From: a virus
Length of the DNA stretch: 64,000 nucleotides
Reading direction: 5' to 3' (one strand)
Virus record (IMG/VR): IMGVR_UViG_3300012920_009134
Location: 35,732 to 99,731 of that record
Shown here: positions 1 through 64,000 of the stretch, piece by piece
How the letters are laid out: every line of letters begins with the position of its first letter
Position numbering within the stretch: position 1 is the stretch's first letter
Made by a program: the position numbers and the translations under genes
Notes under the pieces: generated by a model
What the model was told of the DNA's origin: nothing
Databases searched by the model: none
The model's input: the letters and a program-made list of their open reading frames with translations, nothing else

Positions 1-222
1 TCTGGTAAACTTAAGGTAGGTTTTAGGATAGGTCGTGCAAAAAATACTTCTCTGATCATGGAAGAGGGGGATGTTATACATCTAAAACCTGGTCTTATGC
101 ATATGAGAATGGCATTAGAAGACACAATTATTATAGAATGGTCTAATAAGGATGATGATTCTGACTCGCACATCGTAGAAGATGGGAAAACATACATACA
201 CATAGATGATGAGGAAATATGA
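1..222 (+). CDS. Cupin-domain protein, 5'-truncated (sugar isomerase/epimerase-like)
   Basis: Frame 1 is open from base 1: SGKLKVGFRIG...MEEGDVIHLKPGLMHMRMALEDTIIIEWS...; GD-x-I-x-L-x-PG-x-x-H matches cupin motif 2. Its TGA overlaps the next ATG (ATGA). Not in the ORF track. Confidence 0.7.
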   Translation, partial: SGKLKVGFRIGRAKNTSLIMEEGDVIHLKPGLMHMRMALEDTIIIEWSNKDDDSDSHIVEDGKTYIHIDDEEI

Positions 223-896
223 GAAAACTATACATTGATACAGCAAATCTAAAAGATATAAAAAAGATAAACTCTTTGGGAGTAATTCAAGGAGTGACCA
301 CAAACCCCAGTCTTATCTCTAAAGAACCAAAGCAAAATTTTGATGCTCTTATTGAGGATTTGGCAAGGTTTTGCGACAAGGCAAAACTGTCTTTAAGCGT
401 CGAGGTATTTGCCTCAGAACCGGATGAAATGCTAAACCAAGCGCGTGATATCCATGCTTCTTTGACTAAGATAATCGATCCATCTTTGTTGAGGATAAAG
501 ATTCCTGTTGGGTTTGAAGAGTTGAGGGTAATAAAAGAACTGTCTGGTGATGGTATAAGCGTAAACTGCACCTGCTGTTTTACCGAACAGCAGATGCAAC
601 TTGCAGCAATGAGTGGAGCAAAGTATGTATCTCTATTTTACAGTAGATTAAGAGATACATCGGGTAACCCGTCAGAAGTGTTAAGAAGAACTAGACAGTT
701 TATCGATGATAATAATCTCGACTGTGAAATCATCGCCGGTAGCATAAGGTCTCAGGGAGATGTATCGGGTGCCTGGGCGAATGGGTGCGATATAGTAACT
801 TGTAGTACAGCGATTATTAAGAGTATGACTAGTCACCCCAAGACAGACTCTTCTGTAGAAGGGTTTTTAAAAGATTTTAACAACTGGATTAAGTGA
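219..896 (+). CDS. talC: Transaldolase, short TalC/FSA family
   Basis: YIDTA, GVTTNPSL, SVEV, Schiff-base lysine motif IKIP, YVSLF..R, GSIRS, HPKT. Confidence 0.92.
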   Translation: MRKLYIDTANLKDIKKINSLGVIQGVTTNPSLISKEPKQNFDALIEDLARFCDKAKLSLSVEVFASEPDEMLNQARDIHASLTKIIDPSLLRIKIPVGFEELRVIKELSGDGISVNCTCCFTEQQMQLAAMSGAKYVSLFYSRLRDTSGNPSEVLRRTRQFIDDNNLDCEIIAGSIRSQGDVSGAWANGCDIVTCSTAIIKSMTSHPKTDSSVEGFLKDFNNWIK

Positions 897-897
897 T

Positions 898-1224
898 ATG
901 ATTTATTGCTTTGATATTGATGGTACCGTGTGCACACCCTACAGCGGTGACTATGAAAAATCTCAACCAATAAAAGATAGAATTGAAAAGGTCAATCAAC
1001 TCTATGATGAGGGCAATACCATATTCATGCTAACTGCTAGAGGTATGGGTAGGACTGACAACGATCAGATTGGTGCTTATAAATGTATGTATACGTTCAC
1101 CGAAAACCAGCTAGACAAGTGGGGTGTTAAGTATCATAAGTTGTTTTTGGGCAAACCTAACGCAGATCTCTACATAGATGATAAGGGAATGAAAGATTTA
1201 GATTTCTTTGGTGGCGGTGAATGA
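898..1224 (+). CDS. Small HAD-family phosphatase (capsule-biosynthesis phosphatase-like)
   Basis: FDIDGT (motif I), LTARG (motif II), GKP..DLYIDDK (motifs III/IV). Confidence 0.85.
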   Translation: MIYCFDIDGTVCTPYSGDYEKSQPIKDRIEKVNQLYDEGNTIFMLTARGMGRTDNDQIGAYKCMYTFTENQLDKWGVKYHKLFLGKPNADLYIDDKGMKDLDFFGGGE

Positions 1225-2126
1225 AGGTATACATCAATAGACAACCAAAACACGGACCTTGGGGCGGAGGTGCTAAGACAGTTAATAAACTTGTAGAACT
1301 ACTACTACACAAGGGTCATACTGTTGTCTACGAACTTCAAGAAGGTATTGATGTTATCTTTTGTATGGATCCTCGACCAAATCATAGAGGCGAATGGTAT
1401 CAACATTTTTTAGATTATAGGTTTGAAAATAAAAACACTAAAATAGTGCAGCGAGTAGGGGACGTTGGTACTCACTCAAAACCACATCTAACTGATATGG
1501 TAAGGCAGACTCTACCACATTCAGATCATTTTATATTTCCTAGTAAATGGGCCAAAGAGTGGATAGGTTTCGAATCAGAAAACTTCGATATAATCAATAA
1601 TGCCCCAATGCAAATATTTTATGAAAACAGAAAACTAGACCTAAAACTATCAGAACAAGTTAGTGTTGTTACGCACCATTGGTCTACCAACCCTAAAAAG
1701 GGATTCGATATATATCAAAAATTTGAAGAATGGTGCAAGGATCAAAATATTAGTTTTCACTATATTGGACAAGTCCCACCAGGAGTTGTTTTTGAAAACT
1801 ACACAAAACCAATATCAGCAGAACAACTTTCTGTAGTTTTACCAAAACATGACATATATTTAACCGCTTCACAAGAAGAAGCGGGTGCCAACCATGTCCT
1901 GGAAGCACTTGCAGTAGGACTTCCGGTAGTTTACAGAGATACCGGAGGCAGCATAAATAACTATTGCCATCCTTATGGAGAAGAATATTCTACTTTTGAT
2001 GGTATGGTTGATAAAGTGCAGAAGGTTATAGGGCATTATGATACTTACAAAAGTGAAGTATTAAAGTATGTCGACAACAATGATAACGTTATTGAGAGAT
2101 ATTGTGACATTATAGAGAAAATCTAA
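1221..2126 (+). CDS. Glycosyltransferase, GT-B fold (GT4-like)
   Basis: WGGG N-terminal loop, IFPSKW, NPKKG, ASQEEAGANHVLEALAVGLPVV (E-x7-E motif), GG. Confidence 0.85.
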   Translation: MKVYINRQPKHGPWGGGAKTVNKLVELLLHKGHTVVYELQEGIDVIFCMDPRPNHRGEWYQHFLDYRFENKNTKIVQRVGDVGTHSKPHLTDMVRQTLPHSDHFIFPSKWAKEWIGFESENFDIINNAPMQIFYENRKLDLKLSEQVSVVTHHWSTNPKKGFDIYQKFEEWCKDQNISFHYIGQVPPGVVFENYTKPISAEQLSVVLPKHDIYLTASQEEAGANHVLEALAVGLPVVYRDTGGSINNYCHPYGEEYSTFDGMVDKVQKVIGHYDTYKSEVLKYVDNNDNVIERYCDIIEKI

Positions 2127-2127
2127 T

Positions 2128-2826
2128 ATGAAAGTTAATATAAGCATAGACGATGTAAGTCCGCACCCTTTTTCATCCACAAGAGTATTGGAGAGGTGTG
2201 GAGAATTAATAGAAGTATTTCCAGATATTAAGTTTTCTTTGTTTATTCCCCTTGCTTATTGGAGAACAATGAAATCGGGAACAACCACAGCAAAACCAAT
2301 GTACATTTCTGAGTTTCCAGAGTTCTGCGAAACTATACTTGAACTTCCAGAACAAAACTACGAGATAGGTTTTCATGGGTATTATCATGGAATCCCCGGT
2401 AAAAGTGATAATGATGAGTTTCAGTACTTGAATTATGATGACGCACTTGTTAAAATAGATCTGATGTTCGATGAGGTGGATAAGGCAGGTTTGCAGAATA
2501 AGTTTAGAAAAATATTTAGACCACCAGCGTGGCGGTTAAGTCCAGACTCATTTAAAGCACTGTCTGACAGGGGGTTTGAAGTGTTTGCATTAACTGATCT
2601 GCCTTATACAAGAGAAGTGTATGCCGGAGAAGAGGACAATCATCCATGTACTTATTCCAATCAATTTCCTCCATTTAAAGATCTACACGTAGAAGATAAA
2701 GCAGGTATTGTGTATCATGCTTGTGAGTGGGATAAGAACTTTCTTACTATAGAAAAGTCTCACGATTTAACAAACTTTCTTGAAGACAAAGAGAAAACGT
2801 TCGTATTTCTAAAGGGATTGTTGTAA
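2128..2826 (+). CDS. Polysaccharide deacetylase-like (CE4/DUF2334)
   Basis: ISIDDV, IGFHGYYH, FRPPAW, VYH. Confidence 0.8.
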   Translation: MKVNISIDDVSPHPFSSTRVLERCGELIEVFPDIKFSLFIPLAYWRTMKSGTTTAKPMYISEFPEFCETILELPEQNYEIGFHGYYHGIPGKSDNDEFQYLNYDDALVKIDLMFDEVDKAGLQNKFRKIFRPPAWRLSPDSFKALSDRGFEVFALTDLPYTREVYAGEEDNHPCTYSNQFPPFKDLHVEDKAGIVYHACEWDKNFLTIEKSHDLTNFLEDKEKTFVFLKGLL

Positions 2827-3530
2827 TGGGAATGACAGATGGGTATTTGATTCCAAAAATGCCTCAATATATAGCAAAAAAGATTAACAGTCTAGATAGT
2901 GGTTCAAGAATCGCATGGTTAGGTCAAATTCATCCTGATATGAATGACACATGTGATATGTACAAGGCAATAATGAATCTTGTTGAGGTTGAAGATTTAA
3001 GGTGTGACTTTTACGATCTGAATAATGATGACAGCATTGCTGAAAACTCTTATGTTTGGGATGTGAATACTGAATGGGATTTTACAGGTTACGATATTAT
3101 TGTTGCAGTGAGGATATTTTATGCCTGTAACTCTGCTAGTCAGTTAATAAGGAACATTAAAAAAATGGTATCTACGGAACAAAACATAGTAGGTGATTTG
3201 ATGTCCGGTAACACCGGTGCTCACATAACAAATCCAGAATCTGGTATTTATCGCCAGTATTACTCTACGATGGTAGAGGATTGTGAAGTTTTTATGAAAC
3301 CAGCAAACAGCAAGGCAATCATTCCAATGCTTCCAAAGATGTGGATTGATCATGATATCAAAAATCCTGTCGGCAAATTCGGTTTCGGTGTAAAGCAAAA
3401 CCACAAAGATCAAGTTTTGACAGAAGAGATGCTTGCAGAAAGCGGAATTAAAGTTACACCAATATCAGTTTTTAGAGAACCGACAAAATATAGAATATAT
3501 TCAATATGTGAGTTTACAAATGACGTTTAA
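2826..3530 (+). CDS. Hypothetical protein, possibly SAM-methyltransferase-like fold
   Basis: RIAWLG ... DFYDL ... WDVN ... YDIIVAVR pattern resembles class I methyltransferase strands; lies in the glycan cluster. Confidence 0.35.
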   Translation: MGMTDGYLIPKMPQYIAKKINSLDSGSRIAWLGQIHPDMNDTCDMYKAIMNLVEVEDLRCDFYDLNNDDSIAENSYVWDVNTEWDFTGYDIIVAVRIFYACNSASQLIRNIKKMVSTEQNIVGDLMSGNTGAHITNPESGIYRQYYSTMVEDCEVFMKPANSKAIIPMLPKMWIDHDIKNPVGKFGFGVKQNHKDQVLTEEMLAESGIKVTPISVFREPTKYRIYSICEFTNDV

Positions 3531-4548
3531 CTTTTTGCTTAGAGAAATGACACACCTTAGATATTTTATCCCGATTGTTGAAGAGGGTAATGCAAGAGGT
3601 GTTAAATCTAACTTCTATATCACGCATTCTGGAAAGTATAACTGCCCAACAATCCACCGTGATTTTCTTAACAAAATCAAAAAAAAATATAACATCGGAA
3701 CTCTTGAAGAGTATGATCTAGAGTCTATCGAGGGATTTTGGTTTGCAAACGAATCATCTGGTTTAGATATAACAAAAAAAGTTGCAACGCAAAAAAGCGC
3801 GAAAGTAATCATCACAACATATCAAACAGATTTTACACAGTGCTATCCCAAATATTCAGCAATAGCAGATTACATTATGATGCCAAGTGAGAAAGTTGCT
3901 CAGTACTATAACCTTGAAGGTGAAAAAAATATTTATGTTGGTATACCAAAGTATGATATAGAAATTGACTCAAGTAAGGTGTTGGAAAAGTATGGACTTG
4001 ATCTCAACAGAAAGAAAGTTCTACTTATGTGGCCAAAGTCAAGAGATCTGGCAAAGTTTCCTATTGATATAATAAGTAACTTCCAACAGTTAGGGTGGCA
4101 AGTTTTAGTAAAGGCAAGAGGAAAGGATCCAATATCTAAAAATACGGCAAACTACTTATTGTCTGGTGGACATAAGTTTTTTTACGATGGTTGGTTTCCA
4201 CACACTTCGCAAGAACTTTTGGAAGTGAGTGATTTAGTCGTAAACTGTGGATCTACAACGATTGAAGAATGTGTTATGCACGAAGTTCCTTTAATCAATT
4301 TCGATATAAAACCGGAAGTACGTCATGGCAAAAAACAAAAACACAGAGTGACTCATGATTATTTGTACAACTATAAATTCTGTATAAACATTCCATCGCT
4401 TAATAAAAACTTTAACACCGCAATGTTAAACGCCATGATTCAATCGCTACTACAGAAAGATCTAAAATCAGAGTTTAAAAAGTGTAAGCAAGAATGGTTG
4501 TATGATCATAAAAATACTTGTAAAAACTTATTAGATATGATACTATAG
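3520..4548 (+). CDS. GT-B transferase of the CDP-glycerol glycerophosphotransferase / surface-carbohydrate biosynthesis type; candidate nonulosonate transferase
   Basis: VGIPKYD, KKVLLMWP, SDLVVNCGSTTIEECVMHEVPLINF. Start moved to ATG 3520 (ORF track starts at 3433). Directly upstream of neuA/neuB. Confidence 0.6.
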   Translation: MTFNFLLREMTHLRYFIPIVEEGNARGVKSNFYITHSGKYNCPTIHRDFLNKIKKKYNIGTLEEYDLESIEGFWFANESSGLDITKKVATQKSAKVIITTYQTDFTQCYPKYSAIADYIMMPSEKVAQYYNLEGEKNIYVGIPKYDIEIDSSKVLEKYGLDLNRKKVLLMWPKSRDLAKFPIDIISNFQQLGWQVLVKARGKDPISKNTANYLLSGGHKFFYDGWFPHTSQELLEVSDLVVNCGSTTIEECVMHEVPLINFDIKPEVRHGKKQKHRVTHDYLYNYKFCINIPSLNKNFNTAMLNAMIQSLLQKDLKSEFKKCKQEWLYDHKNTCKNLLDMIL

Positions 4549-4552
4549 TGGC

Positions 4553-5104
4553 ATGAAAGTTGTTGCTATTATACCTGCTCGTGGTGGTTCTAAAAGACTT
4601 CCAAGAAAAAATATATATCCTATCTGGGGAAAACCAATGCTCTATTGGTCTGTCTTGGCAGCAAAGCAAAGTAGATACATTGATGAAGTGTGGGTAACCA
4701 CAGAAGATAAAGAAATAAAGAAAGTTGCTCTAGAATGCGGTGCCCGAGTTCACGATAGGGATCCGATACTGTCTGGTGACAAGGTATATAAGATGGAAGC
4801 AATAAGAAGTTGTTTCGGTGATATTGATAACGGAGAGGATATAGTTATTTCATTACAGGCAAACTCTCCCGAAATGACCGGCGAAATACTTGACAGTGCC
4901 ATTGATTCTTTTATACAAAACGATAGACACGAGTTATTGAGCGTTTCGCCAAACCTTATGCAGAATGCTGCTTTCAGAATTATGAAATCTTGGTATGTCT
5001 TTCAGAAAGATCTAAGTACCAAGTGCGGTGTGTTTGTTTGTGATATACACGACGTTCATACAAAGGAGGATATTGAGATGATAGAAGAGAGGACCAACCG
5101 ATGA
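4553..5104 (+). CDS. neuA: CMP-nonulosonate (acylneuraminate) cytidylyltransferase
   Basis: AIIPARGGSKRLPRKN, VTTED, LQANSP, DVHTKED. Confidence 0.92.
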   Translation: MKVVAIIPARGGSKRLPRKNIYPIWGKPMLYWSVLAAKQSRYIDEVWVTTEDKEIKKVALECGARVHDRDPILSGDKVYKMEAIRSCFGDIDNGEDIVISLQANSPEMTGEILDSAIDSFIQNDRHELLSVSPNLMQNAAFRIMKSWYVFQKDLSTKCGVFVCDIHDVHTKEDIEMIEERTNR

Positions 5105-5814
5105 AGATTATTGTAGATCTTTGTAACCAACATTTTGGAAGTCTAGAAGAGTTAAAAAGAATGTCTTTGAATGCTTTTCTTTCTGGCGCTGATGCTGTAA
5201 AAATTCAACTTTTAGATTCTGAAAAACTATTAGGCACAACAGAAAAAAAGTATAGAGATATTTGCTTTCAAGATGCTTACGAGTTGTCAAAATATTGTGA
5301 TGACATTGGCATTGAGTTTATGGCATCTGTATTCGATGCAGAGAGATTTGAGTGGTTGGAAGATCTTGGAGTTCAAATGCACAAGATAGCTAGCAGAACA
5401 TCAAGGCGCGATAAGGCACTGTCCGAACTTATACTTTCAGATGGAAAACCCACAATCATATCAACAGGTATGCATGATTTTGCAGAGTTTCCATTTGGAC
5501 ACTCTGATCAGATTGAATATTTGTTCTGTGTATCCAAATATCCTACATATCTAGATGATGAAAAACTAGCAAAAATGCCGCATTTTAAGCGCCCTGGTTA
5601 CTCTGGGTACAGTGACCATACGATTGGCATCGCGGCAGCGTTACGCGCCCATTCTCGCGGCGCTACGATACTAGAAAAGCATTTTTCTAATAACCTTGGT
5701 GCCCAAACAAGACTGGAAGGCGGGCACATAGGGTCTTTTGATCAGGACTCATTAAGAAACTTTGTTAATATCGTAAAACAATTTGAGATTATGGAGAAGA
5801 AAAGTGAGTATTAG
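5101..5814 (+). CDS. neuB: Nonulosonic acid (N-acetylneuraminate-type) synthase, no C-terminal SAF domain
   Basis: NQHFGS, GADAVKIQ, SVFD, KIAS, IISTGM, CVSKYPT, GYSDHT, LEKHF. Confidence 0.9.
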   Translation: MKIIVDLCNQHFGSLEELKRMSLNAFLSGADAVKIQLLDSEKLLGTTEKKYRDICFQDAYELSKYCDDIGIEFMASVFDAERFEWLEDLGVQMHKIASRTSRRDKALSELILSDGKPTIISTGMHDFAEFPFGHSDQIEYLFCVSKYPTYLDDEKLAKMPHFKRPGYSGYSDHTIGIAAALRAHSRGATILEKHFSNNLGAQTRLEGGHIGSFDQDSLRNFVNIVKQFEIMEKKSEY

Positions 5815-6430
5815 GAATCCTGATGTATCGGTCATCATCACAAACTATAACTACGAAAAGTATATTGCTCGCGCTGTCAGGAGTTGTTTGAACCAATCTC
5901 ATGTTAATCATGAAGTTATAGTTGTTGATGATTGTAGCACCGACGATTCTGTAAAGACCTTAAATCCATTCAAGGAACAGGTTAAAATTATTTCTACTGG
6001 GACTAATGGTGGCGTTGCTGTTGCTGCAAATATGGGAGTTAGAGAAGCGAGAGGTCAGTTTTTTATTCGTGTTGATGCAGACGATTACGTTAACTCTGAT
6101 ATGTGTTATATGATGAAAACATACCTTGAGGCAAATCACGATGCCTTTTGTGTGTCATGTGATTATCTTATGGTAGATAACTTTGAAAACACACTAGAAA
6201 GGAAGTATGCAGAAGTAGAAAATATATCATGCGGCATCATGTACCGAAGAGATCCTTTCCTCGCAGTTGGCGGGTACAACAACAAAATGAGACACAGAGA
6301 GGAAGAGGAACTTCGAAAAAGATTGGGACAAGACTATAAAATACATCATTTGAAGATTCCGTTTTATAGATATAGGATGCATAACACAAACAAAACAAAA
6401 GAACCAGAATACAAAACGTGGGAGATATGA
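5804..6430 (+). CDS. Glycosyltransferase family 2
   Basis: VSVIITNYN, VVDDCSTD, RVDADD (DxD). Start inferred at GTG 5804 after GGAGA. Confidence 0.9.
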   Translation: MSIRNPDVSVIITNYNYEKYIARAVRSCLNQSHVNHEVIVVDDCSTDDSVKTLNPFKEQVKIISTGTNGGVAVAANMGVREARGQFFIRVDADDYVNSDMCYMMKTYLEANHDAFCVSCDYLMVDNFENTLERKYAEVENISCGIMYRRDPFLAVGGYNNKMRHREEEELRKRLGQDYKIHHLKIPFYRYRMHNTNKTKEPEYKTWEI

Positions 6431-6433
6431 AAG

Positions 6434-7120
6434 ATGAGTAAAAAGATTTTTATTACAGGGTGTGCAAAATCAGGCACCACATTGTTACTGAGAATGTGTT
6501 ATGCATTCAAGGACACGGAAGTTTTATACAGAGAGGGGTTTGACGGACACGAACTACCATTCAATGATTTCGTTGATCATAAAAGTGAAAACAAGTTTAT
6601 TATTGGAAAGAGACACCCACCAGCACTTTTGAGTAACGTGTTGATTCCTGAATTCGCTGAACAGGCAGCAACCGTTATTTCACAAGACATTGCGATTATA
6701 AATGTTGTTAGGGATGGACGAGATGTAGTGCTCTCTGATGGCAACTATGTAAAACCAAGAAGATGGATCGATACTGTGAAACAGAGAGATAAAGAAGTGT
6801 TCGGTGCTTTGATCGATTTAGAAGTCAGGTATGAAGATTTAGTTAGAAATCCAGAGAAGATTCAAAAACAAATGGAAGAGTTGTTTGGATTGGAGTCGGA
6901 ACATAGTTTTGCAAAATATCCAGAGTACGTAGAAGATTGGGTCTACGAGTGGAATGTTTCTGTATTGGGTCGTGCAGGCAAGGGAAATGATTCTGATTAT
7001 GGTAAACGAAAGTTGAGTGACAAAGGTGTTGGCAAAGACCCAGAAGCATATAAGGACATATGTTCAGAACTGGAACTTCCTGAGTTTGAAAAATGTTTGA
7101 AGGAGTTGAGATACATATGA
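6434..7120 (+). CDS. PAPS-dependent sulfotransferase
   Basis: 5'-PSB loop IFITGCAKSGTTLL, 3'-PB motif VRDGRDVVLS, VRYEDLV.NP. Confidence 0.88.
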   Translation: MSKKIFITGCAKSGTTLLLRMCYAFKDTEVLYREGFDGHELPFNDFVDHKSENKFIIGKRHPPALLSNVLIPEFAEQAATVISQDIAIINVVRDGRDVVLSDGNYVKPRRWIDTVKQRDKEVFGALIDLEVRYEDLVRNPEKIQKQMEELFGLESEHSFAKYPEYVEDWVYEWNVSVLGRAGKGNDSDYGKRKLSDKGVGKDPEAYKDICSELELPEFEKCLKELRYI

Positions 7121-7986
7121 GAGCATTGGTTACAGGTCATGAAGGATACATTGGCGGTAATTTTGTAAAAGAATGGGTGAAGAGAGGTCATGAGTATCTT
7201 GGATATGATATGAAGAATAATCATGAGTTTGATCTCTCAAAAAGAATAAAAGAACTTTACATTAATCACAAAAACAAACCTATTGATGTTGTGATACATT
7301 TTGCTGCTATACCGAGAGTTGCTTTTAGTGTAGAACAACCAGTTTATGTTATGAATAACAATATAAACTCGACAACTAGAGTGTTGAATTGGGCAAAAAA
7401 AGAAAATATCCCAGTTGTTTATAGTTCGTCTTCTTCTGTTGTCGGTAACGGAACTGGTCCCGCTAGTCCATACGCGCTGTCTAAGTATGTTGGAGAAATG
7501 GAGACCATACTGTATAATCAGTTATATGGTCTTAAGACTGTAGCGTTGAGATATTTTAATGTCTATTCTTACGACCAACAGGCAGACAGTGAGTATGCCA
7601 CTGTTGTATGCAATTGGAAAAAGTTCATTACAGAGGGTCGGACTCCTTTTATTACCGGTGATGGAGAGCAGAGGAGAGACATGACTCATGTTGACGATAT
7701 CGTTTCAGCAAATATTTTCTGCGCAGAGAACATTGATAATGATGAACTTTGGGGGCACTGGTATGATATTGGATCTGGTGAAAACATTTCTTTAAATGAA
7801 TTGAAAGAAATTGTGTTACAATATTTCCCAGAGCAAAGATTTGACTATATAGACCCCAGACCAGGAGATGTAATGTATACTGAGGCAGATTTGTCTAAGT
7901 TCAAAGCACATGGGTGGGAAAGCAAGGTACGACTTCAAGAAGGTCTAAATCTTGTTTATAAGACATTAAAAGAGGAGTTGGGATAA
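7117..7986 (+). CDS. NAD-dependent nucleotide-sugar epimerase/dehydratase (extended SDR)
   Basis: VTGHEGYIG, HFAA, SSSSV, YALSK (YxxxK), RYFNVY, GDGEQRRD, RPGD. Start ATG 7117. Confidence 0.92.
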   Translation: MRALVTGHEGYIGGNFVKEWVKRGHEYLGYDMKNNHEFDLSKRIKELYINHKNKPIDVVIHFAAIPRVAFSVEQPVYVMNNNINSTTRVLNWAKKENIPVVYSSSSSVVGNGTGPASPYALSKYVGEMETILYNQLYGLKTVALRYFNVYSYDQQADSEYATVVCNWKKFITEGRTPFITGDGEQRRDMTHVDDIVSANIFCAENIDNDELWGHWYDIGSGENISLNELKEIVLQYFPEQRFDYIDPRPGDVMYTEADLSKFKAHGWESKVRLQEGLNLVYKTLKEELG

Positions 7987-8852
7987 TGAAGTTAGGTATT
8001 ATTGGAAATGGTTTTGTTGGTAACGCAATTGCACATGCTTTTATTCCATGCATGGAGGTAAAGATATATGACAAAAATCCAGATAAGTGCTTTAACGAAC
8101 TTGCTGATGTTGTTAATGATTCAGATGTGGTGTTCATATCGGTTCCAACCCCAATGACTCAAGAGGGGTTGATAGACTTGTCGATTGTACATGGCGTCTT
8201 TGAGGAAATCGAGTCTGTCAAGACTAATGAATCTAGACCTATTTTTGTTTTAAAATCAACAGTTGTACCAGGTACTACGAGAAAAATAAAACAAAAACAT
8301 CCCAATTTGCAGATCGTTTTTAATCCTGAGTTTTTGACAGAGCGACATGCTCGATTCGACTTTTTGAATCAAAGCAGGATTGTTCTTGGTTTTGAGGAGG
8401 ATCTTCAACCTGGACAAAGAAATCTTACAGTTGATAAGGTTAAGAAACTGTATGATCTTAGGTTTTCTGGAAACAACTTTATTACAACAAATTACGAGAC
8501 GGCAGAAATGATTAAGTATTTTAATAACCTCTTTTTTGCGGTAAAGGTATCTTTTATGAACGAAATGAAGTTAGTTGCAGACAAACTTGAAACAGTAAAC
8601 TGGGACAAGGCGGTAAGGGGTTTTGTTTCGGATGGGCGCGTGGGAGATTCGCATTTGCAAGTCCCTGGTCCAGATGGTAAGTGTGGTTTTGGTGGTTCGT
8701 GTTTCCCTAAAGATATAAACGCATTCATGACATTTGCTGATTCTATTGGATTAGATTTGGCAGTGTTGAAGGGTGCGTGGAAAACAAATCTAAATGTAAG
8801 ACCAGAGAAAGACTGGGAAAATCTAAAAGGAAGGGCAATATCGGATGACTAA
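7986..8852 (+). CDS. ugd: UDP-glucose/GDP-mannose dehydrogenase family, lacking the C-terminal domain
   Basis: GIIGNGFVG, SVPTP, KSTVVPGT, NPEFL, AEMIKY..N, GFGGSCFPKD (catalytic Cys). Confidence 0.9.
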   Translation: MKLGIIGNGFVGNAIAHAFIPCMEVKIYDKNPDKCFNELADVVNDSDVVFISVPTPMTQEGLIDLSIVHGVFEEIESVKTNESRPIFVLKSTVVPGTTRKIKQKHPNLQIVFNPEFLTERHARFDFLNQSRIVLGFEEDLQPGQRNLTVDKVKKLYDLRFSGNNFITTNYETAEMIKYFNNLFFAVKVSFMNEMKLVADKLETVNWDKAVRGFVSDGRVGDSHLQVPGPDGKCGFGGSCFPKDINAFMTFADSIGLDLAVLKGAWKTNLNVRPEKDWENLKGRAISDD

Positions 8853-9243
8853 AAGAGCAATGTTTATTGGTAGATGGCAACCATTTCATAATGGCCATAA
8901 GTGGTTGATTAACCAAAAACTAGGAGAAGGCAAACCAATCTTGATCGCGGTTAGGGATATCCCACCAGATGAAAAGAATCCGTTTACGACGGAGCAAACT
9001 GTAGAAATGATACAAAAGGTATACAGTGAACAAGATGTGGAGGTAGTTTGTATCCCAGACATTGAAAGTGTTAACTGGGGTCGTGGCGTTGGGTATGGAC
9101 TTAACGAGCACGTACCACCACAGAACATTGGATTCATTTCGGCAACAGGAATCAGAAACAACATCAAGGATGGTGTGGATTCTTGGCGAGAAAACGTAGA
9201 TCCGTCCATCCAAGAGATGGTCGTAAGGTATTTAGGAGAATAA
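8845..9243 (+). CDS. Small HxGH-type nucleotidyltransferase (cytidyltransferase-like); candidate sulfate adenylyltransferase
   Basis: GRWQPFHNGH, NPF, WGRGVGY, ISATGIR; ends 2 bp before APS kinase. Confidence 0.75.
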   Translation: MTKRAMFIGRWQPFHNGHKWLINQKLGEGKPILIAVRDIPPDEKNPFTTEQTVEMIQKVYSEQDVEVVCIPDIESVNWGRGVGYGLNEHVPPQNIGFISATGIRNNIKDGVDSWRENVDPSIQEMVVRYLGE

Positions 9244-9244
9244 A

Positions 9245-9787
9245 GTGAGCGGTATTTTTATACAAATGACAGGAATGAGCGGTGCTGGTAAGTCTACTAT
9301 GACTTTTCTTGCACAAACCAGACTCAGAGAAATGGGTCACAATGTAGAGGTGATTGATGGTGATGAGTATAGGGAAGGATTATGTAAGGATTTGGGATTT
9401 TCAAAAGAAGACAGGAATACGAATATTAGGAGATTGTCTTTCGTTGGGAAGGTGTTGTCTAGAAATGATGTGGTGTGTATAATGTCCGCTATAAATCCAT
9501 ACGACAGCGTCAGGAGAGAAGTTCAAGCAAACAATCCCTTGTCCAAAATAGTGTATGTTAAGTGTGAAATAGACACACTGATAGATAGAGATCCAAAAGG
9601 ACTATATCGAAGAGCACTTTTGCCAAAGGGTGATCCTGACCACATTCCAAATTTTACAGGTATTTCGGATCCTTTCGAGGTTCCAAAGAATGCAGACTTG
9701 GTTATTGATACAGAAAAGCAAACTGTAGATAAATCAGTTGATGTGTTGGTGGATTTTATATTAAAAAACTTAGGAGAAAAAAAATGA
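9245..9787 (+). CDS. cysC: Adenylylsulfate (APS) kinase
   Basis: TGMSGAGKST, IDGD, LGFSKEDRNTNIRR, RDPKGLY, NFTGISDPFEVP. Confidence 0.95.
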   Translation: MSGIFIQMTGMSGAGKSTMTFLAQTRLREMGHNVEVIDGDEYREGLCKDLGFSKEDRNTNIRRLSFVGKVLSRNDVVCIMSAINPYDSVRREVQANNPLSKIVYVKCEIDTLIDRDPKGLYRRALLPKGDPDHIPNFTGISDPFEVPKNADLVIDTEKQTVDKSVDVLVDFILKNLGEKK

Positions 9788-9984
9788 AATTATCAAATCA
9801 AGCATTGGGTGCTATTATGTTGGCGTTGCAAAACTCTTTAATGAAACAGACAGATATTGTTCCAGTGTTGAGAGATTTTGATTTAATGTTGGGGGAAAAT
9901 GAGGAGATTATTGTTCTTAATCCGCCAACCTTAGATGCTAGTGATATGCCCGTTGAAAATAAAAACACAGTTGGGAGCGACTAG
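9784..9984 (+). CDS. Small hypothetical protein
   Basis: AGGAG ribosome-binding site; overlaps both neighbours. Confidence 0.7.
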   Translation: MKLSNQALGAIMLALQNSLMKQTDIVPVLRDFDLMLGENEEIIVLNPPTLDASDMPVENKNTVGSD

Positions 9985-10238
9985 TGCCAATTTATCAATA
10001 TCTTTGTTTAGATTGCAAAAAATCTTTTAACGCATTTCACTCTATGAACAAAGAATATGAGGGTACTTGCGGGTTTTGTGAATCTGGCAATGTTGAAAAG
10101 GTCATATCAGACATTTCAGGTATTGTAAGTGAAGATAGGTTTGAGACAAAAGCGGGTGATCTAGTAAAATCTCACATTGAAGAGGCAAAACAGGACATTA
10201 GAAAACAAAAGAAAGAAATGAAAAGAGGGTTCGAATGA
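9984..10238 (+). CDS. FmdB-like zinc-ribbon protein
   Basis: MPIYQYLCLDC...CGFC.S..VEKVIS. Confidence 0.8.
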   Translation: MPIYQYLCLDCKKSFNAFHSMNKEYEGTCGFCESGNVEKVISDISGIVSEDRFETKAGDLVKSHIEEAKQDIRKQKKEMKRGFE

Positions 10239-10540
10239 TATTGGAAATACTTTTAGTTGTATTTGCTATTTTAATTTTATTTTTAGGATTTTATTCTGTC
10301 AGACTTGCTAGAAGGTTGTTTGTTGTTGGCACCAATCTTGAAGCAGTATACAATATTATATACGCTTTTCGTGCACATGTTGAACAGATCCACGAATCAG
10401 AAATGTTTTATGGGGACATGACGCTTAAATCGTTGATAGATCATTCTAAAGAAGTGTTAGATGAACTCGATAAATATGAAGATTTAATGCAAATCGTAGA
10501 ATCAGAACAGGTTGGAGAGGATGCCGAAGAAGAAGAATAA
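10235..10540 (+). CDS. Membrane-anchored hypothetical protein
   Basis: N-terminal hydrophobic helix, acidic C-terminus. Confidence 0.65.
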   Translation: MILEILLVVFAILILFLGFYSVRLARRLFVVGTNLEAVYNIIYAFRAHVEQIHESEMFYGDMTLKSLIDHSKEVLDELDKYEDLMQIVESEQVGEDAEEEE

Positions 10541-11216
10541 AAATTATTATTTCACTAGTGTGCACGAAGAAGCAATAGTGGAATACTGCTCTACTGAATC
10601 TAGAGATGAAAGAGAGAAGTTATATATAAATTACATACAACCCGCCTTTAGTGAGATGGTTGATAAGATTATCTACACTTACAAGTTCACTAACATACCC
10701 AATATCGATGTTCTCAAGGATGATTGCAAGGTTTGGTTGACAACTATCCTTAGCAAATACGACCCCAATAGAGGATCGAAAGCATTTTCATATTTTTCGG
10801 TTATTACAAAACACTGGTTTATACATCAACTTAAAAAGAACTCTACCAAAATTAAAAGAGAAGTTGCATATGAAGAGATTGTAAAAGAAAACCAGCACGA
10901 AAGATTGATATACAATGATGATACGTATTTGAGAGAAAGACAGAAAGCAGAGTTTTGGTATCACTTAAAAGGTGAGGTTGATAGGTGGGCAGATTCTAAT
11001 CTCTTTACAAAAGACAACGAAAAGAAAGTCATCCAAGCAGTAAAGATTTTGCTTGAGAGTGTGCAAGATATAGAAATCTTAAACAAAAAGGCGGTATATT
11101 TGTACCTCCGCGAAATGACTGGATTGAAAACTAAACAGATTGTAAATACACTAAACAAGATGAGGACTAGATATAAGTTCTTTATTTTAAAATATGATCG
11201 CGGAGATAAATTTTAG
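10521..11216 (+). CDS. Phage sigma factor, T4 gp55 (late sigma)-like
   Basis: YYFT..., KYDPNRGSKAFSYFSVITKHWFIHQLKK resembles the gp55 region-2 pattern (FDP...FAYFTQI...F...IKK); HTH-like C-terminus. Start inferred at ATG 10521. Confidence 0.7.
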   Translation: MPKKKNKNYYFTSVHEEAIVEYCSTESRDEREKLYINYIQPAFSEMVDKIIYTYKFTNIPNIDVLKDDCKVWLTTILSKYDPNRGSKAFSYFSVITKHWFIHQLKKNSTKIKREVAYEEIVKENQHERLIYNDDTYLRERQKAEFWYHLKGEVDRWADSNLFTKDNEKKVIQAVKILLESVQDIEILNKKAVYLYLREMTGLKTKQIVNTLNKMRTRYKFFILKYDRGDKF

Positions 11217-11222
11217 AAATTG

Positions 11223-11229
11223 ATATTTA
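11223..11229 (+). promoter_or_regulatory. Candidate late-promoter motif ATATTTA
   Basis: In the 17-bp spacer after the sigma gene, at the head of the structural block. Confidence 0.4.
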
Positions 11230-11233
11230 GATT

Positions 11234-11536
11234 ATGGAAAAAGATTTAGACAAATACCTAGAAGATGCAACAAGAAATGTGACAGAAGATCGCGCCGCGA
11301 CAAAAGTCTTGTTAACCAACATAATGAAATACATGCAGTCGACTGATGATAGACACAGGGAAGTCGGATTGATAGCGGCAAAATATTTAGAAACACTTCA
11401 GAGATCTAACGAACAGTTGGTTAAGATTGCATCATTAGTTCAGAAAGCAACTAAATCTAGTCTTGATAACTCTATCAGTGATGATGAGAAGGATGAGTTA
11501 TTTGATTTAATCAATAACAACACTGAGGAAGACTGA
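11234..11536 (+). CDS. Helical hypothetical protein (weak resemblance to T4-type terminase small subunit)
   Basis: All-helical, 100 aa, YLETLQRSNEQLVKIA; preceded by TATTTA. Confidence 0.35.
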   Translation: MEKDLDKYLEDATRNVTEDRAATKVLLTNIMKYMQSTDDRHREVGLIAAKYLETLQRSNEQLVKIASLVQKATKSSLDNSISDDEKDELFDLINNNTEED

Positions 11537-13266
11537 TGGCGAAACTATCACTTGAAGAAACAGTAAGAAGGTTTATTGATTCTGATGTAACGGGTACTGA
11601 ACTGGATGATTCTGTAAAACCGACCCCAATGACCGGCAAGAGTATTTCTAATTTAGAAGATCGAACATCTTCCGCTACGAGTCCATCTAAGAAGGATGGC
11701 GGTCTTGGCAAAAGAACAGCGATTATTATTCGCTCCATAACGTTGAAGGGTATTCACGAGATTCAAGATCCAAATATAATAGATGTAGGAAAACAAGTTT
11801 CAACTAATACCAATTTTATGGAATGTGTTTTGCATTTCGGGATTCCTGCTGGTTCTACATCTATTACTGTCGATGAACTTGAAAACATCACTAAATTATA
11901 TAGATTTTACCAACTAGGGTCTCACCTTGCAACGGTCACTCCACAGGCGTCTGCAGGAGAGGGATTTGTTGCAGAAGTTGAAATGAGGGGCGTCAACTAT
12001 GGTGTTATAACGGGCATTTTGAATGAAAGTCTTCAGTATGAAGAATCTAAGAGGACCCCCGCAAAGAAACTACACTCTGGTGGTCCCTCATCTAAGCGAA
12101 AGACCGGTCAAAAAACTGGATCTGTCGAGGCACATAAAACTGGTAAAAAGGAAGTAATAGGTGGAGAAAAACCACTTCCAGGAAATACTCAGGATTTCAA
12201 CGATCCCAAATCTTGGGAAGGTCCAGGTCCACCACATACAGAGAAAAGAAAGAAAGCACTTATTGAATTAAGAAAACTCGACAGATCGAACATATTTCCA
12301 ATCGTCAACAATAAGTATGGCATAGTTTATCCCAGTGCAGGAAGCAAGTATAAAACAAAAATGTATAAAGATAAGAGCGATATTCCTTTTCTTGAAGCAC
12401 GTAGAGATAATATAGAATCACATTTTCAGTTAGTTTCAATACCGTTGAAAAATTATAAAGATGAGCAGTTTTATAAATTTAAAGCGAAAATAGGTGCTTA
12501 CGTTGGAGATCTAGTAGAACTGAGAGGGTCAGGCACTTCAACCTGGGGTGCACCTCAAGCAGTGATTGGAACAGAGCGTACTATGAAATCCCTGCGCAAT
12601 ATAGAAAAGATATGGACTGATTTGAGAATCGAAGCACTTAAAGCAGGAAAACCCGATCCAGGGTCTGCTCTTGAGGTTATATCAAACGGTTATAGAAGTC
12701 GTCAAGTTAACTTTTGGAGGTCGATGTCATCAGCCGAACGCAAAACGTTCGAGGATGGGTTGTATTGGATAAGACATGGCAATAAATATACACCTAAGCA
12801 ACTTAATAACTGGGATCATTCCCACACACTCGGACAAGCAGTAGATATACATGCAAATTATGGATTTTTTCAAAGTCAACCAAGAGCATTACGAAAACTT
12901 CACAACATTAACTGGAAAAGAATGATGGTCATACTCTCAAGACTAGTGTGGGCAGGTGATTTTTCTCAAGATGATAAAAAAACAGCCATGGTTGGTTTTG
13001 GGTACGGACTCTATCATTTCCATGTAGGTTTAAGAAGACCAGGATTAATAAATGGAAGACCAGGAACTCACTGGGCATATAGTTCGCCAATAATCCCACC
13101 GGAGTGGAAACAAACAAAACCAGACGCCAAAAAACCAGTTGTTTATCCTTATTTTTCATATGTTGTAAAATATGGAGTGTCTAAGTTTACTGAAGAGATG
13201 AATAAGACTTACCCCAATTGGACGAAAGTTTTAAAAAAACACGGAGTCTATCCGAAGGAATTTTAA
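11536..13266 (+). CDS. Baseplate-associated protein with C-terminal M15-family Zn peptidase (peptidoglycan hydrolase)
   Basis: ISNGYRS...N, HSHTLGQAVDI (H-x6-D), YHFHVG; directly upstream of the spike gene. Confidence 0.7.
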   Translation: MAKLSLEETVRRFIDSDVTGTELDDSVKPTPMTGKSISNLEDRTSSATSPSKKDGGLGKRTAIIIRSITLKGIHEIQDPNIIDVGKQVSTNTNFMECVLHFGIPAGSTSITVDELENITKLYRFYQLGSHLATVTPQASAGEGFVAEVEMRGVNYGVITGILNESLQYEESKRTPAKKLHSGGPSSKRKTGQKTGSVEAHKTGKKEVIGGEKPLPGNTQDFNDPKSWEGPGPPHTEKRKKALIELRKLDRSNIFPIVNNKYGIVYPSAGSKYKTKMYKDKSDIPFLEARRDNIESHFQLVSIPLKNYKDEQFYKFKAKIGAYVGDLVELRGSGTSTWGAPQAVIGTERTMKSLRNIEKIWTDLRIEALKAGKPDPGSALEVISNGYRSRQVNFWRSMSSAERKTFEDGLYWIRHGNKYTPKQLNNWDHSHTLGQAVDIHANYGFFQSQPRALRKLHNINWKRMMVILSRLVWAGDFSQDDKKTAMVGFGYGLYHFHVGLRRPGLINGRPGTHWAYSSPIIPPEWKQTKPDAKKPVVYPYFSYVVKYGVSKFTEEMNKTYPNWTKVLKKHGVYPKEF

Positions 13267-13269
13267 TAA

Positions 13270-14694
13270 ATGATAGCACACGTAAACGTTAAAGGAGATC
13301 AGTATGAAGTAAAGTTGACTGAGGATACCACCGGCGAGGTGATTGAAAAACTTAACCTACAGGGGCAAACATACGAAGACTGGAAGCAGTCTGCTGAGTC
13401 TTCAGGCACGACTGTTATAGAATACAATAACGCACCACTTGTGAAAGAATCCATTCCGGACGAAGGCGGAGTACAGTCTACACAGTCTTCACCACTTCCA
13501 AGTATCCCAGAAAACAAAGAGGACCCTACGCAAGTAGAGGAATATAAGAATTCCTTAAGTGAAGCAAGAAGACTCTATGCTGGTATTTCTGTTGTTCCAC
13601 CAACACCAGGGGAGCAAGACCTTGATGTTGGTCCCAATATAATAATGGAAGACAACAAGGACGGCGAAGGCGGAATAGATGAGACTGATGAAGAAAAATC
13701 TAGTAGAACCGACACTGCAAAGAGGGAGCAAGAAACAACAGAAACGGGGAAGTCTTCACAAGACAAGACCAGTTTATCTGACGAAGAGAAAGAACTCTCT
13801 CAAAACGCAGAAAACTCGGGACTACTGAATAGTGCTCTAGTTGAACCAGTACCAGAGTTTAAGCGCTGCGAAGGGGACTATGTGTATAATGGAAAGAATA
13901 ACCAGTGGATAGTTCTCGGTAGGGACCGCCCTGGTGGGTATAAGACCGGTTATGGTCCTGGAGAGGGCGATACTCAAGCAGGCGCTATTGACATAGTTGT
14001 TGGCAGAATGTCCCCACACCCCAGAATTAAAAACAGGGGCGGATCAAAGGTTAGGGTTAGTCCAATCTTTAACTATGCTTTACATGAAGGTAATCAGGTT
14101 TGCGATGCATCAAGAATATACATTTCACAAAAAACAGATATCGATCAGAACTTCAAACTTGCTAACGGACGTATTGGTAGCAGCATAGCACGAGCAGGAA
14201 TAGCATTAAAATCAGACGCAGTTAGAATCATCGCCAGAGACTCGGGCATCAAATTGGTAACTCAATCTCGCCAGTTAATGAACTCGCAGGGTGGCAAAAG
14301 TTCCAGAGCACCATCAGGCATTGATATTATTGCTGGTAATGATGACGCCAATCTGCAACCAATGGTTTTGGGAAATAATCTTGTTGAAGTGCTTAGAGAA
14401 TACGGAGAGACAATAAATCAGGTAGTTGGTACGGTTACGTCAATAATAGAGAATATAGCAAAACTTGACGTAGCGCTTGCAACTCACTTTCATCCACAAG
14501 CATTTCCCGCAGGTGTGCCAAACATACCATCGCCAAGTCTTGCTCCAGTTGCAGTTGAATCTATTACAAAGTTGATATCTCTCGATACTTTCTCAGCGTA
14601 TGCTGAAAAGTTTAAGTTAGAAAAGATAGAAAAACAGTATTTATCTGCAGGTGCTTTGCAGTCAATAAGAAGTTCGTTTAATAACGTGAATTAG
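13270..14694 (+). CDS. Baseplate central spike (gp5/gpV-like) with acidic N-terminal extension
   Basis: Beta-rich repeats (IVLGRD, IDIVVG, IALKSDAVRIIAR), QPMVLG, HFH (HxH metal-binding tip motif) at 14485-14493. Confidence 0.65.
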   Translation: MIAHVNVKGDQYEVKLTEDTTGEVIEKLNLQGQTYEDWKQSAESSGTTVIEYNNAPLVKESIPDEGGVQSTQSSPLPSIPENKEDPTQVEEYKNSLSEARRLYAGISVVPPTPGEQDLDVGPNIIMEDNKDGEGGIDETDEEKSSRTDTAKREQETTETGKSSQDKTSLSDEEKELSQNAENSGLLNSALVEPVPEFKRCEGDYVYNGKNNQWIVLGRDRPGGYKTGYGPGEGDTQAGAIDIVVGRMSPHPRIKNRGGSKVRVSPIFNYALHEGNQVCDASRIYISQKTDIDQNFKLANGRIGSSIARAGIALKSDAVRIIARDSGIKLVTQSRQLMNSQGGKSSRAPSGIDIIAGNDDANLQPMVLGNNLVEVLREYGETINQVVGTVTSIIENIAKLDVALATHFHPQAFPAGVPNIPSPSLAPVAVESITKLISLDTFSAYAEKFKLEKIEKQYLSAGALQSIRSSFNNVN

Positions 14695-14701
14695 GTTTAG
14701 T

Positions 14702-17700
14702 ATGGCAAATAAAGAATATATATACACTTACACAAATACTTTTTATGAAGTCAACGGGGAACCGATAAAAGATCAGTATTCTTTTAATATTCCAAAGAGA
14801 CAGGGAGATGAAGGTGCAGAAGTAGAAATACTCAAGATGTATTTAGGTATTGATTCTCAACCAGGTCAAAGCAGTGCTCTGTTCGACGCTGAACTTATTA
14901 ATCGAATTCGTATTTGGCAAAATGACCACTTAGAGGATATCGCTGCTGAGTCTGGTGCAAACGTAAGAGTTGACCCAAGTTTTGGTCTTTTTGATATAGA
15001 CTTGGGTGTTGCATTTGTCCTTGAGGAGCAAGGATATTTAGGCGAGTTTACTTACAAGGCAATGATTAGAAAGGGTTTTGCTGTCGCTGCAAAAGAATAT
15101 CTTGAATCTGAATATTGGGCGCGTACGTACCTAGAAGAAACTGTTGGTGGTCTAATGTCGTCTGACTATGGATTTCCAACACAAAATGACGCGGTTCAAC
15201 AAGAACCCAGATATGCCAATAAGAGTTGGATCGAGTATAGATACGTTACAAACTATGCTGCGAATAATGTCGAAGGCGAAATATCAGAAAGATTAGATAT
15301 ATTGTCAGAAGCAGCAAGAGACGCAGTTAACCAAGTGTTTGACTTTTATGGTAAACCTAAAACTTGGGTAGTTACGGGCGTCACACAAAAAGAAATGGAA
15401 GGAGAGTTTAATTACATAGCAAACTATCAATCTCTTTTGAAAGATCAGGGTCGTATTGTTGATAAATTCCGCGAAGGTCAGAGATTCACATTTACGGTAG
15501 AAGATCCTGGAAGTGTGTATGAGCAATTAAACGGCACTAAGGTTGACATGCTTTTTGGTATGGACCTTTCAGTTAACTCTGGAGGAGTATCAGACGGATT
15601 TTGTATTATTAAAGAGATATCTCCACCTTCCTTGAGACCAACTTCAACCTATAATATAACTTTTTGGATTAGTAGAACTTTCTTCGAACAAATAGAGGGA
15701 GGATCATTAACATCAGGTGGAACTTTTGATGTCACTGACCCAGACGTCTACCGAGAAGCGGCGCAGATATACAGCGAAAAAAAACGACAAGCAAAAGAAT
15801 TATATAAAAAGGCAGGCAGGGTTGTAGGTGATCTGAACGATCCTGGAAAAATGGCAAAGCAGGTTGACAAGTTTGCAAAAGGGCAATCCCGAAAAGCAAC
15901 CGCTGCAGCACGAAATCTCGGAAATAATCTTTGGGATCAAGCAAGATCAGGTACCGGTGGACCTAGTGATTTTGAACGTCAAGAAGCAACAAAAGAAGCA
16001 CTAGAAGAGGCAGCATTTTTTGGTAGAGACATACCATCCTCGGTTAGGATTGAATTAAGAGACTTCAAGCAAATGATCGACGATGTTTCTGCAAAGTTAG
16101 AGGAATATCATGCCAACATACAGAAGTTTAAGGATGAAAACGACACTAGTAAATCACAGAGTAGGTTTGAGAAATCAAATAGACCCATAGTTCCAGATCT
16201 TGCGCCGAGGGAAGAGGCGCGAAAATTAAGAGAAGTATACGTCGCTCTTGAAGACTTTATGAGGGTCAATGGTTATAGGTTAGCAGCATCTGCACCAGAC
16301 AAGCAAGATAACTTAGTTATAAGTTTCGAACCAGTTCGAGGAGTTGTATATAAACCAGGAATACAAGATCCATCTCTATCTCCAAACTTAGATGAGGTTA
16401 CTGTAAATCCAACTGAAACAGGTGTTGAGGAAATAATCGGTTTTCAAATTTCTGACATCCAGTATACAGTTGATGTCGCTGAAGATTCTAATAGACCACT
16501 GCCTTCTGGCCGAACCCGTTTTAACAGAGATAACGGTAAGCGACCATTTGTATATCCTTCTACAATGGGATATTTGGCACAACTAAATGACATTGCAGAA
16601 TGGATTCAGCAAAATCCATGTGATGATTTAGAGCAGGGTAATCCAGCAGTTGTATTTTTTGCTCGCTGGCATTGGCCTGAAATATCATTTAATTTCACAA
16701 CTAAGAAATCTGAGAGTATCATAAACTTAACAGAACCCTCAGTAACCTTGACAACAAGAAATGAAAGAAAGGGTGAAACTAAGGTAAGGACTGTCAAAAA
16801 TCTTGTTGATCTAAAAGAAGCAGCAATACTAACTGCTAGAGACGAGATTAAAGAACAGAAAGCGCTGTTAGACGAAAATATCAAAGCAATAAAAGAAAGC
16901 ACTTTGTTTGAGAAAAAGGGCAAGATAATAAACACTGCTGATGTATATCCGGACTTCGGTAAGATACCATGCGACATTGAAAAGATGTGGGAAGAATTCT
17001 TAAATCAGTGGGACATGAGACTTGTTATGTGTGATTTGCAAAAATGTATTCCACAACTACCAAGATTCAATCTCAAATTTGACTGGAAACTTCCAACACT
17101 GCCAAATATACCGACATTTGATCCTATGCACTTTGTACTACCTCAGTTGAGGATCGCAATAAATGATATTATAATGTCTTTTATATGTAAGTTGATTCAG
17201 AGCATTTTAGACACAGTAAGAAGACCTGATTGTACAGAGTTGCTTGCTTTTGGTGCCCTTGTGTTGGATGATGTTCTCGCTAAGGTGAATGCTTTTAGGA
17301 ATGAAAGAAGGGCAAGAAGAAAGAATCCAGAAGAAGAACAGGCAGTTATTGATTCGGTCGGACAAGCAAATGAAGCATTAAACGCTATGGGCGTCGTCGG
17401 TCCTGAGTTAAATTCGGATACGGGCGATCTATTGAATGCAATAAGTGCCGTGCTAACTCCAACAGAACTCTGTTCTCTCTTTGAGGGGCAAGCAAGTGAT
17501 AATGTTTTGGGTATCGTACTAAAAGTTGTGCAGACTTCGACTTCTACACTTAAGGAATATTTAACAACCATAGACGAAGTAGAAAAGTTTTTCTTCACTA
17601 TCGGCACTGTTATATCACCAGAGATTTGTGATGCAATCAAAGAGTTAAGTGATATTGTCATATCTCAAGAACTTTGCACTACAGATAGGGATCTAAGAGC

Positions 17701-20700
17701 ATTGCTTGAGGATGTTGGTGCAACCCCCGAACAAATAAGAGATGAGATGTCTGCCCTGGACCAAAAGAGGAAGATATTAAACGAACTTTCAAAGAAGGGG
17801 GACTTTTCAGGACTTTTGCCAGGGATGACACCCGCCCAGTTAGCAGAAGCAGGGTTGCCTGGACCCTACAATAATGCATTTGCCAACAAAATGGTAAAGT
17901 ATGGTGCAGCATCTATTTTTACAAACCTCAAAACCTATTATTCAATTGAGGCAGCGGCATTCCCGTCTAAATTTATTGATGAGATTTTTGAGATGGTAGA
18001 GCCTGGAACCGCAGGGTTCAATCCAATACATTACGCTAAGTATATATATTATAAAAAACTTTCAGACGAATTAGCGGACAAACTCGAAGAAAACGAAAAT
18101 TATCGTCCTAGAAGAATGGGGCGTCTCATTTCTGCAAAAGAGTCTTTTATCGTTCCATTTGTTGATTTTGAATCTGGTGTTACATCGTCCAGACCTGCAA
18201 GCGAAGTATACACACAGGAGTATGGAGTCGAGAGAATGTATCTTCCGTTCATGAGGGTTATGCCAGTTGCCAGCAGTACTGACGAAGGAAAGGTTGAATT
18301 ATCTGAGTTTGCTGACTTGGTTGAAGAGAATGTCGTAGGTTATATGGAACGGTACGCAACAACCAAATTGGTTGTAACTCAAACCTTAAAGAACATTTTG
18401 GATTCTGATGTCTCTACTATGGTTAGAAAGTTTCCAAGTTTCGATGGTGCTTTAAGAGAGTTTCATGTTAGGTTAGCAACAGAAAGAACGGAAATAGAGC
18501 CATTTGACTTATCAGGATTGTCAAAAGCTTCGGTGGGTACTTCTGTGGGAATCACAGATTTGTCATTTTTCGACTCAGAAGTTAAGGATTGCTACAGATT
18601 TTCTTATGACATTCCGGGAACTAGAGAAATTATAACAAGAATATATAATGAAAAGATACCAGAGGAGTATGTGAACTTTAGGTCCTCTGGTGTAGACGTT
18701 TTATCTTCAAGGCATAGGGATAAACTTTTGCGTCCTGGTGGATTTGCAACGTTGTTGATTCAAAAGTACACTGAGTTAGCAGAAGGTAATCCGGGACCAA
18801 ATACTTTTACAGATTATTCAGACGGCAATGAAACAAATATGTTGCCTAAAATATTAGGATATATTGAAAACCCCGACATGGACGCTGCCCGCGCTGCGTT
18901 TAATGCTGTCTTGGATGAGGAGGAGGGTAATTCTCTTGGAGAGTTGCTCCTTGCTTTGATCGTCGGCGCTATAGCGGCCGCCGGAGAGATACTTGAAACC
19001 TCTAATGGACAACCTCTTTATTCTTCCGTTGTGGATTCTTTTAACTTTCAGTTATCAGATATCACAAAAAATTCTAGATTCTTCAACGTTGATGCGATGT
19101 TGGAACTGGAAGATTCTCTGTCTTCAGAGTATAACGTAGACATAGATAGGGAATGTTATGTTAAGAATAGTAGTATTTTGGACTTTCAAGCAATGGTTGA
19201 AAGATTTGCGGAGAAGTTCAATGAAAAGATATCTGAAGCAAAACACGATCCAAGCGAGAGAGATTTTAACAAGATGGGTCCTTATGAAGAGGCCGCAATA
19301 GAATCACTGTTCAAGAGTTACGTAGATTTTTATTGTTTAGAGATAATGTTTAAAAATATCTTTTTGTTGTCAGAAGTTGGAGCAAAAAGAATATTCAAAT
19401 CAGAGTTTGTTATTGACTATATTGTCGATTCTATTGCAACTGAGATGCAAGGAAGTTTATTCAGTAGAACAAATATAACCAAGTTTAACGAAATATTAAA
19501 ATCAATAACCAAGTTAGACGACCCGAAAGAATCTATCAAAACCCTTGTTGTTAAAAACCTGGATGTAGAAGAAATGGCGTCTTTTATAGATGATATATAT
19601 CAACCCAAATATTCATCATTCAAAGAGAGAGTGTATAATGAACTGGTAGATAACATGAAAGATGTACCAAGTACAGAAGATTATCCAAAAGTAACTGTCC
19701 TAACTGACATCAGCGCCCTTTCGGGTCCTCGCGATGCCTCTCGACAGGCAGCATTTTTAGAAAATTATGGAGGATTCCAGGATGTTCCAGTCTCGGCAAG
19801 ATTGCCAAACTTGTACGACAAATTTAAATTCAAGGGATATTCTGAAGAATTGATAGAAAAAAAGATAAACTCAGGACACTTTTGGGTAGAGAAATTCTAT
19901 AGAATAGACAACTTTGCATCTTTTAGGGCGAAATATAACAAAATTCAGGAGTATGTTGCATTAAATCCTGCGTACAACAGACTTCAACCCTTGTCATCGC
20001 TCCATAAGGAGTACATATCACCTGAAGATCTAGAAAAGATGTTGTTTGGTTATCAGTCTTTCGATAAACTTGAAGAATATAATCAAACTATAGAAAACAA
20101 TCTAGAAAGGATTGAGACTGAGTACAAGTATATAAAGACTATATTTTTAGCGTTGCTCTCCAATTTTTACACAGGTTCTTCATATAAGAAAGAATCTTTG
20201 GCGTCAAAGATTATGATTGATCTTGGCATGGCAGAAATGTCTGCAGAGACTGCAACAAGAAAAATCAGAACCTGGAGACAAATCGAATCAGGAGTTCTTC
20301 ATACGGTTGAAACTGTGCCGTATAATGATAATCAAATTGAAACAGATCTGGCATACAGAAATGGCAACGTAGATATCGAAGAACTATATAAGAGAATGAA
20401 ATCTAGATTCGAGATCGGTAAAGCAGTTGCAAACGGACAAATAAATGGAGACAATCTTATATCTAAGTCGTGGGACACTATTCCGGATGATAACAAGCAT
20501 GATACAGAATTTGGAACCCTTGCAAAACATTATGACTGGGTTAACTATTTTGATTTTCTTGTTCGTGGAGCAACAGATTTGTCAGTAGAAAGAAAATCTC
20601 AAATGATTGTAGATTGTTTGACTAGGTTTGTAGAACTCTCACACAACTGGGTACCCAGAAGGCAGTCATCTGGAAATGCGACAGACTTTTCACCAGTATG

Positions 20701-23242
20701 GAGAGATTACAGCGAAGTACTGAACTCAGGATATTCAGAAAATAAGTTTGAAACATTAAACATTATATCTAAAGTGAAGTCTGCTTTTCGAAGTTCGAAA
20801 TACGGCATGTCGACCCAAGGCACGGCCGCTCAATACAATTTCGCCAAAGCAGCGTACCAATCTTCCTCGGAAGTTTTACTGCATGATCAGTGGACAGATA
20901 CATTTTACCACTTTACTCAACCCAGAACTAATAATAGGGATGTTGCAGGCAGTGTTGTTTATGAGGAGGGTGACAAATACCAAGAGATGGTGTTGTCCCT
21001 GTATGTGAGTGAAGTGTTTTCTCCAACGACCGATATTTCTTATGAAGAGAGTCGCGTTGGAATATTAAACCTTGCAAGTAGCGGAATTGCTGCTGCTGAT
21101 GTATCGTTTCCAAACATAAATATTCCTGGTTTTGGTAACATTGACCTTGATCGCTCCGCAAACAATGAAAGTGATATTTTTTCAAAACAGGCAGAACTTT
21201 ATGACCATTTAAAAAATAACCTTAAAGTTGGGTGTCGTTTGATGTTTGGGCATAAGGTAAGAAGACAAGAGATTAATTTTCAAGGAGAGGGCGTCAATAG
21301 GATAGATCCAGAACATATATTCAAAAACTTCAAACTTAGGGATGGCACAACAGGCATGGGTTTGCCTGGAAAATCTGGATTGTTTTCAACTAAAAAAGCA
21401 TTCTTGGGACACGCGGACTCAGAACCGCTAATCCTCGGTGTTCAAGGTGAAGGGACTAGTTTAAATTCTAGATCTGCCTTTTATTCAAATGCAATGCAGG
21501 TGGTCGGATCGAGAAATGCGGGACTCTTTTCTACACATCTAAGTCCGGAAGTTGATGAAAAGAATAAGCGTATTGATGAACTCCTTGGTCAGATATCCAA
21601 TCTAGAGGAGACTATTGCTTCTTTGAGGGAGAGTTCTGCAAGACCTGCACCCAACACACCCAATATTCCTGGATTTGGGTTTCCAGGAAACAACTCCGGA
21701 CAAGGTGTTGATCTTGCTGCTGTTTATGAAAACGACCTTCAATCAAAAAAATCTGAAGTTCAAAGACTGGAAGATGAAATAAAAGAAATTGTATCTGTAA
21801 GAATCGCAACAGATGATGAAATAGATCTAATAACACCAACGATAGATGACGTCTTGGTTTATTCAATACCAATGGATGAATACGTTATAGACGTTGATTG
21901 TTTTGAAGAACTGTTTGCAGAGTTTGAAGAAAAAGAAAAAACCAAAGTAAGCAAAAGGATCGAACAAACAGAGCAGAGGTTGGAAGAACTTCAAGAGCAA
22001 AATGAGGAAGCATCAGAAGAGGCGCTAGAACAAGTTGTACTTGATTCTGAAGAAAGGTTGTCAACATTAAATGAAGAACTATCACACCTCCTATCTCTCC
22101 CACAATCCCAGCGAGATAGTTTTAGATCCTTGATATCTCTGAAACGAAAACAAATAGCAGATACTGAAGCAAGTTTGGCAGCAGTAAGAGTTAACCCACA
22201 AGCATTTTATGATCAGCAAACAACCGAAAGAATACAAGAGTTAACCGAGCAAAACAAAACATGGCAAGAAAGTGTGGAGTTTGAAGGATTTTTTCAGAGA
22301 GGGGAAAACCAAACTAGTACGACTGGGAAGGTTATTAGAAGAAATTTTCTAAGAAAGCATCTTTTTGAAAAGTACAATGACAAAATAGTTAGTGAGTTGT
22401 TGTCAATGAACAAGCAAGCAAGTGGAAAATGGGTTATTGACCCAGATGCTGATCCAATGAAACCACACAAGATGTTGTTTGACTTTTTGTTTCCTCTAGA
22501 CAGGTATGCCCCATTGCACTTTTTGCAGAATTTGGAAATATTTCAGAATGAAAAGGGCGATGTAAACATCTTAAAGGCAACAAAACTGTTTGTAATGCAG
22601 CATATGTTACAAATGCACGGCATAGGAAACACAGACCCCAAACCAGAAGATAGCGCCGTTGACGACTCTCACGCACTACTATCCCAAAACGTGGGAGCGA
22701 TGGAGTTAACGGCCTCTGAAATCATGAATATGATATGGGAAGCGATCTTAAACGCTGCAAAAGATGCAGCCTCTGCTGCTGTGAGAGAGATAGTCAGACT
22801 AGTAGATCCGGGATATAGAGATATGCGTAGAGGATATCTTAAGGATCCTTGCGCCATGAAAGAGGGTCTGAAAGATGGACTCGTTGGAAAACAGAGTATT
22901 AGGAGATATTCTGGCGGCAAACTTGACGAAGGTTTTGGCAAACGTCAGGGATGCAAGTATTTTATACCAGTTAATAACTTTCCTGTTGATCTTTTGGAGG
23001 GGTCATTCGAGTTGGACTTTAGAAGAGTTAGAGACGCATCTTTGAATTTTGCAGGGTTGTTGCAGAATAAAAAGAGAAGGTATGGGTTGCCACTTACCCC
23101 CATGAGCGGATTAGCGTTTGGAGTTCGGGAAGTCAAGGGTGAAAAACACAGCAAACTAAAGAGAGACAACAATTGTGAGGATGATTGTCAGACAAAGCCT
23201 ATAGTTAAACCAAAGGGCAAGTGTGAGGATACAGATACGTAA
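14702..23242 (+). CDS. Giant 2846-aa virion-associated protein, largely helical/coiled-coil, with possible N-terminal peptidoglycan-binding-like domain
   Basis: Uninterrupted ORF between spike and gp25-like genes; N-terminal GDEGAEVEILKMYLG...FD...IRIWQ...GYLGEFTYKAM. Confidence 0.5.
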   Translation: MANKEYIYTYTNTFYEVNGEPIKDQYSFNIPKRQGDEGAEVEILKMYLGIDSQPGQSSALFDAELINRIRIWQNDHLEDIAAESGANVRVDPSFGLFDIDLGVAFVLEEQGYLGEFTYKAMIRKGFAVAAKEYLESEYWARTYLEETVGGLMSSDYGFPTQNDAVQQEPRYANKSWIEYRYVTNYAANNVEGEISERLDILSEAARDAVNQVFDFYGKPKTWVVTGVTQKEMEGEFNYIANYQSLLKDQGRIVDKFREGQRFTFTVEDPGSVYEQLNGTKVDMLFGMDLSVNSGGVSDGFCIIKEISPPSLRPTSTYNITFWISRTFFEQIEGGSLTSGGTFDVTDPDVYREAAQIYSEKKRQAKELYKKAGRVVGDLNDPGKMAKQVDKFAKGQSRKATAAARNLGNNLWDQARSGTGGPSDFERQEATKEALEEAAFFGRDIPSSVRIELRDFKQMIDDVSAKLEEYHANIQKFKDENDTSKSQSRFEKSNRPIVPDLAPREEARKLREVYVALEDFMRVNGYRLAASAPDKQDNLVISFEPVRGVVYKPGIQDPSLSPNLDEVTVNPTETGVEEIIGFQISDIQYTVDVAEDSNRPLPSGRTRFNRDNGKRPFVYPSTMGYLAQLNDIAEWIQQNPCDDLEQGNPAVVFFARWHWPEISFNFTTKKSESIINLTEPSVTLTTRNERKGETKVRTVKNLVDLKEAAILTARDEIKEQKALLDENIKAIKESTLFEKKGKIINTADVYPDFGKIPCDIEKMWEEFLNQWDMRLVMCDLQKCIPQLPRFNLKFDWKLPTLPNIPTFDPMHFVLPQLRIAINDIIMSFICKLIQSILDTVRRPDCTELLAFGALVLDDVLAKVNAFRNERRARRKNPEEEQAVIDSVGQANEALNAMGVVGPELNSDTGDLLNAISAVLTPTELCSLFEGQASDNVLGIVLKVVQTSTSTLKEYLTTIDEVEKFFFTIGTVISPEICDAIKELSDIVISQELCTTDRDLRALLEDVGATPEQIRDEMSALDQKRKILNELSKKGDFSGLLPGMTPAQLAEAGLPGPYNNAFANKMVKYGAASIFTNLKTYYSIEAAAFPSKFIDEIFEMVEPGTAGFNPIHYAKYIYYKKLSDELADKLEENENYRPRRMGRLISAKESFIVPFVDFESGVTSSRPASEVYTQEYGVERMYLPFMRVMPVASSTDEGKVELSEFADLVEENVVGYMERYATTKLVVTQTLKNILDSDVSTMVRKFPSFDGALREFHVRLATERTEIEPFDLSGLSKASVGTSVGITDLSFFDSEVKDCYRFSYDIPGTREIITRIYNEKIPEEYVNFRSSGVDVLSSRHRDKLLRPGGFATLLIQKYTELAEGNPGPNTFTDYSDGNETNMLPKILGYIENPDMDAARAAFNAVLDEEEGNSLGELLLALIVGAIAAAGEILETSNGQPLYSSVVDSFNFQLSDITKNSRFFNVDAMLELEDSLSSEYNVDIDRECYVKNSSILDFQAMVERFAEKFNEKISEAKHDPSERDFNKMGPYEEAAIESLFKSYVDFYCLEIMFKNIFLLSEVGAKRIFKSEFVIDYIVDSIATEMQGSLFSRTNITKFNEILKSITKLDDPKESIKTLVVKNLDVEEMASFIDDIYQPKYSSFKERVYNELVDNMKDVPSTEDYPKVTVLTDISALSGPRDASRQAAFLENYGGFQDVPVSARLPNLYDKFKFKGYSEELIEKKINSGHFWVEKFYRIDNFASFRAKYNKIQEYVALNPAYNRLQPLSSLHKEYISPEDLEKMLFGYQSFDKLEEYNQTIENNLERIETEYKYIKTIFLALLSNFYTGSSYKKESLASKIMIDLGMAEMSAETATRKIRTWRQIESGVLHTVETVPYNDNQIETDLAYRNGNVDIEELYKRMKSRFEIGKAVANGQINGDNLISKSWDTIPDDNKHDTEFGTLAKHYDWVNYFDFLVRGATDLSVERKSQMIVDCLTRFVELSHNWVPRRQSSGNATDFSPVWRDYSEVLNSGYSENKFETLNIISKVKSAFRSSKYGMSTQGTAAQYNFAKAAYQSSSEVLLHDQWTDTFYHFTQPRTNNRDVAGSVVYEEGDKYQEMVLSLYVSEVFSPTTDISYEESRVGILNLASSGIAAADVSFPNINIPGFGNIDLDRSANNESDIFSKQAELYDHLKNNLKVGCRLMFGHKVRRQEINFQGEGVNRIDPEHIFKNFKLRDGTTGMGLPGKSGLFSTKKAFLGHADSEPLILGVQGEGTSLNSRSAFYSNAMQVVGSRNAGLFSTHLSPEVDEKNKRIDELLGQISNLEETIASLRESSARPAPNTPNIPGFGFPGNNSGQGVDLAAVYENDLQSKKSEVQRLEDEIKEIVSVRIATDDEIDLITPTIDDVLVYSIPMDEYVIDVDCFEELFAEFEEKEKTKVSKRIEQTEQRLEELQEQNEEASEEALEQVVLDSEERLSTLNEELSHLLSLPQSQRDSFRSLISLKRKQIADTEASLAAVRVNPQAFYDQQTTERIQELTEQNKTWQESVEFEGFFQRGENQTSTTGKVIRRNFLRKHLFEKYNDKIVSELLSMNKQASGKWVIDPDADPMKPHKMLFDFLFPLDRYAPLHFLQNLEIFQNEKGDVNILKATKLFVMQHMLQMHGIGNTDPKPEDSAVDDSHALLSQNVGAMELTASEIMNMIWEAILNAAKDAASAAVREIVRLVDPGYRDMRRGYLKDPCAMKEGLKDGLVGKQSIRRYSGGKLDEGFGKRQGCKYFIPVNNFPVDLLEGSFELDFRRVRDASLNFAGLLQNKKRRYGLPLTPMSGLAFGVREVKGEKHSKLKRDNNCEDDCQTKPIVKPKGKCEDTDT

Positions 23243-23628
23243 TGTATGGGATAGGACCAAAACTACCAATCAGATTTACTAAGCAGGGTACACCACTCAA
23301 TACGCTTACTATCAGAGAGAATACGCAACAAAATTTGAAAAACTTAATCTTAACTTCTCCTGGTGAAAGAATAATGGATATTGATTTTGGCGTTGGACTT
23401 AGAAGATATTTATTTGAAAACAACACCCCTGTTGTACGACAAAAACTAGAAAACAGAATAATCGAACAAGTTGAGAGGTATATGCCGTTTGTTAACATAA
23501 AAGGAATTGATGTTGTATATTCTGATAACAACCCGAATGTAATGGACATAAAATTAAGATATGGAATAAGTGGTATTGCTTCTGAGGAATTATTGTCTCT
23601 ATCACTAGATCCAAAAATAACTTCATAA
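23242..23628 (+). CDS. Baseplate wedge protein, gp25/GPW-like
   Basis: QNLKNLILTSPGERIMDIDFGVGLRRYLFE. Confidence 0.92.
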   Translation: MYGIGPKLPIRFTKQGTPLNTLTIRENTQQNLKNLILTSPGERIMDIDFGVGLRRYLFENNTPVVRQKLENRIIEQVERYMPFVNIKGIDVVYSDNNPNVMDIKLRYGISGIASEELLSLSLDPKITS

Positions 23629-23635
23629 CTATTTA
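23628..23635 (+). promoter_or_regulatory. Candidate late-promoter motif ACTATTTA
   Basis: In the spacer before the gp6-like gene; same core before several other genes. Confidence 0.45.
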
Positions 23636-23654
23636 ATATTGAGGAAAATCGCAA

Positions 23655-25442
23655 ATGGCCAAAAAGAAAATACCAATATCATATACAGACAGAGATTTTA
23701 ATTCGATAAAGAATTCACTAGTTGAGCATGCTAGGAGATATTATCCAGACACATATAAAGATTTTAACGAAGCATCTTTTGGTTCATTGATGTTGGATAC
23801 GGTCGCTTATGTTGGTGATGTGTTGTCTTTCTATTTAGATTATCAAGCAAACGAAAGTTTTTTAGAAACTGCAATCGAAAAAGAAAATATTATTAACCTC
23901 TCTAGGAACATGGGTTATCGGTATACTGATGCAGTTACTTCTTTTGGCGAATGTGACTTCTATATTACGATACCTGCTCTAAATGGAGCACCAGATCTTC
24001 AGTATGCACCAGTGCTTAAGTCTGGTGCAGAAATAACTAGCGAAACCGGCGGGAGATACACCTTAATAGAAGACATCAATTTTGCAGACCCTAATAATTT
24101 GGTTGTTGTTTCTAGTGTTAATGATTCAAACGGAGCGCCCTCTAACTATGCTGTGAAAGCAACAGGGATGATCAAGTCAGGATTTGTAGAGGAAAAATTT
24201 ATAGAAGTTGACGATTACGAAAGATTTAAGAAGATTAGAATAGAAGAAAGCAACATTTCAGAAGTTGAAAGTGTGGAAGATGCAGAAGGTCATGTCTACT
24301 ATGAGGTAGATCATTTATCACAAGATGTTATATATGTCAATGTTACAAATAGAAATCCAGATAAATTTAGAGTAAAGAATATACTAAAACCAATGTCAGT
24401 ACCGAGAAGGTATGTGGCGAATTACTTTCCGGGTGCAGTTGAGATTCAATTTGGCCAAGGCAGCGATTTAGAAATACTGTCGAGTTCTTATGTAGATCCT
24501 TCCAGTGTGGTTATGAAGCAGTTTGGAAAGCAGTACGTTTCAGATACATATTTGGATCCAACGAATTTCACCCAAACCGAGAAGATGGGGATATCCCCCT
24601 CTAATACAACTTTGTCTGTTAAACTTAGAAGAAATGAAATAGAGAATGTAAATGCTCCTGCCGGTGCGATAACAACTGTTATTCAGGCCGAGTTTGAATT
24701 TGAAGACGAAAACAGTTTATCTGCTGCCAGCGTAGAGGGGGTTAGAAACTCGATCGAGTGTGAAAATGAAAACCCAGTTGTGGGGGATCTATCCTTACCC
24801 GAAGAGGAGGAGATAAAGATAAGGGCAATGAACTCGTTCTCCTCGCAAAACAGGGCAGTTACGATGCAGGATTACGTCGCTATGGCATATGCGATGCCTT
24901 CAAGGTTTGGAGCAATAAAAAGAACGAGAGTAGAAGTTGATAAAGATTCATTTAAGAGAAACCTGAATATGTACATTATGGCAGAAGATGAGAATGGAAA
25001 ATTGATACCTGCTAGTATCACACTTAAAAACAACCTCAAAACTTGGGTGACAAACTATAAGATGATGGCCGACACCTTCGACATACTCGATGCTCGAATA
25101 TTAAACTTGGGAATTGATTATACAGTGGTAGTTGCTGACAACGTCTCTAGTGTTGAGACTATTGCTTTGTGCAATGCAGAGTTGGAGGAACTCTACAAGA
25201 TTCATCCTGAAATAGGGGAGTCTTTAATGATTAACGATATCTACAAAACATTAAACCAGTTAGATCAAGTGGTTGATGTGACGGATGTTACAATAAGAAC
25301 AATAACGGGAGGGCAGTATTCTACAGTGCCATACAACATAGATGAAAACTTGAGTTTGGATGGTCGTGTATTGATGATGCCTTCTGATTTTGTTTATGAG
25401 ATTAAATTTCCTATATCGGATATTAGAGGTTCTGCGACATGA
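23655..25442 (+). CDS. Baseplate wedge protein, T4 gp6 / baseplate-J-like
   Basis: DFNSIKNSL, DFNEAS.G..MLD..AYVGDVLSFYLD, ESFLETA, IQFG.G, QNRAVTMQDY. Confidence 0.92.
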   Translation: MAKKKIPISYTDRDFNSIKNSLVEHARRYYPDTYKDFNEASFGSLMLDTVAYVGDVLSFYLDYQANESFLETAIEKENIINLSRNMGYRYTDAVTSFGECDFYITIPALNGAPDLQYAPVLKSGAEITSETGGRYTLIEDINFADPNNLVVVSSVNDSNGAPSNYAVKATGMIKSGFVEEKFIEVDDYERFKKIRIEESNISEVESVEDAEGHVYYEVDHLSQDVIYVNVTNRNPDKFRVKNILKPMSVPRRYVANYFPGAVEIQFGQGSDLEILSSSYVDPSSVVMKQFGKQYVSDTYLDPTNFTQTEKMGISPSNTTLSVKLRRNEIENVNAPAGAITTVIQAEFEFEDENSLSAASVEGVRNSIECENENPVVGDLSLPEEEEIKIRAMNSFSSQNRAVTMQDYVAMAYAMPSRFGAIKRTRVEVDKDSFKRNLNMYIMAEDENGKLIPASITLKNNLKTWVTNYKMMADTFDILDARILNLGIDYTVVVADNVSSVETIALCNAELEELYKIHPEIGESLMINDIYKTLNQLDQVVDVTDVTIRTITGGQYSTVPYNIDENLSLDGRVLMMPSDFVYEIKFPISDIRGSAT

Positions 25443-27721
25443 GTATAAAAAGATTTTTTGCAAATGCAGACAATACAATTACGAATGCTTTCGCTTCAAA
25501 CCTCACAACGAGAGGTACAGGTTCTAATATGGGTGCTTCTGATATTTTAGAAGTATTTTCAATATATGGACAAGGGTCTAGTACATCTCTTGAAAAAGCA
25601 AGATCATTAGTTCAGTTTGATGTGTCAAAAATCAAAGCAGCGCGAGATGCTGGTACCATCGCACAATCTGGCAGTGTTAAATTCTTTTTGAGACTTTATA
25701 ATGCAGAGCACGGACAAACCTTGCCAAAAAACTATTCTTTATCTGTGCTACCAATATCCCAGTCATGGAGCGAGGGTTCTGGATTAGATATGGAAGAATA
25801 TTCAGATTTGGACATATCTAACTGGATTTTTGCAAGTGATACAAAGGTGGCAGACGTTACCGATGTCAAGTTTGTATCAACCACTCCGTCTGACTATGAT
25901 GGTAAATATTTCATTTTGCAGGTTGTTAATGATGACAAAACAAAAACAAGATTGAACTTTTGGTTTGATGACGACGGTGCAGGTTCGGCACCAAATGTAG
26001 ATGGTACTGAAGTTGAAGTTCAGATAAATCAGGCAAATGCAAACACTGTAAAGAGATTTGCAAGAGAAGTTAAAGTGGCAGTAGATGCTTTGGCAAGTAC
26101 AAACCTTTCTGCGTCTATATCAGAAGATGACACAGGGGATGCTACCGGCGCTACAGTTAGATTAACCAATACCGTAGTAGGCGGAACCTCTGGATCCTTT
26201 ATTCCAACTGTTCATAATGATGGAAATGTTTTTACTTTAACAATAGACCAAAGGGGTGGACCAAAGAGATGGTCTGCTTCTGGTGGTGACTATCATGAAG
26301 TAACTTACGTTCCAACAAAAACACTTCCAAATTATACCTATGCTATTAATGATGGAACTGAAGATATTGAATTGAATGTAACGGCACTCGTGGAAGAGTG
26401 GATACTAGCGGAGTCCACTGTAGACCCAGACAGAGAAAACTACGGCGTCATGATAAAGATGGCGGATCAGTTTGAGGATGGAAGTCAAAAAAGATCATAT
26501 TACACAAAAAAGTTTTTTGCAAGAGGTACTGAGTTCTTCTACAAGCGACCTTGCATTGAAGCAAGATTTGATAATCACATTGGCGATGATAGAGCAAACT
26601 TTTACAAGAGTTCTTCTTTAGCGACTGGACCTGAGAACCTAAACAAACTCTATATGTACAACTACACGAGACGTGGTTTGACTAACATGCCGACCTTAAA
26701 GACAAACTCTGATGGCACAGACCAGACAACTGGAGAATCTTTAATCAAAGTCAGATTATACCCAGATCAGAAGAGTTCGACAAAAGCACTTGTCTTGCCT
26801 ATTGGCGGCGGCGTAACAGATGGTCGAGCAAAAACAAAGATAACAGTATCAGGCAATCCGGGCAATGGTGAAACTTTTGTGGTTACTGATTATGAAGGTA
26901 CCGCTGTGACTTTTACAATCAACACAGCATCTGATAGTGTTGCCGATGGTGTTGTTGGGATACAATCCAATACAGGTAACAACACTCAGATAGCAGGAAA
27001 AATAAAGTTGTCCATCGAAGCAACGGCGTTGAAAGTGACAGTTACAGATAATAACGACGGAACAGTAGACATTGTACAGAACGCTATTGGAACTGATGGT
27101 AACAAGGCACTAAGTATGGCGGGTGTCACTAATGTGGCAGCAGAAAACAACGCTTTTACAACGGGACACGCTCAGGATTTCGCCGTAGGGTATCTGCACG
27201 AAACTGGAATCTACAGTGCATCTCTAGCATTTACAGGTTCTCAAACAAAAGTTTTTGATGTTTGGTCGGACTTAAGTGACAATCAACTGTTCACAGGTTC
27301 TGCAATATATACCAAGGAACATAAACCATTGCCGTTTAGCAATGCTGATGAAGAGTACGTTGTCTCCATTGCAAATTTGAAACCGTACTACAGAACAAAA
27401 GATAAACCATGTTTAAGAGTTAATATAAGAAAAAAAGATTATCAACCGAATATTTATACAGTAGCTAGTAACAAAATACAAAACGAAGTATTGTATAATG
27501 TATACTACAGGGCGTATAGAATAGTTGATGAAGAGGAAGTAATATCATATGGATCAGGAAGCATTCCACATACAAAGATGTCATATGACTCTAGTGGAAG
27601 TTACTTCAAGGTAGATATGTCACTTTTTGAACCAGGTTATATGTACGCTTTAGAAATATCAACTGACTCTTACGAACAGAATATTGTTAACAAGAGTGAG
27701 TTCAAATTCAGAGTTGAGTAG
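25439..27721 (+). CDS. Baseplate/structural protein with DNRLRE (CBM96-like) domain and two inserted modules
   Basis: ADNTI..N.GASD.LEV..ARSLVQFDVS..LRLY..ISQSWSEG..W..GGD..NVTALVEEW..NYGVMIK..FFA..P.IE. Confidence 0.65.
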   Translation: MSIKRFFANADNTITNAFASNLTTRGTGSNMGASDILEVFSIYGQGSSTSLEKARSLVQFDVSKIKAARDAGTIAQSGSVKFFLRLYNAEHGQTLPKNYSLSVLPISQSWSEGSGLDMEEYSDLDISNWIFASDTKVADVTDVKFVSTTPSDYDGKYFILQVVNDDKTKTRLNFWFDDDGAGSAPNVDGTEVEVQINQANANTVKRFAREVKVAVDALASTNLSASISEDDTGDATGATVRLTNTVVGGTSGSFIPTVHNDGNVFTLTIDQRGGPKRWSASGGDYHEVTYVPTKTLPNYTYAINDGTEDIELNVTALVEEWILAESTVDPDRENYGVMIKMADQFEDGSQKRSYYTKKFFARGTEFFYKRPCIEARFDNHIGDDRANFYKSSSLATGPENLNKLYMYNYTRRGLTNMPTLKTNSDGTDQTTGESLIKVRLYPDQKSSTKALVLPIGGGVTDGRAKTKITVSGNPGNGETFVVTDYEGTAVTFTINTASDSVADGVVGIQSNTGNNTQIAGKIKLSIEATALKVTVTDNNDGTVDIVQNAIGTDGNKALSMAGVTNVAAENNAFTTGHAQDFAVGYLHETGIYSASLAFTGSQTKVFDVWSDLSDNQLFTGSAIYTKEHKPLPFSNADEEYVVSIANLKPYYRTKDKPCLRVNIRKKDYQPNIYTVASNKIQNEVLYNVYYRAYRIVDEEEVISYGSGSIPHTKMSYDSSGSYFKVDMSLFEPGYMYALEISTDSYEQNIVNKSEFKFRVE

Positions 27722-27723
27722 GT

Positions 27724-30700
27724 ATGAGTCTTAAAAGTTTATTTGGTAAAGATAAAAAAACAACTAATATATCGTCTTTAGTTTCTTTTGAAGGCGCACT
27801 AGATGATGTCGAGTCCGTTGGGTATATCGAACAGTTCATAAGGGACAGGAAAAGATATAAGACTCACACTGATTATTTAACAGCGTCAAACTTTTGTGCA
27901 TACGGATCACTTGAGGAGTACTACAGGTCGGGTGTAGATCGTATAATCAATACTTATCCATATGACGGATCCCTAAAAGAAAAACTTCAGTGGTTTAATG
28001 ATTCGAGTGGTTTTGATTTGCATTTGTTCGAAAATGAATACCCAAGAACGAACGGATATATTCAATTGGGGTCAGGAAACTGGGGAGATGTATCTTCAAC
28101 CTCTGGTTCGTACGGAAATCCACTGACTAAGGAATACATCTTCATAAAGGGTGGCCCGAATGTTGGTAATGTATATGCCACTGCATCTCATCAAACTTCA
28201 AATCTTGAGATCAATGGTCGCACTGGAAACACTGTAGAGTTCTGGTTAAAGAAAGGTTCTTACGAAACAGCAAAAACGAGCAGAGAAGTAATCTTTGATA
28301 ACATCGCGTCGGGTTCTTATGAGAGTCTGTCAAACGCTCAGTACGGAAGATTGACGATTGAGTTAGACAACACTGATAATACAAAATCCCCATTCCTTTT
28401 GACATATAGATCTGGTTCTGATGGTTTTTCTCAACAAAGGGTTGGCGCAACACAACTTTATGCCAGTGCATCAGATGATAGTTGGCACCATTATGCTTTT
28501 TCATTTAAAAATGTTAATAGCAAGGTTAGGGTCAGCACGTTTGTCGATGGTGTTTTAAATGAGACAATAGAGGTTGGAACATCAATAGGTGCAAGAAACA
28601 ATACTATGGTTGCATCTATAGGCGCACTTGTGGCAGCATATGATGCGGCCGCCGCAAGTTCAGACGCCCCTGGTCAGGGACACGGCAAGTTATCTGGATA
28701 TTTAGATGAGTTTAGGTACTGGAAAAAAGAAAGAACTGCAAAGGACGTAGGTAGGTTTTGGTTCACCCAAGTCGGCGCTGGTTCCAACACAGACACTGCA
28801 AATAGTTCTCTGGGTTTTTATTACAAATTTAACGAAGGAAAAGTTGGAAAAACCAACATCGATAAAAGAATTTTAGACTACAGCGGCCGCGTATCTAACG
28901 GACTTTGGGTAGGATATACTGACACTGGAAGATATAACAACTCTGCAATGATAGAAGCATCAGCGTCTTTATCTGAGTTTAAAGATCCCATTATATACAT
29001 AGAACACCCAGAGGTATCATCATTCAGACAAGATGCTTTGGAGCGCGGTTATGCTTACGACTTAGAGAACGCATCTAGCATGTACTACTCTTACCCTGAT
29101 TGGATTGTGGACGAAGACGGACAAGGTAGCGAAGATTTAAAAAGAGTCACTCAGGTAGTTGCTAGTTACTTCGATAGTCTATTCCTTCAGATTAAAGATT
29201 TAGGTGAGTTGCGTCATATAAAGTATCATGACTTTGAAGACAAACCTTATCCATTTAACAATATCAAACTAGAGTCTCTAGGTCTTGTAACTCCGGAACT
29301 ATTCATGGATGCAAGCAATCTCAATATTCTTGCCAATAGGGATGAAGATAAAGACTTTAAGCAAGATACAGCAGACATAAAAAACTTTATTTATAACAAC
29401 ATCTATAACAATCTTGAATCAATATTCAAATCTAAAGGAACAGAAAAATCATTCAGAAACCTCTTTAGATGCTTTGGTATAGACAATGAGTTAATAAAGA
29501 TAAATCTATATTCGACAGATTCAACATACCCCATTGAATCAAGTTATCAAGCATCATCTGTAAAAACAAAGTATGTTAATTTTGCAGATGCAATAAATAA
29601 AAAAGGGTCAGTGTATCAGACCAAAGATGGACTAGAGGGCGAATATAGACTGGTCGATGCGCGAGGATTCCTAAAAGGAACCGATGGTGCAGTTACGGAT
29701 GAGGATGCTATTCACATAGGTTTTACAACAGAGACACAGGTTTTTCTTCCAAGACTTTACTCAATCAATCATCCGTTTCATTTCCCAACAGAAATAAGTT
29801 CAAGTATTTTTGGTTGCCATAGAGTCGTCGACGAAAACGACGATGAAAATTTAAATTGGCAATCAACAGCGACAAATGATCACTCATTCCAGGTTTATGT
29901 AGCAAAAGAAAAACTCGGATCTAGAACGGGTAGATTCGTTTTAAAGACTCGCTCTGGTGATTTTGCTGCAATGGAATCTGAGAACATAGTGGACTTGTAC
30001 AATTCTAATCGATGGAATCTTGCAGTTCGTTTAGCAAATACGGCCGGTGCCCCAGTAAGTGGTTCAACTTATGAGATGCAGTTCTATGGAGTTAATACAA
30101 TATCCGACTCTATAAATCAGTCATTCTATGTTGCAGAAGCAATCAGCGAAGTAGATGCTAAGAACTTCATGAAATATTCAAAGAGATTTTATGTAGGCGC
30201 TGAGAATGAGAACTTTATAGGAGATATGCACTACAACTCAGACGTAAAGGTTTCTAACTTTAGGGTGTGGTTGGATACATTATCTAATGAGGAAATCAAT
30301 GCTCATGCCATAGATCCGAGATCATATGGCCTGTCATCTCCTTCTGCACACATAAATCCTCTACAGGAACTCGGTGATGCACCAACAAAAAGAATCGACC
30401 GCTTGGCGATTAACTGGGATTTTTCAAACTTAACAGGATCAACTTCGAATGGTGACATGTGGGTTACTGATGTGTCTTCTGGGTCTATCGAAGATCAACA
30501 TACTTTTGGTAAACTAGCACCTATCACAAGAAGACTACATCCAGGCAAAGGTATAAACTTTGCGTCAGCAACTACATCAAGTGTGGACGTTGAGTACGAT
30601 CAGGCAGCAAGACTACAAACGTTTGAAAATGTAAAAGCAACCGATATGGTAAGCATTTTATCCAACGATGACATTACATTTACCAGAGAAACTAAACCGA

Positions 30701-33700
30701 CTGACTTTTTCTTTTCTTTTGAAAAGTCTATGTATGCAGCAATAACTGATGAAATGATAAACTTTTTTGGCGGCATTAACGACTTTAGCAACCTCATCGG
30801 CGCACCAGTAGAGAGATATAGACCTCACTACAAGAGGATGGCGAAACTGCGACAGACGTTCTTTAATAGAGTTGAAAATACACCAGACATAGAGAGATAT
30901 ATAGAGTATTACAAGTGGTTAGACTCTTCGCTGTCTGTGATGATTGACCAACTAGTACCTGCCTCAGTTGCAGCATCAGAAGATATTAGAAATGTAATTG
31001 AAAGTCACGCACTTGAGAGAAGCAAGTACTTCAACAAGTTTCCAACTATGGAGTTTAAGCAGTCAGATCCTTTGGGTCAAATTCGAGGCATTAATGAACT
31101 TCTTTACGATTGGCAGCACGGACACGCTTCAATAAACAAGGGCCCAAACGATAACTGCCTGTGGGCAAGGGAGCGAGCACAGAGAAGTACTGATCTTCAC
31201 GTTACCAGCAGCGGCAACCACGAAGAAACTACAATAGCAGTGGACAGAGATAGAGAGGTTATTAGAAGAATATCAATAACTTCTGTTTCGGGGTCTACAT
31301 ATGCAACAAGAAGATTGTCGAGACCGTATAGATTATCAGTAGAGGACCAAAGGCATCTTAAGGGTGGAGACAATTCTTTTGGTAATAAGAAGAAAAGACT
31401 TTTTACTGGTATTTCAACAGCAGGAAGATTATCACATATTGTAATAACAGGATCTGAAGCATCTGCTGATTCTTGTAAAGATCCTATACATCCAAGTAGA
31501 AAAAAGAAAGTACACGCTCCAGCAGATATTGCTTTTACCAGTAGGGACATGGATGTTAATGATATTGCACCATTCACTCTGTATAGTAGTTCTTTAGATC
31601 CGATATCGGGATATCAGGGACTGTTACACAGGGATTTTAAAAAGGGTGTTGATATAACAAACATCCACACAGATGAGTATGGTGACGACAGAGAAGTTAC
31701 ACTACAATCACCGTTTACTGAGAGGTGGGTTGGCGGAAATCAACATAGGCATCAAGACCTATCCGGATCGCTTCTGGGCAGTATTGAAGCAAAAAAGGAT
31801 GGGAGAAGCAGATTAGAAGCATTCAAGTTATTGGCAGAAGATGGTAAACTTTACGTACTGCCGCCCAATGCTGTTGATTTTACTTCAGATAAGCATCCGA
31901 TTATCGATCACACAATTCAAAGCGCTCAAATGCTGAGAGAAGATCTTGCAAAGAGACCTGTAAACATTAGAAACATCAGAACCACAACTGGCAGCATTTC
32001 TTTGGGCAACTTTAATCACCCTTATGATATTGTGCAGTATACATCTGAAGATCAAAGAAAAGACTTTCTTGTTGATAATGATCAACCATTAGCGCCCGTA
32101 AACTCTCTTGGTATCGCTGGCGTTCAAGAGACTGCAAAGTTTCCAAGACCTGGTAGAAAACATGTGTTTAACGCTCGATTCTCTGCTCCAGGCGGACCTG
32201 AAACCGCTGGTGACAGTCTTGGTGGACAGAACTTAGATAGAGCAACAAACCAGTATTCAGTGTATAACTCCTTGAACTATAGAAATCTAGCAACTCGTGG
32301 ACCACTAGATCAGTTAAGTATCATACCACAAACTGCAAGCACAGACTCTAATAGTCTTGTTACAAACCATAAAGTAAATGCTAATCCAAGATATCGAAGA
32401 AAGTTGGATAATAGCATGTATAATGGTGAAGTAGATGTGAATCAAGATAATGTTTTTGTAAGACACCCAATCCCACAAAACGATTACCAATATGCATGGA
32501 TTACTGCATCGCTCGCAACCGGTAGAGAACCTGTTGAGATCGCTGGTCACCTTCATTCTTTCACTCAGGCGTCAGTAGGAGATGCAACCGGGTCTCTCGC
32601 TTACGAAAGGACATACGAGTTTTTAACTGCAAGTAACAGAGAAGGGACTATACCGATTGATTTTGTTGGATTAAACACGCACATCCGTGATGATATAAAC
32701 GTCGTAACAAACACCGTCACTGCAGCAGAAACGTATGACCTTACCGGAACAATCCACCACAGACAAGGACCATATGGTTGGCCAAGTTGGAAACAAATCA
32801 GAGTAGGTGACTCTGCTCTTGGTAGGTATTTTAGAAAGAACAATCTATATTCTATTCCTGTCCTTGATAGGGGCAATGAAAATGTACAGTTGCAGTTTTC
32901 GACGCTTGGCAACTATAGTTGGCCTGATCAAATCGACCACCAGACAGCAACAGAATCGAGAGCGGTTGGTAATACAAACTATAGATTTACTGATCCGCCA
33001 GTATCATCTAATAGAAAACCGATTGCTCTTAGGGGCAACACGAGAAGACCGATGAGGTTGAGAAGGTCCCCAGTCGATTTTGGTATACCTAGAATTCCAA
33101 GCGTAATAATACCGGGACCCATTGTACCTTTCAAAAAGACATATACCTTTGCCAATAACATTGCAAGATTTGCAAACGATAAGTTGTCAAAGGTTCTTGG
33201 TATTGTCCCAATTCAGGAAGAAGTAAAAAGAAACTTCACTTCTGATGAACTTTTAAGTTTTGACTTTACAAAACCAAGTGCGGTGGCAGATTATTCAATA
33301 AATATTTTTCCAAAAGAAGAGAATACATATCTTAAAAAATCTAGAGAAAGATCTCAATACACTGCTGAAGATTTTTGGCGAGACAATAGAAAGGATAGAA
33401 CGCAACCAAACGTAAAGAATTCACAAGGATTTACAGTTCCAAGATTGTCAGTTTGGCCTCTAGATGGACCAGAAGATTTTAGTACTGTTTCTTTGAAGAG
33501 AACAGTTGATTCGTTAGGTACAGACGGTTCAGGTGAATTGCTTGCAAACTATTCTATATTTCACAACAATTTGACAAAACCAGTGCCAAGTGCGCTTTAT
33601 GCTAGACCGTTCCCAATGCAGTCAACATCGAGTTTACCACATCAGGGAGACTTCAAAAAGTTTAACTTAGCACTTAGTTATAATAGAAAATCTATATTTA

Positions 33701-36700
33701 GACAAGATTTTAAACTAGTTGCAGGTCAAAAAACTATAAATGTTAGTAGCGGTAACAACAGGCGCGGCCGCGGGGCAGCATTTCAGTTTGCAGTGCCAAA
33801 TAGTAATGGTTTCACGCAGGGTGGCACTGCAAACCAAAAAAATAAAATACCTCACGGATGGAGAAGTTATGTTGCTAATAATACACCAAGGACTATAGCA
33901 GACGCCACAACTGGACCTAGACTTGCTAACTTAAACGGATCTGCAACAAACCTAGAATATCCTCACGTAATCGCTTTGGTTGGAACGGACAACAATGCTA
34001 ACGCGCACTCAAATAAAGGAACGGTACCGCGTTCACAGATTCCCGGTGGTGACGGAACAACCTATAGCACTAATATCTGGCGTCACATAGAGACAACCGG
34101 ATCTGCGATTAGCGTCACAAAAGGTGCTGTTGTGCAGGTTCATATAAGGACAGGAAATCATGCATCGAATATAGATAGTTGGGGGATGTTAAAGGCTTCA
34201 AGTGACTTGTTTGTTCAGATTGGCACTGGCACCACTTGGACAACAATAGGAAAAGTTACGGCGTTTCAAAATCCAGAATGGGATTCTTGGCCGGACAACA
34301 AGTTTAGAAGATATGTGTTTGGTGTACCACCAAATGCCACTGCTGCTTTTGCTAGTGGCGTAGATCTTAGGTTCCTGCAAGCGTCAAGTCTCACTGCTGA
34401 TTTCAGGTCGGGTTGGTTGATTGCTATGCCAACTGTCTTTCATTGTCTTGAAGAGGTAGGTAACAATGAAGCGTTAAACGATCAATATAAGTTTGCGAAA
34501 GATTTTGTTGGACTTGCAGAGTTGGATACACCGGTAAAATCATATACATCAGCAAGAGTTCCGGCATCAAAACGAAGATATTATTCTCCACAAAATTTTG
34601 AACCCTCCTTATTGTCTTTGGGCGCTTTAGATAAATACGGTGACGAAATTGAACCAAGATTTTTTGGATCAGCAAAACACCATAGTGCATCGTCCATATC
34701 TTCAGATTATTTAGAAACTTATGATCAAATAGTAATGCAAGATGCTCAAAAGCAGTATGTGTCGTACTACCAAAAAGACGATAAAAAAGATCACCATCTG
34801 TATGGTTCGCAGTTCTTTAGGACGCCTGAGCACGCTTCTAGGAATCCTTTTAACTTTAGCAACTATGCCGACTTTAGAGAACAATCTAGATTGCTGGCAA
34901 AAGATTATGCACTGGTGCCAGAATTTAGAATTAGCGAGCACATGGATTTTTATCTCAACACTATTGGAGGTGAAGATCCGTTCTTTAGTTGTAATGATAC
35001 TTTTTTAAATATAACTGGTTCTGATGTAGAATCGCCCGATAATAGTGCTGTTGACAACTTTTATGAAGTCTACAGTCATACAGATTTTCTAAAACATTTT
35101 AGTGTTGTAGAGGATGAGTTTAGAGAGGTAAAAACTGTTAAACCAACAAAGTTAAAGTTGGAGTGTAGAGCGTTTAAGAAGTTCTTACCCTACAGAGGAT
35201 TGTATCCAGCAGACAGGATGACGCAATTGGCATCAGATTTCAGTTCATCTTATTCTGCTTTCATTACTGGCGGACACTTTAGAAATGTATTGGCACCTTA
35301 TTACGCACCTGGAATTGGATTTAACTCTATAAAATCTGGTCTTGCAGTCGACTATCCGATTATAGAACCTCATAAAGATAGAATTTATAATCAGTATGCT
35401 GTTATGTTTCAGTCAGCAAGTCTTGCAATCGATGAAAATTTTGGCAATGCTAATGGAGCAGGTCCTCACTCGAACGGAACAAGATCTGACGGAACTCCGT
35501 TAATCGCTGGCGCTGCTTCTACAAGTCCAAAACTATCTAGAAACAGAGTAGAGATAGGCAAACCAGCAGACTGGGCAAAGGTTATTTCTGGAAGTCTTGC
35601 ACCAGGCGGCCCTGGCGTATCTGGAAAGGCAATCACCGTTTCTTTGTGGATGTACTTTCCAAAGGTTTATAGTGGTCATGGATCACTCGACGGACACTCT
35701 CCAACTTCTATTGGACTCTATAGACAAAAAGGAAATATAATATCTTTTGGTGGATCCCGAAGAAACATCCCCCTCTTCGACGCGTATTGGAGGAGTGGTG
35801 TTAATTTTGGTTACTTTATCGGCGTGGATTCTATGGGTGGTAACTTTGATAGGCGAACGTATGATGCAAACTTATCTGTAGCAGGACACAATTCATCTCT
35901 TATGGTAGGCAAGGGTTTTACTAATGATAGGATGTATACCATAGGGTTTACTTGCACCGGCGGTGATGGCATCACCAACCTCGGTAGCACCGATGGTTTC
36001 TTTTCTTTTGTTCGAGTTTCGAACGCTTATAACTCTACAGAAGATTTGAAAGCAATACATCCAGGTTGGAATCACATATTATTATCCTTAGAGTTAGACA
36101 ATATTGGTATATCGTTTGCGGGACCTGGAAATACTAACGGATCAGTCAAAGGTTTTAATGCCTGGGTGAATGGAGAAAAATACACTGGCGCAGGCGTAAT
36201 AAAATGTAGTAGCGATTATTTTAACAATGGACAGTCAAATTTTACAAATACATCTTATCCGGTACTTGATGAGGGCACCAAAACAACAGGTGAAAATGAA
36301 GATTTTGTTTGTATTGGACAGAATGTCAAAGCAGTTGAGTACTACAATTCTGTTGCAACGGGATCTTTACTGTCACCAACCCATAGGCATATTAATTCAA
36401 CAGCGCTGCATTTGGAAGATTACATTTTCGATGATGGTACTATTGATGGCACGAATTCTGCGCACACAAGCAAACTTAATACTTACACAGATGCACGCAC
36501 TGTGGATGGTGATGCTATTGACATTAGTGATAATATTATGAATGATTTTGTGTATCCGGGTGAAAATATGATGTCAGAGGTAATCATACTAAACACACCC
36601 GGTACAGATCAAATGGCAAGAACTTTAAGTGGATACGTAAAAGGAACACCTGACTTTAGGGCGATGATACCAAAGGTATCTCCATTCGTGTTGGGACAAT

Positions 36701-39600
36701 CTGATAATCAAGAGTGGCAAGATTTGAGATTTTTTGATACCATAGGTGACACTCTTGGTCCTAGAAACCCATACACATGTTTACCAAGTACACAACACAG
36801 CAGAATCATAGGTTGGTACAGGATGGGCGGCGATAGTGGATATACCAATCACGCTATTAACAAGATGCATATGTTCAATCATGCGCAAGATCTGTTTAGT
36901 GGAAAAATACTGAACAATACGACTGGTAGTGCCGTAGCATTTAATCAATACAATATGCCGACAAAAGACAACCATCTATCGGGCGCATTTTACGGGTTCA
37001 CAGAATGGTCGGGATCCTTGACAAATGATCTAAAATATTCTGATAAGAAACGCCAGCGTTGGAACGGCATTGTAGATATTACAAATCCTTCACAATACAC
37101 CTGTAAGTACACAGCAGGTAATGCAGACTATGGAACCTATGTTGATCCTGGTGTGGATGATTACAGAACCTGGTATGGATCTATTGGAACTAGTATATAC
37201 TTTGAAGACACAACAACAACTCCTGAAAAACTCTTGGTTGATAATAATGAATTTTTAAGCAGTTCTTACATGACAGCAACAGGATCTGTAAGAATGCCCT
37301 CTTTCATAGTTGGCACTAAATCCAACTTCACGAATGATACGTCAATACCAAGAATCGGTTCGGCAAGTTATGGAACTTACAACTTCACAGGATCAGGTCC
37401 TATTGCAGACGATGAGTTGGGTTCACACGGTTGGTTAAATGATTATCAAGAATCAACAGGAGTTAGAAAGATTACAAGAGTGCCGTTTGAGGCAATCATA
37501 AAACCAGAAGAGTTTACGCCAGAAATGAAGGATGATGGAAAAATAGCATCTGCTTTATTTTACGAAGCGGAACCCCACCCCAGTTCTAGTTTGTTGGGAG
37601 CACTAACAAATACCTTGAGGTATGTTGGACAAAATGATCATAACCAACAAACTTTTAAATGGTCAGGAACTGATTATCAAGAAGTTTACAAGACAGATGA
37701 AAATTTTCATTTTGGTATACCAACTAAGTCAGGTTCATTGTTGACAGAGTTTGATTTAGGTTCTGCTAGATCAAGGGTAAGTAATAATGTTTACACCATG
37801 GCAGCAAGCAATTTTTATGCAGAAACTATTAACTTTTTTATTGCTAATAAAAAAGGAGTAACTATACGATCAAGTGATACTCCAAGTTTTATACCGGAAG
37901 TTGGAAAGACCTATCAAATGTCAATCGACTTAAACTCTGGTGTACTTGCTGCTCTCGGTGTAAAGACAGATAACCCAATGTATAACAACCCATCTGCATT
38001 TGGCATGCCCTTCGACGCAGGTAAATTTAGAAAACTGCACTCTGACGGCGTGTATTACCGCCGCGCCGCTGACCTTGTTGGGTATGGATTCTCTCCTTAC
38101 TTGCCACCACATTACGACGGACAGGCCAGAGCAGTATTTACTTTTACACCACAAGATGGACCAGCATATTCCACGATAGAGGGTATCTTGCAGGACACTG
38201 AAATATCTTATATTAGAAAAGTATCTGCTACTGGATCTATAATGACAAGATCAACAGGTTTTGCGTCTAATGAAGACGCAACAACTAACGAGGTTGTTCC
38301 GTCATATAATCGAAGATATGCAATGCATTTAAGTTCAAGTTTCAATGGACTGGACCAACAGAACACCAATTTAGTACAATCTTATGATTCGCAAGGTGAT
38401 CCTATTGCAGATAGAAAGTCGTTGGTTATTCAAACTAAATTTGAATGTCCTACCTTTGACTTTTCTAAGGTCGATGCTCATCAACCAAAGACTTTAGAAA
38501 CCATACAACACTTGCCAAGGGTGAAGGGTATCTGGCACCAAACAGGATCATTTAAATCTTTGGGTCGACCATTCGTCTCTGTAACCTCGCCAAGAAACAT
38601 AGAAGGTGTTGAAGATTTAGCTAAACTCCTTGACGTAAAGGTGGAAAGTGGATACGCTCGGGTTGGAGAAATGCCTAATAACTTAAAGGTTTATGAGGGC
38701 GTGATTGCTGTGCCTTTTAAAACATTAAATGGAGTTAGAAGTTATTACAACTTACCACCAGAAGAAGTTTATCAAGCAGTAAGAAATCTTGGATATTCCG
38801 ATTATAAACTAAAAACAGAAGAGGAAATAAGAAGATTTAGGGAAGTAGCAAACATTCTTGATGCAGCAGAAGCAAGTCGCTCAGGAGGCACAATACCGCA
38901 ACAAGATGCAACAAGAAGGGTCATTGATGACTTGCCAAGTACAATAAAGGTTAGACCCTCAATACAAAATATGGTTAGGTCTATGATGAGGTATAACATC
39001 CCACCTCAGTTTAACTTTTTAAAGTATAACGATCCAGATGGAAAATTTATTAGACCATTTGCAATGTATGTATTTGATTTTTCTGTTGTGTTACCAAAAG
39101 AAGATATCGCTAAAATCTGGCAAAACGTAACTCCCGATATCGGACTTGACATGTACGGTTCAAGAAACGGGTCCAGGAGTGTGATATCATCTCAGATAGT
39201 CGAGCATGATTTATTTAACTTGAATGACTTGTTGGATCCAACCGCAGAAGTTGTAACAGAGCAGATTCCAGGCATTGCTGGCACCACAACCGGTTATAGA
39301 ATTGAGGATTGGCGAGGTGGACTATCAGAAGATACTCAGTGGATGGTGTTTAAGGTAAAACAAAAAGCAGAAACAGATTACTTTAGAAAGAAAGAAATAG
39401 ACAGATTACCGGAAGGACATCCAGAACGAAACTTGTCTGTTGAGAATGATATTTTTAAGTACGGGTTCAACTGGCCATACGATTATTTTTCAATCGTAGA
39501 ACTAGTTAACTTGAATGCGTCTGTTTCTTTTACAAGCAAATCTGAAGTCATAGACGAAGAAACGGCAAGAATATTAAAAACCAGAAGGGATAATGAATGA
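27724..39600 (+). CDS. Giant 3958-aa baseplate wedge/adhesin protein (gp7-like segment plus several LamG/concanavalin-A domains)
   Basis: TVEFWLK..WHHYAFS..FVDG..GYLDEFRYWK (LamG); IFKSKGTEKSFRNLFRCFG (gp7/gpI-like KGT motif); further LamG-like units at about 29.7-30.3 kb and 35.6-36.8 kb. Confidence 0.7.
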   Translation: MSLKSLFGKDKKTTNISSLVSFEGALDDVESVGYIEQFIRDRKRYKTHTDYLTASNFCAYGSLEEYYRSGVDRIINTYPYDGSLKEKLQWFNDSSGFDLHLFENEYPRTNGYIQLGSGNWGDVSSTSGSYGNPLTKEYIFIKGGPNVGNVYATASHQTSNLEINGRTGNTVEFWLKKGSYETAKTSREVIFDNIASGSYESLSNAQYGRLTIELDNTDNTKSPFLLTYRSGSDGFSQQRVGATQLYASASDDSWHHYAFSFKNVNSKVRVSTFVDGVLNETIEVGTSIGARNNTMVASIGALVAAYDAAAASSDAPGQGHGKLSGYLDEFRYWKKERTAKDVGRFWFTQVGAGSNTDTANSSLGFYYKFNEGKVGKTNIDKRILDYSGRVSNGLWVGYTDTGRYNNSAMIEASASLSEFKDPIIYIEHPEVSSFRQDALERGYAYDLENASSMYYSYPDWIVDEDGQGSEDLKRVTQVVASYFDSLFLQIKDLGELRHIKYHDFEDKPYPFNNIKLESLGLVTPELFMDASNLNILANRDEDKDFKQDTADIKNFIYNNIYNNLESIFKSKGTEKSFRNLFRCFGIDNELIKINLYSTDSTYPIESSYQASSVKTKYVNFADAINKKGSVYQTKDGLEGEYRLVDARGFLKGTDGAVTDEDAIHIGFTTETQVFLPRLYSINHPFHFPTEISSSIFGCHRVVDENDDENLNWQSTATNDHSFQVYVAKEKLGSRTGRFVLKTRSGDFAAMESENIVDLYNSNRWNLAVRLANTAGAPVSGSTYEMQFYGVNTISDSINQSFYVAEAISEVDAKNFMKYSKRFYVGAENENFIGDMHYNSDVKVSNFRVWLDTLSNEEINAHAIDPRSYGLSSPSAHINPLQELGDAPTKRIDRLAINWDFSNLTGSTSNGDMWVTDVSSGSIEDQHTFGKLAPITRRLHPGKGINFASATTSSVDVEYDQAARLQTFENVKATDMVSILSNDDITFTRETKPTDFFFSFEKSMYAAITDEMINFFGGINDFSNLIGAPVERYRPHYKRMAKLRQTFFNRVENTPDIERYIEYYKWLDSSLSVMIDQLVPASVAASEDIRNVIESHALERSKYFNKFPTMEFKQSDPLGQIRGINELLYDWQHGHASINKGPNDNCLWARERAQRSTDLHVTSSGNHEETTIAVDRDREVIRRISITSVSGSTYATRRLSRPYRLSVEDQRHLKGGDNSFGNKKKRLFTGISTAGRLSHIVITGSEASADSCKDPIHPSRKKKVHAPADIAFTSRDMDVNDIAPFTLYSSSLDPISGYQGLLHRDFKKGVDITNIHTDEYGDDREVTLQSPFTERWVGGNQHRHQDLSGSLLGSIEAKKDGRSRLEAFKLLAEDGKLYVLPPNAVDFTSDKHPIIDHTIQSAQMLREDLAKRPVNIRNIRTTTGSISLGNFNHPYDIVQYTSEDQRKDFLVDNDQPLAPVNSLGIAGVQETAKFPRPGRKHVFNARFSAPGGPETAGDSLGGQNLDRATNQYSVYNSLNYRNLATRGPLDQLSIIPQTASTDSNSLVTNHKVNANPRYRRKLDNSMYNGEVDVNQDNVFVRHPIPQNDYQYAWITASLATGREPVEIAGHLHSFTQASVGDATGSLAYERTYEFLTASNREGTIPIDFVGLNTHIRDDINVVTNTVTAAETYDLTGTIHHRQGPYGWPSWKQIRVGDSALGRYFRKNNLYSIPVLDRGNENVQLQFSTLGNYSWPDQIDHQTATESRAVGNTNYRFTDPPVSSNRKPIALRGNTRRPMRLRRSPVDFGIPRIPSVIIPGPIVPFKKTYTFANNIARFANDKLSKVLGIVPIQEEVKRNFTSDELLSFDFTKPSAVADYSINIFPKEENTYLKKSRERSQYTAEDFWRDNRKDRTQPNVKNSQGFTVPRLSVWPLDGPEDFSTVSLKRTVDSLGTDGSGELLANYSIFHNNLTKPVPSALYARPFPMQSTSSLPHQGDFKKFNLALSYNRKSIFRQDFKLVAGQKTINVSSGNNRRGRGAAFQFAVPNSNGFTQGGTANQKNKIPHGWRSYVANNTPRTIADATTGPRLANLNGSATNLEYPHVIALVGTDNNANAHSNKGTVPRSQIPGGDGTTYSTNIWRHIETTGSAISVTKGAVVQVHIRTGNHASNIDSWGMLKASSDLFVQIGTGTTWTTIGKVTAFQNPEWDSWPDNKFRRYVFGVPPNATAAFASGVDLRFLQASSLTADFRSGWLIAMPTVFHCLEEVGNNEALNDQYKFAKDFVGLAELDTPVKSYTSARVPASKRRYYSPQNFEPSLLSLGALDKYGDEIEPRFFGSAKHHSASSISSDYLETYDQIVMQDAQKQYVSYYQKDDKKDHHLYGSQFFRTPEHASRNPFNFSNYADFREQSRLLAKDYALVPEFRISEHMDFYLNTIGGEDPFFSCNDTFLNITGSDVESPDNSAVDNFYEVYSHTDFLKHFSVVEDEFREVKTVKPTKLKLECRAFKKFLPYRGLYPADRMTQLASDFSSSYSAFITGGHFRNVLAPYYAPGIGFNSIKSGLAVDYPIIEPHKDRIYNQYAVMFQSASLAIDENFGNANGAGPHSNGTRSDGTPLIAGAASTSPKLSRNRVEIGKPADWAKVISGSLAPGGPGVSGKAITVSLWMYFPKVYSGHGSLDGHSPTSIGLYRQKGNIISFGGSRRNIPLFDAYWRSGVNFGYFIGVDSMGGNFDRRTYDANLSVAGHNSSLMVGKGFTNDRMYTIGFTCTGGDGITNLGSTDGFFSFVRVSNAYNSTEDLKAIHPGWNHILLSLELDNIGISFAGPGNTNGSVKGFNAWVNGEKYTGAGVIKCSSDYFNNGQSNFTNTSYPVLDEGTKTTGENEDFVCIGQNVKAVEYYNSVATGSLLSPTHRHINSTALHLEDYIFDDGTIDGTNSAHTSKLNTYTDARTVDGDAIDISDNIMNDFVYPGENMMSEVIILNTPGTDQMARTLSGYVKGTPDFRAMIPKVSPFVLGQSDNQEWQDLRFFDTIGDTLGPRNPYTCLPSTQHSRIIGWYRMGGDSGYTNHAINKMHMFNHAQDLFSGKILNNTTGSAVAFNQYNMPTKDNHLSGAFYGFTEWSGSLTNDLKYSDKKRQRWNGIVDITNPSQYTCKYTAGNADYGTYVDPGVDDYRTWYGSIGTSIYFEDTTTTPEKLLVDNNEFLSSSYMTATGSVRMPSFIVGTKSNFTNDTSIPRIGSASYGTYNFTGSGPIADDELGSHGWLNDYQESTGVRKITRVPFEAIIKPEEFTPEMKDDGKIASALFYEAEPHPSSSLLGALTNTLRYVGQNDHNQQTFKWSGTDYQEVYKTDENFHFGIPTKSGSLLTEFDLGSARSRVSNNVYTMAASNFYAETINFFIANKKGVTIRSSDTPSFIPEVGKTYQMSIDLNSGVLAALGVKTDNPMYNNPSAFGMPFDAGKFRKLHSDGVYYRRAADLVGYGFSPYLPPHYDGQARAVFTFTPQDGPAYSTIEGILQDTEISYIRKVSATGSIMTRSTGFASNEDATTNEVVPSYNRRYAMHLSSSFNGLDQQNTNLVQSYDSQGDPIADRKSLVIQTKFECPTFDFSKVDAHQPKTLETIQHLPRVKGIWHQTGSFKSLGRPFVSVTSPRNIEGVEDLAKLLDVKVESGYARVGEMPNNLKVYEGVIAVPFKTLNGVRSYYNLPPEEVYQAVRNLGYSDYKLKTEEEIRRFREVANILDAAEASRSGGTIPQQDATRRVIDDLPSTIKVRPSIQNMVRSMMRYNIPPQFNFLKYNDPDGKFIRPFAMYVFDFSVVLPKEDIAKIWQNVTPDIGLDMYGSRNGSRSVISSQIVEHDLFNLNDLLDPTAEVVTEQIPGIAGTTTGYRIEDWRGGLSEDTQWMVFKVKQKAETDYFRKKEIDRLPEGHPERNLSVENDIFKYGFNWPYDYFSIVELVNLNASVSFTSKSEVIDEETARILKTRRDNE

Positions 39601-40649
39601 CATTCTTTAACAAAAAAGAGGAAGTACTAGATGTTCAGTTGACTCAACTAGGAAAGTATCTTTTATCAAAAGGAAAACTAAAACCAAAATTTTACGTATT
39701 TTCTGACGATGAAGTTTTGTATGATGTTTCGTATGTTAATTCTGGCAAGGTAGAGGTTGCAAGAGATACCTCAAACAGAATCCAAAAAGAAACTCAAAGA
39801 ATGAAAGCACTCTATGAACATGATGGAGTGGAAACAAGGGTCAAGGCACTTAATGGGCATAAGGTTGAAAAACCAAGAGGTCATGGTTGGCAAGCAAGAA
39901 TAAGGGGTAGAACAGAGGAGATGCCGCTTGATCAAGCGTATGGCAACGATACTATAGAAGAAGAAAAGATGGGTTCTGATGACCGAAACCTAGTTAGAAA
40001 TTTTCTTGGAAACTCATCTGTTGGTGTTAGGGAGGTCCCAGCATGGGATATACAATCTCACTTTGATGGAGAAATACAGAGCGTTATCATTAGTTCTTCC
40101 TCTCCGAACGTAGGAATAAAAAGACCGGTTCTTAATTTCGAGGTAGATTATTCTGTTAACGGTTTTGAACTAAGTGTGGCAGATGACGATGATCAAATCA
40201 CACCAGAAGAATATCGAGATCAACTTGGGTTAGAAAAGAATGTAACATTTTTAGATAATTTTAAGGCATCAGTTGACAGTGATGCTATAGTTTTTAGTAT
40301 TGTAGAAGACAATGTGGACTATGATTTAACCAACTTTGAGTTTGAATTTTATGAAGTAGAAAAGATTGAGACAAACGAAAAGGCAAATAATGCTGAGACA
40401 GAACGTTTAAGAAGACTTTACTTTGCAGATAATGCTTTAGAGTCAAAGAAAGATCGATATATAGACCATTACTTTGAGGTAGAAACAGATGCCAGCGTCG
40501 CATCTTTTTATGGATTTGACATACATGGAACAAACAGAAGTAAGTTGATATCAGGACTAAACAAAGCGATAAATAAATTTAAAGATTCGACCGCAGGCAT
40601 TGATGATGCAAGCATATCTCTTGGTGACTTGGGTGAGGATTGTGACTGA
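39597..40649 (+). CDS. Virion structural protein; N-terminus paralogous to 47658..48656
   Basis: VLDVQLTQLGKYLLSKGKLKPKFYVFSDDEVLYD. Confidence 0.6.
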   Translation: MTFFNKKEEVLDVQLTQLGKYLLSKGKLKPKFYVFSDDEVLYDVSYVNSGKVEVARDTSNRIQKETQRMKALYEHDGVETRVKALNGHKVEKPRGHGWQARIRGRTEEMPLDQAYGNDTIEEEKMGSDDRNLVRNFLGNSSVGVREVPAWDIQSHFDGEIQSVIISSSSPNVGIKRPVLNFEVDYSVNGFELSVADDDDQITPEEYRDQLGLEKNVTFLDNFKASVDSDAIVFSIVEDNVDYDLTNFEFEFYEVEKIETNEKANNAETERLRRLYFADNALESKKDRYIDHYFEVETDASVASFYGFDIHGTNRSKLISGLNKAINKFKDSTAGIDDASISLGDLGEDCD

Positions 40650-43600
40650 TGGCGATTAAAAGGTACGAAAGCACATCCGAGATCGTAGGTCAGTTTCTTC
40701 CTAAAGTTTACACGAGAAGGATAACACTTGAAAGTATAGGCAACGATCCAAAAGAAGGCAAAACAGCAGTTACTGTAGATTATCAAATAAAAGATGTTCT
40801 TGATCAAAATGGGTTAGGTATCATAACGCAAACTAGAAAAGATGTTGTAGAAGGCGGCCGCATGGCAGAAGAAGATATGCAGGATGACGTTCTCAAGGCA
40901 CTTAAGGTGATCGTGGTGGCAGTGGATGGAGCAGAAACCGGCAACACTTTGTCAAATCAAATATACAACCTGTCTAATTTTCCAAACGCAAGAGGAAGGA
41001 ACTTCGAACAAGCATTGGAGATATTGACAAGGGGATACAGAGGACTTAGAATACCGATCGAAAAAAGTGTTAATCTAGCTAGACCCGCTGCTCTTGGGTT
41101 TGAGTTTCGAAACACAATATATCAAGAATATGATATTAATAACAATGTTGTTAATATCATTCCTGGAGAGCAAACATTTATTCTTGAGAATAAAGAGTGG
41201 GATAATCTCAATAATCTTAGCATTATCTGCTTTAGTTACTTTGACTTTGAGTCTTTGGGACTAACAACTGATAATTTTTCTGAAGAAGATGCTAGAAAAC
41301 TCTCCTATACAGTAGGTGATCTAACCTTGGACGCGGTTACGAGAGGGGGTCGTATAGTTTCAACAGCAAGTATATACAAACTAGCAGATAACGGACAACC
41401 TTACTATGGACCAGTTCACTATCATGGAAGCGGAAACCCCGGACCAGGTGGATATACGGGATATATGGCAGGTTATGCTGGCGCAGATATGGGACCAAAG
41501 TTGAACAAAGAGCAAGTACCGATCACAAAAATACAAGACTTTAGAGTAATGCAAAGAACAAAACTCGTAAACTATCAACCAGATCAATTGGAGTATTTCA
41601 ACAATAGAAAACCAGACCTTTCCTTTTTAGATAGGGGAGACAAGAACTATTTTGGATTAGATCGAGTTATTGTCAATTATGATAAGGAAGAGCAAGAGAC
41701 AAATATCGAATTTACAGCAAATATGTTTGACATCTATAAAAGAAACTCAAGATATTATCCTCTTCTTAAGAGCGCTCCAATATTGAGTTGGGCAGCACCC
41801 ACAGTGCTGATGAGCATCCTGGAAATGAAGATTGTAAGAAGGAGGATGACTACCGGATTGCCTGGTACTGATAGACTCGGAAGTAAAAAACGAATAGCAT
41901 TTATGCCAGAGTCAGAGGCGGAACACATTGTTATAGCGTCTTCTGATGGTGGACCTGGATCCTTAAACCCTTCTTCAGATGACTATTATGGAGCAGTTGA
42001 ACAAACAGGAAGGGGTTTTTCAACTAGATCCTTTAAAGCAAGTGATTTTCAAATAGGGGACTATCATGGAACAAACGGAATATATCAATATGGTGTAGAG
42101 TTGAGGGTAGTAGATAACACAAAACCATTCATGTTAACTAAACTTGAACGCGCTCGCCGCGCTATAAAAAATCTAAAAATATATTCTCAAGAATCAAAAA
42201 TACCAGTTTTTGATACGTACAATGTCAAAAAACCAGAGGAAAATCTTCCGATTGGTTTGTCCGAAGACCCCATTTACACCGAAAGTGTTTCAACAATTGG
42301 AAATTATGACTCTAGAACAAGAACGTTTACAAGTAAATTTATAGCAGACTCAAGGCGTAAGTATGATTTTCGAGAGTATGTTGATAGTTTCAGGGACTTG
42401 CTTTTCTTTTCTTTTGGAAGAAGTGAAGTACAGAGAACAAGAAGAGCAACAGAAAATGTCCAGTTAGAAAATCAGTTGCAAACTCCTCTGAGTGCTTTGG
42501 AGTCGCTACAGAACGATGGGTTTTTACCAGACCCAGAGTCTATATCTCGAACAGAGTTGTATAATATGATTAATCCCTCAAATACGAACCCAGAAACAAT
42601 AGATTCGTTTATTACGTCTTTTGAAGATTTGGTGCTTGAGATGGAAGAGTACTTTGGGGCAAAGCATAATTTGTATATATCAAGCGAAGGTTCTGGTTAC
42701 TCTGCAAAATCTGGATATACTTTTACTGTAAAAAGGTGGTTAAACTCAACAAATTTTGATATTGATATAGACACGTTTGTTCATCTAGAACCATTTAGGG
42801 ATGAGGTTTCCTTCGATTATGACATCGCAAGACCAACCTACACTGGACCTAGAACGGCGACATTTCCCATATTTCTAAGAAGATTAGAAGAAGAGGCAGT
42901 TCGTTATGATATACCTCCTGGTAATCCAGTGGCACTTTCTCCAAGATTTTTAAATCTTGGAAACTGGGTCATGTGTTTTGATAGGGAAATGATCAAGATG
43001 AAAAGAGACCAATTTGAGTTAGAGAAAAAAGAAGCAAGTAAAATGCAACTAAGGGCATCTCGAAGAAGGAGAAATAGAGGTCGACGCCAAAGAGGTATGT
43101 CAAAGTGGCAAAGAAAACTGAAAAGATTAAGCAAGAAAAAATTTATCTTCCTAGATCCGGCATCATCAGTAGATTCGAATGCAGTAAGCAACTATATCAC
43201 TGGGTTAAGAAAGTTGGTGAGAGTTAGGGGCCCCGCCGCTCCAACTAATTTCTTAAGAAGTATTGATAACTTGGACACTTCAAACTTTTTTGAAGGTCTT
43301 CGTGCAATAAATGATCAACTTTCTAACAACATAACGAACTACGGGTCTTTGACGAACGCGACCACCCTTGTCGACATCACGAGAGAACTACCGTTCCCAG
43401 AGAATCCTAACGAGTGTGGGTTAATAGATAATACCCCAAAAGACTTTAGACTACCACTTATTACCGATTTTCTTGATAGGGAGGATTTCTTTTTTGGATT
43501 TGGATTCGCTCAGGAGGAAGTTATACCGGAGGTTTTACCACTTGATTTGCCGACAGTTGAACCACCGACTCAAACAGTTCCGCCGATTACAACAGTAGAA

Positions 43601-44203
43601 GTCCCAACAGGACCTACTATACCTGGACCAGTGCTGCCTGCAATACCAACGATGCCTACTTTGGATATTGGAACAACTATTGAGGACCTCATACCCCAAG
43701 TTAGATCAACTTCCTTTCCAACCGGCGGAGTGTTTGAAGAAGCGATGGTGTTTGCAACAGATTCAAACTCCGGCGGCGTTCTTACGTATGGTGGGGTCAA
43801 TAGTGGTGCAACCGGAACGGGAAAAATACAACTAGTTTCGGCAGATATTGCAACGGGTAATGGTGTTGGTAAACCGATGGGATCACAAACAAGAAGTTCA
43901 AACCCCAAACCAATGCCGACCCATAGGGAATCAGGCGCATCACCGACGCCAACATATTCAGTTTTAGAGGTTGGTCTCGGAACAACTGTCGCCACATCTG
44001 GCGCTACGTCGACATCACAATCACCAACATCACCAGGTCTTACTGCTGGCGCTGCTATGAATGTTGGTACATCTGCCGTAGGACCTGTTGCGAGTGCCGA
44101 TTTTACTGCGAGCCCTGCAATGCAGTCAGCAGGCGGTATGGGTAACTTTGGCGGTGGAACAGGCGCATTCGCTGGAGCATTTGGTGGATTCGGCGGTTAC
44201 TAG
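40649..44203 (+). CDS. Large structural protein with Arg-rich patch and Pro/Thr/Ser/Gly-rich tail
   Basis: 1184-aa ORF in the baseplate block; YYGPVHYH..YMAG motif; low-complexity C-terminus ending GGFGGY. Confidence 0.55.
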   Translation: MAIKRYESTSEIVGQFLPKVYTRRITLESIGNDPKEGKTAVTVDYQIKDVLDQNGLGIITQTRKDVVEGGRMAEEDMQDDVLKALKVIVVAVDGAETGNTLSNQIYNLSNFPNARGRNFEQALEILTRGYRGLRIPIEKSVNLARPAALGFEFRNTIYQEYDINNNVVNIIPGEQTFILENKEWDNLNNLSIICFSYFDFESLGLTTDNFSEEDARKLSYTVGDLTLDAVTRGGRIVSTASIYKLADNGQPYYGPVHYHGSGNPGPGGYTGYMAGYAGADMGPKLNKEQVPITKIQDFRVMQRTKLVNYQPDQLEYFNNRKPDLSFLDRGDKNYFGLDRVIVNYDKEEQETNIEFTANMFDIYKRNSRYYPLLKSAPILSWAAPTVLMSILEMKIVRRRMTTGLPGTDRLGSKKRIAFMPESEAEHIVIASSDGGPGSLNPSSDDYYGAVEQTGRGFSTRSFKASDFQIGDYHGTNGIYQYGVELRVVDNTKPFMLTKLERARRAIKNLKIYSQESKIPVFDTYNVKKPEENLPIGLSEDPIYTESVSTIGNYDSRTRTFTSKFIADSRRKYDFREYVDSFRDLLFFSFGRSEVQRTRRATENVQLENQLQTPLSALESLQNDGFLPDPESISRTELYNMINPSNTNPETIDSFITSFEDLVLEMEEYFGAKHNLYISSEGSGYSAKSGYTFTVKRWLNSTNFDIDIDTFVHLEPFRDEVSFDYDIARPTYTGPRTATFPIFLRRLEEEAVRYDIPPGNPVALSPRFLNLGNWVMCFDREMIKMKRDQFELEKKEASKMQLRASRRRRNRGRRQRGMSKWQRKLKRLSKKKFIFLDPASSVDSNAVSNYITGLRKLVRVRGPAAPTNFLRSIDNLDTSNFFEGLRAINDQLSNNITNYGSLTNATTLVDITRELPFPENPNECGLIDNTPKDFRLPLITDFLDREDFFFGFGFAQEEVIPEVLPLDLPTVEPPTQTVPPITTVEVPTGPTIPGPVLPAIPTMPTLDIGTTIEDLIPQVRSTSFPTGGVFEEAMVFATDSNSGGVLTYGGVNSGATGTGKIQLVSADIATGNGVGKPMGSQTRSSNPKPMPTHRESGASPTPTYSVLEVGLGTTVATSGATSTSQSPTSPGLTAGAAMNVGTSAVGPVASADFTASPAMQSAGGMGNFGGGTGAFAGAFGGFGGY

Positions 44204-44225
44204 GTGAATATATTTTACTACGGAG

Positions 44226-44232
44226 ATATTTA
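44226..44232 (+). promoter_or_regulatory. Candidate late-promoter motif ATATTTA
   Basis: In the spacer before 44237. Confidence 0.4.
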
Positions 44233-44236
44233 AAGT

Positions 44237-47200
44237 ATGGCAGAAAAAGATCCTTGCGAAGTAGTACTTCCAGAAGAACAAGAAGAAGTTAGTCCAGAGT
44301 ACCAGGAAACTTCGCCTGCACGCTTTGGTATTCCGGGACTCGGTGGACCCTCTGTATCTGCCTTAAGTAATCCAGCAGCAGCGTTATTTCGATCACCAGC
44401 ACTTTCTGGACCACAAGCAGCACTTCAATCTGGAATAGAGGCAATGCAAAATCCGACAGTACAGCAAGTAATGGAGGAAATAGAAAATGAAAGGACACAG
44501 GACCTTTTAAATAATAGTTTGGGAGAAGGTTTAGAAAACGATATCTCTCTAACACCAGTTTTTCAAAACAATTTATCTGCTGAGAAAAGCACTTGGGTTA
44601 TAACAAACACCTCTCTTTTAGATCTTGGAAACACCACGGGGGTCGACCCAGAGACAGGAGAAGGAAAGTTTAAATCAAAACCTGCCTACATGCTACACAG
44701 TTTCGTGGGCACGGACAAAAGAAGGTCCCCTTCTAATGTTATTGATAACTCTTATAGAATTGATCCACTAAGGTGGATTGGTGATAGGATGTGGTTTAAT
44801 GCTGGGCACATTGGCGGACCTGTCGAGTACGAGACCGCAGGTTCAGCAAAAAGTATACACGGCAACTCCCGAGGCCCTGATTTTTATTTTGTAAATTCAG
44901 AAAAGGGTAGGGGGTGGGCAAAATTATATATTGATGGATCAAAAAATCTGCACATTAGATCTGGCGGATCCGCAAACTTAGCTACATGGAAAAATAAAAA
45001 TGAAATATTACAAACAATAGCAAGCAACAACTCCGCAGGATTTAAGGTCAAGTACGAATATCATGAACTGGTGGGAGTAAAGAATGCTTCAAGCACTCAA
45101 GATTGGTCATGGAAAGACTATATTTATGGTCACGTAAGAAACGAAATTGCTTCTGAGATAGTCCCTACATCTGGTAGACCATCTGAAAAAAGAGAATCTT
45201 TTCGTGAAGCTGCCTTAAGACAAGATCAGAATGTGGGATGGAGAAACATAAGTGATAAGTATGCTGAAAGGTTGAACTATGCAAACTTAAACCCCTTTCC
45301 GGTCATTCCTTTTTATGGGGATGAGTTAACCTTAACAAAAGATACAGACCCTGCCAGATTAGATGCGCCTCCTACAGTGGGCAGGGTAATGTTTCAGGAC
45401 TTTACAACAAATGTAACTGACTTGCTATCTAAAGAAGAGGCAGACGTTGTCGACATCGGAAACAAATCATACTTTGATATTCGTACTGTATATTCTTACT
45501 TCGACTGCTTGTATGAAAGAATCTTCTCTCCTGTGCTTGATGAACTGGAGTTGCCATCTCCTTACTTGAAAAAACCCGAACTTGCCTTTGAGACTTCCGG
45601 TTTTAAAACGGAAGGATTGAGCAGAATACAGAAGCAAGACTTTGAAAAACTTATCTTTTCGAGACTGGAGATCGCTGACCTCCTAACAGGAACTGGGTTT
45701 TTTTCCGGCATGAGAGACTCTGTAGACGAGTCTGAGGCAGTCAGACCGTCACAACAAGTTGAATACATAGAAGACTTGATGAAGATTGGCAATAGAGATG
45801 CTAAACGAAAGATGGCAGGACTGATGAGAGAATATTATGGGTTCAATATCGATAACAATGATCAGGATGTGTACTTAAGCAAAAGAACACCAGAAGAACT
45901 GGACATCATATACAATGAAAGATATCTAAATCCAATGTTTGTTGAGATGGAATTGGGTAGTATAGAGAAATCACAACTCGCAGAAGCGCTAACCTTCAAT
46001 GGGGACAACACAATAGTTAGAAGCATGTTCGGTGCCCTCGTGAAGCGCCAGGATACAGAAACGACACAAAGGAGAAGTTACCTCTCGGGCATGTTATATA
46101 ACATAACAAATACGGATATAATCAATGCCAGTTATGTTGACCAACTGCTACAGTCCGGACTTAACGCAGATTCTGACTCGCTGTCAACTAACATAGAATT
46201 TTCAGACACAATAAAGATTGATGAGTCAAGGTCTCTCGACTTCTCTGAATGGTTTGATTCTATATTTGATTTTTACACATCAGGCGCTTTGGCACCGACT
46301 TCGCCAATAGAAAAGTTTGCAAATATCTTTAGACTCTTGACCATCAAGGCAAAGATAGCAAGATTTGTAAACTCTCGCGCGCGCACTTACCGGCAGATAA
46401 TGACTGGTGTACCCGCCAAGAGTGAGGTTTTGGGATTCACTGTAGATAAATATGAGATATCTAGAAACGGAGAAGAGTCGCACATAAACAGTTTTCATAT
46501 TCTATCAAATAACGATAGGGAAGTAGAGAGATTTATCGACAGTCAGGTAAAGTATGGTAAGGTTTACGAATACAAGATTAATAGGGTTGTTGCAATCGTT
46601 GGTAATAAGTATGCTTATTTAGATCCAGGTGTTCAAAGGACAGAAAAAGACAAGAAAAAAGAAGACCAAACAAAACAAGAACCAACAAACCCAGACTTTA
46701 GGCAGAAGTTTGGAATCGTAAATGTTCCTGTTTTAAAGATACTTAGCATCCCATCTACCTCTAAGAGAATCGCAATATCGGATAGACCTCCTATATATCC
46801 AAACATAGATTTTGTTCCTTTTAAGAATGTTCAAGACAAGGTGTTAATAAATCTTAGTTCAAATACTGGGGAGTACCTAGCACCTCCTGTTTTGCTGGAA
46901 GATGATGATAACGTTCAGTTTTACACAGTTGCCGCTAGTCAAGGTTTGCAAAGCGTCCAGGGAATCAGTTTACAGGAAGCAAGAAACCTTTCATTTTCTT
47001 TAAGTGAAGATTTGGCAGAATCGGAGATGATAAGATTTAGAAGTGATGATCCTGCAACAACTTTTGAGATTTTCAGGATAGAAGAGTATCCATCAAGTTA
47101 TGAAGACTTTGTTGGTAACAAAATAGCAAAGGAAGTACTAAAGTCGGACAACTTTGCTTTTATGGATAACCTCAAACCAGACAAGAAGTATTATTATACT

Positions 47201-47620
47201 TTTAGAGTGGAGGATGTCCACGGTCATGTATCTAATCCCTCTCACATATATGAGATAGAATTGATTACTTTCAATGAAGCAGTAAGACTTTCAGTCAAGG
47301 TTGTAGAACCAGAAGACTTGAAAAAAAAGATGAAAGATATGAGACAATCAAGTAAGGACCTTAGAATATTTATGTCCATCAAACCAACTCTGGGACAAAG
47401 AACACTGCAACTTCCAGAGAGTGGCCGATTTGCGGATCTGGTTGATCTTGCAGATAAGAACCAGATGTTTGGAGAACCTGGTCTAGATAAGTTGTGGGGT
47501 AAGAAATTTAAGTTGAGAATAAGAAGTAAAAACACCGGTAAAGAGGTGGACGTAAACTTTCGTTTTAACGGAAGGGCGAAAAAGAACGAAGAAAATAAAA
47601 AAGTAAATTTAATATGTTAA
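44237..47620 (+). CDS. Large structural protein with fibronectin-III-like C-terminal modules
   Basis: FIDSQVKYGKVYEYKI and FMDNLKPDKKYYYTFRVEDVHGHVSNPS. Confidence 0.55.
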   Translation: MAEKDPCEVVLPEEQEEVSPEYQETSPARFGIPGLGGPSVSALSNPAAALFRSPALSGPQAALQSGIEAMQNPTVQQVMEEIENERTQDLLNNSLGEGLENDISLTPVFQNNLSAEKSTWVITNTSLLDLGNTTGVDPETGEGKFKSKPAYMLHSFVGTDKRRSPSNVIDNSYRIDPLRWIGDRMWFNAGHIGGPVEYETAGSAKSIHGNSRGPDFYFVNSEKGRGWAKLYIDGSKNLHIRSGGSANLATWKNKNEILQTIASNNSAGFKVKYEYHELVGVKNASSTQDWSWKDYIYGHVRNEIASEIVPTSGRPSEKRESFREAALRQDQNVGWRNISDKYAERLNYANLNPFPVIPFYGDELTLTKDTDPARLDAPPTVGRVMFQDFTTNVTDLLSKEEADVVDIGNKSYFDIRTVYSYFDCLYERIFSPVLDELELPSPYLKKPELAFETSGFKTEGLSRIQKQDFEKLIFSRLEIADLLTGTGFFSGMRDSVDESEAVRPSQQVEYIEDLMKIGNRDAKRKMAGLMREYYGFNIDNNDQDVYLSKRTPEELDIIYNERYLNPMFVEMELGSIEKSQLAEALTFNGDNTIVRSMFGALVKRQDTETTQRRSYLSGMLYNITNTDIINASYVDQLLQSGLNADSDSLSTNIEFSDTIKIDESRSLDFSEWFDSIFDFYTSGALAPTSPIEKFANIFRLLTIKAKIARFVNSRARTYRQIMTGVPAKSEVLGFTVDKYEISRNGEESHINSFHILSNNDREVERFIDSQVKYGKVYEYKINRVVAIVGNKYAYLDPGVQRTEKDKKKEDQTKQEPTNPDFRQKFGIVNVPVLKILSIPSTSKRIAISDRPPIYPNIDFVPFKNVQDKVLINLSSNTGEYLAPPVLLEDDDNVQFYTVAASQGLQSVQGISLQEARNLSFSLSEDLAESEMIRFRSDDPATTFEIFRIEEYPSSYEDFVGNKIAKEVLKSDNFAFMDNLKPDKKYYYTFRVEDVHGHVSNPSHIYEIELITFNEAVRLSVKVVEPEDLKKKMKDMRQSSKDLRIFMSIKPTLGQRTLQLPESGRFADLVDLADKNQMFGEPGLDKLWGKKFKLRIRSKNTGKEVDVNFRFNGRAKKNEENKKVNLIC

Positions 47621-47623
47621 AAT

Positions 47624-47630
47624 CTATTTA
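47624..47630 (+). promoter_or_regulatory. Candidate late-promoter motif CTATTTA
   Basis: In the spacer before 47658. Confidence 0.45.
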
Positions 47631-47657
47631 CAGGTGAAGTTTAAGGAGTGTTAGTAC

Positions 47658-48656
47658 ATGGCTTTTTTAGATAATTCAGGCGACATCATCTTAGATGCAG
47701 TCCTGACCGATACAGGTCGCTTCCGAATGGCGCGAGGTGACTTTAGAATTTCCAAGTTTGCATTGGGTGATGACGAGATTGATTATTCTCTTTTTAACAA
47801 AAATCACCCTAGTGGTTCTGCTTATTACGATTTGGAGATTTTAAGAACTCCGTTGTTAGAAGCATTTACAAACAACACTTCCACCATGAAGAGCAAACTG
47901 TTATCTATCACTCGAACCAATATTCTTCACTTACCTGTTCTAAAACTTCTCAATGGCGGAAACTCCGGCGGAAACTCAGAGAACTACAGTGATATCGCAA
48001 AGACAAAACTTAACACAAACACGGGTGGATTTATTGTGACTTGCGATGAAGATACGGAAGAACCTGCGGTTCTTACAGCGCTCAATGAGAATGGCATTAT
48101 GAAGGGTAGCACACAGAGTGCACTTGCTTCTGGTGATAATGCTTTTGTTTCAATAGAAAGAGGACTCGACACTACTGAAATATCTCCGCTAGTAAGAATG
48201 CCAGCGACTCTTCAAGAAACACAATTTATTATCGAAGCGGATTACAGACTAGGATTCATTACAGATCTTAATGCACAACCAGTGCCAGTATCATTCATTG
48301 ATGATGATCAGATTGCATCTTACTATGTCAGCGAAGGTACTACTGAGGGTGAGTCTCCGGTTGTTATTCCACAAGCAGATGACTTTAGGACAGATGCGAC
48401 ACTTGCAAGAGAAAAGTCTGTTCACAACATTAGAGGTCCTCGTGACCGTGTTGTGCAGTTTAAGATTCAACCAAGCATTAACCTTATTAGTTCAAACTTT
48501 TTGTTTGATAAGTTGGGGTCGACTTTAACAACTCCAACGATCGCAGGGTTCTCTTCTGGGCAGAACTATAGGATTATTGACTCGCTTGTTAGAATAACAT
48601 CTGCAACAACTTCATATTCTTTGGACATTCCAATAAGATTTATTAAGAAGGTATAG
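47658..48656 (+). CDS. Virion structural protein (N-terminus resembles first half of tail-collar fibre DUF3751 domain)
   Basis: ILDAVLTDTGRFRMARGDFRISKFALGDDEIDY; strong AAGGAG RBS. Confidence 0.6.
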   Translation: MAFLDNSGDIILDAVLTDTGRFRMARGDFRISKFALGDDEIDYSLFNKNHPSGSAYYDLEILRTPLLEAFTNNTSTMKSKLLSITRTNILHLPVLKLLNGGNSGGNSENYSDIAKTKLNTNTGGFIVTCDEDTEEPAVLTALNENGIMKGSTQSALASGDNAFVSIERGLDTTEISPLVRMPATLQETQFIIEADYRLGFITDLNAQPVPVSFIDDDQIASYYVSEGTTEGESPVVIPQADDFRTDATLAREKSVHNIRGPRDRVVQFKIQPSINLISSNFLFDKLGSTLTTPTIAGFSSGQNYRIIDSLVRITSATTSYSLDIPIRFIKKV

Positions 48657-48664
48657 GATAAAAC

Positions 48665-49963
48665 ATGGCAACTACATTTAAGACATTTCTAAATAACGAC
48701 GTAACAACAACAAAAACTTTATTGCATGAAGCAATCCCAATCACTGGCGCTATCTTGTCAGGCACTTACAGTACTGGTAGAGCGGACGGCGGTGCAGGGC
48801 ATGGGATGGTCCCAACCGAGTTTAACATCAAAAACTATTCTCACGGAATGTTTCAATCAGTCTATGATTATCCTTTTTTGAGTTCTTCTGCAAATCACAT
48901 TCTTGATATTTCTGTTGGTATTTCATCTGAGAGTAACTTGTCGGGTACTGTAAATGGTGTTGCGGATGGACACGGCGGCGGCAACACTGCTGCAAAAAGA
49001 ACTACAAGAACTCAGCAAGAAAAGAAGATTGCAATGTACAACCAGATGGCACAGGTTCTAATGGGGCATGACAGAAATGGTAATGTGCAAAGATTTGACC
49101 GCGACGGAAATCTTGCTGAGACTGCTGACGACAAAATGGATGAAGTTGTTTTCTTAAACTTTTCTAGACTTCTTGTTAAAGACGAAATTAAGAAAGGGTC
49201 TTTTACGATTAAGTTTGGCACTGAACAGGAAATGGAGTCTGCAAACCTCAAGAAGGCATCGGGTATAGCACACTTATTAACAATCCAAGACACGAACGCT
49301 CAAAATGATTTTAGAATTAACTCTCCTGCAGGTGAGTATGGTATTCTGTCCGCTTCGCATACTGCAACAGCAGGACACCAAGGAATGGCTGGCGATACCA
49401 CTGGGCGATCTGATCCCTCAAAGGTCGGGTTGATTTTTTATCAGGCTGGCGTGGTTGTGCTTACTGCTTCTATATTTAATGGGCAAGGACCAACAGCAAC
49501 AGCGGCAGGTGCATCACCTGGTGGTGGACTTTTACACCAACCAGTATCAATGTCAATCGGTGGTGTTCCTGGTGGATTTAGTGCAGCACACAAGCACGGC
49601 GCACCAGGACAGGTTGATGCAAGTATCAACCAGATGCTAACAGGGTCTAAGATTCAGAATATTGCAAACAATATTAGAAAGAGATTGTACGATGTCTCAT
49701 TCAACAACACGACCGAACTTAACTCAACAGTGTATTTCTGTAGGGCGAACCACAATGAGTTTAACTATAGCGCTAATCCATCTTATCTCAACGAATCGAA
49801 GATTAGAGTAAAAGATGTTCCAAGCGATATGCCTATCTCATATGTTACTTCGGTTGGACTTTATTCGCCAGACAATGAGTTGATGGCGGTAGCAAAACTT
49901 TCAGAACCTTTGAGAAAGGATCCAACAAACGAACTTACACTGAGAGTAAGGTTAGATTACTAA
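48665..49963 (+). CDS. Virion structural protein (C-terminus resembles second half of DUF3751); paralog of 49976..51283
   Basis: IKKGSF, VGLIFYQAG, EFNYSANPS, YVTSVGLYSPDNELMAVAKLSEPLRK..RVRLDY. Confidence 0.6.
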   Translation: MATTFKTFLNNDVTTTKTLLHEAIPITGAILSGTYSTGRADGGAGHGMVPTEFNIKNYSHGMFQSVYDYPFLSSSANHILDISVGISSESNLSGTVNGVADGHGGGNTAAKRTTRTQQEKKIAMYNQMAQVLMGHDRNGNVQRFDRDGNLAETADDKMDEVVFLNFSRLLVKDEIKKGSFTIKFGTEQEMESANLKKASGIAHLLTIQDTNAQNDFRINSPAGEYGILSASHTATAGHQGMAGDTTGRSDPSKVGLIFYQAGVVVLTASIFNGQGPTATAAGASPGGGLLHQPVSMSIGGVPGGFSAAHKHGAPGQVDASINQMLTGSKIQNIANNIRKRLYDVSFNNTTELNSTVYFCRANHNEFNYSANPSYLNESKIRVKDVPSDMPISYVTSVGLYSPDNELMAVAKLSEPLRKDPTNELTLRVRLDY

Positions 49964-49975
49964 GGGCGGTGTATT

Positions 49976-51283
49976 ATGCCGTTTAGAGAATTCGGAAAAA
50001 ACGATTTATTCTACAACCAAATCAAGACATTCCCAAAGTCAGACTTTATTATTAATAAAGGATTAGTTTATTACAATGGCAACAGAAATGTTGCTACTGA
50101 TGATGGCAATGGTACGATGAGAGATCGAGTTGCACCTCAAAACTTTATATCTCTTTTCGAACTGAATGTTAATAGGCAGATTGACACTGGTACAGATGCA
50201 CCGCCTAATGGCAAGTCAATCTATCCCTTTATCACTAAAGACGGTGCCAGAATAGCGTTCAAAACAGTGAGCACATCGGAGTTCGATACATCATCTCAGT
50301 TTGCATACGGAGACGTTATCAAGGGTGACTATCCTTTAACATCCAGTATAAAAAGAATATACTTTAGTGAAACTTCTGTTCCCTTCGCAGATATAAACAA
50401 TTCAGAGAGGTTTCAGGGAAGTTTCCTAAAATTAACAAATAACAAAAGATTTATAAACTCACTTAAAAACTCGTTTAATCAGTATGTTTATACAAGTCAT
50501 CACTTTTCTTTTGATGATACAACTAATCCATATGCGAGCGCAACTGATGATGAAGGTGTGCACGGTTGGGATAAAGCAAAACAATATGCTTCTCTTGTGG
50601 AAATACCGTCAATATTTTATGGATCTAGTATAAAAAAAGGTTCAGTAGTGCTCCAAGTGTTTTACACGGGATCTCTTGCGGCAGAATGTAGAGATATAAA
50701 GAAAGATGGAGAGTTGATTCAAGTCTCAGGAACTTTTGACGCAACAAAAAACAGTAACAAGGTTGCAGGTACCGTTTTGTATAACGAAGGGTTTATGCAC
50801 ATGACGGGCAGTTGGAATATCACAGATGGTCCTGCGGGCGCTACTGCTGCTGTCGACGGCGGCACAGAAGCGATAAAGTGGTATAACTTTGCCTTTGGTG
50901 CAAATGATGGCAATACAACAGATGAGAAAATATCCTTTAGACTTTCTTTTGAGGGAATAAACTTTGTGCCATCAATAACAATGATGGCACATGCTCCAAA
51001 GGGTGAATTTAATAATTCTACCAATCCCACAGTATACACAAAGGCACAAGTAAAAGATCCAGAAACATCAGCAACGAGATATCAGGAGTTTAAGGATTTG
51101 CAGTTTGTAAAACTAGACCATTCTGACTATGCATCAACAGGATCTTATGAAAAACAAACCTACATATCTAAAGTTGGAATCTATGATGACCAAAAGCGAC
51201 TTATAGGTATTGCAAAACTAGCAAACCCGATAAGAAAGACAGAAGATAGGGAGTATACATTTAAACTCAAGTTGGATATTTAA
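49976..51283 (+). CDS. Virion structural protein; paralog of 48665..49963
   Basis: IKKGSV, AGTVLYNEG, EFNNSTNPT, YISKVGIYDDQKRLIGIAKLANPIRK..KLKLDI. Confidence 0.6.
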   Translation: MPFREFGKNDLFYNQIKTFPKSDFIINKGLVYYNGNRNVATDDGNGTMRDRVAPQNFISLFELNVNRQIDTGTDAPPNGKSIYPFITKDGARIAFKTVSTSEFDTSSQFAYGDVIKGDYPLTSSIKRIYFSETSVPFADINNSERFQGSFLKLTNNKRFINSLKNSFNQYVYTSHHFSFDDTTNPYASATDDEGVHGWDKAKQYASLVEIPSIFYGSSIKKGSVVLQVFYTGSLAAECRDIKKDGELIQVSGTFDATKNSNKVAGTVLYNEGFMHMTGSWNITDGPAGATAAVDGGTEAIKWYNFAFGANDGNTTDEKISFRLSFEGINFVPSITMMAHAPKGEFNNSTNPTVYTKAQVKDPETSATRYQEFKDLQFVKLDHSDYASTGSYEKQTYISKVGIYDDQKRLIGIAKLANPIRKTEDREYTFKLKLDI

Positions 51284-51957
51284 TGAAAAATAGAAAAGAA
51301 ATACTTGATCTTAAGATACATGAACTTAAGTTTGCCATAAAGAAACTCGAAATACATCAAAAAATAAACCACGAAGCAATGACTAAGTTTTCTAAAATGT
51401 TCAAAGAATATATAGATTCTGTTGAGGACGGCAAAGTAAAGCACAAGTTAAAGCAGGCAGCAGGACTTGCTGGAGAAAACGAGAGAAGGTCATCCAAAAC
51501 TGCAAAAAGAGCAAAACAGCAAAAGCAGTACAAGAGAGGACAAACTAAAGTACAACCAGAAGTAGAACAAGAACAGGTCTACGAACCACCCCCTGAAAAA
51601 CCAAAGAAAGAACTCCCAAAAGAATACAAAGCGCTGTATCGCAAAATAGCGAGCAAGACCCATCCAGATAGAATAAAGGATGACGAAGATAAAAAAAAGA
51701 TCTTGCAAGAAGTAAACAAAGCAATCACAAACGAAGATTACTTTAAGTTAATCGAATCTGCAATAAAGTTGGACATTGATATACCGGAAGAAATTGGAAT
51801 AAATTTTGGTGCTATTCAACAAAAGATATCCTCAATCCTCAACCAGATCAAACAAATCACAAAAAGCGTTGCCTGGGAATGGTATCATCTAGAAGATGAT
51901 GAAAAAAAGAAGAAACTTATTGAGGGTTACGCTTCTTTCATAACCGAGCACAAATGA
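51283..51957 (+). CDS. J-domain-like (DnaJ co-chaperone motif) protein
   Basis: KALYRKIASKTHPDRI...LQEVNKA (helix II - HPD - helix III). Confidence 0.75.
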   Translation: MKNRKEILDLKIHELKFAIKKLEIHQKINHEAMTKFSKMFKEYIDSVEDGKVKHKLKQAAGLAGENERRSSKTAKRAKQQKQYKRGQTKVQPEVEQEQVYEPPPEKPKKELPKEYKALYRKIASKTHPDRIKDDEDKKKILQEVNKAITNEDYFKLIESAIKLDIDIPEEIGINFGAIQQKISSILNQIKQITKSVAWEWYHLEDDEKKKKLIEGYASFITEHK

Positions 51958-52484
51958 TATTAGGACTGGATATTTCAACAAGCATAACAGGGGCAACTGT
52001 TCTTGACAAGGACGGCGCGTGCGTATATAATGAATATTGGGACACGAGGAATAAGAATCATTTTCCGACAATATACCATAAGGCACAGCACGTAAAGGCA
52101 CACTTAGAAAGGTTACATAGTGAGTACAAGTTTGAACATGTCTTTGTAGAACAGTCACTTCAGTCCTTTCGCTCTGGATTCTCTTCAGCACAGACTTTAT
52201 CTACTTTATCTAGATTCAATGGTATGGTATCTTGGATGTGTTGGGATATGTTCGGACACGAACCTCAAATGCTCGCAGCAACCTCTGCTAGAAAGCAAGT
52301 TGGAATAAAGGTTTCGAAAGGCGAGAAAGGAAAAGAAAAAAGTTTTGATTTTGTTGTTGCAAACGAACCCACTTTTGTAGTAGAATATACAAAGAATGGA
52401 AATGTAAAACCAGGTATCATGGATAAGTCTGATAGTTGGGTAATAGCGAAAGCAGGTTACAATCTTTGTATAGCGAAAAACTAA
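51954..52484 (+). CDS. RuvC-like Holliday junction resolvase
   Basis: ILGLDIS..TG, VFVEQ, DKSDSWVIA (D..E..D..D acidic site). Confidence 0.85.
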   Translation: MILGLDISTSITGATVLDKDGACVYNEYWDTRNKNHFPTIYHKAQHVKAHLERLHSEYKFEHVFVEQSLQSFRSGFSSAQTLSTLSRFNGMVSWMCWDMFGHEPQMLAATSARKQVGIKVSKGEKGKEKSFDFVVANEPTFVVEYTKNGNVKPGIMDKSDSWVIAKAGYNLCIAKN

Positions 52485-53392
52485 GTATCATAAAGCAGAG
52501 TCTTGGTGCCTATTATAAATCAAGCGATGAAATGCTCTTCTTTTGTCCAAAGTGCAATCACCATAAGAGAAAACTTTCAGTTAACATAGAGAAGAATAAG
52601 TTTCAGTGTTGGGTCTGTGAATATAAGGGAAGTAAAATAGACCCCTTGATCAAAGATAGAGATCTAAAACAAAAGTGGAGACAATTAACAAACCAAGTAG
52701 ATCTTAGTAGGTTTGAAGATTGCTTTGCGACTGAAGAAACTCTTGAAGTTGCTCAAACGCTTGAACTACCCGAGTATTACACAACATTGTCAACCCCCAA
52801 CCTCTCTTCTATCGGCAGGAAAGCGTTTGATTATTTGATAGATCGTGGAGTGACTAGATCTCAGATACTGATGCATCGAGTGGGGTTTTGCCATCATGGA
52901 CAGTATGCGAACAGGATCATTGTCCCATCTTTTAATCAAGAGGGTGATCTAAACTACTATATTGCGAGATCGTTTGGTGAAGACTATTTAAAATATAAAA
53001 ACCCTCCATGCTCAAAGGATGTTGTATTTAACGATCTTTTTCTTGATTGGTCAAAACCGATCGTTTTGGTTGAAGGGTTTTTTGATTCTTTAAAGTACGA
53101 AAACAGTGTTCCAATATTGGGATCGACACTTAGTATTAAAACTAAACTTTTTAACAAAATAGTTGACAACTGCAAGACGGTTTATATTTGCCTAGATCAA
53201 GATGCAAGAAAAAAAGAATTAAGAATAGTAAAGAATTTGCTTGACTTTGGCATAAATGTCTGTAAAATAAAACTATATGAATATTCCGATTTGGGAGAGG
53301 TTCCTGATTATTTGCTTGGAGAGTACAAGAATCGTGCCTCTATTGTTACAAGGCAAGACTATTTATTACAAAAACTTAACTTTGGAGGTTAA
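52436..53392 (+). CDS. DNA primase (Zn finger + TOPRIM); true start may be slightly downstream
   Basis: CPKC...CWVC, RIIVP, IARS, KYKN, LVEGFFDS, CLDQDA, DLGE. Confidence 0.9.
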   Translation: MGNSESRLQSLYSEKLSIIKQSLGAYYKSSDEMLFFCPKCNHHKRKLSVNIEKNKFQCWVCEYKGSKIDPLIKDRDLKQKWRQLTNQVDLSRFEDCFATEETLEVAQTLELPEYYTTLSTPNLSSIGRKAFDYLIDRGVTRSQILMHRVGFCHHGQYANRIIVPSFNQEGDLNYYIARSFGEDYLKYKNPPCSKDVVFNDLFLDWSKPIVLVEGFFDSLKYENSVPILGSTLSIKTKLFNKIVDNCKTVYICLDQDARKKELRIVKNLLDFGINVCKIKLYEYSDLGEVPDYLLGEYKNRASIVTRQDYLLQKLNFGG

Positions 53393-53395
53393 AGC

Positions 53396-53584
53396 ATGAA
53401 GATAGAGAAAAACAAGTTAAAAAATTTGATCAATGAAGAAATAGAAAGATCTTTTGATACTTCTGATGATGGATTTGTTATGGCAGAACAGATCATCAAA
53501 CAATACGAACAACTAAACGCAGGACAAAAGATCAACTTTTTAGAAAGACTTTTTAATCACATCAACGAAAATACTGACATTTAA
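53396..53584 (+). CDS. Small hypothetical protein
   Basis: GGAGG RBS; KLKNLINEEI N-terminus. Confidence 0.65.
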   Translation: MKIEKNKLKNLINEEIERSFDTSDDGFVMAEQIIKQYEQLNAGQKINFLERLFNHINENTDI

Positions 53585-53598
53585 AAAACGGAGGATAG

Positions 53599-56500
53599 AT
53601 GAAGTTTGCCCATATTGCGGATACGCATATCCGCAACCTTAAGTTTCATTATGAATATAAAGAAGTATTTAAACAGTTGTACGCCTCTCTCAAAGAAGAG
53701 GGCGTAGACTACATTGTACACTGTGGAGATATTGCACATACAAAAACTCAGATCTCACCAGAGTTTGTTGATATGGCGAGAGATTTCTTTGAAAACCTTG
53801 CCGCTATAGCGCCAACCTACATAATTCTAGGCAATCATGACGGTAATCTCAAAAACAGCAGTCGTCAGGACGCCATATCGCCTATTGTGAAGGCGTTGGG
53901 TAATGAACGCATAGTATTACTCAAGAACGCTGGTGAACATCGCTTAGAGGGCGGGTTTTGCCTAAATGTTTTATCGGTGTTCGATGAAGAGAACTGGGTA
54001 GATCCTACCGACAGCGAAGCAGTGAACATTGCGTTATATCATGGCGCTATTGATAAATCTAAGACTGATCTTAATTGGACGTTAGGCGGAGATCATGATA
54101 TTGGAATCTTTGATAAGTTTGATTTCGCCTTCCTTGGAGATATTCATAAGACACAGATTCTCGATCGAGAGGGTCGCATTCGGTACGCCGGATCAACAGT
54201 ACAGCAAAACTTTGGAGAATCTTTGGACAAGGGGTATTTGCTTTGGGATATTGAAAATAAAGATGATTTTACATGTAAGTTGATCACGTTTAAGAATCCA
54301 CAACCATTTGTAACGATAAACCTTAACAAGGACGGATCACTCCCAGATGTTGATTTAGATCTATCAGAGGGATCTCGGGTTCGCTTAGTTGCAGACTCCA
54401 ACATATCTTTGGATGTTATGAGGAGGAGTGTTGATATTGCAAAGTTTAAGTTTAAACCAGAAAGCATAACATACCTGAATCGTGCGTCTAGCAAGGCATT
54501 GGATGTCGGTACCGAAACCGTAAAGCAGGAAGACCTCAGAAATATTAACGTGCAAAACAAACTCATAAAAGATTATCTTAAAGACTATGAGGTTGCGGAA
54601 GATGTCATGGAAAAGGTCGTAGCGATAAACTCTAGACTTAACAAGACGATAGAAGATTCCGAAGAGATTTACAGAAACATAAACTGGAGCATGCAATCTC
54701 TTGAGTGGAGTGGATTGTTTAATTATGGTGATAACAACAAGATAGACTTTACAAAGTTGGAAGGCATTGTTGGCATCTTTGGAAAGAACTTTTCAGGCAA
54801 GTCTTCTATTGTTGACAGTCTTTTGTATGCAGTTTACAACTCTACATCTAAATCAGTTAGAAAAAATCTCAATATGATAAATCAGAATATGGATGTTGGT
54901 TCTGCAAAAGCGACAATCAAAATTGCTGATAAAGAACTGAATATTGAGCGTATATCTGAGAAATACACCAAAAAACTCAAAGGTGTGGAGACCGAGGAAG
55001 CCAAGACGGATGTTGATTTTTATTCAAGTGATGCAATAGGAAACACCGAAAGTCTTAATGGCACATCCAGACAAGACACAGATAAAAATATTAGAAAGTA
55101 TTTTGGAAACCTAGATGATTTTCTGATGACCTCCATGGCGTCTCAGTTAGATTCTCTAACTTTTATCAATGAGGGATCAACAAAGAGAAAGGAAATACTC
55201 GCTAAATTTTTAGATTTAGAGATTTTTGATAGAAAGTTTAGGATGGCAAAAGAAGAGTCCGCTGATATTCGCGGAGCGTTAAAAAGATTAGAAGGTAATG
55301 ATTATGACGAACAAATTCAGCAAGCGACCGCTGTCTTGGTCGAAAAGAATAAGATTCTTAAGACAAATCAAGAAAGATGCACAAAGTTGGAGAGAGAAAT
55401 ACAACAACTCCAGGTCGAGATTTCTTCCATTCAGGTTAAGATTGACTCTGCACCAACTGAAATCATTGACCCCATCAAGATCAATATGGAGAAAGAAACT
55501 GCGTTTAGAAAGTTAAACAAACTTAAGAAACAGTTAGAAGAAAATAGAAAAGAAGACGCAAGTGCAAAAAGCAAATATGCAAAGATCTTAAAGTTCCTGG
55601 AAGAGTTTAATATCGAAGAGTACAAGCACAAGAGAGATCTTTACGCCAAAAGTAACGAAGAGTTACAAAGATTGATTTTAGAACTAGAAAAAGAATCAGG
55701 ACACAAGTCTCTCTTGATGTCAGAGCAGGATCGTGTCTGTTCTGACTGTCACCACATTATTGAAGAAACGATAAAAAAGAAAAGTTCAACCATTGGCAAC
55801 TTAGCGATGAAGATTAACACGATTGGTGAAGGTCATAACGCAGAAGAGCAAGCAAAGGTTATCGATTATCTTGACAAGTATCAGCAAGTAGAAGATAAGA
55901 AGATTGAGACATCTGAGCGCATTGCTAAACTGCAACTTATCATCGATAAGGGGATAAGTGATATTTCTGTTCAAGAATCTTCTCTAGAAAAGTTGAACTT
56001 GAAACTTAAAAAGTACAACGACAACAGAGAGGCAATAGAGAATCTGGAAGAACTTATACTGGAAAAGAAGAATCTAGAAAAACTTGCAAGCAAAAATAAG
56101 AGAGAATGTGATTTATGTAAGAAACAGACCAACAATCTTTTCAGAGAAGTTGGTTCTGCAGAACAACAGATTAAGAACCTGGAAAACGATAAAGAAGAAC
56201 TTGAGTCTTTGAGAACTGAGTTTGCTGCATACGAACTTTTTATGAGATGTTTTCATACAAACGGTATTTCGTATAACGTCATCAAAAACAGACTACCAGT
56301 TATTAACGAAGAGATCGCTAAGATCTTAACTGGTATTGTTGACTTCGAGGTGTTCATTCTTAACGAGGATAAAAAGTTAGACATCTTTATTAAGCACCCT
56401 AAGTTTGAACCTCGTCCATTAGAAATGGGATCAGGAGCAGAGAAAACCATAGCATCCATGGCCATCCGCCTTTCTTTGTTATCAGTTTCGAGTCTCCCGA

Positions 56501-56700
56501 AACCAGATATTTTTATTTTAGACGAACCTGGAACCGCTCTGGATGAGGATAATATGGAAGGTTTTGTAAGAATTATTGACATGGTGAAGTCATATTTTAA
56601 GACTGTTATCCTTATCTCGCACCTAGATACTCTTAAAGACGCAGTGGATACGCAGATCGTTATTGATAAGAAAAAAGGATTTGCCCATGTAAGTGTCTAA
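53599..56700 (+). CDS. Fused Mre11/SbcD nuclease - Rad50/SbcC ATPase (gp47-gp46 fusion)
   Basis: HIADTH, GDIAH, GNHD, YHG, GDIH (metallophosphoesterase); GKNFSGKSS Walker A; coiled coil with CSDC hook; MGSGAEK signature; ILDEP; ISH. Confidence 0.95.
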   Translation: MKFAHIADTHIRNLKFHYEYKEVFKQLYASLKEEGVDYIVHCGDIAHTKTQISPEFVDMARDFFENLAAIAPTYIILGNHDGNLKNSSRQDAISPIVKALGNERIVLLKNAGEHRLEGGFCLNVLSVFDEENWVDPTDSEAVNIALYHGAIDKSKTDLNWTLGGDHDIGIFDKFDFAFLGDIHKTQILDREGRIRYAGSTVQQNFGESLDKGYLLWDIENKDDFTCKLITFKNPQPFVTINLNKDGSLPDVDLDLSEGSRVRLVADSNISLDVMRRSVDIAKFKFKPESITYLNRASSKALDVGTETVKQEDLRNINVQNKLIKDYLKDYEVAEDVMEKVVAINSRLNKTIEDSEEIYRNINWSMQSLEWSGLFNYGDNNKIDFTKLEGIVGIFGKNFSGKSSIVDSLLYAVYNSTSKSVRKNLNMINQNMDVGSAKATIKIADKELNIERISEKYTKKLKGVETEEAKTDVDFYSSDAIGNTESLNGTSRQDTDKNIRKYFGNLDDFLMTSMASQLDSLTFINEGSTKRKEILAKFLDLEIFDRKFRMAKEESADIRGALKRLEGNDYDEQIQQATAVLVEKNKILKTNQERCTKLEREIQQLQVEISSIQVKIDSAPTEIIDPIKINMEKETAFRKLNKLKKQLEENRKEDASAKSKYAKILKFLEEFNIEEYKHKRDLYAKSNEELQRLILELEKESGHKSLLMSEQDRVCSDCHHIIEETIKKKSSTIGNLAMKINTIGEGHNAEEQAKVIDYLDKYQQVEDKKIETSERIAKLQLIIDKGISDISVQESSLEKLNLKLKKYNDNREAIENLEELILEKKNLEKLASKNKRECDLCKKQTNNLFREVGSAEQQIKNLENDKEELESLRTEFAAYELFMRCFHTNGISYNVIKNRLPVINEEIAKILTGIVDFEVFILNEDKKLDIFIKHPKFEPRPLEMGSGAEKTIASMAIRLSLLSVSSLPKPDIFILDEPGTALDEDNMEGFVRIIDMVKSYFKTVILISHLDTLKDAVDTQIVIDKKKGFAHVSV

Positions 56701-56713
56701 GGAGGGTAACATT

Positions 56714-56911
56714 ATGACGGCAATTAAAGCATTTGCTGACAGACATGTGGAACGGTTTATTTCTAGAAAGTTTTTGGCGTGGTTGACTGCTACTGGATTG
56801 GCAGTTGCTGGTTCTCTTACATCTGGAGATTGGGTCGCCGTCACTCTTGCCTATATTGGTTCTCAGGCACTAGTTGACTTAGCAGTGCAGTGGAAGCACG
56901 GTCAAAAATAA
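56714..56911 (+). CDS. Holin-like small two-helix membrane protein
   Basis: ISRKFLAWL plus two hydrophobic segments; GGAGGG RBS supports start 56714. Confidence 0.6.
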   Translation: MTAIKAFADRHVERFISRKFLAWLTATGLAVAGSLTSGDWVAVTLAYIGSQALVDLAVQWKHGQK

Positions 56912-56918
56912 TCTCAAA

Positions 56919-57305
56919 ATGTATCACATAAAAGTCATATGGGTCTGGTTAAGACAGAACTGGAAGATTCCTTTTCTTGTTTTGTGGTCTATTGTTGTTT
57001 GGGCAATTTCTAGAAAGAATGCCCAGGCGGCGATGGATGTACTTGACGCAAGAAAAGAGTCGTATGAAAAACAAATCGTATCTTTAAAAGAGAACCACAA
57101 AAAAGAATTAACAAAGAGAGATTTATTAGTCAAGCAATATCATGACACCATTAAAAAAATAGAAGAAAAGCACAAAGAGAAAAGTGCTATACTTACTAAA
57201 AAGAACAAACAAAGAGTAAAGCAGATAATAGAGGAAACAGAAGGAGATTCGGATGCAGTTGAGAAAAGGATTGAAGAACTTTTTAATCTTTCTGATCTTA
57301 ATTAG
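56919..57305 (+). CDS. N-terminally anchored coiled-coil protein (i-spanin/Rz-like)
   Basis: Trp-rich N-terminal TM segment then charged coiled coil; follows the holin-like gene. Confidence 0.45.
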   Translation: MYHIKVIWVWLRQNWKIPFLVLWSIVVWAISRKNAQAAMDVLDARKESYEKQIVSLKENHKKELTKRDLLVKQYHDTIKKIEEKHKEKSAILTKKNKQRVKQIIEETEGDSDAVEKRIEELFNLSDLN

Positions 57306-57693
57306 TTTTACTGCTGCCCAGGCGACACCTCACATACAGAAGGTTAATAAAGGCGACCCAGCACTTTTTGCGGGGTGGTGCTTGAGCAATGCAGCAATGG
57401 CAAAGATTATTGCAGACAAAGAGCAGGAAGAAGACCGCTGTCAACTAAAAATCGAAACAGAGGTTGATAAGTGGAAGGCAAAATATCACTTAGAGGTTAG
57501 TAACCTTGATCTAAGAATACAGAGTTTAGAAGAAGAGTTAGACACAACTATTTCAATAAAGAATGAAGAGATAAAGAAGTTGGAAAAAGTTGCACTTGAG
57601 AGACCAAATGATTATTGGTATTTGTTCACAGCAGGCGGTTTTGTTGTTGGCGCATCTGCTGTTTTGGGTATCTGGGTGTTGGTAGGCAAGTGA
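57253..57693 (+). CDS. Signal-peptide, coiled-coil protein with C-terminal hydrophobic anchor (spanin-like candidate)
   Basis: ..FLIFLILISFTAAQA signal; coiled coil; YLFTAGGFVVGASAVLGIWVLV C-terminus; overlaps the upstream gene. Confidence 0.45.
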   Translation: MQLRKGLKNFLIFLILISFTAAQATPHIQKVNKGDPALFAGWCLSNAAMAKIIADKEQEEDRCQLKIETEVDKWKAKYHLEVSNLDLRIQSLEEELDTTISIKNEEIKKLEKVALERPNDYWYLFTAGGFVVGASAVLGIWVLVGK

Positions 57694-58097
57694 AAAAAAA
57701 TCAAGATCCAAACTTTATTGTAAAGTTAGAAAAAGCAATATCGCAGCGATGGGGAGAAGAAGCAATTGAAAATCCAAAAAAACATTGGACCCCTGAAAAA
57801 GAGCAAAAGCACGAAGAAGAAGTAAAAGAATTTTATAAAAGAAAGTTTTTTAAAGATGAGAAAAACTCGAAAGAAAACTACAAAGGGTTTTTAGTCACAA
57901 AAAAACTACTTACTAGAGAAAACGAAAGGGATTGTCCGGTTTGTCAATCTTACTCTTTCTCCACCAGAGACGATATGTATATGGCAAGATTTGATTGCTG
58001 TTTCAGTTGTTATGTACAGTGGGTAGAAGGAAGAGAAGATAGGTGGAAATCAGGTTGGCGACCCACAGAGGAGCAAATAAATGGCAACAACACTTGA
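57690..58097 (+). CDS. Cys-rich (Zn-binding) hypothetical protein
   Basis: CPVC...CCFSC; start inferred at GTG 57690 (GTGA overlap). Confidence 0.65.
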   Translation: MKKNQDPNFIVKLEKAISQRWGEEAIENPKKHWTPEKEQKHEEEVKEFYKRKFFKDEKNSKENYKGFLVTKKLLTRENERDCPVCQSYSFSTRDDMYMARFDCCFSCYVQWVEGREDRWKSGWRPTEEQINGNNT

Positions 58098-58629
58098 AAT
58101 TATTAACGGCATTTCGCATGTATTGGCAAAAGGTTACGATGGAGCACTCGACGAGAACGACGAACCTTTAAAGGTAGGTCTGAAAAGGGAGGAGGGGAAT
58201 CCACTCATTGATCCGAGAGTGGTTGATGGATTTGGAGTAAAGTTTGAATCAAACTGCATATGCATTACATACTCTAGTGAAGTAAAACTAAAGGAAGTGT
58301 ATGGTGGATCATTAGAGAACGATGTATCATCTAAGATTTCTGATGTCGCTGCATTTATTAAGAAAGAGTACAGAACACTAACGAAGAGTGGTTTGACTCT
58401 AACTGCAGACGGAGAAGTTAATGTCCTTGTGCAACCTGTTTCTAGGGTAAGAACTTTAGTCACGGCCGTTCAAAAGTTCAAGATTGGCGGTATTGAAGAA
58501 CAACCTAACGAAAGAGAAGCGATAGGCATTCCAACAACCCCTGAAGCAAAGAAGACACCTAACGATAAAAGAAAAGCAGACCCATTTGAGGTCTTTAAGG
58601 CATATGATTTCGCAAACAGGAAGAGATGA
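58081..58629 (+). CDS. Hypothetical protein upstream of terminase
   Basis: GAGGAG RBS; ATGA overlap with terminase. Confidence 0.7.
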   Translation: MATTLEIINGISHVLAKGYDGALDENDEPLKVGLKREEGNPLIDPRVVDGFGVKFESNCICITYSSEVKLKEVYGGSLENDVSSKISDVAAFIKKEYRTLTKSGLTLTADGEVNVLVQPVSRVRTLVTAVQKFKIGGIEEQPNEREAIGIPTTPEAKKTPNDKRKADPFEVFKAYDFANRKR

Positions 58630-60212
58630 GTTCGGTTCTATCTAAGAAAGAAATAATGCGAGAAATAGTTAAGTCGGGTCGTGATCCAAACTATTTCATC
58701 ACTAACTATGCAAAAATCACTCACCCACTAAAAGGATTGATACCGTTCAAGACTTATCCCTTTCAGAAGGATGCACTAAAGAATTTTGAAGATCATCGAT
58801 TCAACATTGTTCTTAAGGCGCGACAGTTGGGTTTATCTACTGTAACGGCAGCATATGTTGTATGGTTGATGATGTTCCACAAAGAAAAGAACGTGCTTGT
58901 ATTGGCAACAAAGTTTGGTACAGCAGCAAACCTCGTAAAGAAGGTAAAAACTATTATGAGGAACTGCCCAGATTGGATTAGGATAGCGCAAGTATCTGTT
59001 GACAACAGAACGTCATTTGAGTTAACAAACGGTTCGCAAATAAAAGCATCCTCTACTTCGGGCGACGCAGGTCGTTCAGAAGCGCTGTCTCTTTTGGTAG
59101 TGGACGAAGCAGCACACGTCGAAGGTTTAGATGAACTTTGGACCGGTCTCTACCCTACGCTATCAACAGGTGGTCGATGCATTGCTTTATCGACACCAAA
59201 TGGTGTTGGCAACTGGTTTCACAAAACGTATGTGGATGCAGAGAGTGGGACTAATGATTTTTTCTCCATGAACTTACCCTGGGATGTACATCCAGACAGA
59301 GATCAGGATTGGTTTGACAAAGAAACAAAGAATATGTCCCGCCGCCAGATAGCACAGGAACTAGAATGCAATTTTAACATGTCAGGCGAAACCGTTTTCC
59401 ATCCAGAAAAGATGGAACAGATAAGACAGTTTATGACTGAACCAAAATACAAGACAGGTTTTGATAGAAACTATTGGATTTGGAAAGAAGCAGAACCGGG
59501 AGTGCCATATTTGTTGAGCGCTGACGTAGCAAGAGGTGACGGAAAAGACTTTTCTGTGTTCCACATATTCGATACACTAAATATGGATATTGTAGCAGAG
59601 TATCAGGGTAGAGTGACACCAGATATCTTTTCGCAGATCCTGTTCGATGCAGGTAGAGAATACGGAGATTGCATGATAGTTGTAGAAAATAATACAGTTG
59701 GTTTCGCAGTTCTTGACAAACTCTTAGAAATGCAGTATCCTAATATATACCACTCAATTAAGTCATCGCATGAGTATGTAGACCAGGTTACTGCAGAAGC
59801 AGCATCAAACGCCGTTGCAGGATTTACTACAAGTCAAAAGACTAGACCTTTGATTGTGGCAAAGTTAGAGGAATTTGTAAGAAATGAACTAATTACGATA
59901 AATTCTCCTCGTCTTTATAATGAGATGAAGACTTTTATCTGGAACAACGGAAGACCAGAGGCGATGCGATCGTACAACGATGACTTGATTATGGCGTGCG
60001 CTATTGGATGTTGGGTGAGGGATACTGCTTTGATAGAGAATAAGAGAAACATTGAATACAACAAAGCATTTCTTGCTACAATGATGGCGGCAAAAACTAA
60101 AATGAACACTACAATAAAAGGTATGCATGGATATGAGGGCGATAGCGTTTTTGAGAAAAAGAAGAAACATTCTCAAACCTACGACCAATTTCCTTGGTTA
60201 TTTAAAGGATAA
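58626..60212 (+). CDS. Terminase large subunit, T4 gp17-like
   Basis: YPFQ, KARQLGLST, VVDEAAH (Walker B), STPNG, QELEC.F, ADVARG.G.DFS, VENN, DDLIMA. Confidence 0.96.
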   Translation: MSSVLSKKEIMREIVKSGRDPNYFITNYAKITHPLKGLIPFKTYPFQKDALKNFEDHRFNIVLKARQLGLSTVTAAYVVWLMMFHKEKNVLVLATKFGTAANLVKKVKTIMRNCPDWIRIAQVSVDNRTSFELTNGSQIKASSTSGDAGRSEALSLLVVDEAAHVEGLDELWTGLYPTLSTGGRCIALSTPNGVGNWFHKTYVDAESGTNDFFSMNLPWDVHPDRDQDWFDKETKNMSRRQIAQELECNFNMSGETVFHPEKMEQIRQFMTEPKYKTGFDRNYWIWKEAEPGVPYLLSADVARGDGKDFSVFHIFDTLNMDIVAEYQGRVTPDIFSQILFDAGREYGDCMIVVENNTVGFAVLDKLLEMQYPNIYHSIKSSHEYVDQVTAEAASNAVAGFTTSQKTRPLIVAKLEEFVRNELITINSPRLYNEMKTFIWNNGRPEAMRSYNDDLIMACAIGCWVRDTALIENKRNIEYNKAFLATMMAAKTKMNTTIKGMHGYEGDSVFEKKKKHSQTYDQFPWLFKG

Positions 60213-60217
60213 ATAAA

Positions 60218-62182
60218 ATGGCAGGCGGAAGAAAACAAAACCCAAAAAACGCACAAAGCACTCTGTTTAAGAAGTTAACTAGACTCTTATCTGGACCAAT
60301 TGTAAACTACAGAACTCAAACAGCAAGAAGACTCAGAAGACGCCAGTTAGATAAGTATGCTAATAAGTTTTTATCTACCAGCGGAAAGCAGTTTAAGAGA
60401 ATGGATTACAATCCGTTTGCTGGATTGTACTCTGGACAACAAGGCAATCAAAGTAGACTAGAGAGGTATGTAGATTTTGATCAAATGGAATACACACCGG
60501 AGTGCGCATCAGCACTCGATATCTATGCGGATGAAATGACAAACCACAGTGCAATGTCTCCGCTTATGACTATTGACTGCAACAATGAAGAGATTAAAGG
60601 TATCTTATCGGCGCTATATTTTAATATCATGAATGTTGAATACAACATTTTTGGTTGGTGCCGTACGATGGTTAAATATGGAGATTTTTTCTTATACCTT
60701 GACATTGATGATGTCCTCGGCATTAAGAGCGTTATAGGTCTACCAGGTCAGGAGATCGAAAGATTAGAAGGTGAAGACAAGTCGAATCCAAATTATTGCC
60801 AGTTCCAGTGGAACTCGGCAGGACTTACTTTTGAGAACTGGCAGATTGGACATTTTAGAATTCTAGGTAATGATAAGTATACCCCCTATGGTACTTCTGT
60901 TCTGGAACCCGCCCGACGTATTTGGCGACAAATGACTTTGCTTGAAGATGCGATGATGGCGTATCGTATTGTGCGATCTCCCGAGAGAAGAGTGTTTTAT
61001 ATTGACGTTGGTAATATACCCCCAACAGATATTGAACAGTATATGCAAAAAGTTATGACCTCTATGAAGAGAAACCAGGTAGTTGATTCTGCATCTGGTC
61101 GTGTTGATCTAAGATACAATCCAATGTCTGTGGATGAAGATTACTTTATTCCTACTCGCGCAGGGTCTTCTTCGAGAGTGGAAAGTCTACCAGGAGGTAC
61201 ATATACTGGTGATATTGACGACGTTAAATATCTTCGAGACAAGTTGTTTTCAGCACTAAAGATTCCAGGATCTTATTTAACCAGCACAAATGCCGAAGCA
61301 GGCGGTGGAGAAGACGCCACAACACTTGCGCAAAAGGACATTAGATTTGCCAGAACAGTTCAGAGACTTCAACGATCTGTAGTCACTGAGATGGAAAAGA
61401 TTGGTATTGTTCACCTCTACACCCTTGGGTATCGTGGAGAAGACTTGGTTAATTTTAAACTGAAACTCAACAGTCCATCCAAGATTGCTGAACTACAAGA
61501 ACTTGAACACTGGAAGACCAAGTTTGATGTTGCCTCTACTGCTACTGAAGGATTCTTTAGTCGTCAGTGGATTGCCGCTCACCTGTTCAACATGACTGAA
61601 GAAGAGTTTGTTAAGAACCAGAGGCAGATGTACTACGATAGACAGTTTGACGCAAGACTTGAGGCAGCAGCAGAGCAGGCACAAGCAGAAGCAACACCAT
61701 CGGGTGGTGAAGGTGAGGAAGACTTACTCGGTGGAGATCTTGGTACTGATGGCGAAGGCGGCGAAGGCATTGATCTTACGGGTGGCGAAGATGCTCTCGG
61801 TGGCGGCGAAGACCTTGGCGGTGATGTAGGGGGAGAAGAGGATACCGGCGCTCTACTCGCAGCACCAGGTTCAAGAGAAGATACGTTTGACGATAAGCAC
61901 AAGAGAGCAAAGGGCAAGATTCATATCACAAAACAAATGACTGGTGAGAGAGATAAACGAGATCACGGAGGTCGATCTCAGTCTTACAGGACTGTGCCGG
62001 GATATAAGAAACTAAAATCTTTATCAAGAGGAGTAGTAGAGGAGGATAAGCAGAGACTTTCAGAGTCTAACGATACTACTTACTATAGTGAAGAAGAGAA
62101 CATATTTTCTTTAAATAGGGAAGTATCGGATCTGATTAGCGAATTACAAAATAGGAAATCCAAAAATGAGACTGAAGCATAA
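60218..62182 (+). CDS. Portal protein, T4 gp20-like, with acidic Gly-rich C-terminal extension
   Basis: LLEDAMMAYRIVRSPERRVFYIDVGN, EDYFIP.R, SLPGG, DDVKYLRDKLFSALKIP, DIRFAR. Confidence 0.96.
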   Translation: MAGGRKQNPKNAQSTLFKKLTRLLSGPIVNYRTQTARRLRRRQLDKYANKFLSTSGKQFKRMDYNPFAGLYSGQQGNQSRLERYVDFDQMEYTPECASALDIYADEMTNHSAMSPLMTIDCNNEEIKGILSALYFNIMNVEYNIFGWCRTMVKYGDFFLYLDIDDVLGIKSVIGLPGQEIERLEGEDKSNPNYCQFQWNSAGLTFENWQIGHFRILGNDKYTPYGTSVLEPARRIWRQMTLLEDAMMAYRIVRSPERRVFYIDVGNIPPTDIEQYMQKVMTSMKRNQVVDSASGRVDLRYNPMSVDEDYFIPTRAGSSSRVESLPGGTYTGDIDDVKYLRDKLFSALKIPGSYLTSTNAEAGGGEDATTLAQKDIRFARTVQRLQRSVVTEMEKIGIVHLYTLGYRGEDLVNFKLKLNSPSKIAELQELEHWKTKFDVASTATEGFFSRQWIAAHLFNMTEEEFVKNQRQMYYDRQFDARLEAAAEQAQAEATPSGGEGEEDLLGGDLGTDGEGGEGIDLTGGEDALGGGEDLGGDVGGEEDTGALLAAPGSREDTFDDKHKRAKGKIHITKQMTGERDKRDHGGRSQSYRTVPGYKKLKSLSRGVVEEDKQRLSESNDTTYYSEEENIFSLNREVSDLISELQNRKSKNETEA

Positions 62183-62975
62183 CAAAAAAAGAAACACGGC
62201 GTTCTTATTCGAAACCTTGACTAGAGAATATATCAGGGCAGTCGTTAAAAAGAACACAGCAAGACAGACACTGGTTAAGAGGATTATTAAAGAGCACTTT
62301 TCAAAAGACTCAGTTCTTCACAAAGAACTTAACATCTATAGAGAAGTACTAGAAACAGAGAGACTTTCCCGAGAAGAAGCAGAAAAGATGCTCCAAGAGG
62401 CAAAAGTTCGACATGGGAATCTTGATGGTCAGCAGATTTTTAAATCACAAAACAAATTGATTAAAGAAGTAAATTATACTTTGACATCAAGTGTTTTTGG
62501 TAACTTTGTACCAAACTATAAGAACCTTGCAACAGTTCACGCCATCTTTAATGACAAGACTTCTATTAAAGAAAAGATGCTACTAGAGCAAAAGATTGTC
62601 GATTCTTTGATATCAGAGACGGATGAGGACAAGATTCACATCGATAATCTTACTTATAAGACTTTCGTAGAAAGTTTCAATAAGAAGTATTCAGATCTCC
62701 CAGAGAATCAAAAACAACTTCTCACCAACTACATCGCTTCCTTTTCGGATAACTCTCTGGGACTTAAGGTGTACATGAATGAGCAGGTTGCAGAACTAAA
62801 AGAAAAACTTTGTAATCTGAATGGAGACGAAAATCTGCAAAACGAAGAACTTAAGCAAAAGTACGACCAAATCCTTGATAAACTAGAGGCATATAAAAAC
62901 AAAGAGATTGATGATATAATGGTTGAAGAAGTCTTGAAAGTGCAAGAGTTGGTTAGGGAGTTGGAAAATGGTTAA
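62166..62975 (+). CDS. Helical hypothetical protein in the head module
   Basis: MRLKHNKKRNTAFLFE; FNKKY..L..Q; lies between portal and putative protease. Confidence 0.65.
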   Translation: MRLKHNKKRNTAFLFETLTREYIRAVVKKNTARQTLVKRIIKEHFSKDSVLHKELNIYREVLETERLSREEAEKMLQEAKVRHGNLDGQQIFKSQNKLIKEVNYTLTSSVFGNFVPNYKNLATVHAIFNDKTSIKEKMLLEQKIVDSLISETDEDKIHIDNLTYKTFVESFNKKYSDLPENQKQLLTNYIASFSDNSLGLKVYMNEQVAELKEKLCNLNGDENLQNEELKQKYDQILDKLEAYKNKEIDDIMVEEVLKVQELVRELENG

Positions 62976-63531
62976 GATCAATATTGTTCGCGGTGCAAAG
63001 GACCAAGAACCAGTAACAAAACAAATATCCTTTCGAGAAGCAAGAAAGGCAGTTAATGGTGATTTTCTTATTTTTGACCACGACCTTATTGATATTGTTG
63101 TATCTCGTGAGAAGTCTCGTTTATCTACCTTTCCAAAGAACAACATAACGGAAGAATGTTATCACGCTCAAAAAGACTTGCTAGAAGCGCTCGCCGGACT
63201 GGGAGTTTTAGATAGAGGTTCAATTAAATCTGGATCGGTTCATTCTTCGTTAGAAGCAGACATCCTTGACTCGAACGAGGAGACCATATCAGGTTTCCAG
63301 ATTACTCTTTTGGAAATATTTAACTTCTTGCAGGAGGAAGAACCAAATATGAAGTCAAGAGAAATGTATAAAGACAAACTACAGAACTTCTTTCTTGATC
63401 CTAGTGCAGAAGACTCGACCGAGTTGGGCGAAGTGCCCCACAAGGAAAAGAAGGGGTCATTGGATCATCAGGTTAGACCTTATGGATACCAATACATGTA
63501 CTCTATCTTGAGGGAAATGACGGAGAAGTAA
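62968..63531 (+). CDS. Hypothetical protein
   Basis: Overlap-coupled ORF; DSTELGEVPH motif. Confidence 0.65.
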   Translation: MVKINIVRGAKDQEPVTKQISFREARKAVNGDFLIFDHDLIDIVVSREKSRLSTFPKNNITEECYHAQKDLLEALAGLGVLDRGSIKSGSVHSSLEADILDSNEETISGFQITLLEIFNFLQEEEPNMKSREMYKDKLQNFFLDPSAEDSTELGEVPHKEKKGSLDHQVRPYGYQYMYSILREMTEK

Positions 63532-63827
63532 TGCTTACCTTTACGATTGCCTGTATTGGCATGACTCAAATTATAGTTTTTGGAAAAATATTTAACAAAG
63601 TTCGACCAACTACTGGATGGTTTGGTGATTTGTTTAAGTGCCCTATGTGTACAGGGTTTTGGACCGGCATTATTTTGTGGGCGATAAGTCCTTACACAGG
63701 ACTATTTACGTTTGATAAGACGCCAGTTACGGCGTTTGTCTTAGGTTGCTATTCCTCGATGGTTTGCTACTTTGCTAGTATGCTCGTCACGGATTGGGGA
63801 CTTCAGATAAAGATAGAAAAGGAGTAG
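63531..63827 (+). CDS. DUF1360-like membrane protein
   Basis: FGDLFKCPMCTGFWTG between hydrophobic helices. Confidence 0.7.
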   Translation: MLTFTIACIGMTQIIVFGKIFNKVRPTTGWFGDLFKCPMCTGFWTGIILWAISPYTGLFTFDKTPVTAFVLGCYSSMVCYFASMLVTDWGLQIKIEKE

Positions 63828-63830
63828 GTT

Positions 63831-63881
63831 ATGAAGCGTTGGATGTTGCAGAGAGTTAGACGTTGCTGTAGCGGTAAGTAA
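63831..63881 (+). CDS. Candidate 16-aa peptide MKRWMLQRVRRCCSGK
   Basis: AAGGAGTAGG RBS upstream; fills the gap; in frame with the preceding gene across its TAG. Confidence 0.4.
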   Translation: MKRWMLQRVRRCCSGK

Positions 63882-63886
63882 CTGAC

Positions 63887-63901
63887 GCGGGTGACCCCCG
63901 C
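63887..63901 (+). promoter_or_regulatory. GC-rich hairpin just upstream of the next RBS
   Basis: GCGGG-TGACC-CCCGC followed by TTGAGG; no U-tract. Confidence 0.45.
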
Positions 63902-63914
63902 TTGAGGATTTAAA

Positions 63915-64000
63915 ATGAGATTAATAAGAGAATATTTTGAACTGTGTGATGGCGGTGTATGCCAGGACCTTCTCACGGAAGATGAGAAAAGAAGAGTTGC
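63915..64000 (+). CDS. Start of a gene, probably the prohead protease (T4 gp21-like); 3'-truncated
   Basis: GAGG RBS; MRLIREYFELCDGGVCQDLLTEDEKRRV; function inferred mainly from gene order after the portal. Confidence 0.45.
   Translation, partial: MRLIREYFELCDGGVCQDLLTEDEKRRV

What the first reader, a model, noticed from the sequence alone, without database searches (positions are those of the whole stretch)
1..9787. Phage-encoded pathway for a sulfated, nonulosonate (sialic-like) containing glycan
Seen: at least 15 consecutive, mostly overlap-coupled genes covering sugar precursors (cupin, transaldolase, HAD, epimerase, UDP-sugar dehydrogenase), nonulosonate synthesis and activation (NeuB, NeuA), three transferases, and tailoring (deacetylase, sulfotransferase, APS kinase). 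The cluster is co-directional with and just upstream of the late sigma and baseplate genes, and shares the genome's AGCY-poor composition. Known: such sets build capsule/LPS/flagellar glycans in bacteria and fibril glycans in giant viruses. Inference: the phage autonomously makes a sulfated, acidic glycan, either to coat the virion or to remodel the host surface.
Basis: partly seen in the sequence, partly recalled or inferred. Interest (0 to 1): 0.85.

Follow-up and report, generated by a model that had tools for sequence, protein, structure and literature searches.

The report
Variable glycan-building island in marine phage
An uncultured marine T4-like phage carries a 19-kb block of 24 soluble sugar-building enzymes, including sialic-acid-like and sulfation steps, that differs between related phages much as O-antigen loci differ between bacteria. 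What the glycan is attached to remains unknown.

Summary
Window 1-9787 carries 15 co-directional, overlap-coupled glycan genes, and the cluster runs 9.1 kb further upstream: 24 genes, 18.9 kb, 8 glycosyltransferases. It is true phage DNA: it shares the genome's roughly 15-fold RGCY depletion, and the same island sits between the same flanking genes in seven other viral contigs. Content between those flanks varies in modules (8-22 kb).

Modules here:
- a GmhA-less NDP-heptose-like pathway plus a GT9 transferase;
- a GT-B transferase with a short NeuA and a short NeuB that lacks the SAF domain;
- GT2 plus a PAPS-type sulfotransferase, confirmed by motifs and fold;
- an SDR plus a UDP-sugar-dehydrogenase-like protein that lacks its UDP-binding domain;
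- a 132-aa nucleotidyltransferase plus APS kinase.

"Autonomous" is overstated. No enzyme here makes NeuB's substrate, and there is no canonical ATP sulfurylase. The 132-aa enzyme neighbours APS kinase in 35 of 42 viral loci and is fused to it in others, so it is a candidate minimal sulfurylase.

No protein has a transmembrane helix, and no flippase or priming transferase was found. The acceptor is unresolved: a virion protein is slightly favoured, and host envelope remodelling is a serious rival. Other first-stage notes on this genome had already flagged these ideas. I class it as a new variant of a known kind.

The parts
1..222 (+). C-terminal part of a 163-aa cupin whose ORF starts 269 nt before the window. 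Best match is a PMI-type sugar-phosphate isomerase. Candidate stand-in for GmhA in the heptose-like module.
   Evidence: Pfam Cupin_1/Cupin_2/MannoseP_isomer. NCBIfam GMP_PMI isomerase part, 1e-6. Travels with the module in L010, L011, L078, G005 and G006.
219..896 (+). Transaldolase / fructose-6-phosphate aldolase (TalC/FSA type, 225 aa). Inferred role: supply of sedoheptulose-7-phosphate.
   Evidence: PF00923 4e-41. TIGR00875 4e-47, below its cut-off. Part of the conserved six-gene module.
898..1224 (+). Small HAD-IIIA phosphatase (108 aa). GmhB-like step of the module.
   Evidence: TIGR01689 capsule biosynthesis phosphatase 1.6e-11, and HAD-SF-IIIA. Conserved in L010, L011, L079, G005 and G006.
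1221..2126 (+). GT4-type glycosyltransferase (301 aa).
   Evidence: PF13692/PF00534 just above the gathering scores. 61% identical in L004.
2128..2826 (+). DUF2334 protein (232 aa), a polysaccharide-deacetylase-fold family. Candidate de-N/O-acetylase.
   Evidence: PF10096 7.6e-12. Present in L004 and G006, absent in L006.
2826..3530 (+). 234-aa protein, possibly a class I SAM methyltransferase (lead only).
   Evidence: No Pfam, NCBIfam or PDB hit. Atlas feature neighbours include Methyltransf_11/23 clusters at 0.93-0.95.
3520..4548 (+). GT-B fold transferase (342 aa; the listed ORF 3433-4548 starts too early). Always next to NeuA. Candidate CMP-sugar transferase.
   Evidence: Atlas structure neighbours TagF-like (TM 0.79) and LpxB (0.73). 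Profile hit only to a GT28-type UgtP, 0.007. 104 homologues of about 340 aa, mostly on viral or marine contigs.
4553..5104 (+). Short CMP-nonulosonate synthetase-like cytidylyltransferase (NeuA-like, 183 aa).
   Evidence: PF02348 1.4e-23, profile positions 1-119 of 217. Best solved relatives are NeuA/CMP-sialate synthetases (1e-18) rather than KdsB (1e-7).
5101..5814 (+). Short NeuB-family synthase (237 aa): TIM barrel only, no SAF domain.
   Evidence: PF03102 5.7e-36. Active-site motifs align with PseI 8h2c and NeuB 1xuu. Family of more than 120 clusters of about 235 aa on contigs up to 197 kb.
5783..6430 (+). GT2 glycosyltransferase (215 aa). Among the best conserved island genes (70-92% identity in relatives) and always followed by the sulfotransferase.
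   Evidence: PF00535 1.3e-31. Synteny.
6434..7120 (+). PAPS-dependent sulfotransferase (228 aa). Acceptor unknown.
   Evidence: PF13469/PF00685 above the gathering scores. Invariant 5'-PSB (GxxxSGTT) and 3'-PB (IRDGRD..S) motifs. The profile hits only sulfotransferases in the PDB. Model pLDDT 92, and every listed Foldseek match is a sulfotransferase.
7093..7986 (+). SDR sugar-nucleotide epimerase/dehydratase (297 aa). Paired with the next gene.
   Evidence: PF01370 3.8e-43. Best NCBIfam hits heptose_epim 3e-28 and TviC 2e-25, both below cut-offs. Co-occurs with the short dehydrogenase in L004, L008, L181, G005 and G006.
7986..8852 (+). UDP-glucose/GDP-mannose dehydrogenase-like protein (288 aa) that lacks the UDP-binding C-terminal domain.
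   Evidence: PF03721 plus PF00984 only. GGSCFPKD catalytic-Cys motif aligned to BceC 2y0e; the protein ends about 20 residues after the aligned stretch. 84% identical at full length in L004.
8845..9243 (+). 132-aa HIGH-motif nucleotidyltransferase ('NT132'). Candidate minimal sulfate adenylyltransferase working with APS kinase.
   Evidence: PF01467. Adjacent to APS kinase in 35 of 42 viral loci, in both gene orders. Fused to a full APS kinase in L188, L194 and L196. Fold: NMNAT Z 13.2, ATP sulfurylase 1v47 Z 9.7.
9245..9787 (+). APS kinase (CysC, 180 aa).
   Evidence: PF01583 9e-43. TIGR00455 165.4 bits against a cut-off of 138.7.
9784..11536 (+).
   Evidence: Conserved in this order in L004, L006, L007, G005, G006, G007 and G009. 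PF09723 Zn_ribbon_8. TM prediction.

Best explanation
The finding is the downstream half of a 24-gene, 18.9-kb island of soluble enzymes in an uncultured marine T4-like myovirus.

Proposed donors. The island makes or completes several activated donors:
1. An NDP-heptose-like sugar through a GmhA-less route. Transaldolase, RpiB and AraD-like feed sedoheptulose-7-P. A PMI-type cupin or RpiB isomerises it. A PfkB kinase, a HAD phosphatase and an HldC-like nucleotidyltransferase activate it. A GT9 enzyme transfers it.
2. A CMP-nonulosonate, made by a SAF-less NeuB and a short NeuA from a hexosamine precursor that the host must supply.
3. Probably a uronic-acid donor, from the SDR and the truncated dehydrogenase.
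4. PAPS, from APS kinase and, as I propose, the 132-aa nucleotidyltransferase acting as a minimal sulfate adenylyltransferase.

Proposed assembly. Eight glycosyltransferases, one or two methyltransferases, a deacetylase-fold protein and a PAPS sulfotransferase assemble and tailor an acidic glycoconjugate in the cytoplasm. They do so without a lipid-carrier priming enzyme, a flippase or a polymerase. Two GT4 enzymes at the left edge are conserved in all relatives and may prime a conserved acceptor. The genes between them and the right flank are swapped in modules between related phages, so the outer glycan differs from phage to phage, like a serotype locus.

My preferred acceptor is a phage structural protein (about 40%). 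The confidence given here is for the biosynthetic reading as a whole, not for the acceptor.

Shown: gene content, motif and fold identities, modular variability at a fixed locus, purifying selection, and the absence of membrane proteins. Inferred: every substrate, the product, the acceptor, and the sulfurylase role.
For: Gene identities.

Phage residency:
- RGCY is depleted in the island (9 observed, 155 expected) as in the rest of the genome (65, 730), and tetranucleotide correlation is 0.96-0.98 for every 9.45-kb chunk.
- The same flanks (PhoH, PD-(D/E)XK nuclease, GT4, GT4 ... 66-aa protein, Zn ribbon, p101, p234) bracket an island in all eight viral records. All four left-flank genes were seen in five of them (G003, G005, G006, G007, G009); L006 shows only the second GT4 and L004 none, because those loci end there. 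The variable part is 8.4-22 kb.

Modules:
- The six-gene heptose-like block is absent from L004 and L006. It is present as a unit in L010 and L011. L079 lacks the cupin, and L078 lacks the HAD and has the cupin and PfkB on the opposite strand.
- No GmhA-type SIS protein was found in G000, or in G004, which is 100% complete and carries the module.
- L007 has a canonical PseB/aminotransferase/formyltransferase/NeuB+SAF/NeuA set at the same locus. G006 has Epimerase_2.

Function retained:
- NeuB motifs and the dehydrogenase Cys motif are kept.
- The sulfotransferase keeps both PAPS motifs and has the sulfotransferase fold.
- dN is 0.05-0.35 and dS is saturated or above 1 for all 11 genes tested.

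PAPS pair: adjacency in 35 of 42 loci in both gene orders, APS kinase::NT fusions, and structural likeness to ATP sulfurylase at Z 9.7 with 22% identity.

Cytoplasmic assembly:
- No 19-residue hydrophobic window reaches 1.6 in any of the 24 proteins.
- No Bac_transf or Wzx was found in G000 or four relatives, two of them 100% complete.

Link to structural genes: there is no intergenic gap of 25 nt or more from 12.6 kb upstream of the window to window 44204. The island and the baseplate genes therefore form one co-directional array.
Against: - No donor, product or acceptor is demonstrated.
- All pathway enzymes score below NCBIfam equivalog cut-offs, except APS kinase and, marginally, the AraD-like protein (258.4 bits against a 257-bit subfamily cut-off).
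- NeuB, NeuA and the dehydrogenase each lack a domain or region present in characterised enzymes, so they may have different chemistry.
- The sulfotransferase's nearest solved relatives sulfate protein tyrosine, not sugars.
- NT132 is closer in sequence and fold to NMN adenylyltransferase and PPAT than to ATP sulfurylase. In Xylella phage Bacata a kinase-NT fusion sits beside a gene annotated 'COG3236 / GTP cyclohydrolase II', which from my own knowledge is the NADAR family, and there is no sulfotransferase nearby. That hints at NAD metabolism.
- GT9, heptose and a Kdo/sialate-like CMP sugar are hallmarks of the LPS inner core, whose enzymes are also soluble or peripheral. The lack of membrane proteins therefore does not exclude a host lipid acceptor.
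- The downstream giant proteins have no recognisable glycosylation-related domains.
Confidence: 0.55

Rival explanations
1. Host envelope remodelling. The island rebuilds the infected cell's LPS core, O-chain or capsule on host lipid acceptors. Host MsbA/Lpt or capsule exporters carry the product out. The effect is to block superinfection by competing phages or to prevent progeny from re-adsorbing.
For: GT9, a heptose-type pathway and a CMP-ulosonate activating enzyme are the classic LPS inner-core toolkit. This is the published reading of the glycosyltransferase-, rfaE- and UDP-glucose-dehydrogenase-containing hypervariable island of pelagimyophages and cyanomyophages (PMC7029224). Core glycosyltransferases are soluble or peripheral, so the lack of TM helices fits. 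Variability between phages could track host LPS types.
Against: No experimental case is known to me of a lytic phage building host LPS with a cluster of this size. No lipid-carrier priming transferase or flippase is encoded. The island is embedded in the structural gene array with no promoter-sized gaps. Two GT4 enzymes are conserved in all relatives while the rest varies, which suits a conserved phage acceptor at least as well.
Confidence: 0.3
2. DNA hypermodification. Some or all modules glycosylate modified bases in phage DNA to evade restriction. The isomerase, kinase, HAD phosphatase, NTase and GT logic is the same as in known phage arabinosyl and heptosyl DNA pathways.
For: Phage gene clusters that put heptose, hexose or up to trisaccharides on 5hmC, and arabinose on 5-hydroxycytosine, use an isomerase, kinase, HAD phosphatase, nucleotidyltransferase and GT-B enzymes (10.1101/2023.12.21.572611; PMC13326640). 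The genome is under strong restriction pressure, shown by RGCY avoidance.
Against: No thymidylate-synthase-type hydroxymethylase or hydroxylase is found in G000, or in two 100%-complete relatives, one of which carries the heptose-like module. Strong site avoidance suggests the DNA is not fully protected by modification. Eight glycosyltransferases, a sulfotransferase and a nonulosonate pathway far exceed any known DNA glycan. The TET/JBP search was uninformative because the control did not ring.
Confidence: 0.05
3. Not one pathway. The block is a co-located set of independent auxiliary metabolic genes: talC/RpiB for pentose-phosphate flux, CysC for sulfur assimilation, NT132 as an NMN adenylyltransferase for NAD, and assorted glycosyltransferases. 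There is no common product.
For: talC is a well-known stand-alone cyanophage auxiliary gene (my own knowledge). NT132 is most like NMNAT. Modules are gained and lost independently.
Against: The transaldolase is lost and gained together with the kinase, NTase, HAD and cupin as a unit, also in unrelated contigs. CysC and NT132 sit beside a PAPS-consuming sulfotransferase here and in L186. All 24 genes are translationally coupled, with the largest spacer 13 nt. Every relative has sugar genes, and only sugar genes, at this locus.
Confidence: 0.08
4. Assembly chimera or host DNA mis-joined to a phage contig.
For: The gene content looks bacterial. The record is a linear fragment with a CheckV completeness of 12%.
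Against: The island shares the genome's extreme RGCY depletion and its tetranucleotide profile. The same island between the same phage flanks occurs in seven other independent viral contigs from other samples. An identical NeuB lies on a 148-kb contig.
Confidence: 0.01

Closest known systems
Hypervariable 'host recognition cluster' of pelagimyophages and cyanomyophages (Zaragoza-Solas et al. 2020, PMC7029224)
   Same: A marine T4-like myovirus has a non-syntenic island inside the structural region. It is rich in glycosyltransferases and LPS-type sugar genes (rfaE, UDP-glucose dehydrogenase), and its function is untested.
   Different: This is a different lineage: the portal is at most 43% identical to any GenBank phage. 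The flanks differ too (PhoH/nuclease/GT4 ... Zn ribbon/p234). The content includes NeuB/NeuA, a PAPS sulfotransferase, APS kinase and a GmhA-less heptose-like module, none of which that paper mentions. The terms sialic and sulfotransferase have zero occurrences there.
Giant-virus (Megavirinae, chlorovirus) autonomous glycosylation clusters for capsid fibrils
   Same: Virus-encoded, clade-specific gene clusters make rare bacterial-type sugars and assemble them in the cytoplasm onto virion proteins (PMC10117803, PMC9614988).
   Different: Those are eukaryotic viruses with glycans demonstrated on fibrils. Here the host is a bacterium and no glycan has been observed.
Virion glycosylation of mycobacteriophages
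   Same: Phage glycosyltransferase genes near structural genes glycosylate capsid and tail proteins. I did not read the primary paper; the papers listed refer to it.
   Different: Those phages carry two to four glycosyltransferases and use host donors. Here there are 24 genes with their own donor synthesis, a nonulosonate pathway and sulfation.
Bacterial O-antigen, capsule and flagellin-glycosylation loci (neuABC, pse/leg; ADP-heptose hldE-gmhB-hldD-waaC)
   Same: The enzyme families and modular logic are the same, and variable content sits between conserved flanks.
   Different: There is no Wzx/Wzy, ABC transporter or priming phosphoglycosyltransferase, and no GmhA. The enzymes are domain-minimised: NeuB without SAF, the dehydrogenase without its UDP domain, and a 183-aa NeuA.
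Bifunctional PAPS synthases (metazoan PAPSS; Sat-CysC and CysNC fusions)
   Same: An adenylyltransferase of the HIGH superfamily is paired with, or fused C-terminally to, APS kinase. The fusions in L188, L194 and L196 have the PAPSS domain order.
   Different: The phage partner is only about 130 aa. It lacks a PF01747 match and resembles archaeal NMNAT and PPAT more than ATP sulfurylase. Its activity is untested.

Membership tests
NeuB family nonulosonate synthases (Neu5Ac/Pse/Leg synthases) | NeuB TIM-barrel domain (PF03102) above the gathering score | tested here: met
   124.6 bits against 22.1.
NeuB family nonulosonate synthases (Neu5Ac/Pse/Leg synthases) | Conserved active-site and metal-ligand motifs (KIQ, KIAS/KIGS, STG, xxYP, SDH, E[KR]HF) | tested here: met
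   All are aligned to PseI 8h2c and NeuB 2wqp/1xuu.
NeuB family nonulosonate synthases (Neu5Ac/Pse/Leg synthases) | C-terminal SAF/antifreeze-like domain that closes the neighbouring subunit's sugar site | tested here: not met
   The protein ends at residue 237 with no SAF hit. The whole roughly 235-aa family lacks it, whereas the L007 homologue has it.
NeuB family nonulosonate synthases (Neu5Ac/Pse/Leg synthases) | Equivalog-level score assigning the product (Neu5Ac or Pse) | tested here: not met
   NeuB_NnaB 110 bits against 400; PseI 98 against 340.
CMP-nonulosonate/Kdo cytidylyltransferases (PF02348) | N-terminal CTP-binding region above the gathering score, closest to CMP-sialate synthetases | tested here: met
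   84.3 bits against 22.6. NeuA structures at 1e-18, KdsB at 1e-7.
CMP-nonulosonate/Kdo cytidylyltransferases (PF02348) | Full-length domain including the sugar-binding and dimerisation half | tested here: inconclusive
   Only profile positions 1-119 of 217 align. The protein is 183 aa, against about 220-250 aa for characterised enzymes.
PAPS-dependent sulfotransferases | 5'-phosphosulfate-binding loop and 3'-phosphate-binding motif | tested here: met
   Invariant G9, G14, T16 and R93, G95, D97 across 44 family members. PF13469/PF00685 above the gathering scores.
PAPS-dependent sulfotransferases | Sulfotransferase fold | tested here: met
   Model pLDDT 92. Every listed Foldseek match is a sulfotransferase, with the best TM-score 0.57 to TPST1.
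PAPS-dependent sulfotransferases | A carbohydrate acceptor, needed for the 'sulfated glycan' claim | not testable with these tools
   Only gene context (GT2-ST pair). The nearest solved relatives act on protein tyrosine.
APS kinase (CysC) | Equivalog-domain score | tested here: met
   TIGR00455 165.4 bits against 138.7.
ATP sulfurylase (Sat, PF01747; or CysDN) | Family HMM match anywhere in the record or in close relatives | tested here: not met
   No PF01747 match, and no PF01507 match above its cut-off, in G000-G004.
ATP sulfurylase (Sat, PF01747; or CysDN) | NT132 shares the catalytic-domain fold and its HxxH / GRD-like / ISxT-R motifs | tested here: inconclusive
   1v47 Z 9.7 with 22% identity, 3cr8 Z 8.5, 2gks Z 8.3, but NMNAT Z 13.2 and PPAT Z 12.4. 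Invariant GRxQPxHxGH, GRxVGY and SxTxIR.
UDP-glucose/GDP-mannose 6-dehydrogenases | NAD-binding and central domains with the catalytic Cys | tested here: met
   PF03721 plus PF00984. GGSCFPKD is aligned.
UDP-glucose/GDP-mannose 6-dehydrogenases | C-terminal UDP/GDP-binding domain | tested here: not met
   288 aa, ending about 20 residues after the aligned stretch. The subfamily score is 175 against 190. The same length is conserved in L004.
ADP-heptose pathway (GmhA, HldA/HldE-I, GmhB, HldC/HldE-II, HldD, GT9) | HldA-like PfkB kinase, HldC-like nucleotidyltransferase, HAD phosphatase and GT9 transferase clustered together | tested here: met
   rfaE_dom_I 1.8e-26, rfaE_dom_II 5.5e-37, HAD-IIIA, PF01075. 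All are below equivalog cut-offs.
ADP-heptose pathway (GmhA, HldA/HldE-I, GmhB, HldC/HldE-II, HldD, GT9) | GmhA (SIS) sedoheptulose-7-P isomerase | tested here: not met
   No PF13580 match in G000, G004 (100% complete), G005, G006 or G010. RpiB and a PMI-type cupin are present instead.
Wzx/Wzy- or ABC-dependent surface polysaccharide loci | Priming phosphoglycosyltransferase, flippase or transporter; membrane proteins | tested here: not met
   No PF02397 or PF01943 match in five records. No TM helix in the 24 island proteins. WecA-type PF00953 and ABC transporters were not searched.
Phage DNA glycosylation systems | Base hydroxymethylase/hydroxylase (thymidylate synthase homologue, or TET/JBP) | tested here: inconclusive
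   No PF00303 match in five records, two of them complete. The PF12851 control did not ring. G000 itself is a fragment.

The most novel reading that the evidence does not exclude
Two linked claims. First, the 132-aa HIGH nucleotidyltransferase is a previously unrecognised minimal sulfate adenylyltransferase. Together with CysC, as a separate or fused protein, it forms a compact viral PAPS synthase. Second, the island uses that PAPS and a domain-minimised NeuB/NeuA pair to decorate virion proteins with sulfated, nonulosonate-bearing glycans. The composition of these glycans varies between related marine phages like a serotype. This would be a bacteriophage counterpart of giant-virus fibril glycosylation.
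Probability: 0.25. Interest if true: 0.85.

Novelty: new variant of a known kind. Interest (0 to 1): 0.62.

Why it matters
Glycan-gene islands in marine myophages have been noticed before, but they have been treated as generic 'LPS genes' with an assumed role in altering the host surface.

This locus shows a richer chemistry: a nonulosonate, a heptose-like sugar, uronate-type enzymes, methylation and PAPS-dependent sulfation. It also shows a clean genetic architecture, with conserved flanks and priming transferases around swappable modules. That makes the question of what these phages glycosylate, and why it diversifies, directly testable.

It also yields three widespread families of domain-minimised enzymes:
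- a NeuB without its SAF domain;
- a UDP-sugar dehydrogenase without its nucleotide-sugar domain;
- a 132-aa adenylyltransferase coupled or fused to APS kinase.

Their activities would be of biochemical interest. The last could be a new route to PAPS. That would matter if the hosts lack sulfate assimilation, which I did not examine.

NeuB homologues occur in only 3 of 50,697 GenBank phage records, none from a cultured phage, and this sulfotransferase occurs in none.

Tried and rejected
- **Near relatives in GenBank phages.** Megablast of the island and of 20 kb of structural genes found no match. The phage has no close sequenced isolate.
- **NeuC in disguise.** I considered that the GT-B protein at 3520-4548 is a divergent UDP-GlcNAc 2-epimerase. 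I rejected this as the main reading. Its family profile hits only a GT28-type transferase. G006 carries both it and a true Epimerase_2.
- **Kdn route** (cupin PMI makes Man-6-P, then NeuB, then HAD). I considered it because of the cupin and HAD genes. It is weakened because L004 and L006 keep the same short NeuB without the cupin or HAD, and instead carry a PIG-L deacetylase and a formyltransferase, which imply an N-acylated substrate.
- **Octose or pentose products** for the six-gene module cannot be excluded. I prefer heptose because the kinase, NTase and GT9 best hits are all heptose enzymes, and because G005 and G006 keep GT9-NTase-PfkB-HAD-cupin without RpiB, AraD or the transaldolase.
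- **SDR as HldD.** This is uncertain. The SDR travels with the short dehydrogenase rather than with the heptose module.
- **T4-type late promoter.** A search for TATAAATA found no copy in the record.
- **'Late sigma'.** The 234-aa protein gave no HMM hit.
- **Giant downstream proteins** gave no Pfam domains.
- **Sulfotransferase near the distant NT132-APS kinase pairs.** An HMM of this sulfotransferase family found it only in close relatives, within 4 kb either side. One other locus, L186, has a different Sulfotransfer_3 protein.
- **ATP sulfurylase in the Foldseek list.** It is absent from the listed Foldseek matches for NT132 (ranks 1-50) but appears with VIA-align.

Full report
**Where the window lies.** The window is bases 35732-99731 of a 99.7-kb linear IMG/VR virus record. 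The terminase, portal and baseplate wedge genes identify a distant T4-like myovirus. Its portal is at most 43% identical to any GenBank phage; the best matches are Microcystis phage Mel-JY01 and the Flavobacterium 'immuto' phages. Megablast finds no near relative. Relatives in IMG/VR are 175-193 kb when judged 95% complete or more. Many homologues come from Tara Oceans and other marine samples.

**The observation.** Window 1-9787 holds 15 consecutive + strand genes. Most junctions overlap by 1-4 nt, and the largest spacer is 4 nt. The full gene list and corrections are in the observation check.

- The third 'transferase' (true start near 3520) has a GT-B fold resembling TagF, LpxB and GT28 enzymes.
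- The 234-aa protein at 2826-3530 is at best methyltransferase-like.
- Three enzymes are shorter than their characterised relatives:
  - NeuB has only the TIM barrel, with its catalytic and metal motifs intact, and no SAF domain.
  - NeuA matches only the N-terminal half of the profile, and resembles CMP-sialate synthetases far more than KdsB.
  - The dehydrogenase keeps the GGSCFPKD catalytic motif but lacks the UDP-binding domain.
- These are not decay products. The same lengths recur in relatives at 66-84% identity. dN is 0.05-0.35 while dS is saturated or above 1. The short NeuB defines more than 120 sequence clusters.

**The cluster is twice as long as the finding.** Reading the record upstream adds GT4 (422 aa), GT4 (695 aa), GT2, GT4, a methyltransferase, GT9, an RpiB::HldC-like fusion, an HldA-like PfkB kinase, an AraD-like class II aldolase/epimerase, and the start of the cupin gene. 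The island therefore has 24 genes in 18.9 kb. None of its proteins has a predicted membrane helix.

**It is phage DNA.** RGCY tetranucleotides are depleted about 17-fold in the island (9 observed, 155 expected) and about 11-fold elsewhere (65, 730). Every 9.45-kb chunk has the same tetranucleotide profile. The same island lies between the same phage genes in seven other viral contigs from other samples.

**A fixed locus with swappable content.**
- The left flank is PhoH(PIN), a PD-(D/E)XK nuclease, GT4 and GT4. All four genes were seen in five of the seven other records (G003, G005, G006, G007, G009). The L006 locus shows only the second GT4, and the L004 locus begins past the flank.
- The right flank is a 66-aa protein, a Zn ribbon, a 101-aa membrane protein, a 234-aa protein and a 100-aa protein. 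It is present in all seven.
- The stretch between the flanks measures 8.4-22 kb and differs by whole modules:
  - L004 lacks the heptose-like block. It carries a GDP-mannose 4,6-dehydratase, an extra GT4, and a PIG-L deacetylase and formyltransferase between NeuA and NeuB.
  - L006 also lacks the SDR and dehydrogenase pair.
  - L007 has a canonical PseB-like dehydratase, aminotransferase, formyltransferase, full-length NeuB+SAF and NeuA.
  - G006 adds a carbamoyltransferase, an FkbM methyltransferase, a GDSL esterase, a formyltransferase and a true UDP-GlcNAc 2-epimerase.
- This pattern resembles bacterial O-antigen and capsule loci.

**The heptose-like module.** The RpiB::NTase, PfkB, AraD-like, cupin, transaldolase and HAD genes recur as a unit in two other viral contigs, L010 and L011. 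L011 lies in a 284-kb record judged 100% complete.
- They recur with variations in contigs binned to Taylorbacteria (L078: no HAD, and the cupin and PfkB on the opposite strand) and Woesearchaeota (L079: no cupin).
- The best family hits are the two halves of HldE, a HAD-IIIA phosphatase and GT9.
- No GmhA-type SIS isomerase exists in any of these records.
- G005 and G006 keep only GT9, NTase, PfkB, HAD and cupin.
- I therefore read the PMI-type cupin as the isomerase that replaces GmhA. S7P to heptose-7-P is the seven-carbon analogue of F6P to Man-6-P. I read the transaldolase, RpiB and AraD-like proteins as suppliers of substrate. This is inference; an octose or pentose product is not excluded.

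**The nonulosonate module.** The GT-B, NeuA and NeuB genes are syntenic in G000, L004, L006, G005 and G006. This phage encodes no enzyme for a NeuB substrate. Epimerase_2 is absent from G000, G001, G002 and G005. The pathway therefore depends on a host precursor. The PIG-L and formyltransferase genes in relatives suggest an N-acylated sugar rather than Kdn. The identity of the acid is unknown.

**The sulfation module.**
- The 228-aa protein belongs to a family of roughly 210-230-aa proteins with invariant PAPS-binding motifs. Its profile hits only sulfotransferases in the PDB. A confident model matches only sulfotransferases, closest to tyrosylprotein sulfotransferase. The enzyme class is firm; the acceptor is not.
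- CysC passes its NCBIfam cut-off.
- No Sat or CysD was found in five records.
- The 132-aa nucleotidyltransferase overlaps the dehydrogenase gene and ends 2 nt before cysC.
- Its homologues neighbour an APS kinase in 35 of 42 viral loci, in both gene orders and with kinases only 31-39% identical to this one.
- In three loci, L188, L194 and L196, it is fused behind a full APS kinase domain. L194 lies on a 494-kb contig, and L199, on a 371-kb contig, shows the same gene arrangement. This is the domain order of animal PAPS synthase.
- Its model (pLDDT 90.7) is most like archaeal NMNAT (Z 13.2) and PPAT. It also aligns to ATP sulfurylase catalytic domains (Z 9.7, 22% identity).
- I put about 55-60% on a sulfate adenylyltransferase role. 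The main alternative is NAD metabolism. A shorter kinase-NT fusion in Xylella phage Bacata lies beside a gene annotated 'COG3236 / GTP cyclohydrolase II', which from my own knowledge is the NADAR family, and hints that way.

**What is glycosylated.** The records hold no priming phosphoglycosyltransferase and no Wzx, and the island has no membrane proteins. Assembly must therefore occur on a cytoplasmic or inner-leaflet acceptor.
- For a phage protein: the island lies in a 57-kb uninterrupted co-directional array that runs into the baseplate genes. Two GT4 enzymes are conserved in every relative while the rest varies. There are also the precedents of mycobacteriophages and giant viruses.
- For the host envelope: the LPS-core flavour (GT9, heptose, CMP-ulosonate) and the published reading of comparable islands in pelagimyophages.
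- DNA glycosylation uses similar donor logic. However, no base hydroxymethylase is present in complete relatives, and the gene set is far too large for any known DNA glycan.
- My estimates: phage protein about 40%, host envelope about 30%, DNA about 5%, and other or mixed for the remainder.

**Novelty.** Glycan islands in marine myophages and autonomous glycosylation in giant viruses are known. New here are the nonulosonate and sulfation content, the fixed-locus modular architecture in this lineage, the GmhA-less module and the minimised enzymes. NeuB homologues occur in 3 of 50,697 GenBank phage records, none cultured. This sulfotransferase occurs in none. My literature searches found no report of a phage NeuB or sulfation cluster.

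**Earlier notes.** Other first-stage notes on this genome had already raised the 19-kb extent, the GmhA-less pathway, the minimal sulfurylase idea and the RGCY avoidance. I tested these partly or fully.

Noticed in passing
window 1-64000 (whole record): RGCY tetranucleotides are avoided across the whole genome: 74 observed against about 885 expected from base composition, while RGCR, YGCY and YGCR are at or above expectation. RGCY is the CviJI-type recognition pattern (my own knowledge). This suggests long exposure to a host restriction enzyme of that specificity.
   Followed up: partly
from 12.6 kb upstream of the window to window 44204: About 57 kb of co-directional genes has no intergenic gap of 25 nt or more. 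The stretch runs from PhoH through the glycan island into the baseplate and giant-protein genes. The T4 late promoter consensus TATAAATA does not occur in the record.
   Followed up: partly
window 14702-23242, 27724-39600, 40649-44203, 44237-47620: Four very large ORFs (2846, 3958, 1184 and 1127 aa) around the baseplate wedge gene have no Pfam domain. They are possible fibres or decoration proteins, and candidate glycan acceptors.
   Followed up: partly
L188:3452-4396, L194:3422-4390, L196:3476-4348; L208:3599-4339: Single ORFs fuse a full APS kinase to the 132-aa-type nucleotidyltransferase in uncultured phage contigs; L194's contig is 494 kb. Cultured Casjensviridae phages (Xylella phage Bacata and relatives) carry a shorter kinase-NT fusion annotated 'adenylylsulfate kinase', next to a COG3236 gene.
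   Followed up: partly
L078 (Taylorbacteria MAG contig), L079 (Woesearchaeota MAG contig): Most of the six-gene RpiB::NTase-PfkB-AraD-cupin-transaldolase-HAD module also occurs on contigs binned to CPR bacteria and DPANN archaea (L078 lacks the HAD, L079 the cupin). These may be mis-binned viral contigs, or the module may be shared with those lineages.
   Followed up: no
Its function is open.
   Followed up: partly
G000 record; P0001: CheckV rates the 99.7-kb record as only 12% complete, although relatives rated 95-100% complete are 175-193 kb. An identical NeuB sits on a 148-kb contig, so a longer assembly of this phage exists.
   Followed up: no
L204/L205 (G009 contig ends): In G009 (190 kb, rated 100% complete) the island locus spans the contig ends, and the PD-(D/E)XK gene is cut at base 1. 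This fits a circularly permuted genome.
   Followed up: no
L170:3048-5385: In another lineage the order is APS kinase (with a HAD-like tail), the 132-aa nucleotidyltransferase, then UDP-GlcNAc 2-epimerase. This again links the pair to hexosamine or nonulosonate chemistry.
   Followed up: no

Follow-up and report, generated by a model that had tools for sequence, protein, structure and literature searches.

A 132-amino-acid nucleotidyltransferase (here called NT), encoded by a large marine phage directly ahead of an APS kinase gene, is probably a minimal sulfate adenylyltransferase that makes APS from ATP and sulfate, with the kinase CysC pulling the product on to PAPS. No biochemistry stands behind this assignment, and both catalysis and the use of sulfate as the substrate are inferred; the reading, first proposed from a single locus, is supported by the linkage of NT to CysC and by the way in which NT and Sat or CysDN largely replace one another among cellular genomes. 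The gene lies in a 64,000-nucleotide stretch (the window) of a 99,731-bp viral record. In the mechanism proposed, NT would convert ATP and sulfate to APS and PPi with nothing beyond the Rossmann-like core fold of the HIGH superfamily, the cotranslated APS kinase would phosphorylate the APS at once, and the resulting PAPS would feed a phage sulfotransferase for sulfation of the glycan that the gene cluster around it produces. Such a module would lead from sulfate through PAPS to a sulfated glycan independently of sulfate activation by the host. Because APS formation is strongly unfavorable and needs the pull of APS kinase and of PPi removal, tight coupling or fusion of NT and APS kinase is to be expected; that CysC, and possibly also a pyrophosphatase, would supply this kinetic pull is inferred. 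Sat is itself a HIGH-superfamily enzyme, and sulfate adenylylation is thus native to this superfamily.

The three components named in the first-pass annotation (a sulfotransferase, an APS kinase, and a 132-amino-acid HxGH nucleotidyltransferase just 5' of cysC) were all confirmed by open reading frames and profile searches, and all are on the plus strand. NT (8845..9243) ends with a TAA stop at 9241-9243, and after a 1-nt spacer, cysC (9245..9787; 180 amino acids) begins with a GTG at 9245, preceded by an AGGAG seven bases 5' of this start codon. The ATG of NT and the stop of the preceding UDP-sugar dehydrogenase-like gene overlap by 8 nt (ATGACTAA). From the overlap, the spacer, and the AGGAG, the dehydrogenase-like gene, NT, and cysC appear to be translationally coupled, and with a spacer of only 1 nt, cysC is probably coupled to NT. 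CysC is a canonical APS kinase, matching positions 2 to 152 of the 152 in PF01583 (E 9e-43) and scoring 165.4 bits against TIGR00455, above the equivalog-domain cutoff of 138.7. Across 26 aligned partners, its P-loop, DGD, DLGFS, NIRR, KGLY, and FTGI motifs show no variation.

The gene for the PAPS-dependent sulfotransferase (6434..7120; PF13469, E 3.5e-9; PF00685, E 2.6e-6) is found four genes upstream, inside a glycan cluster in which profile searches identified NeuA-like, NeuB, GT2, epimerase, and UDP-sugar dehydrogenase-like genes. Its translation contains a PKxGTT-like GCAKSGTT loop and an RDGRDVVLS motif, and the gene is kept upstream of NT-cysC in 11 related viral loci. The absence of Sat and CysDN that had been noted for the window extends to the whole 99.7-kb record, in which neither a PF01747 search nor tblastn with Sat, CysD, and CysN found any of these enzymes. 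The record is a genome fragment; a related phage genome of 192.6 kb, rated 100% complete, is likewise without Sat, CysD, and CysN.

By both sequence and predicted fold, NT is a member of the HIGH superfamily. It matches PF01467 (CTP_transf_like) with 30.1 bits against a gathering cutoff of 21, its translation carries FHNGH and ISATGIR, and an AlphaFold2 model (pLDDT 95.5, pTM 0.87; built on 27 homologues) displays the Rossmann-like three-strand/helix alternation. Existing annotations do not go beyond this level: NT is labeled “cytidyltransferase-like” in the source databases, where its fusions with CysC are labeled “adenylyl-sulfate kinase,” and the ESM Atlas holds only generic “cytidyltransferase family” clusters for it, mostly viral. 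No match of NT to the Sat family PF01747 was found at E <= 0.01, and in six-frame searches its homologues reach only 10 to 12 bits against that profile (E 0.009 to 0.04).

The best sequence matches of NT are archaeal NadM-type NMN adenylyltransferases, with which it shares GRxQPFHxGH and the overall core (PDB 1ej2 from M. thermautotrophicus, E 1e-6). This resemblance, which is also the closest one in structure (see below), and the occurrence of NadM-Nudix enzymes in other phages could be taken to mean that NT is a shortened NadM-type enzyme for phage NAD salvage, a reading that we consider very improbable. The score of 52.5 bits against NF002243 (E 4e-14) is well below the cutoff of 127, as is that of 42.3 bits against TIGR01527 (cutoff, 181.2), and the NadM family profiles align with NT residues 3 to 74 only. 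Relative to NadM, NT lacks about 35 residues, the loss being in the second half of the protein, which is not alignable by sequence. Furthermore, in genomes it is paired with APS kinase, not with NAD genes, and neither NadV nor Nudix is linked to it.

Comparison of structures places NT among the adenylyltransferases without singling out Sat. A Foldseek search of the PDB returned PPAT and NadM NMN adenylyltransferase first, and these were the only two among the matches listed; the match to the Sat fold was seen with VIA-align (48,161 chains) and was not among the Foldseek matches listed. In the VIA-align comparison, the NT model superposes on NadM (MJ0541; 1f9a) with a Z score of 14.1 (root mean square deviation [rmsd], 2.6 Å; 128 residues; 27% identity), on PPAT (4nah) with a Z score of 13.7, on NaMNATs with Z scores of 10 to 11, and on the catalytic domain of Thermus Sat (1v47) with a Z score of 10.5 (rmsd, 2.6 Å; 125 residues; 22% identity). 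Other Sat enzymes score 7 to 9. The Sat catalytic domain does superpose on the model, but NadM and PPAT are nearer. The fold scores thus describe a stripped-down adenylyltransferase of the HIGH superfamily that is related to Sat, although Sat is not specifically its nearest relative.

A mixed result was obtained for the motifs. The nucleotide-binding HxGH motif GRWQPFHNGH (residues 9 to 18; 8869..8898), the family-specific loop GRGVGY (residues 79 to 84; 9079..9096), and ISATGIR, the C-terminal ISxTxxR motif of the HIGH superfamily (residues 98 to 104; 9136..9156), are present as read in the first-pass annotation, which had set them loosely parallel to motifs of Sat. Aligning a profile of the NT family with seven Sat sequences by hhalign reproduces the pairing (QPFHxGH with NPIHRAHE, GR-GVGY with VGRDHAGVG, and ISATxIR with LSGTKVR), but the match is weak, at a probability of 26% and an E value of 7e-4. 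By themselves, these parallels decide little: HxGH and ISxT occur throughout the superfamily, and GRxQPFHxGH is a NadM signature. NT carries GRWQP where Sat has QTRNP, with R10 one position off and in common with NadM. In the sequence alignment, the GRGVGY loop falls where NadM has a longer segment for its second substrate; R80 and this loop are candidates for a sulfate site, a role that is inferred only.

Sat (PF01747; 1v47 and the yeast enzyme 1j70) nonetheless has much in common with NT. It belongs to the same superfamily, catalyzes the reaction proposed here, carries HxxH and (I/L)S(A/G)TxxR motifs and a GR...GVG loop that hhalign aligns at low probability, and is often fused or adjacent to APS kinase. 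However, Sat has about 390 amino acids or more compared with the 132 of NT, which has no PUA-like N-terminal domain and whose sequence does not reproduce the QxRNP motif.

The residue conservation of NT points to catalysis. Among 106 cluster representatives, G9 and R10 are each found in 105, H15 in 103, and H18 in 105; in the loop, G79 and R80 are found in 101, G83 in 103, and Y84 in 100; and toward the C terminus, S99 is found in 104 and R104 in 103. These residues are near invariant alike in fused and standalone members, which suggests that the NT domain has been kept as an enzyme whether fused or free. This bears upon a further possibility, namely, that NT accompanies APS kinase but has no ATP sulfurylase activity, serving as a scaffold or regulator or acting in another reaction of APS, PAPS, or PAP. 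We regard it as unlikely, though less so than the NAD salvage reading. There is a structural precedent among the fold matches, 3cr8 (Z score, 9.0), an APS kinase from Thiobacillus denitrificans fused to a Sat-like domain that we take to be inactive; the near invariance of HxGH, ISxT, and GR-GVGY in 106 diverse members favors catalysis instead. In that case, either the host or an unknown enzyme would have to supply the APS.

The check proposed with the original assignment, that homologues should be consistently adjacent or fused to CysC, gave a clearly positive result. The NT family has 3019 matches within the length range used, mostly in marine metagenomes, and the contigs that carry them reach ~196 kb. 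CysC adjoins NT in 35 of 42 related IMG/VR loci and does so in both gene orders, with NT first in the close relatives of the window and CysC first in others; the CysC proteins of the related viral loci are 31 to 83% identical to that of the window. Among the exceptions, one locus is cut at the start of NT, another has an adjoining kinase that is diverged, and three more are fragments (11 to 55%). In yet another, CysC is 50 kb off, and the genes immediately after NT are two of the Sulfotransfer_2 type and one for a GT25.

Fusion of the two proteins is common. Among the best 150 representatives of clusters at 50% identity, 46 are fused, 33 as CysC-NT and 13 as NT-CysC. When 121 NT domains are placed on a tree, the three architectures are mingled, with 28 changes by parsimony, and the well-supported branches alone force several changes of architecture; judged from this sequence tree, fusion of NT and CysC arose repeatedly. 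We propose the name “PAPS synthase” for the module in which NT is adjacent or fused to APS kinase, a definition that the window locus meets with its 1-nt spacer. A small HAD domain that is linked to the module, at L013:4615-4992 and L020:4630-4998 among the related loci, gave only generic HAD-IIIA matches, which allow no assignment as a pyrophosphatase or PAP phosphatase.

The same linkage bears on whether NT might instead be a nucleotidyltransferase for some other phosphorylated compound used by the glycan cluster (for example, a sugar phosphate, a glycerol phosphate, or a precursor of an ulosonate) and be close to cysC merely because the two share an operon. The cluster in the window is rich in sugar-nucleotide genes, and PF01467 includes glycerol-3-phosphate and heptose-1-phosphate nucleotidyltransferases of ~130 amino acids. 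Against this, the linkage of NT tracks CysC, not glycosyltransferases, in both orders and in fusions, and cytidylyltransferase folds match the model less well (Z scores of 7 to 8) than those of adenylyltransferases (Z scores of 11 to 14). In cellular genomes of the Dadabacteria type (see below), NT is found without any glycan genes. We therefore consider a substrate of this kind improbable, if not quite to the degree of a role in NAD salvage.

The reading of NT as a sulfate adenylyltransferase also draws on cellular genomes, in which complementarity with Sat and CysDN was added as a further test. With one genome taken per species, at least 570 cellular relatives of NT came to light. Many of these are in metagenome-assembled genomes (MAGs), some of which probably include misbinned phage contigs, and at least one “Bacteroidota MAG” contig, whose 190,225 bp equal the length of a phage record in IMG/VR, is probably a binned phage. 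The closest cellular NTs (63 to 66% identity) are in genomes labeled Dadabacteria or Thermodesulfobacteriota, several of which are single complete chromosomes. In this Dadabacteria-type lineage, NT stands alone among alaS, a sigma-70 factor gene, a deacetylase gene, and hemB, and CysC is encoded ~165 kb away, beside ndk. An NT at that distance from cysC, in complete chromosomes without any other visible APS source, is difficult to reconcile with a mere scaffold for the kinase.

Among 50 NT-bearing cellular genomes from at least a dozen phyla, 49 encode an APS kinase, whereas only 2 encode Sat and 6 encode a CysD-like protein. The division is strict in the GTDB phylum of genome G006: of its 120 species genomes, 78 have NT (counted at >=154 bits), 18 have Sat, 15 have CysD, and 9 have none of the three, with zero overlap among the NT, Sat, and CysD sets. 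CysC accompanies NT in 74 of the 78 genomes that have it, accompanies Sat in 15 of 18, and is absent from all 15 CysD genomes. This pattern follows clades and may come down to just two or three events in evolution. Cellular genomes that retain the other steps of the sulfate pathway thus show NT complementary to Sat and CysDN, and the strict exclusivity again speaks against a partner protein without sulfurylase activity.

Five complete chromosomes of the NT clade each encode CysC, one CysH-type PAPS/APS reductase, a two-repeat NIR_SIR protein of the sulfite reductase type, and a canonical NadD, and no Sat or CysD was found in them. A search for aprA had no match in these five chromosomes, nor did it have one in any control genome. 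In G006, cysH adjoins a gene for a PHO4/PiT (CysP-like) permease; the sulfate permease CysP of Bacillus subtilis is of the PHO4/PiT type. NT-clade genomes therefore encode uptake, APS kinase, reduction, and sulfite reduction, and only the sulfate-adenylylating step is missing. With the pathway otherwise present and no Sat or CysD, the APS kinase of this clade has no other visible source of APS. The canonical NadD of the same genomes means that NT is not needed for NAD synthesis, which weighs further against a NadM-type function.

Not every genome fits so simply. In G020 (Acidobacteriota), a bona fide cysD-cysN pair lies, divergently oriented, beside an NT-CysC fusion and a Wzm/Wzt exporter, and G017 and G247 encode Sat-CysC alongside NT. 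Thus, NT is not always the sole possible source of APS, and these co-occurrences count in favor of a partner without sulfurylase activity. The fusion in G020 is the only one of 39 in which R80 is changed to H, which is suggestive, though a single case.

In Acidobacteria, the NT module was found in 6 of 101 sampled genomes (5 of 100 without the unpublished genome G200), and in Halobacteria, it was found in 4 of 121; in both groups, it is a sporadic, fused, accessory cassette. One isolate, Halocatena pleomorpha, carries a CysC-NT fusion and has neither Sat nor CysD. As a mobile PAPS synthase, the module would range over large marine phages, CPR bacteria, haloarchaea, DPANN and other archaea, Omnitrophota, and Acidobacteriota.

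Several known systems share parts of this arrangement. CysDN performs the pathway step proposed for NT, CysN often occurs as a fusion with CysC, and CysD never occurs together with NT in the G006 phylum; however, CysDN is unrelated in fold, being a GTP-driven pairing of an ATP pyrophosphatase resembling PAPS reductase with an EF-Tu-like GTPase, whereas NT has no GTPase partner. The metazoan PAPS synthase (PAPSS1; 1x6v) has the same order of kinase and then transferase as the CysC-NT fusions, but with a full-length Sat domain. PPAT and dephospho-CoA kinase follow the same logic of adenylylation and then 3'-phosphorylation, with a HIGH-fold enzyme succeeded by a P-loop kinase; PPAT differs from NT in its substrate, phosphopantetheine, and in its partner, which is CoaE and not APS kinase. 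A distant branch is represented by phrog_10255, annotated “kinase,” a kinase-NT fusion of siphophages of Xylella, Xanthomonas, and Stenotrophomonas. Compared with the window, its C-terminal part corresponds to NT (E 1.6e-7) and its N-terminal part to CysC (E 1.5e-6), with 31 to 33% identity to the siphophage proteins in tblastn. The resemblance of the kinase half to APS kinase is weak and incomplete, and the function of this protein may therefore differ.

Taken as a family, NT is on balance likely to be a third, independent class of ATP sulfurylase and, at ~130 amino acids, the smallest known, acting as a housekeeping enzyme in the Dadabacteria-type lineage and as part of a mobile two-gene PAPS synthase elsewhere. 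Only two enzyme types, Sat and CysDN, are known to activate sulfate. A full-text literature search returned no description of an ATP sulfurylase of the NT type or of the NT family, and Sat and CysDN are the only sulfate-activating enzymes named in a paper on sulfate assimilation in ANME (PMC6286981).

Sulfate assimilation or sulfation is now scored as incomplete in many NT-bearing genomes. If the assignment is correct, NT would offer a very compact module for PAPS regeneration in enzymatic sulfation. It would also fill a hole in the pathway of a whole bacterial lineage that has APS kinase, PAPS reductase, and sulfite reductase without an ATP sulfurylase, and the same hole in many bacteria and archaea with small genomes, and inferences about sulfur metabolism drawn from metagenomes would change. 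Large marine phages would then carry a self-sufficient route from sulfate through PAPS to sulfated glycans.

In one complete 190-kb phage (L020), the gene for the HxGH nucleotidyltransferase (NT; 132 aa in the window), the candidate minimal ATP sulfurylase, has two Sulfotransfer_2 genes and one for a GT25 glycosyltransferase directly downstream (L020:4998-7409), while the gene for the APS kinase CysC lies about 50 kb away, thus tying the NT to sulfation independently of CysC. This phage (IMG/VR UViG_3300030329_006012) and contig JAYYZX010000006.1 (L071) of a “Bacteroidota MAG” are both 190,225 bp long. The contig probably represents a phage genome that was swept into the MAG during binning, and several of the Flavobacteriales/Bacteroidota matches labeled cellular may therefore be viral. 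Its presence in that MAG also hints at a Bacteroidota host. Judged by the portal-like gene of the window (60218-62179), Microcystis phage Mel-JY01 and Flavobacterium phage immuto come closest among cultured phages, with identities of about 42%.

The NT-CysC module is also accompanied by a small cap-less HAD-type phosphatase domain of about 125 aa that might serve to hydrolyze pyrophosphate or PAP. In the related locus L013 (4048-4992), it is joined to the C terminus of CysC in a 315-aa ORF (APS_kinase, residues 25 to 173; HAD, residues 204 to 282), and in L020 it is a stand-alone gene (4630-4998) immediately upstream of the NT. Many loci in which CysC precedes the NT have a gap of 380 to 570 nt between them, which suggests that the CysC-HAD fusion is common. 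Upstream of the NT in the window is a short UDP-glucose/GDP-mannose dehydrogenase-like gene (7986-8852; 288 aa), whose product matches its family only over part of the N-terminal domain and the central domain, with no match to the C-terminal UDP-binding domain.

Cellular genomes contain further arrangements. In an Acidobacteriota MAG (L069:3809-6948), cysN (412 aa) and cysD (267 aa, short at the C terminus) are divergent from a gene encoding an NT-CysC fusion, and a Wzm/Wzt-type glycan ABC exporter lies beside them. In this fusion, His replaces R80, the elsewhere near-invariant Arg of the GRGVGY loop. Two archaeal MAGs, from Methanosarcinales and an unclassified archaeon, have the NT followed by two tandem APS kinase genes (L090:6391-7475 and L093:6394-7484).

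Siphophages of Xylella, Xanthomonas, and Stenotrophomonas (matches H3 to H14; phrog_10255) encode a distantly related kinase-NT fusion, about 230 aa long, that carries the annotation “kinase” or “adenylylsulfate kinase” and whose kinase half matches APS kinase only weakly. Degenerate forms resembling it occur in Inquilinus and Rhodospirillaceae genomes with a normal CysDN-CysC. Fusions of this type may differ in function from the core NT family.

Within the GTDB phylum of genome G006, a clade of approximately 1-Mb genomes (G148 to G163) has full-length CysD, and no APS kinase, NT, or Sat was found in it. This combination implies a direct APS reductase route and a third solution within the phylum.
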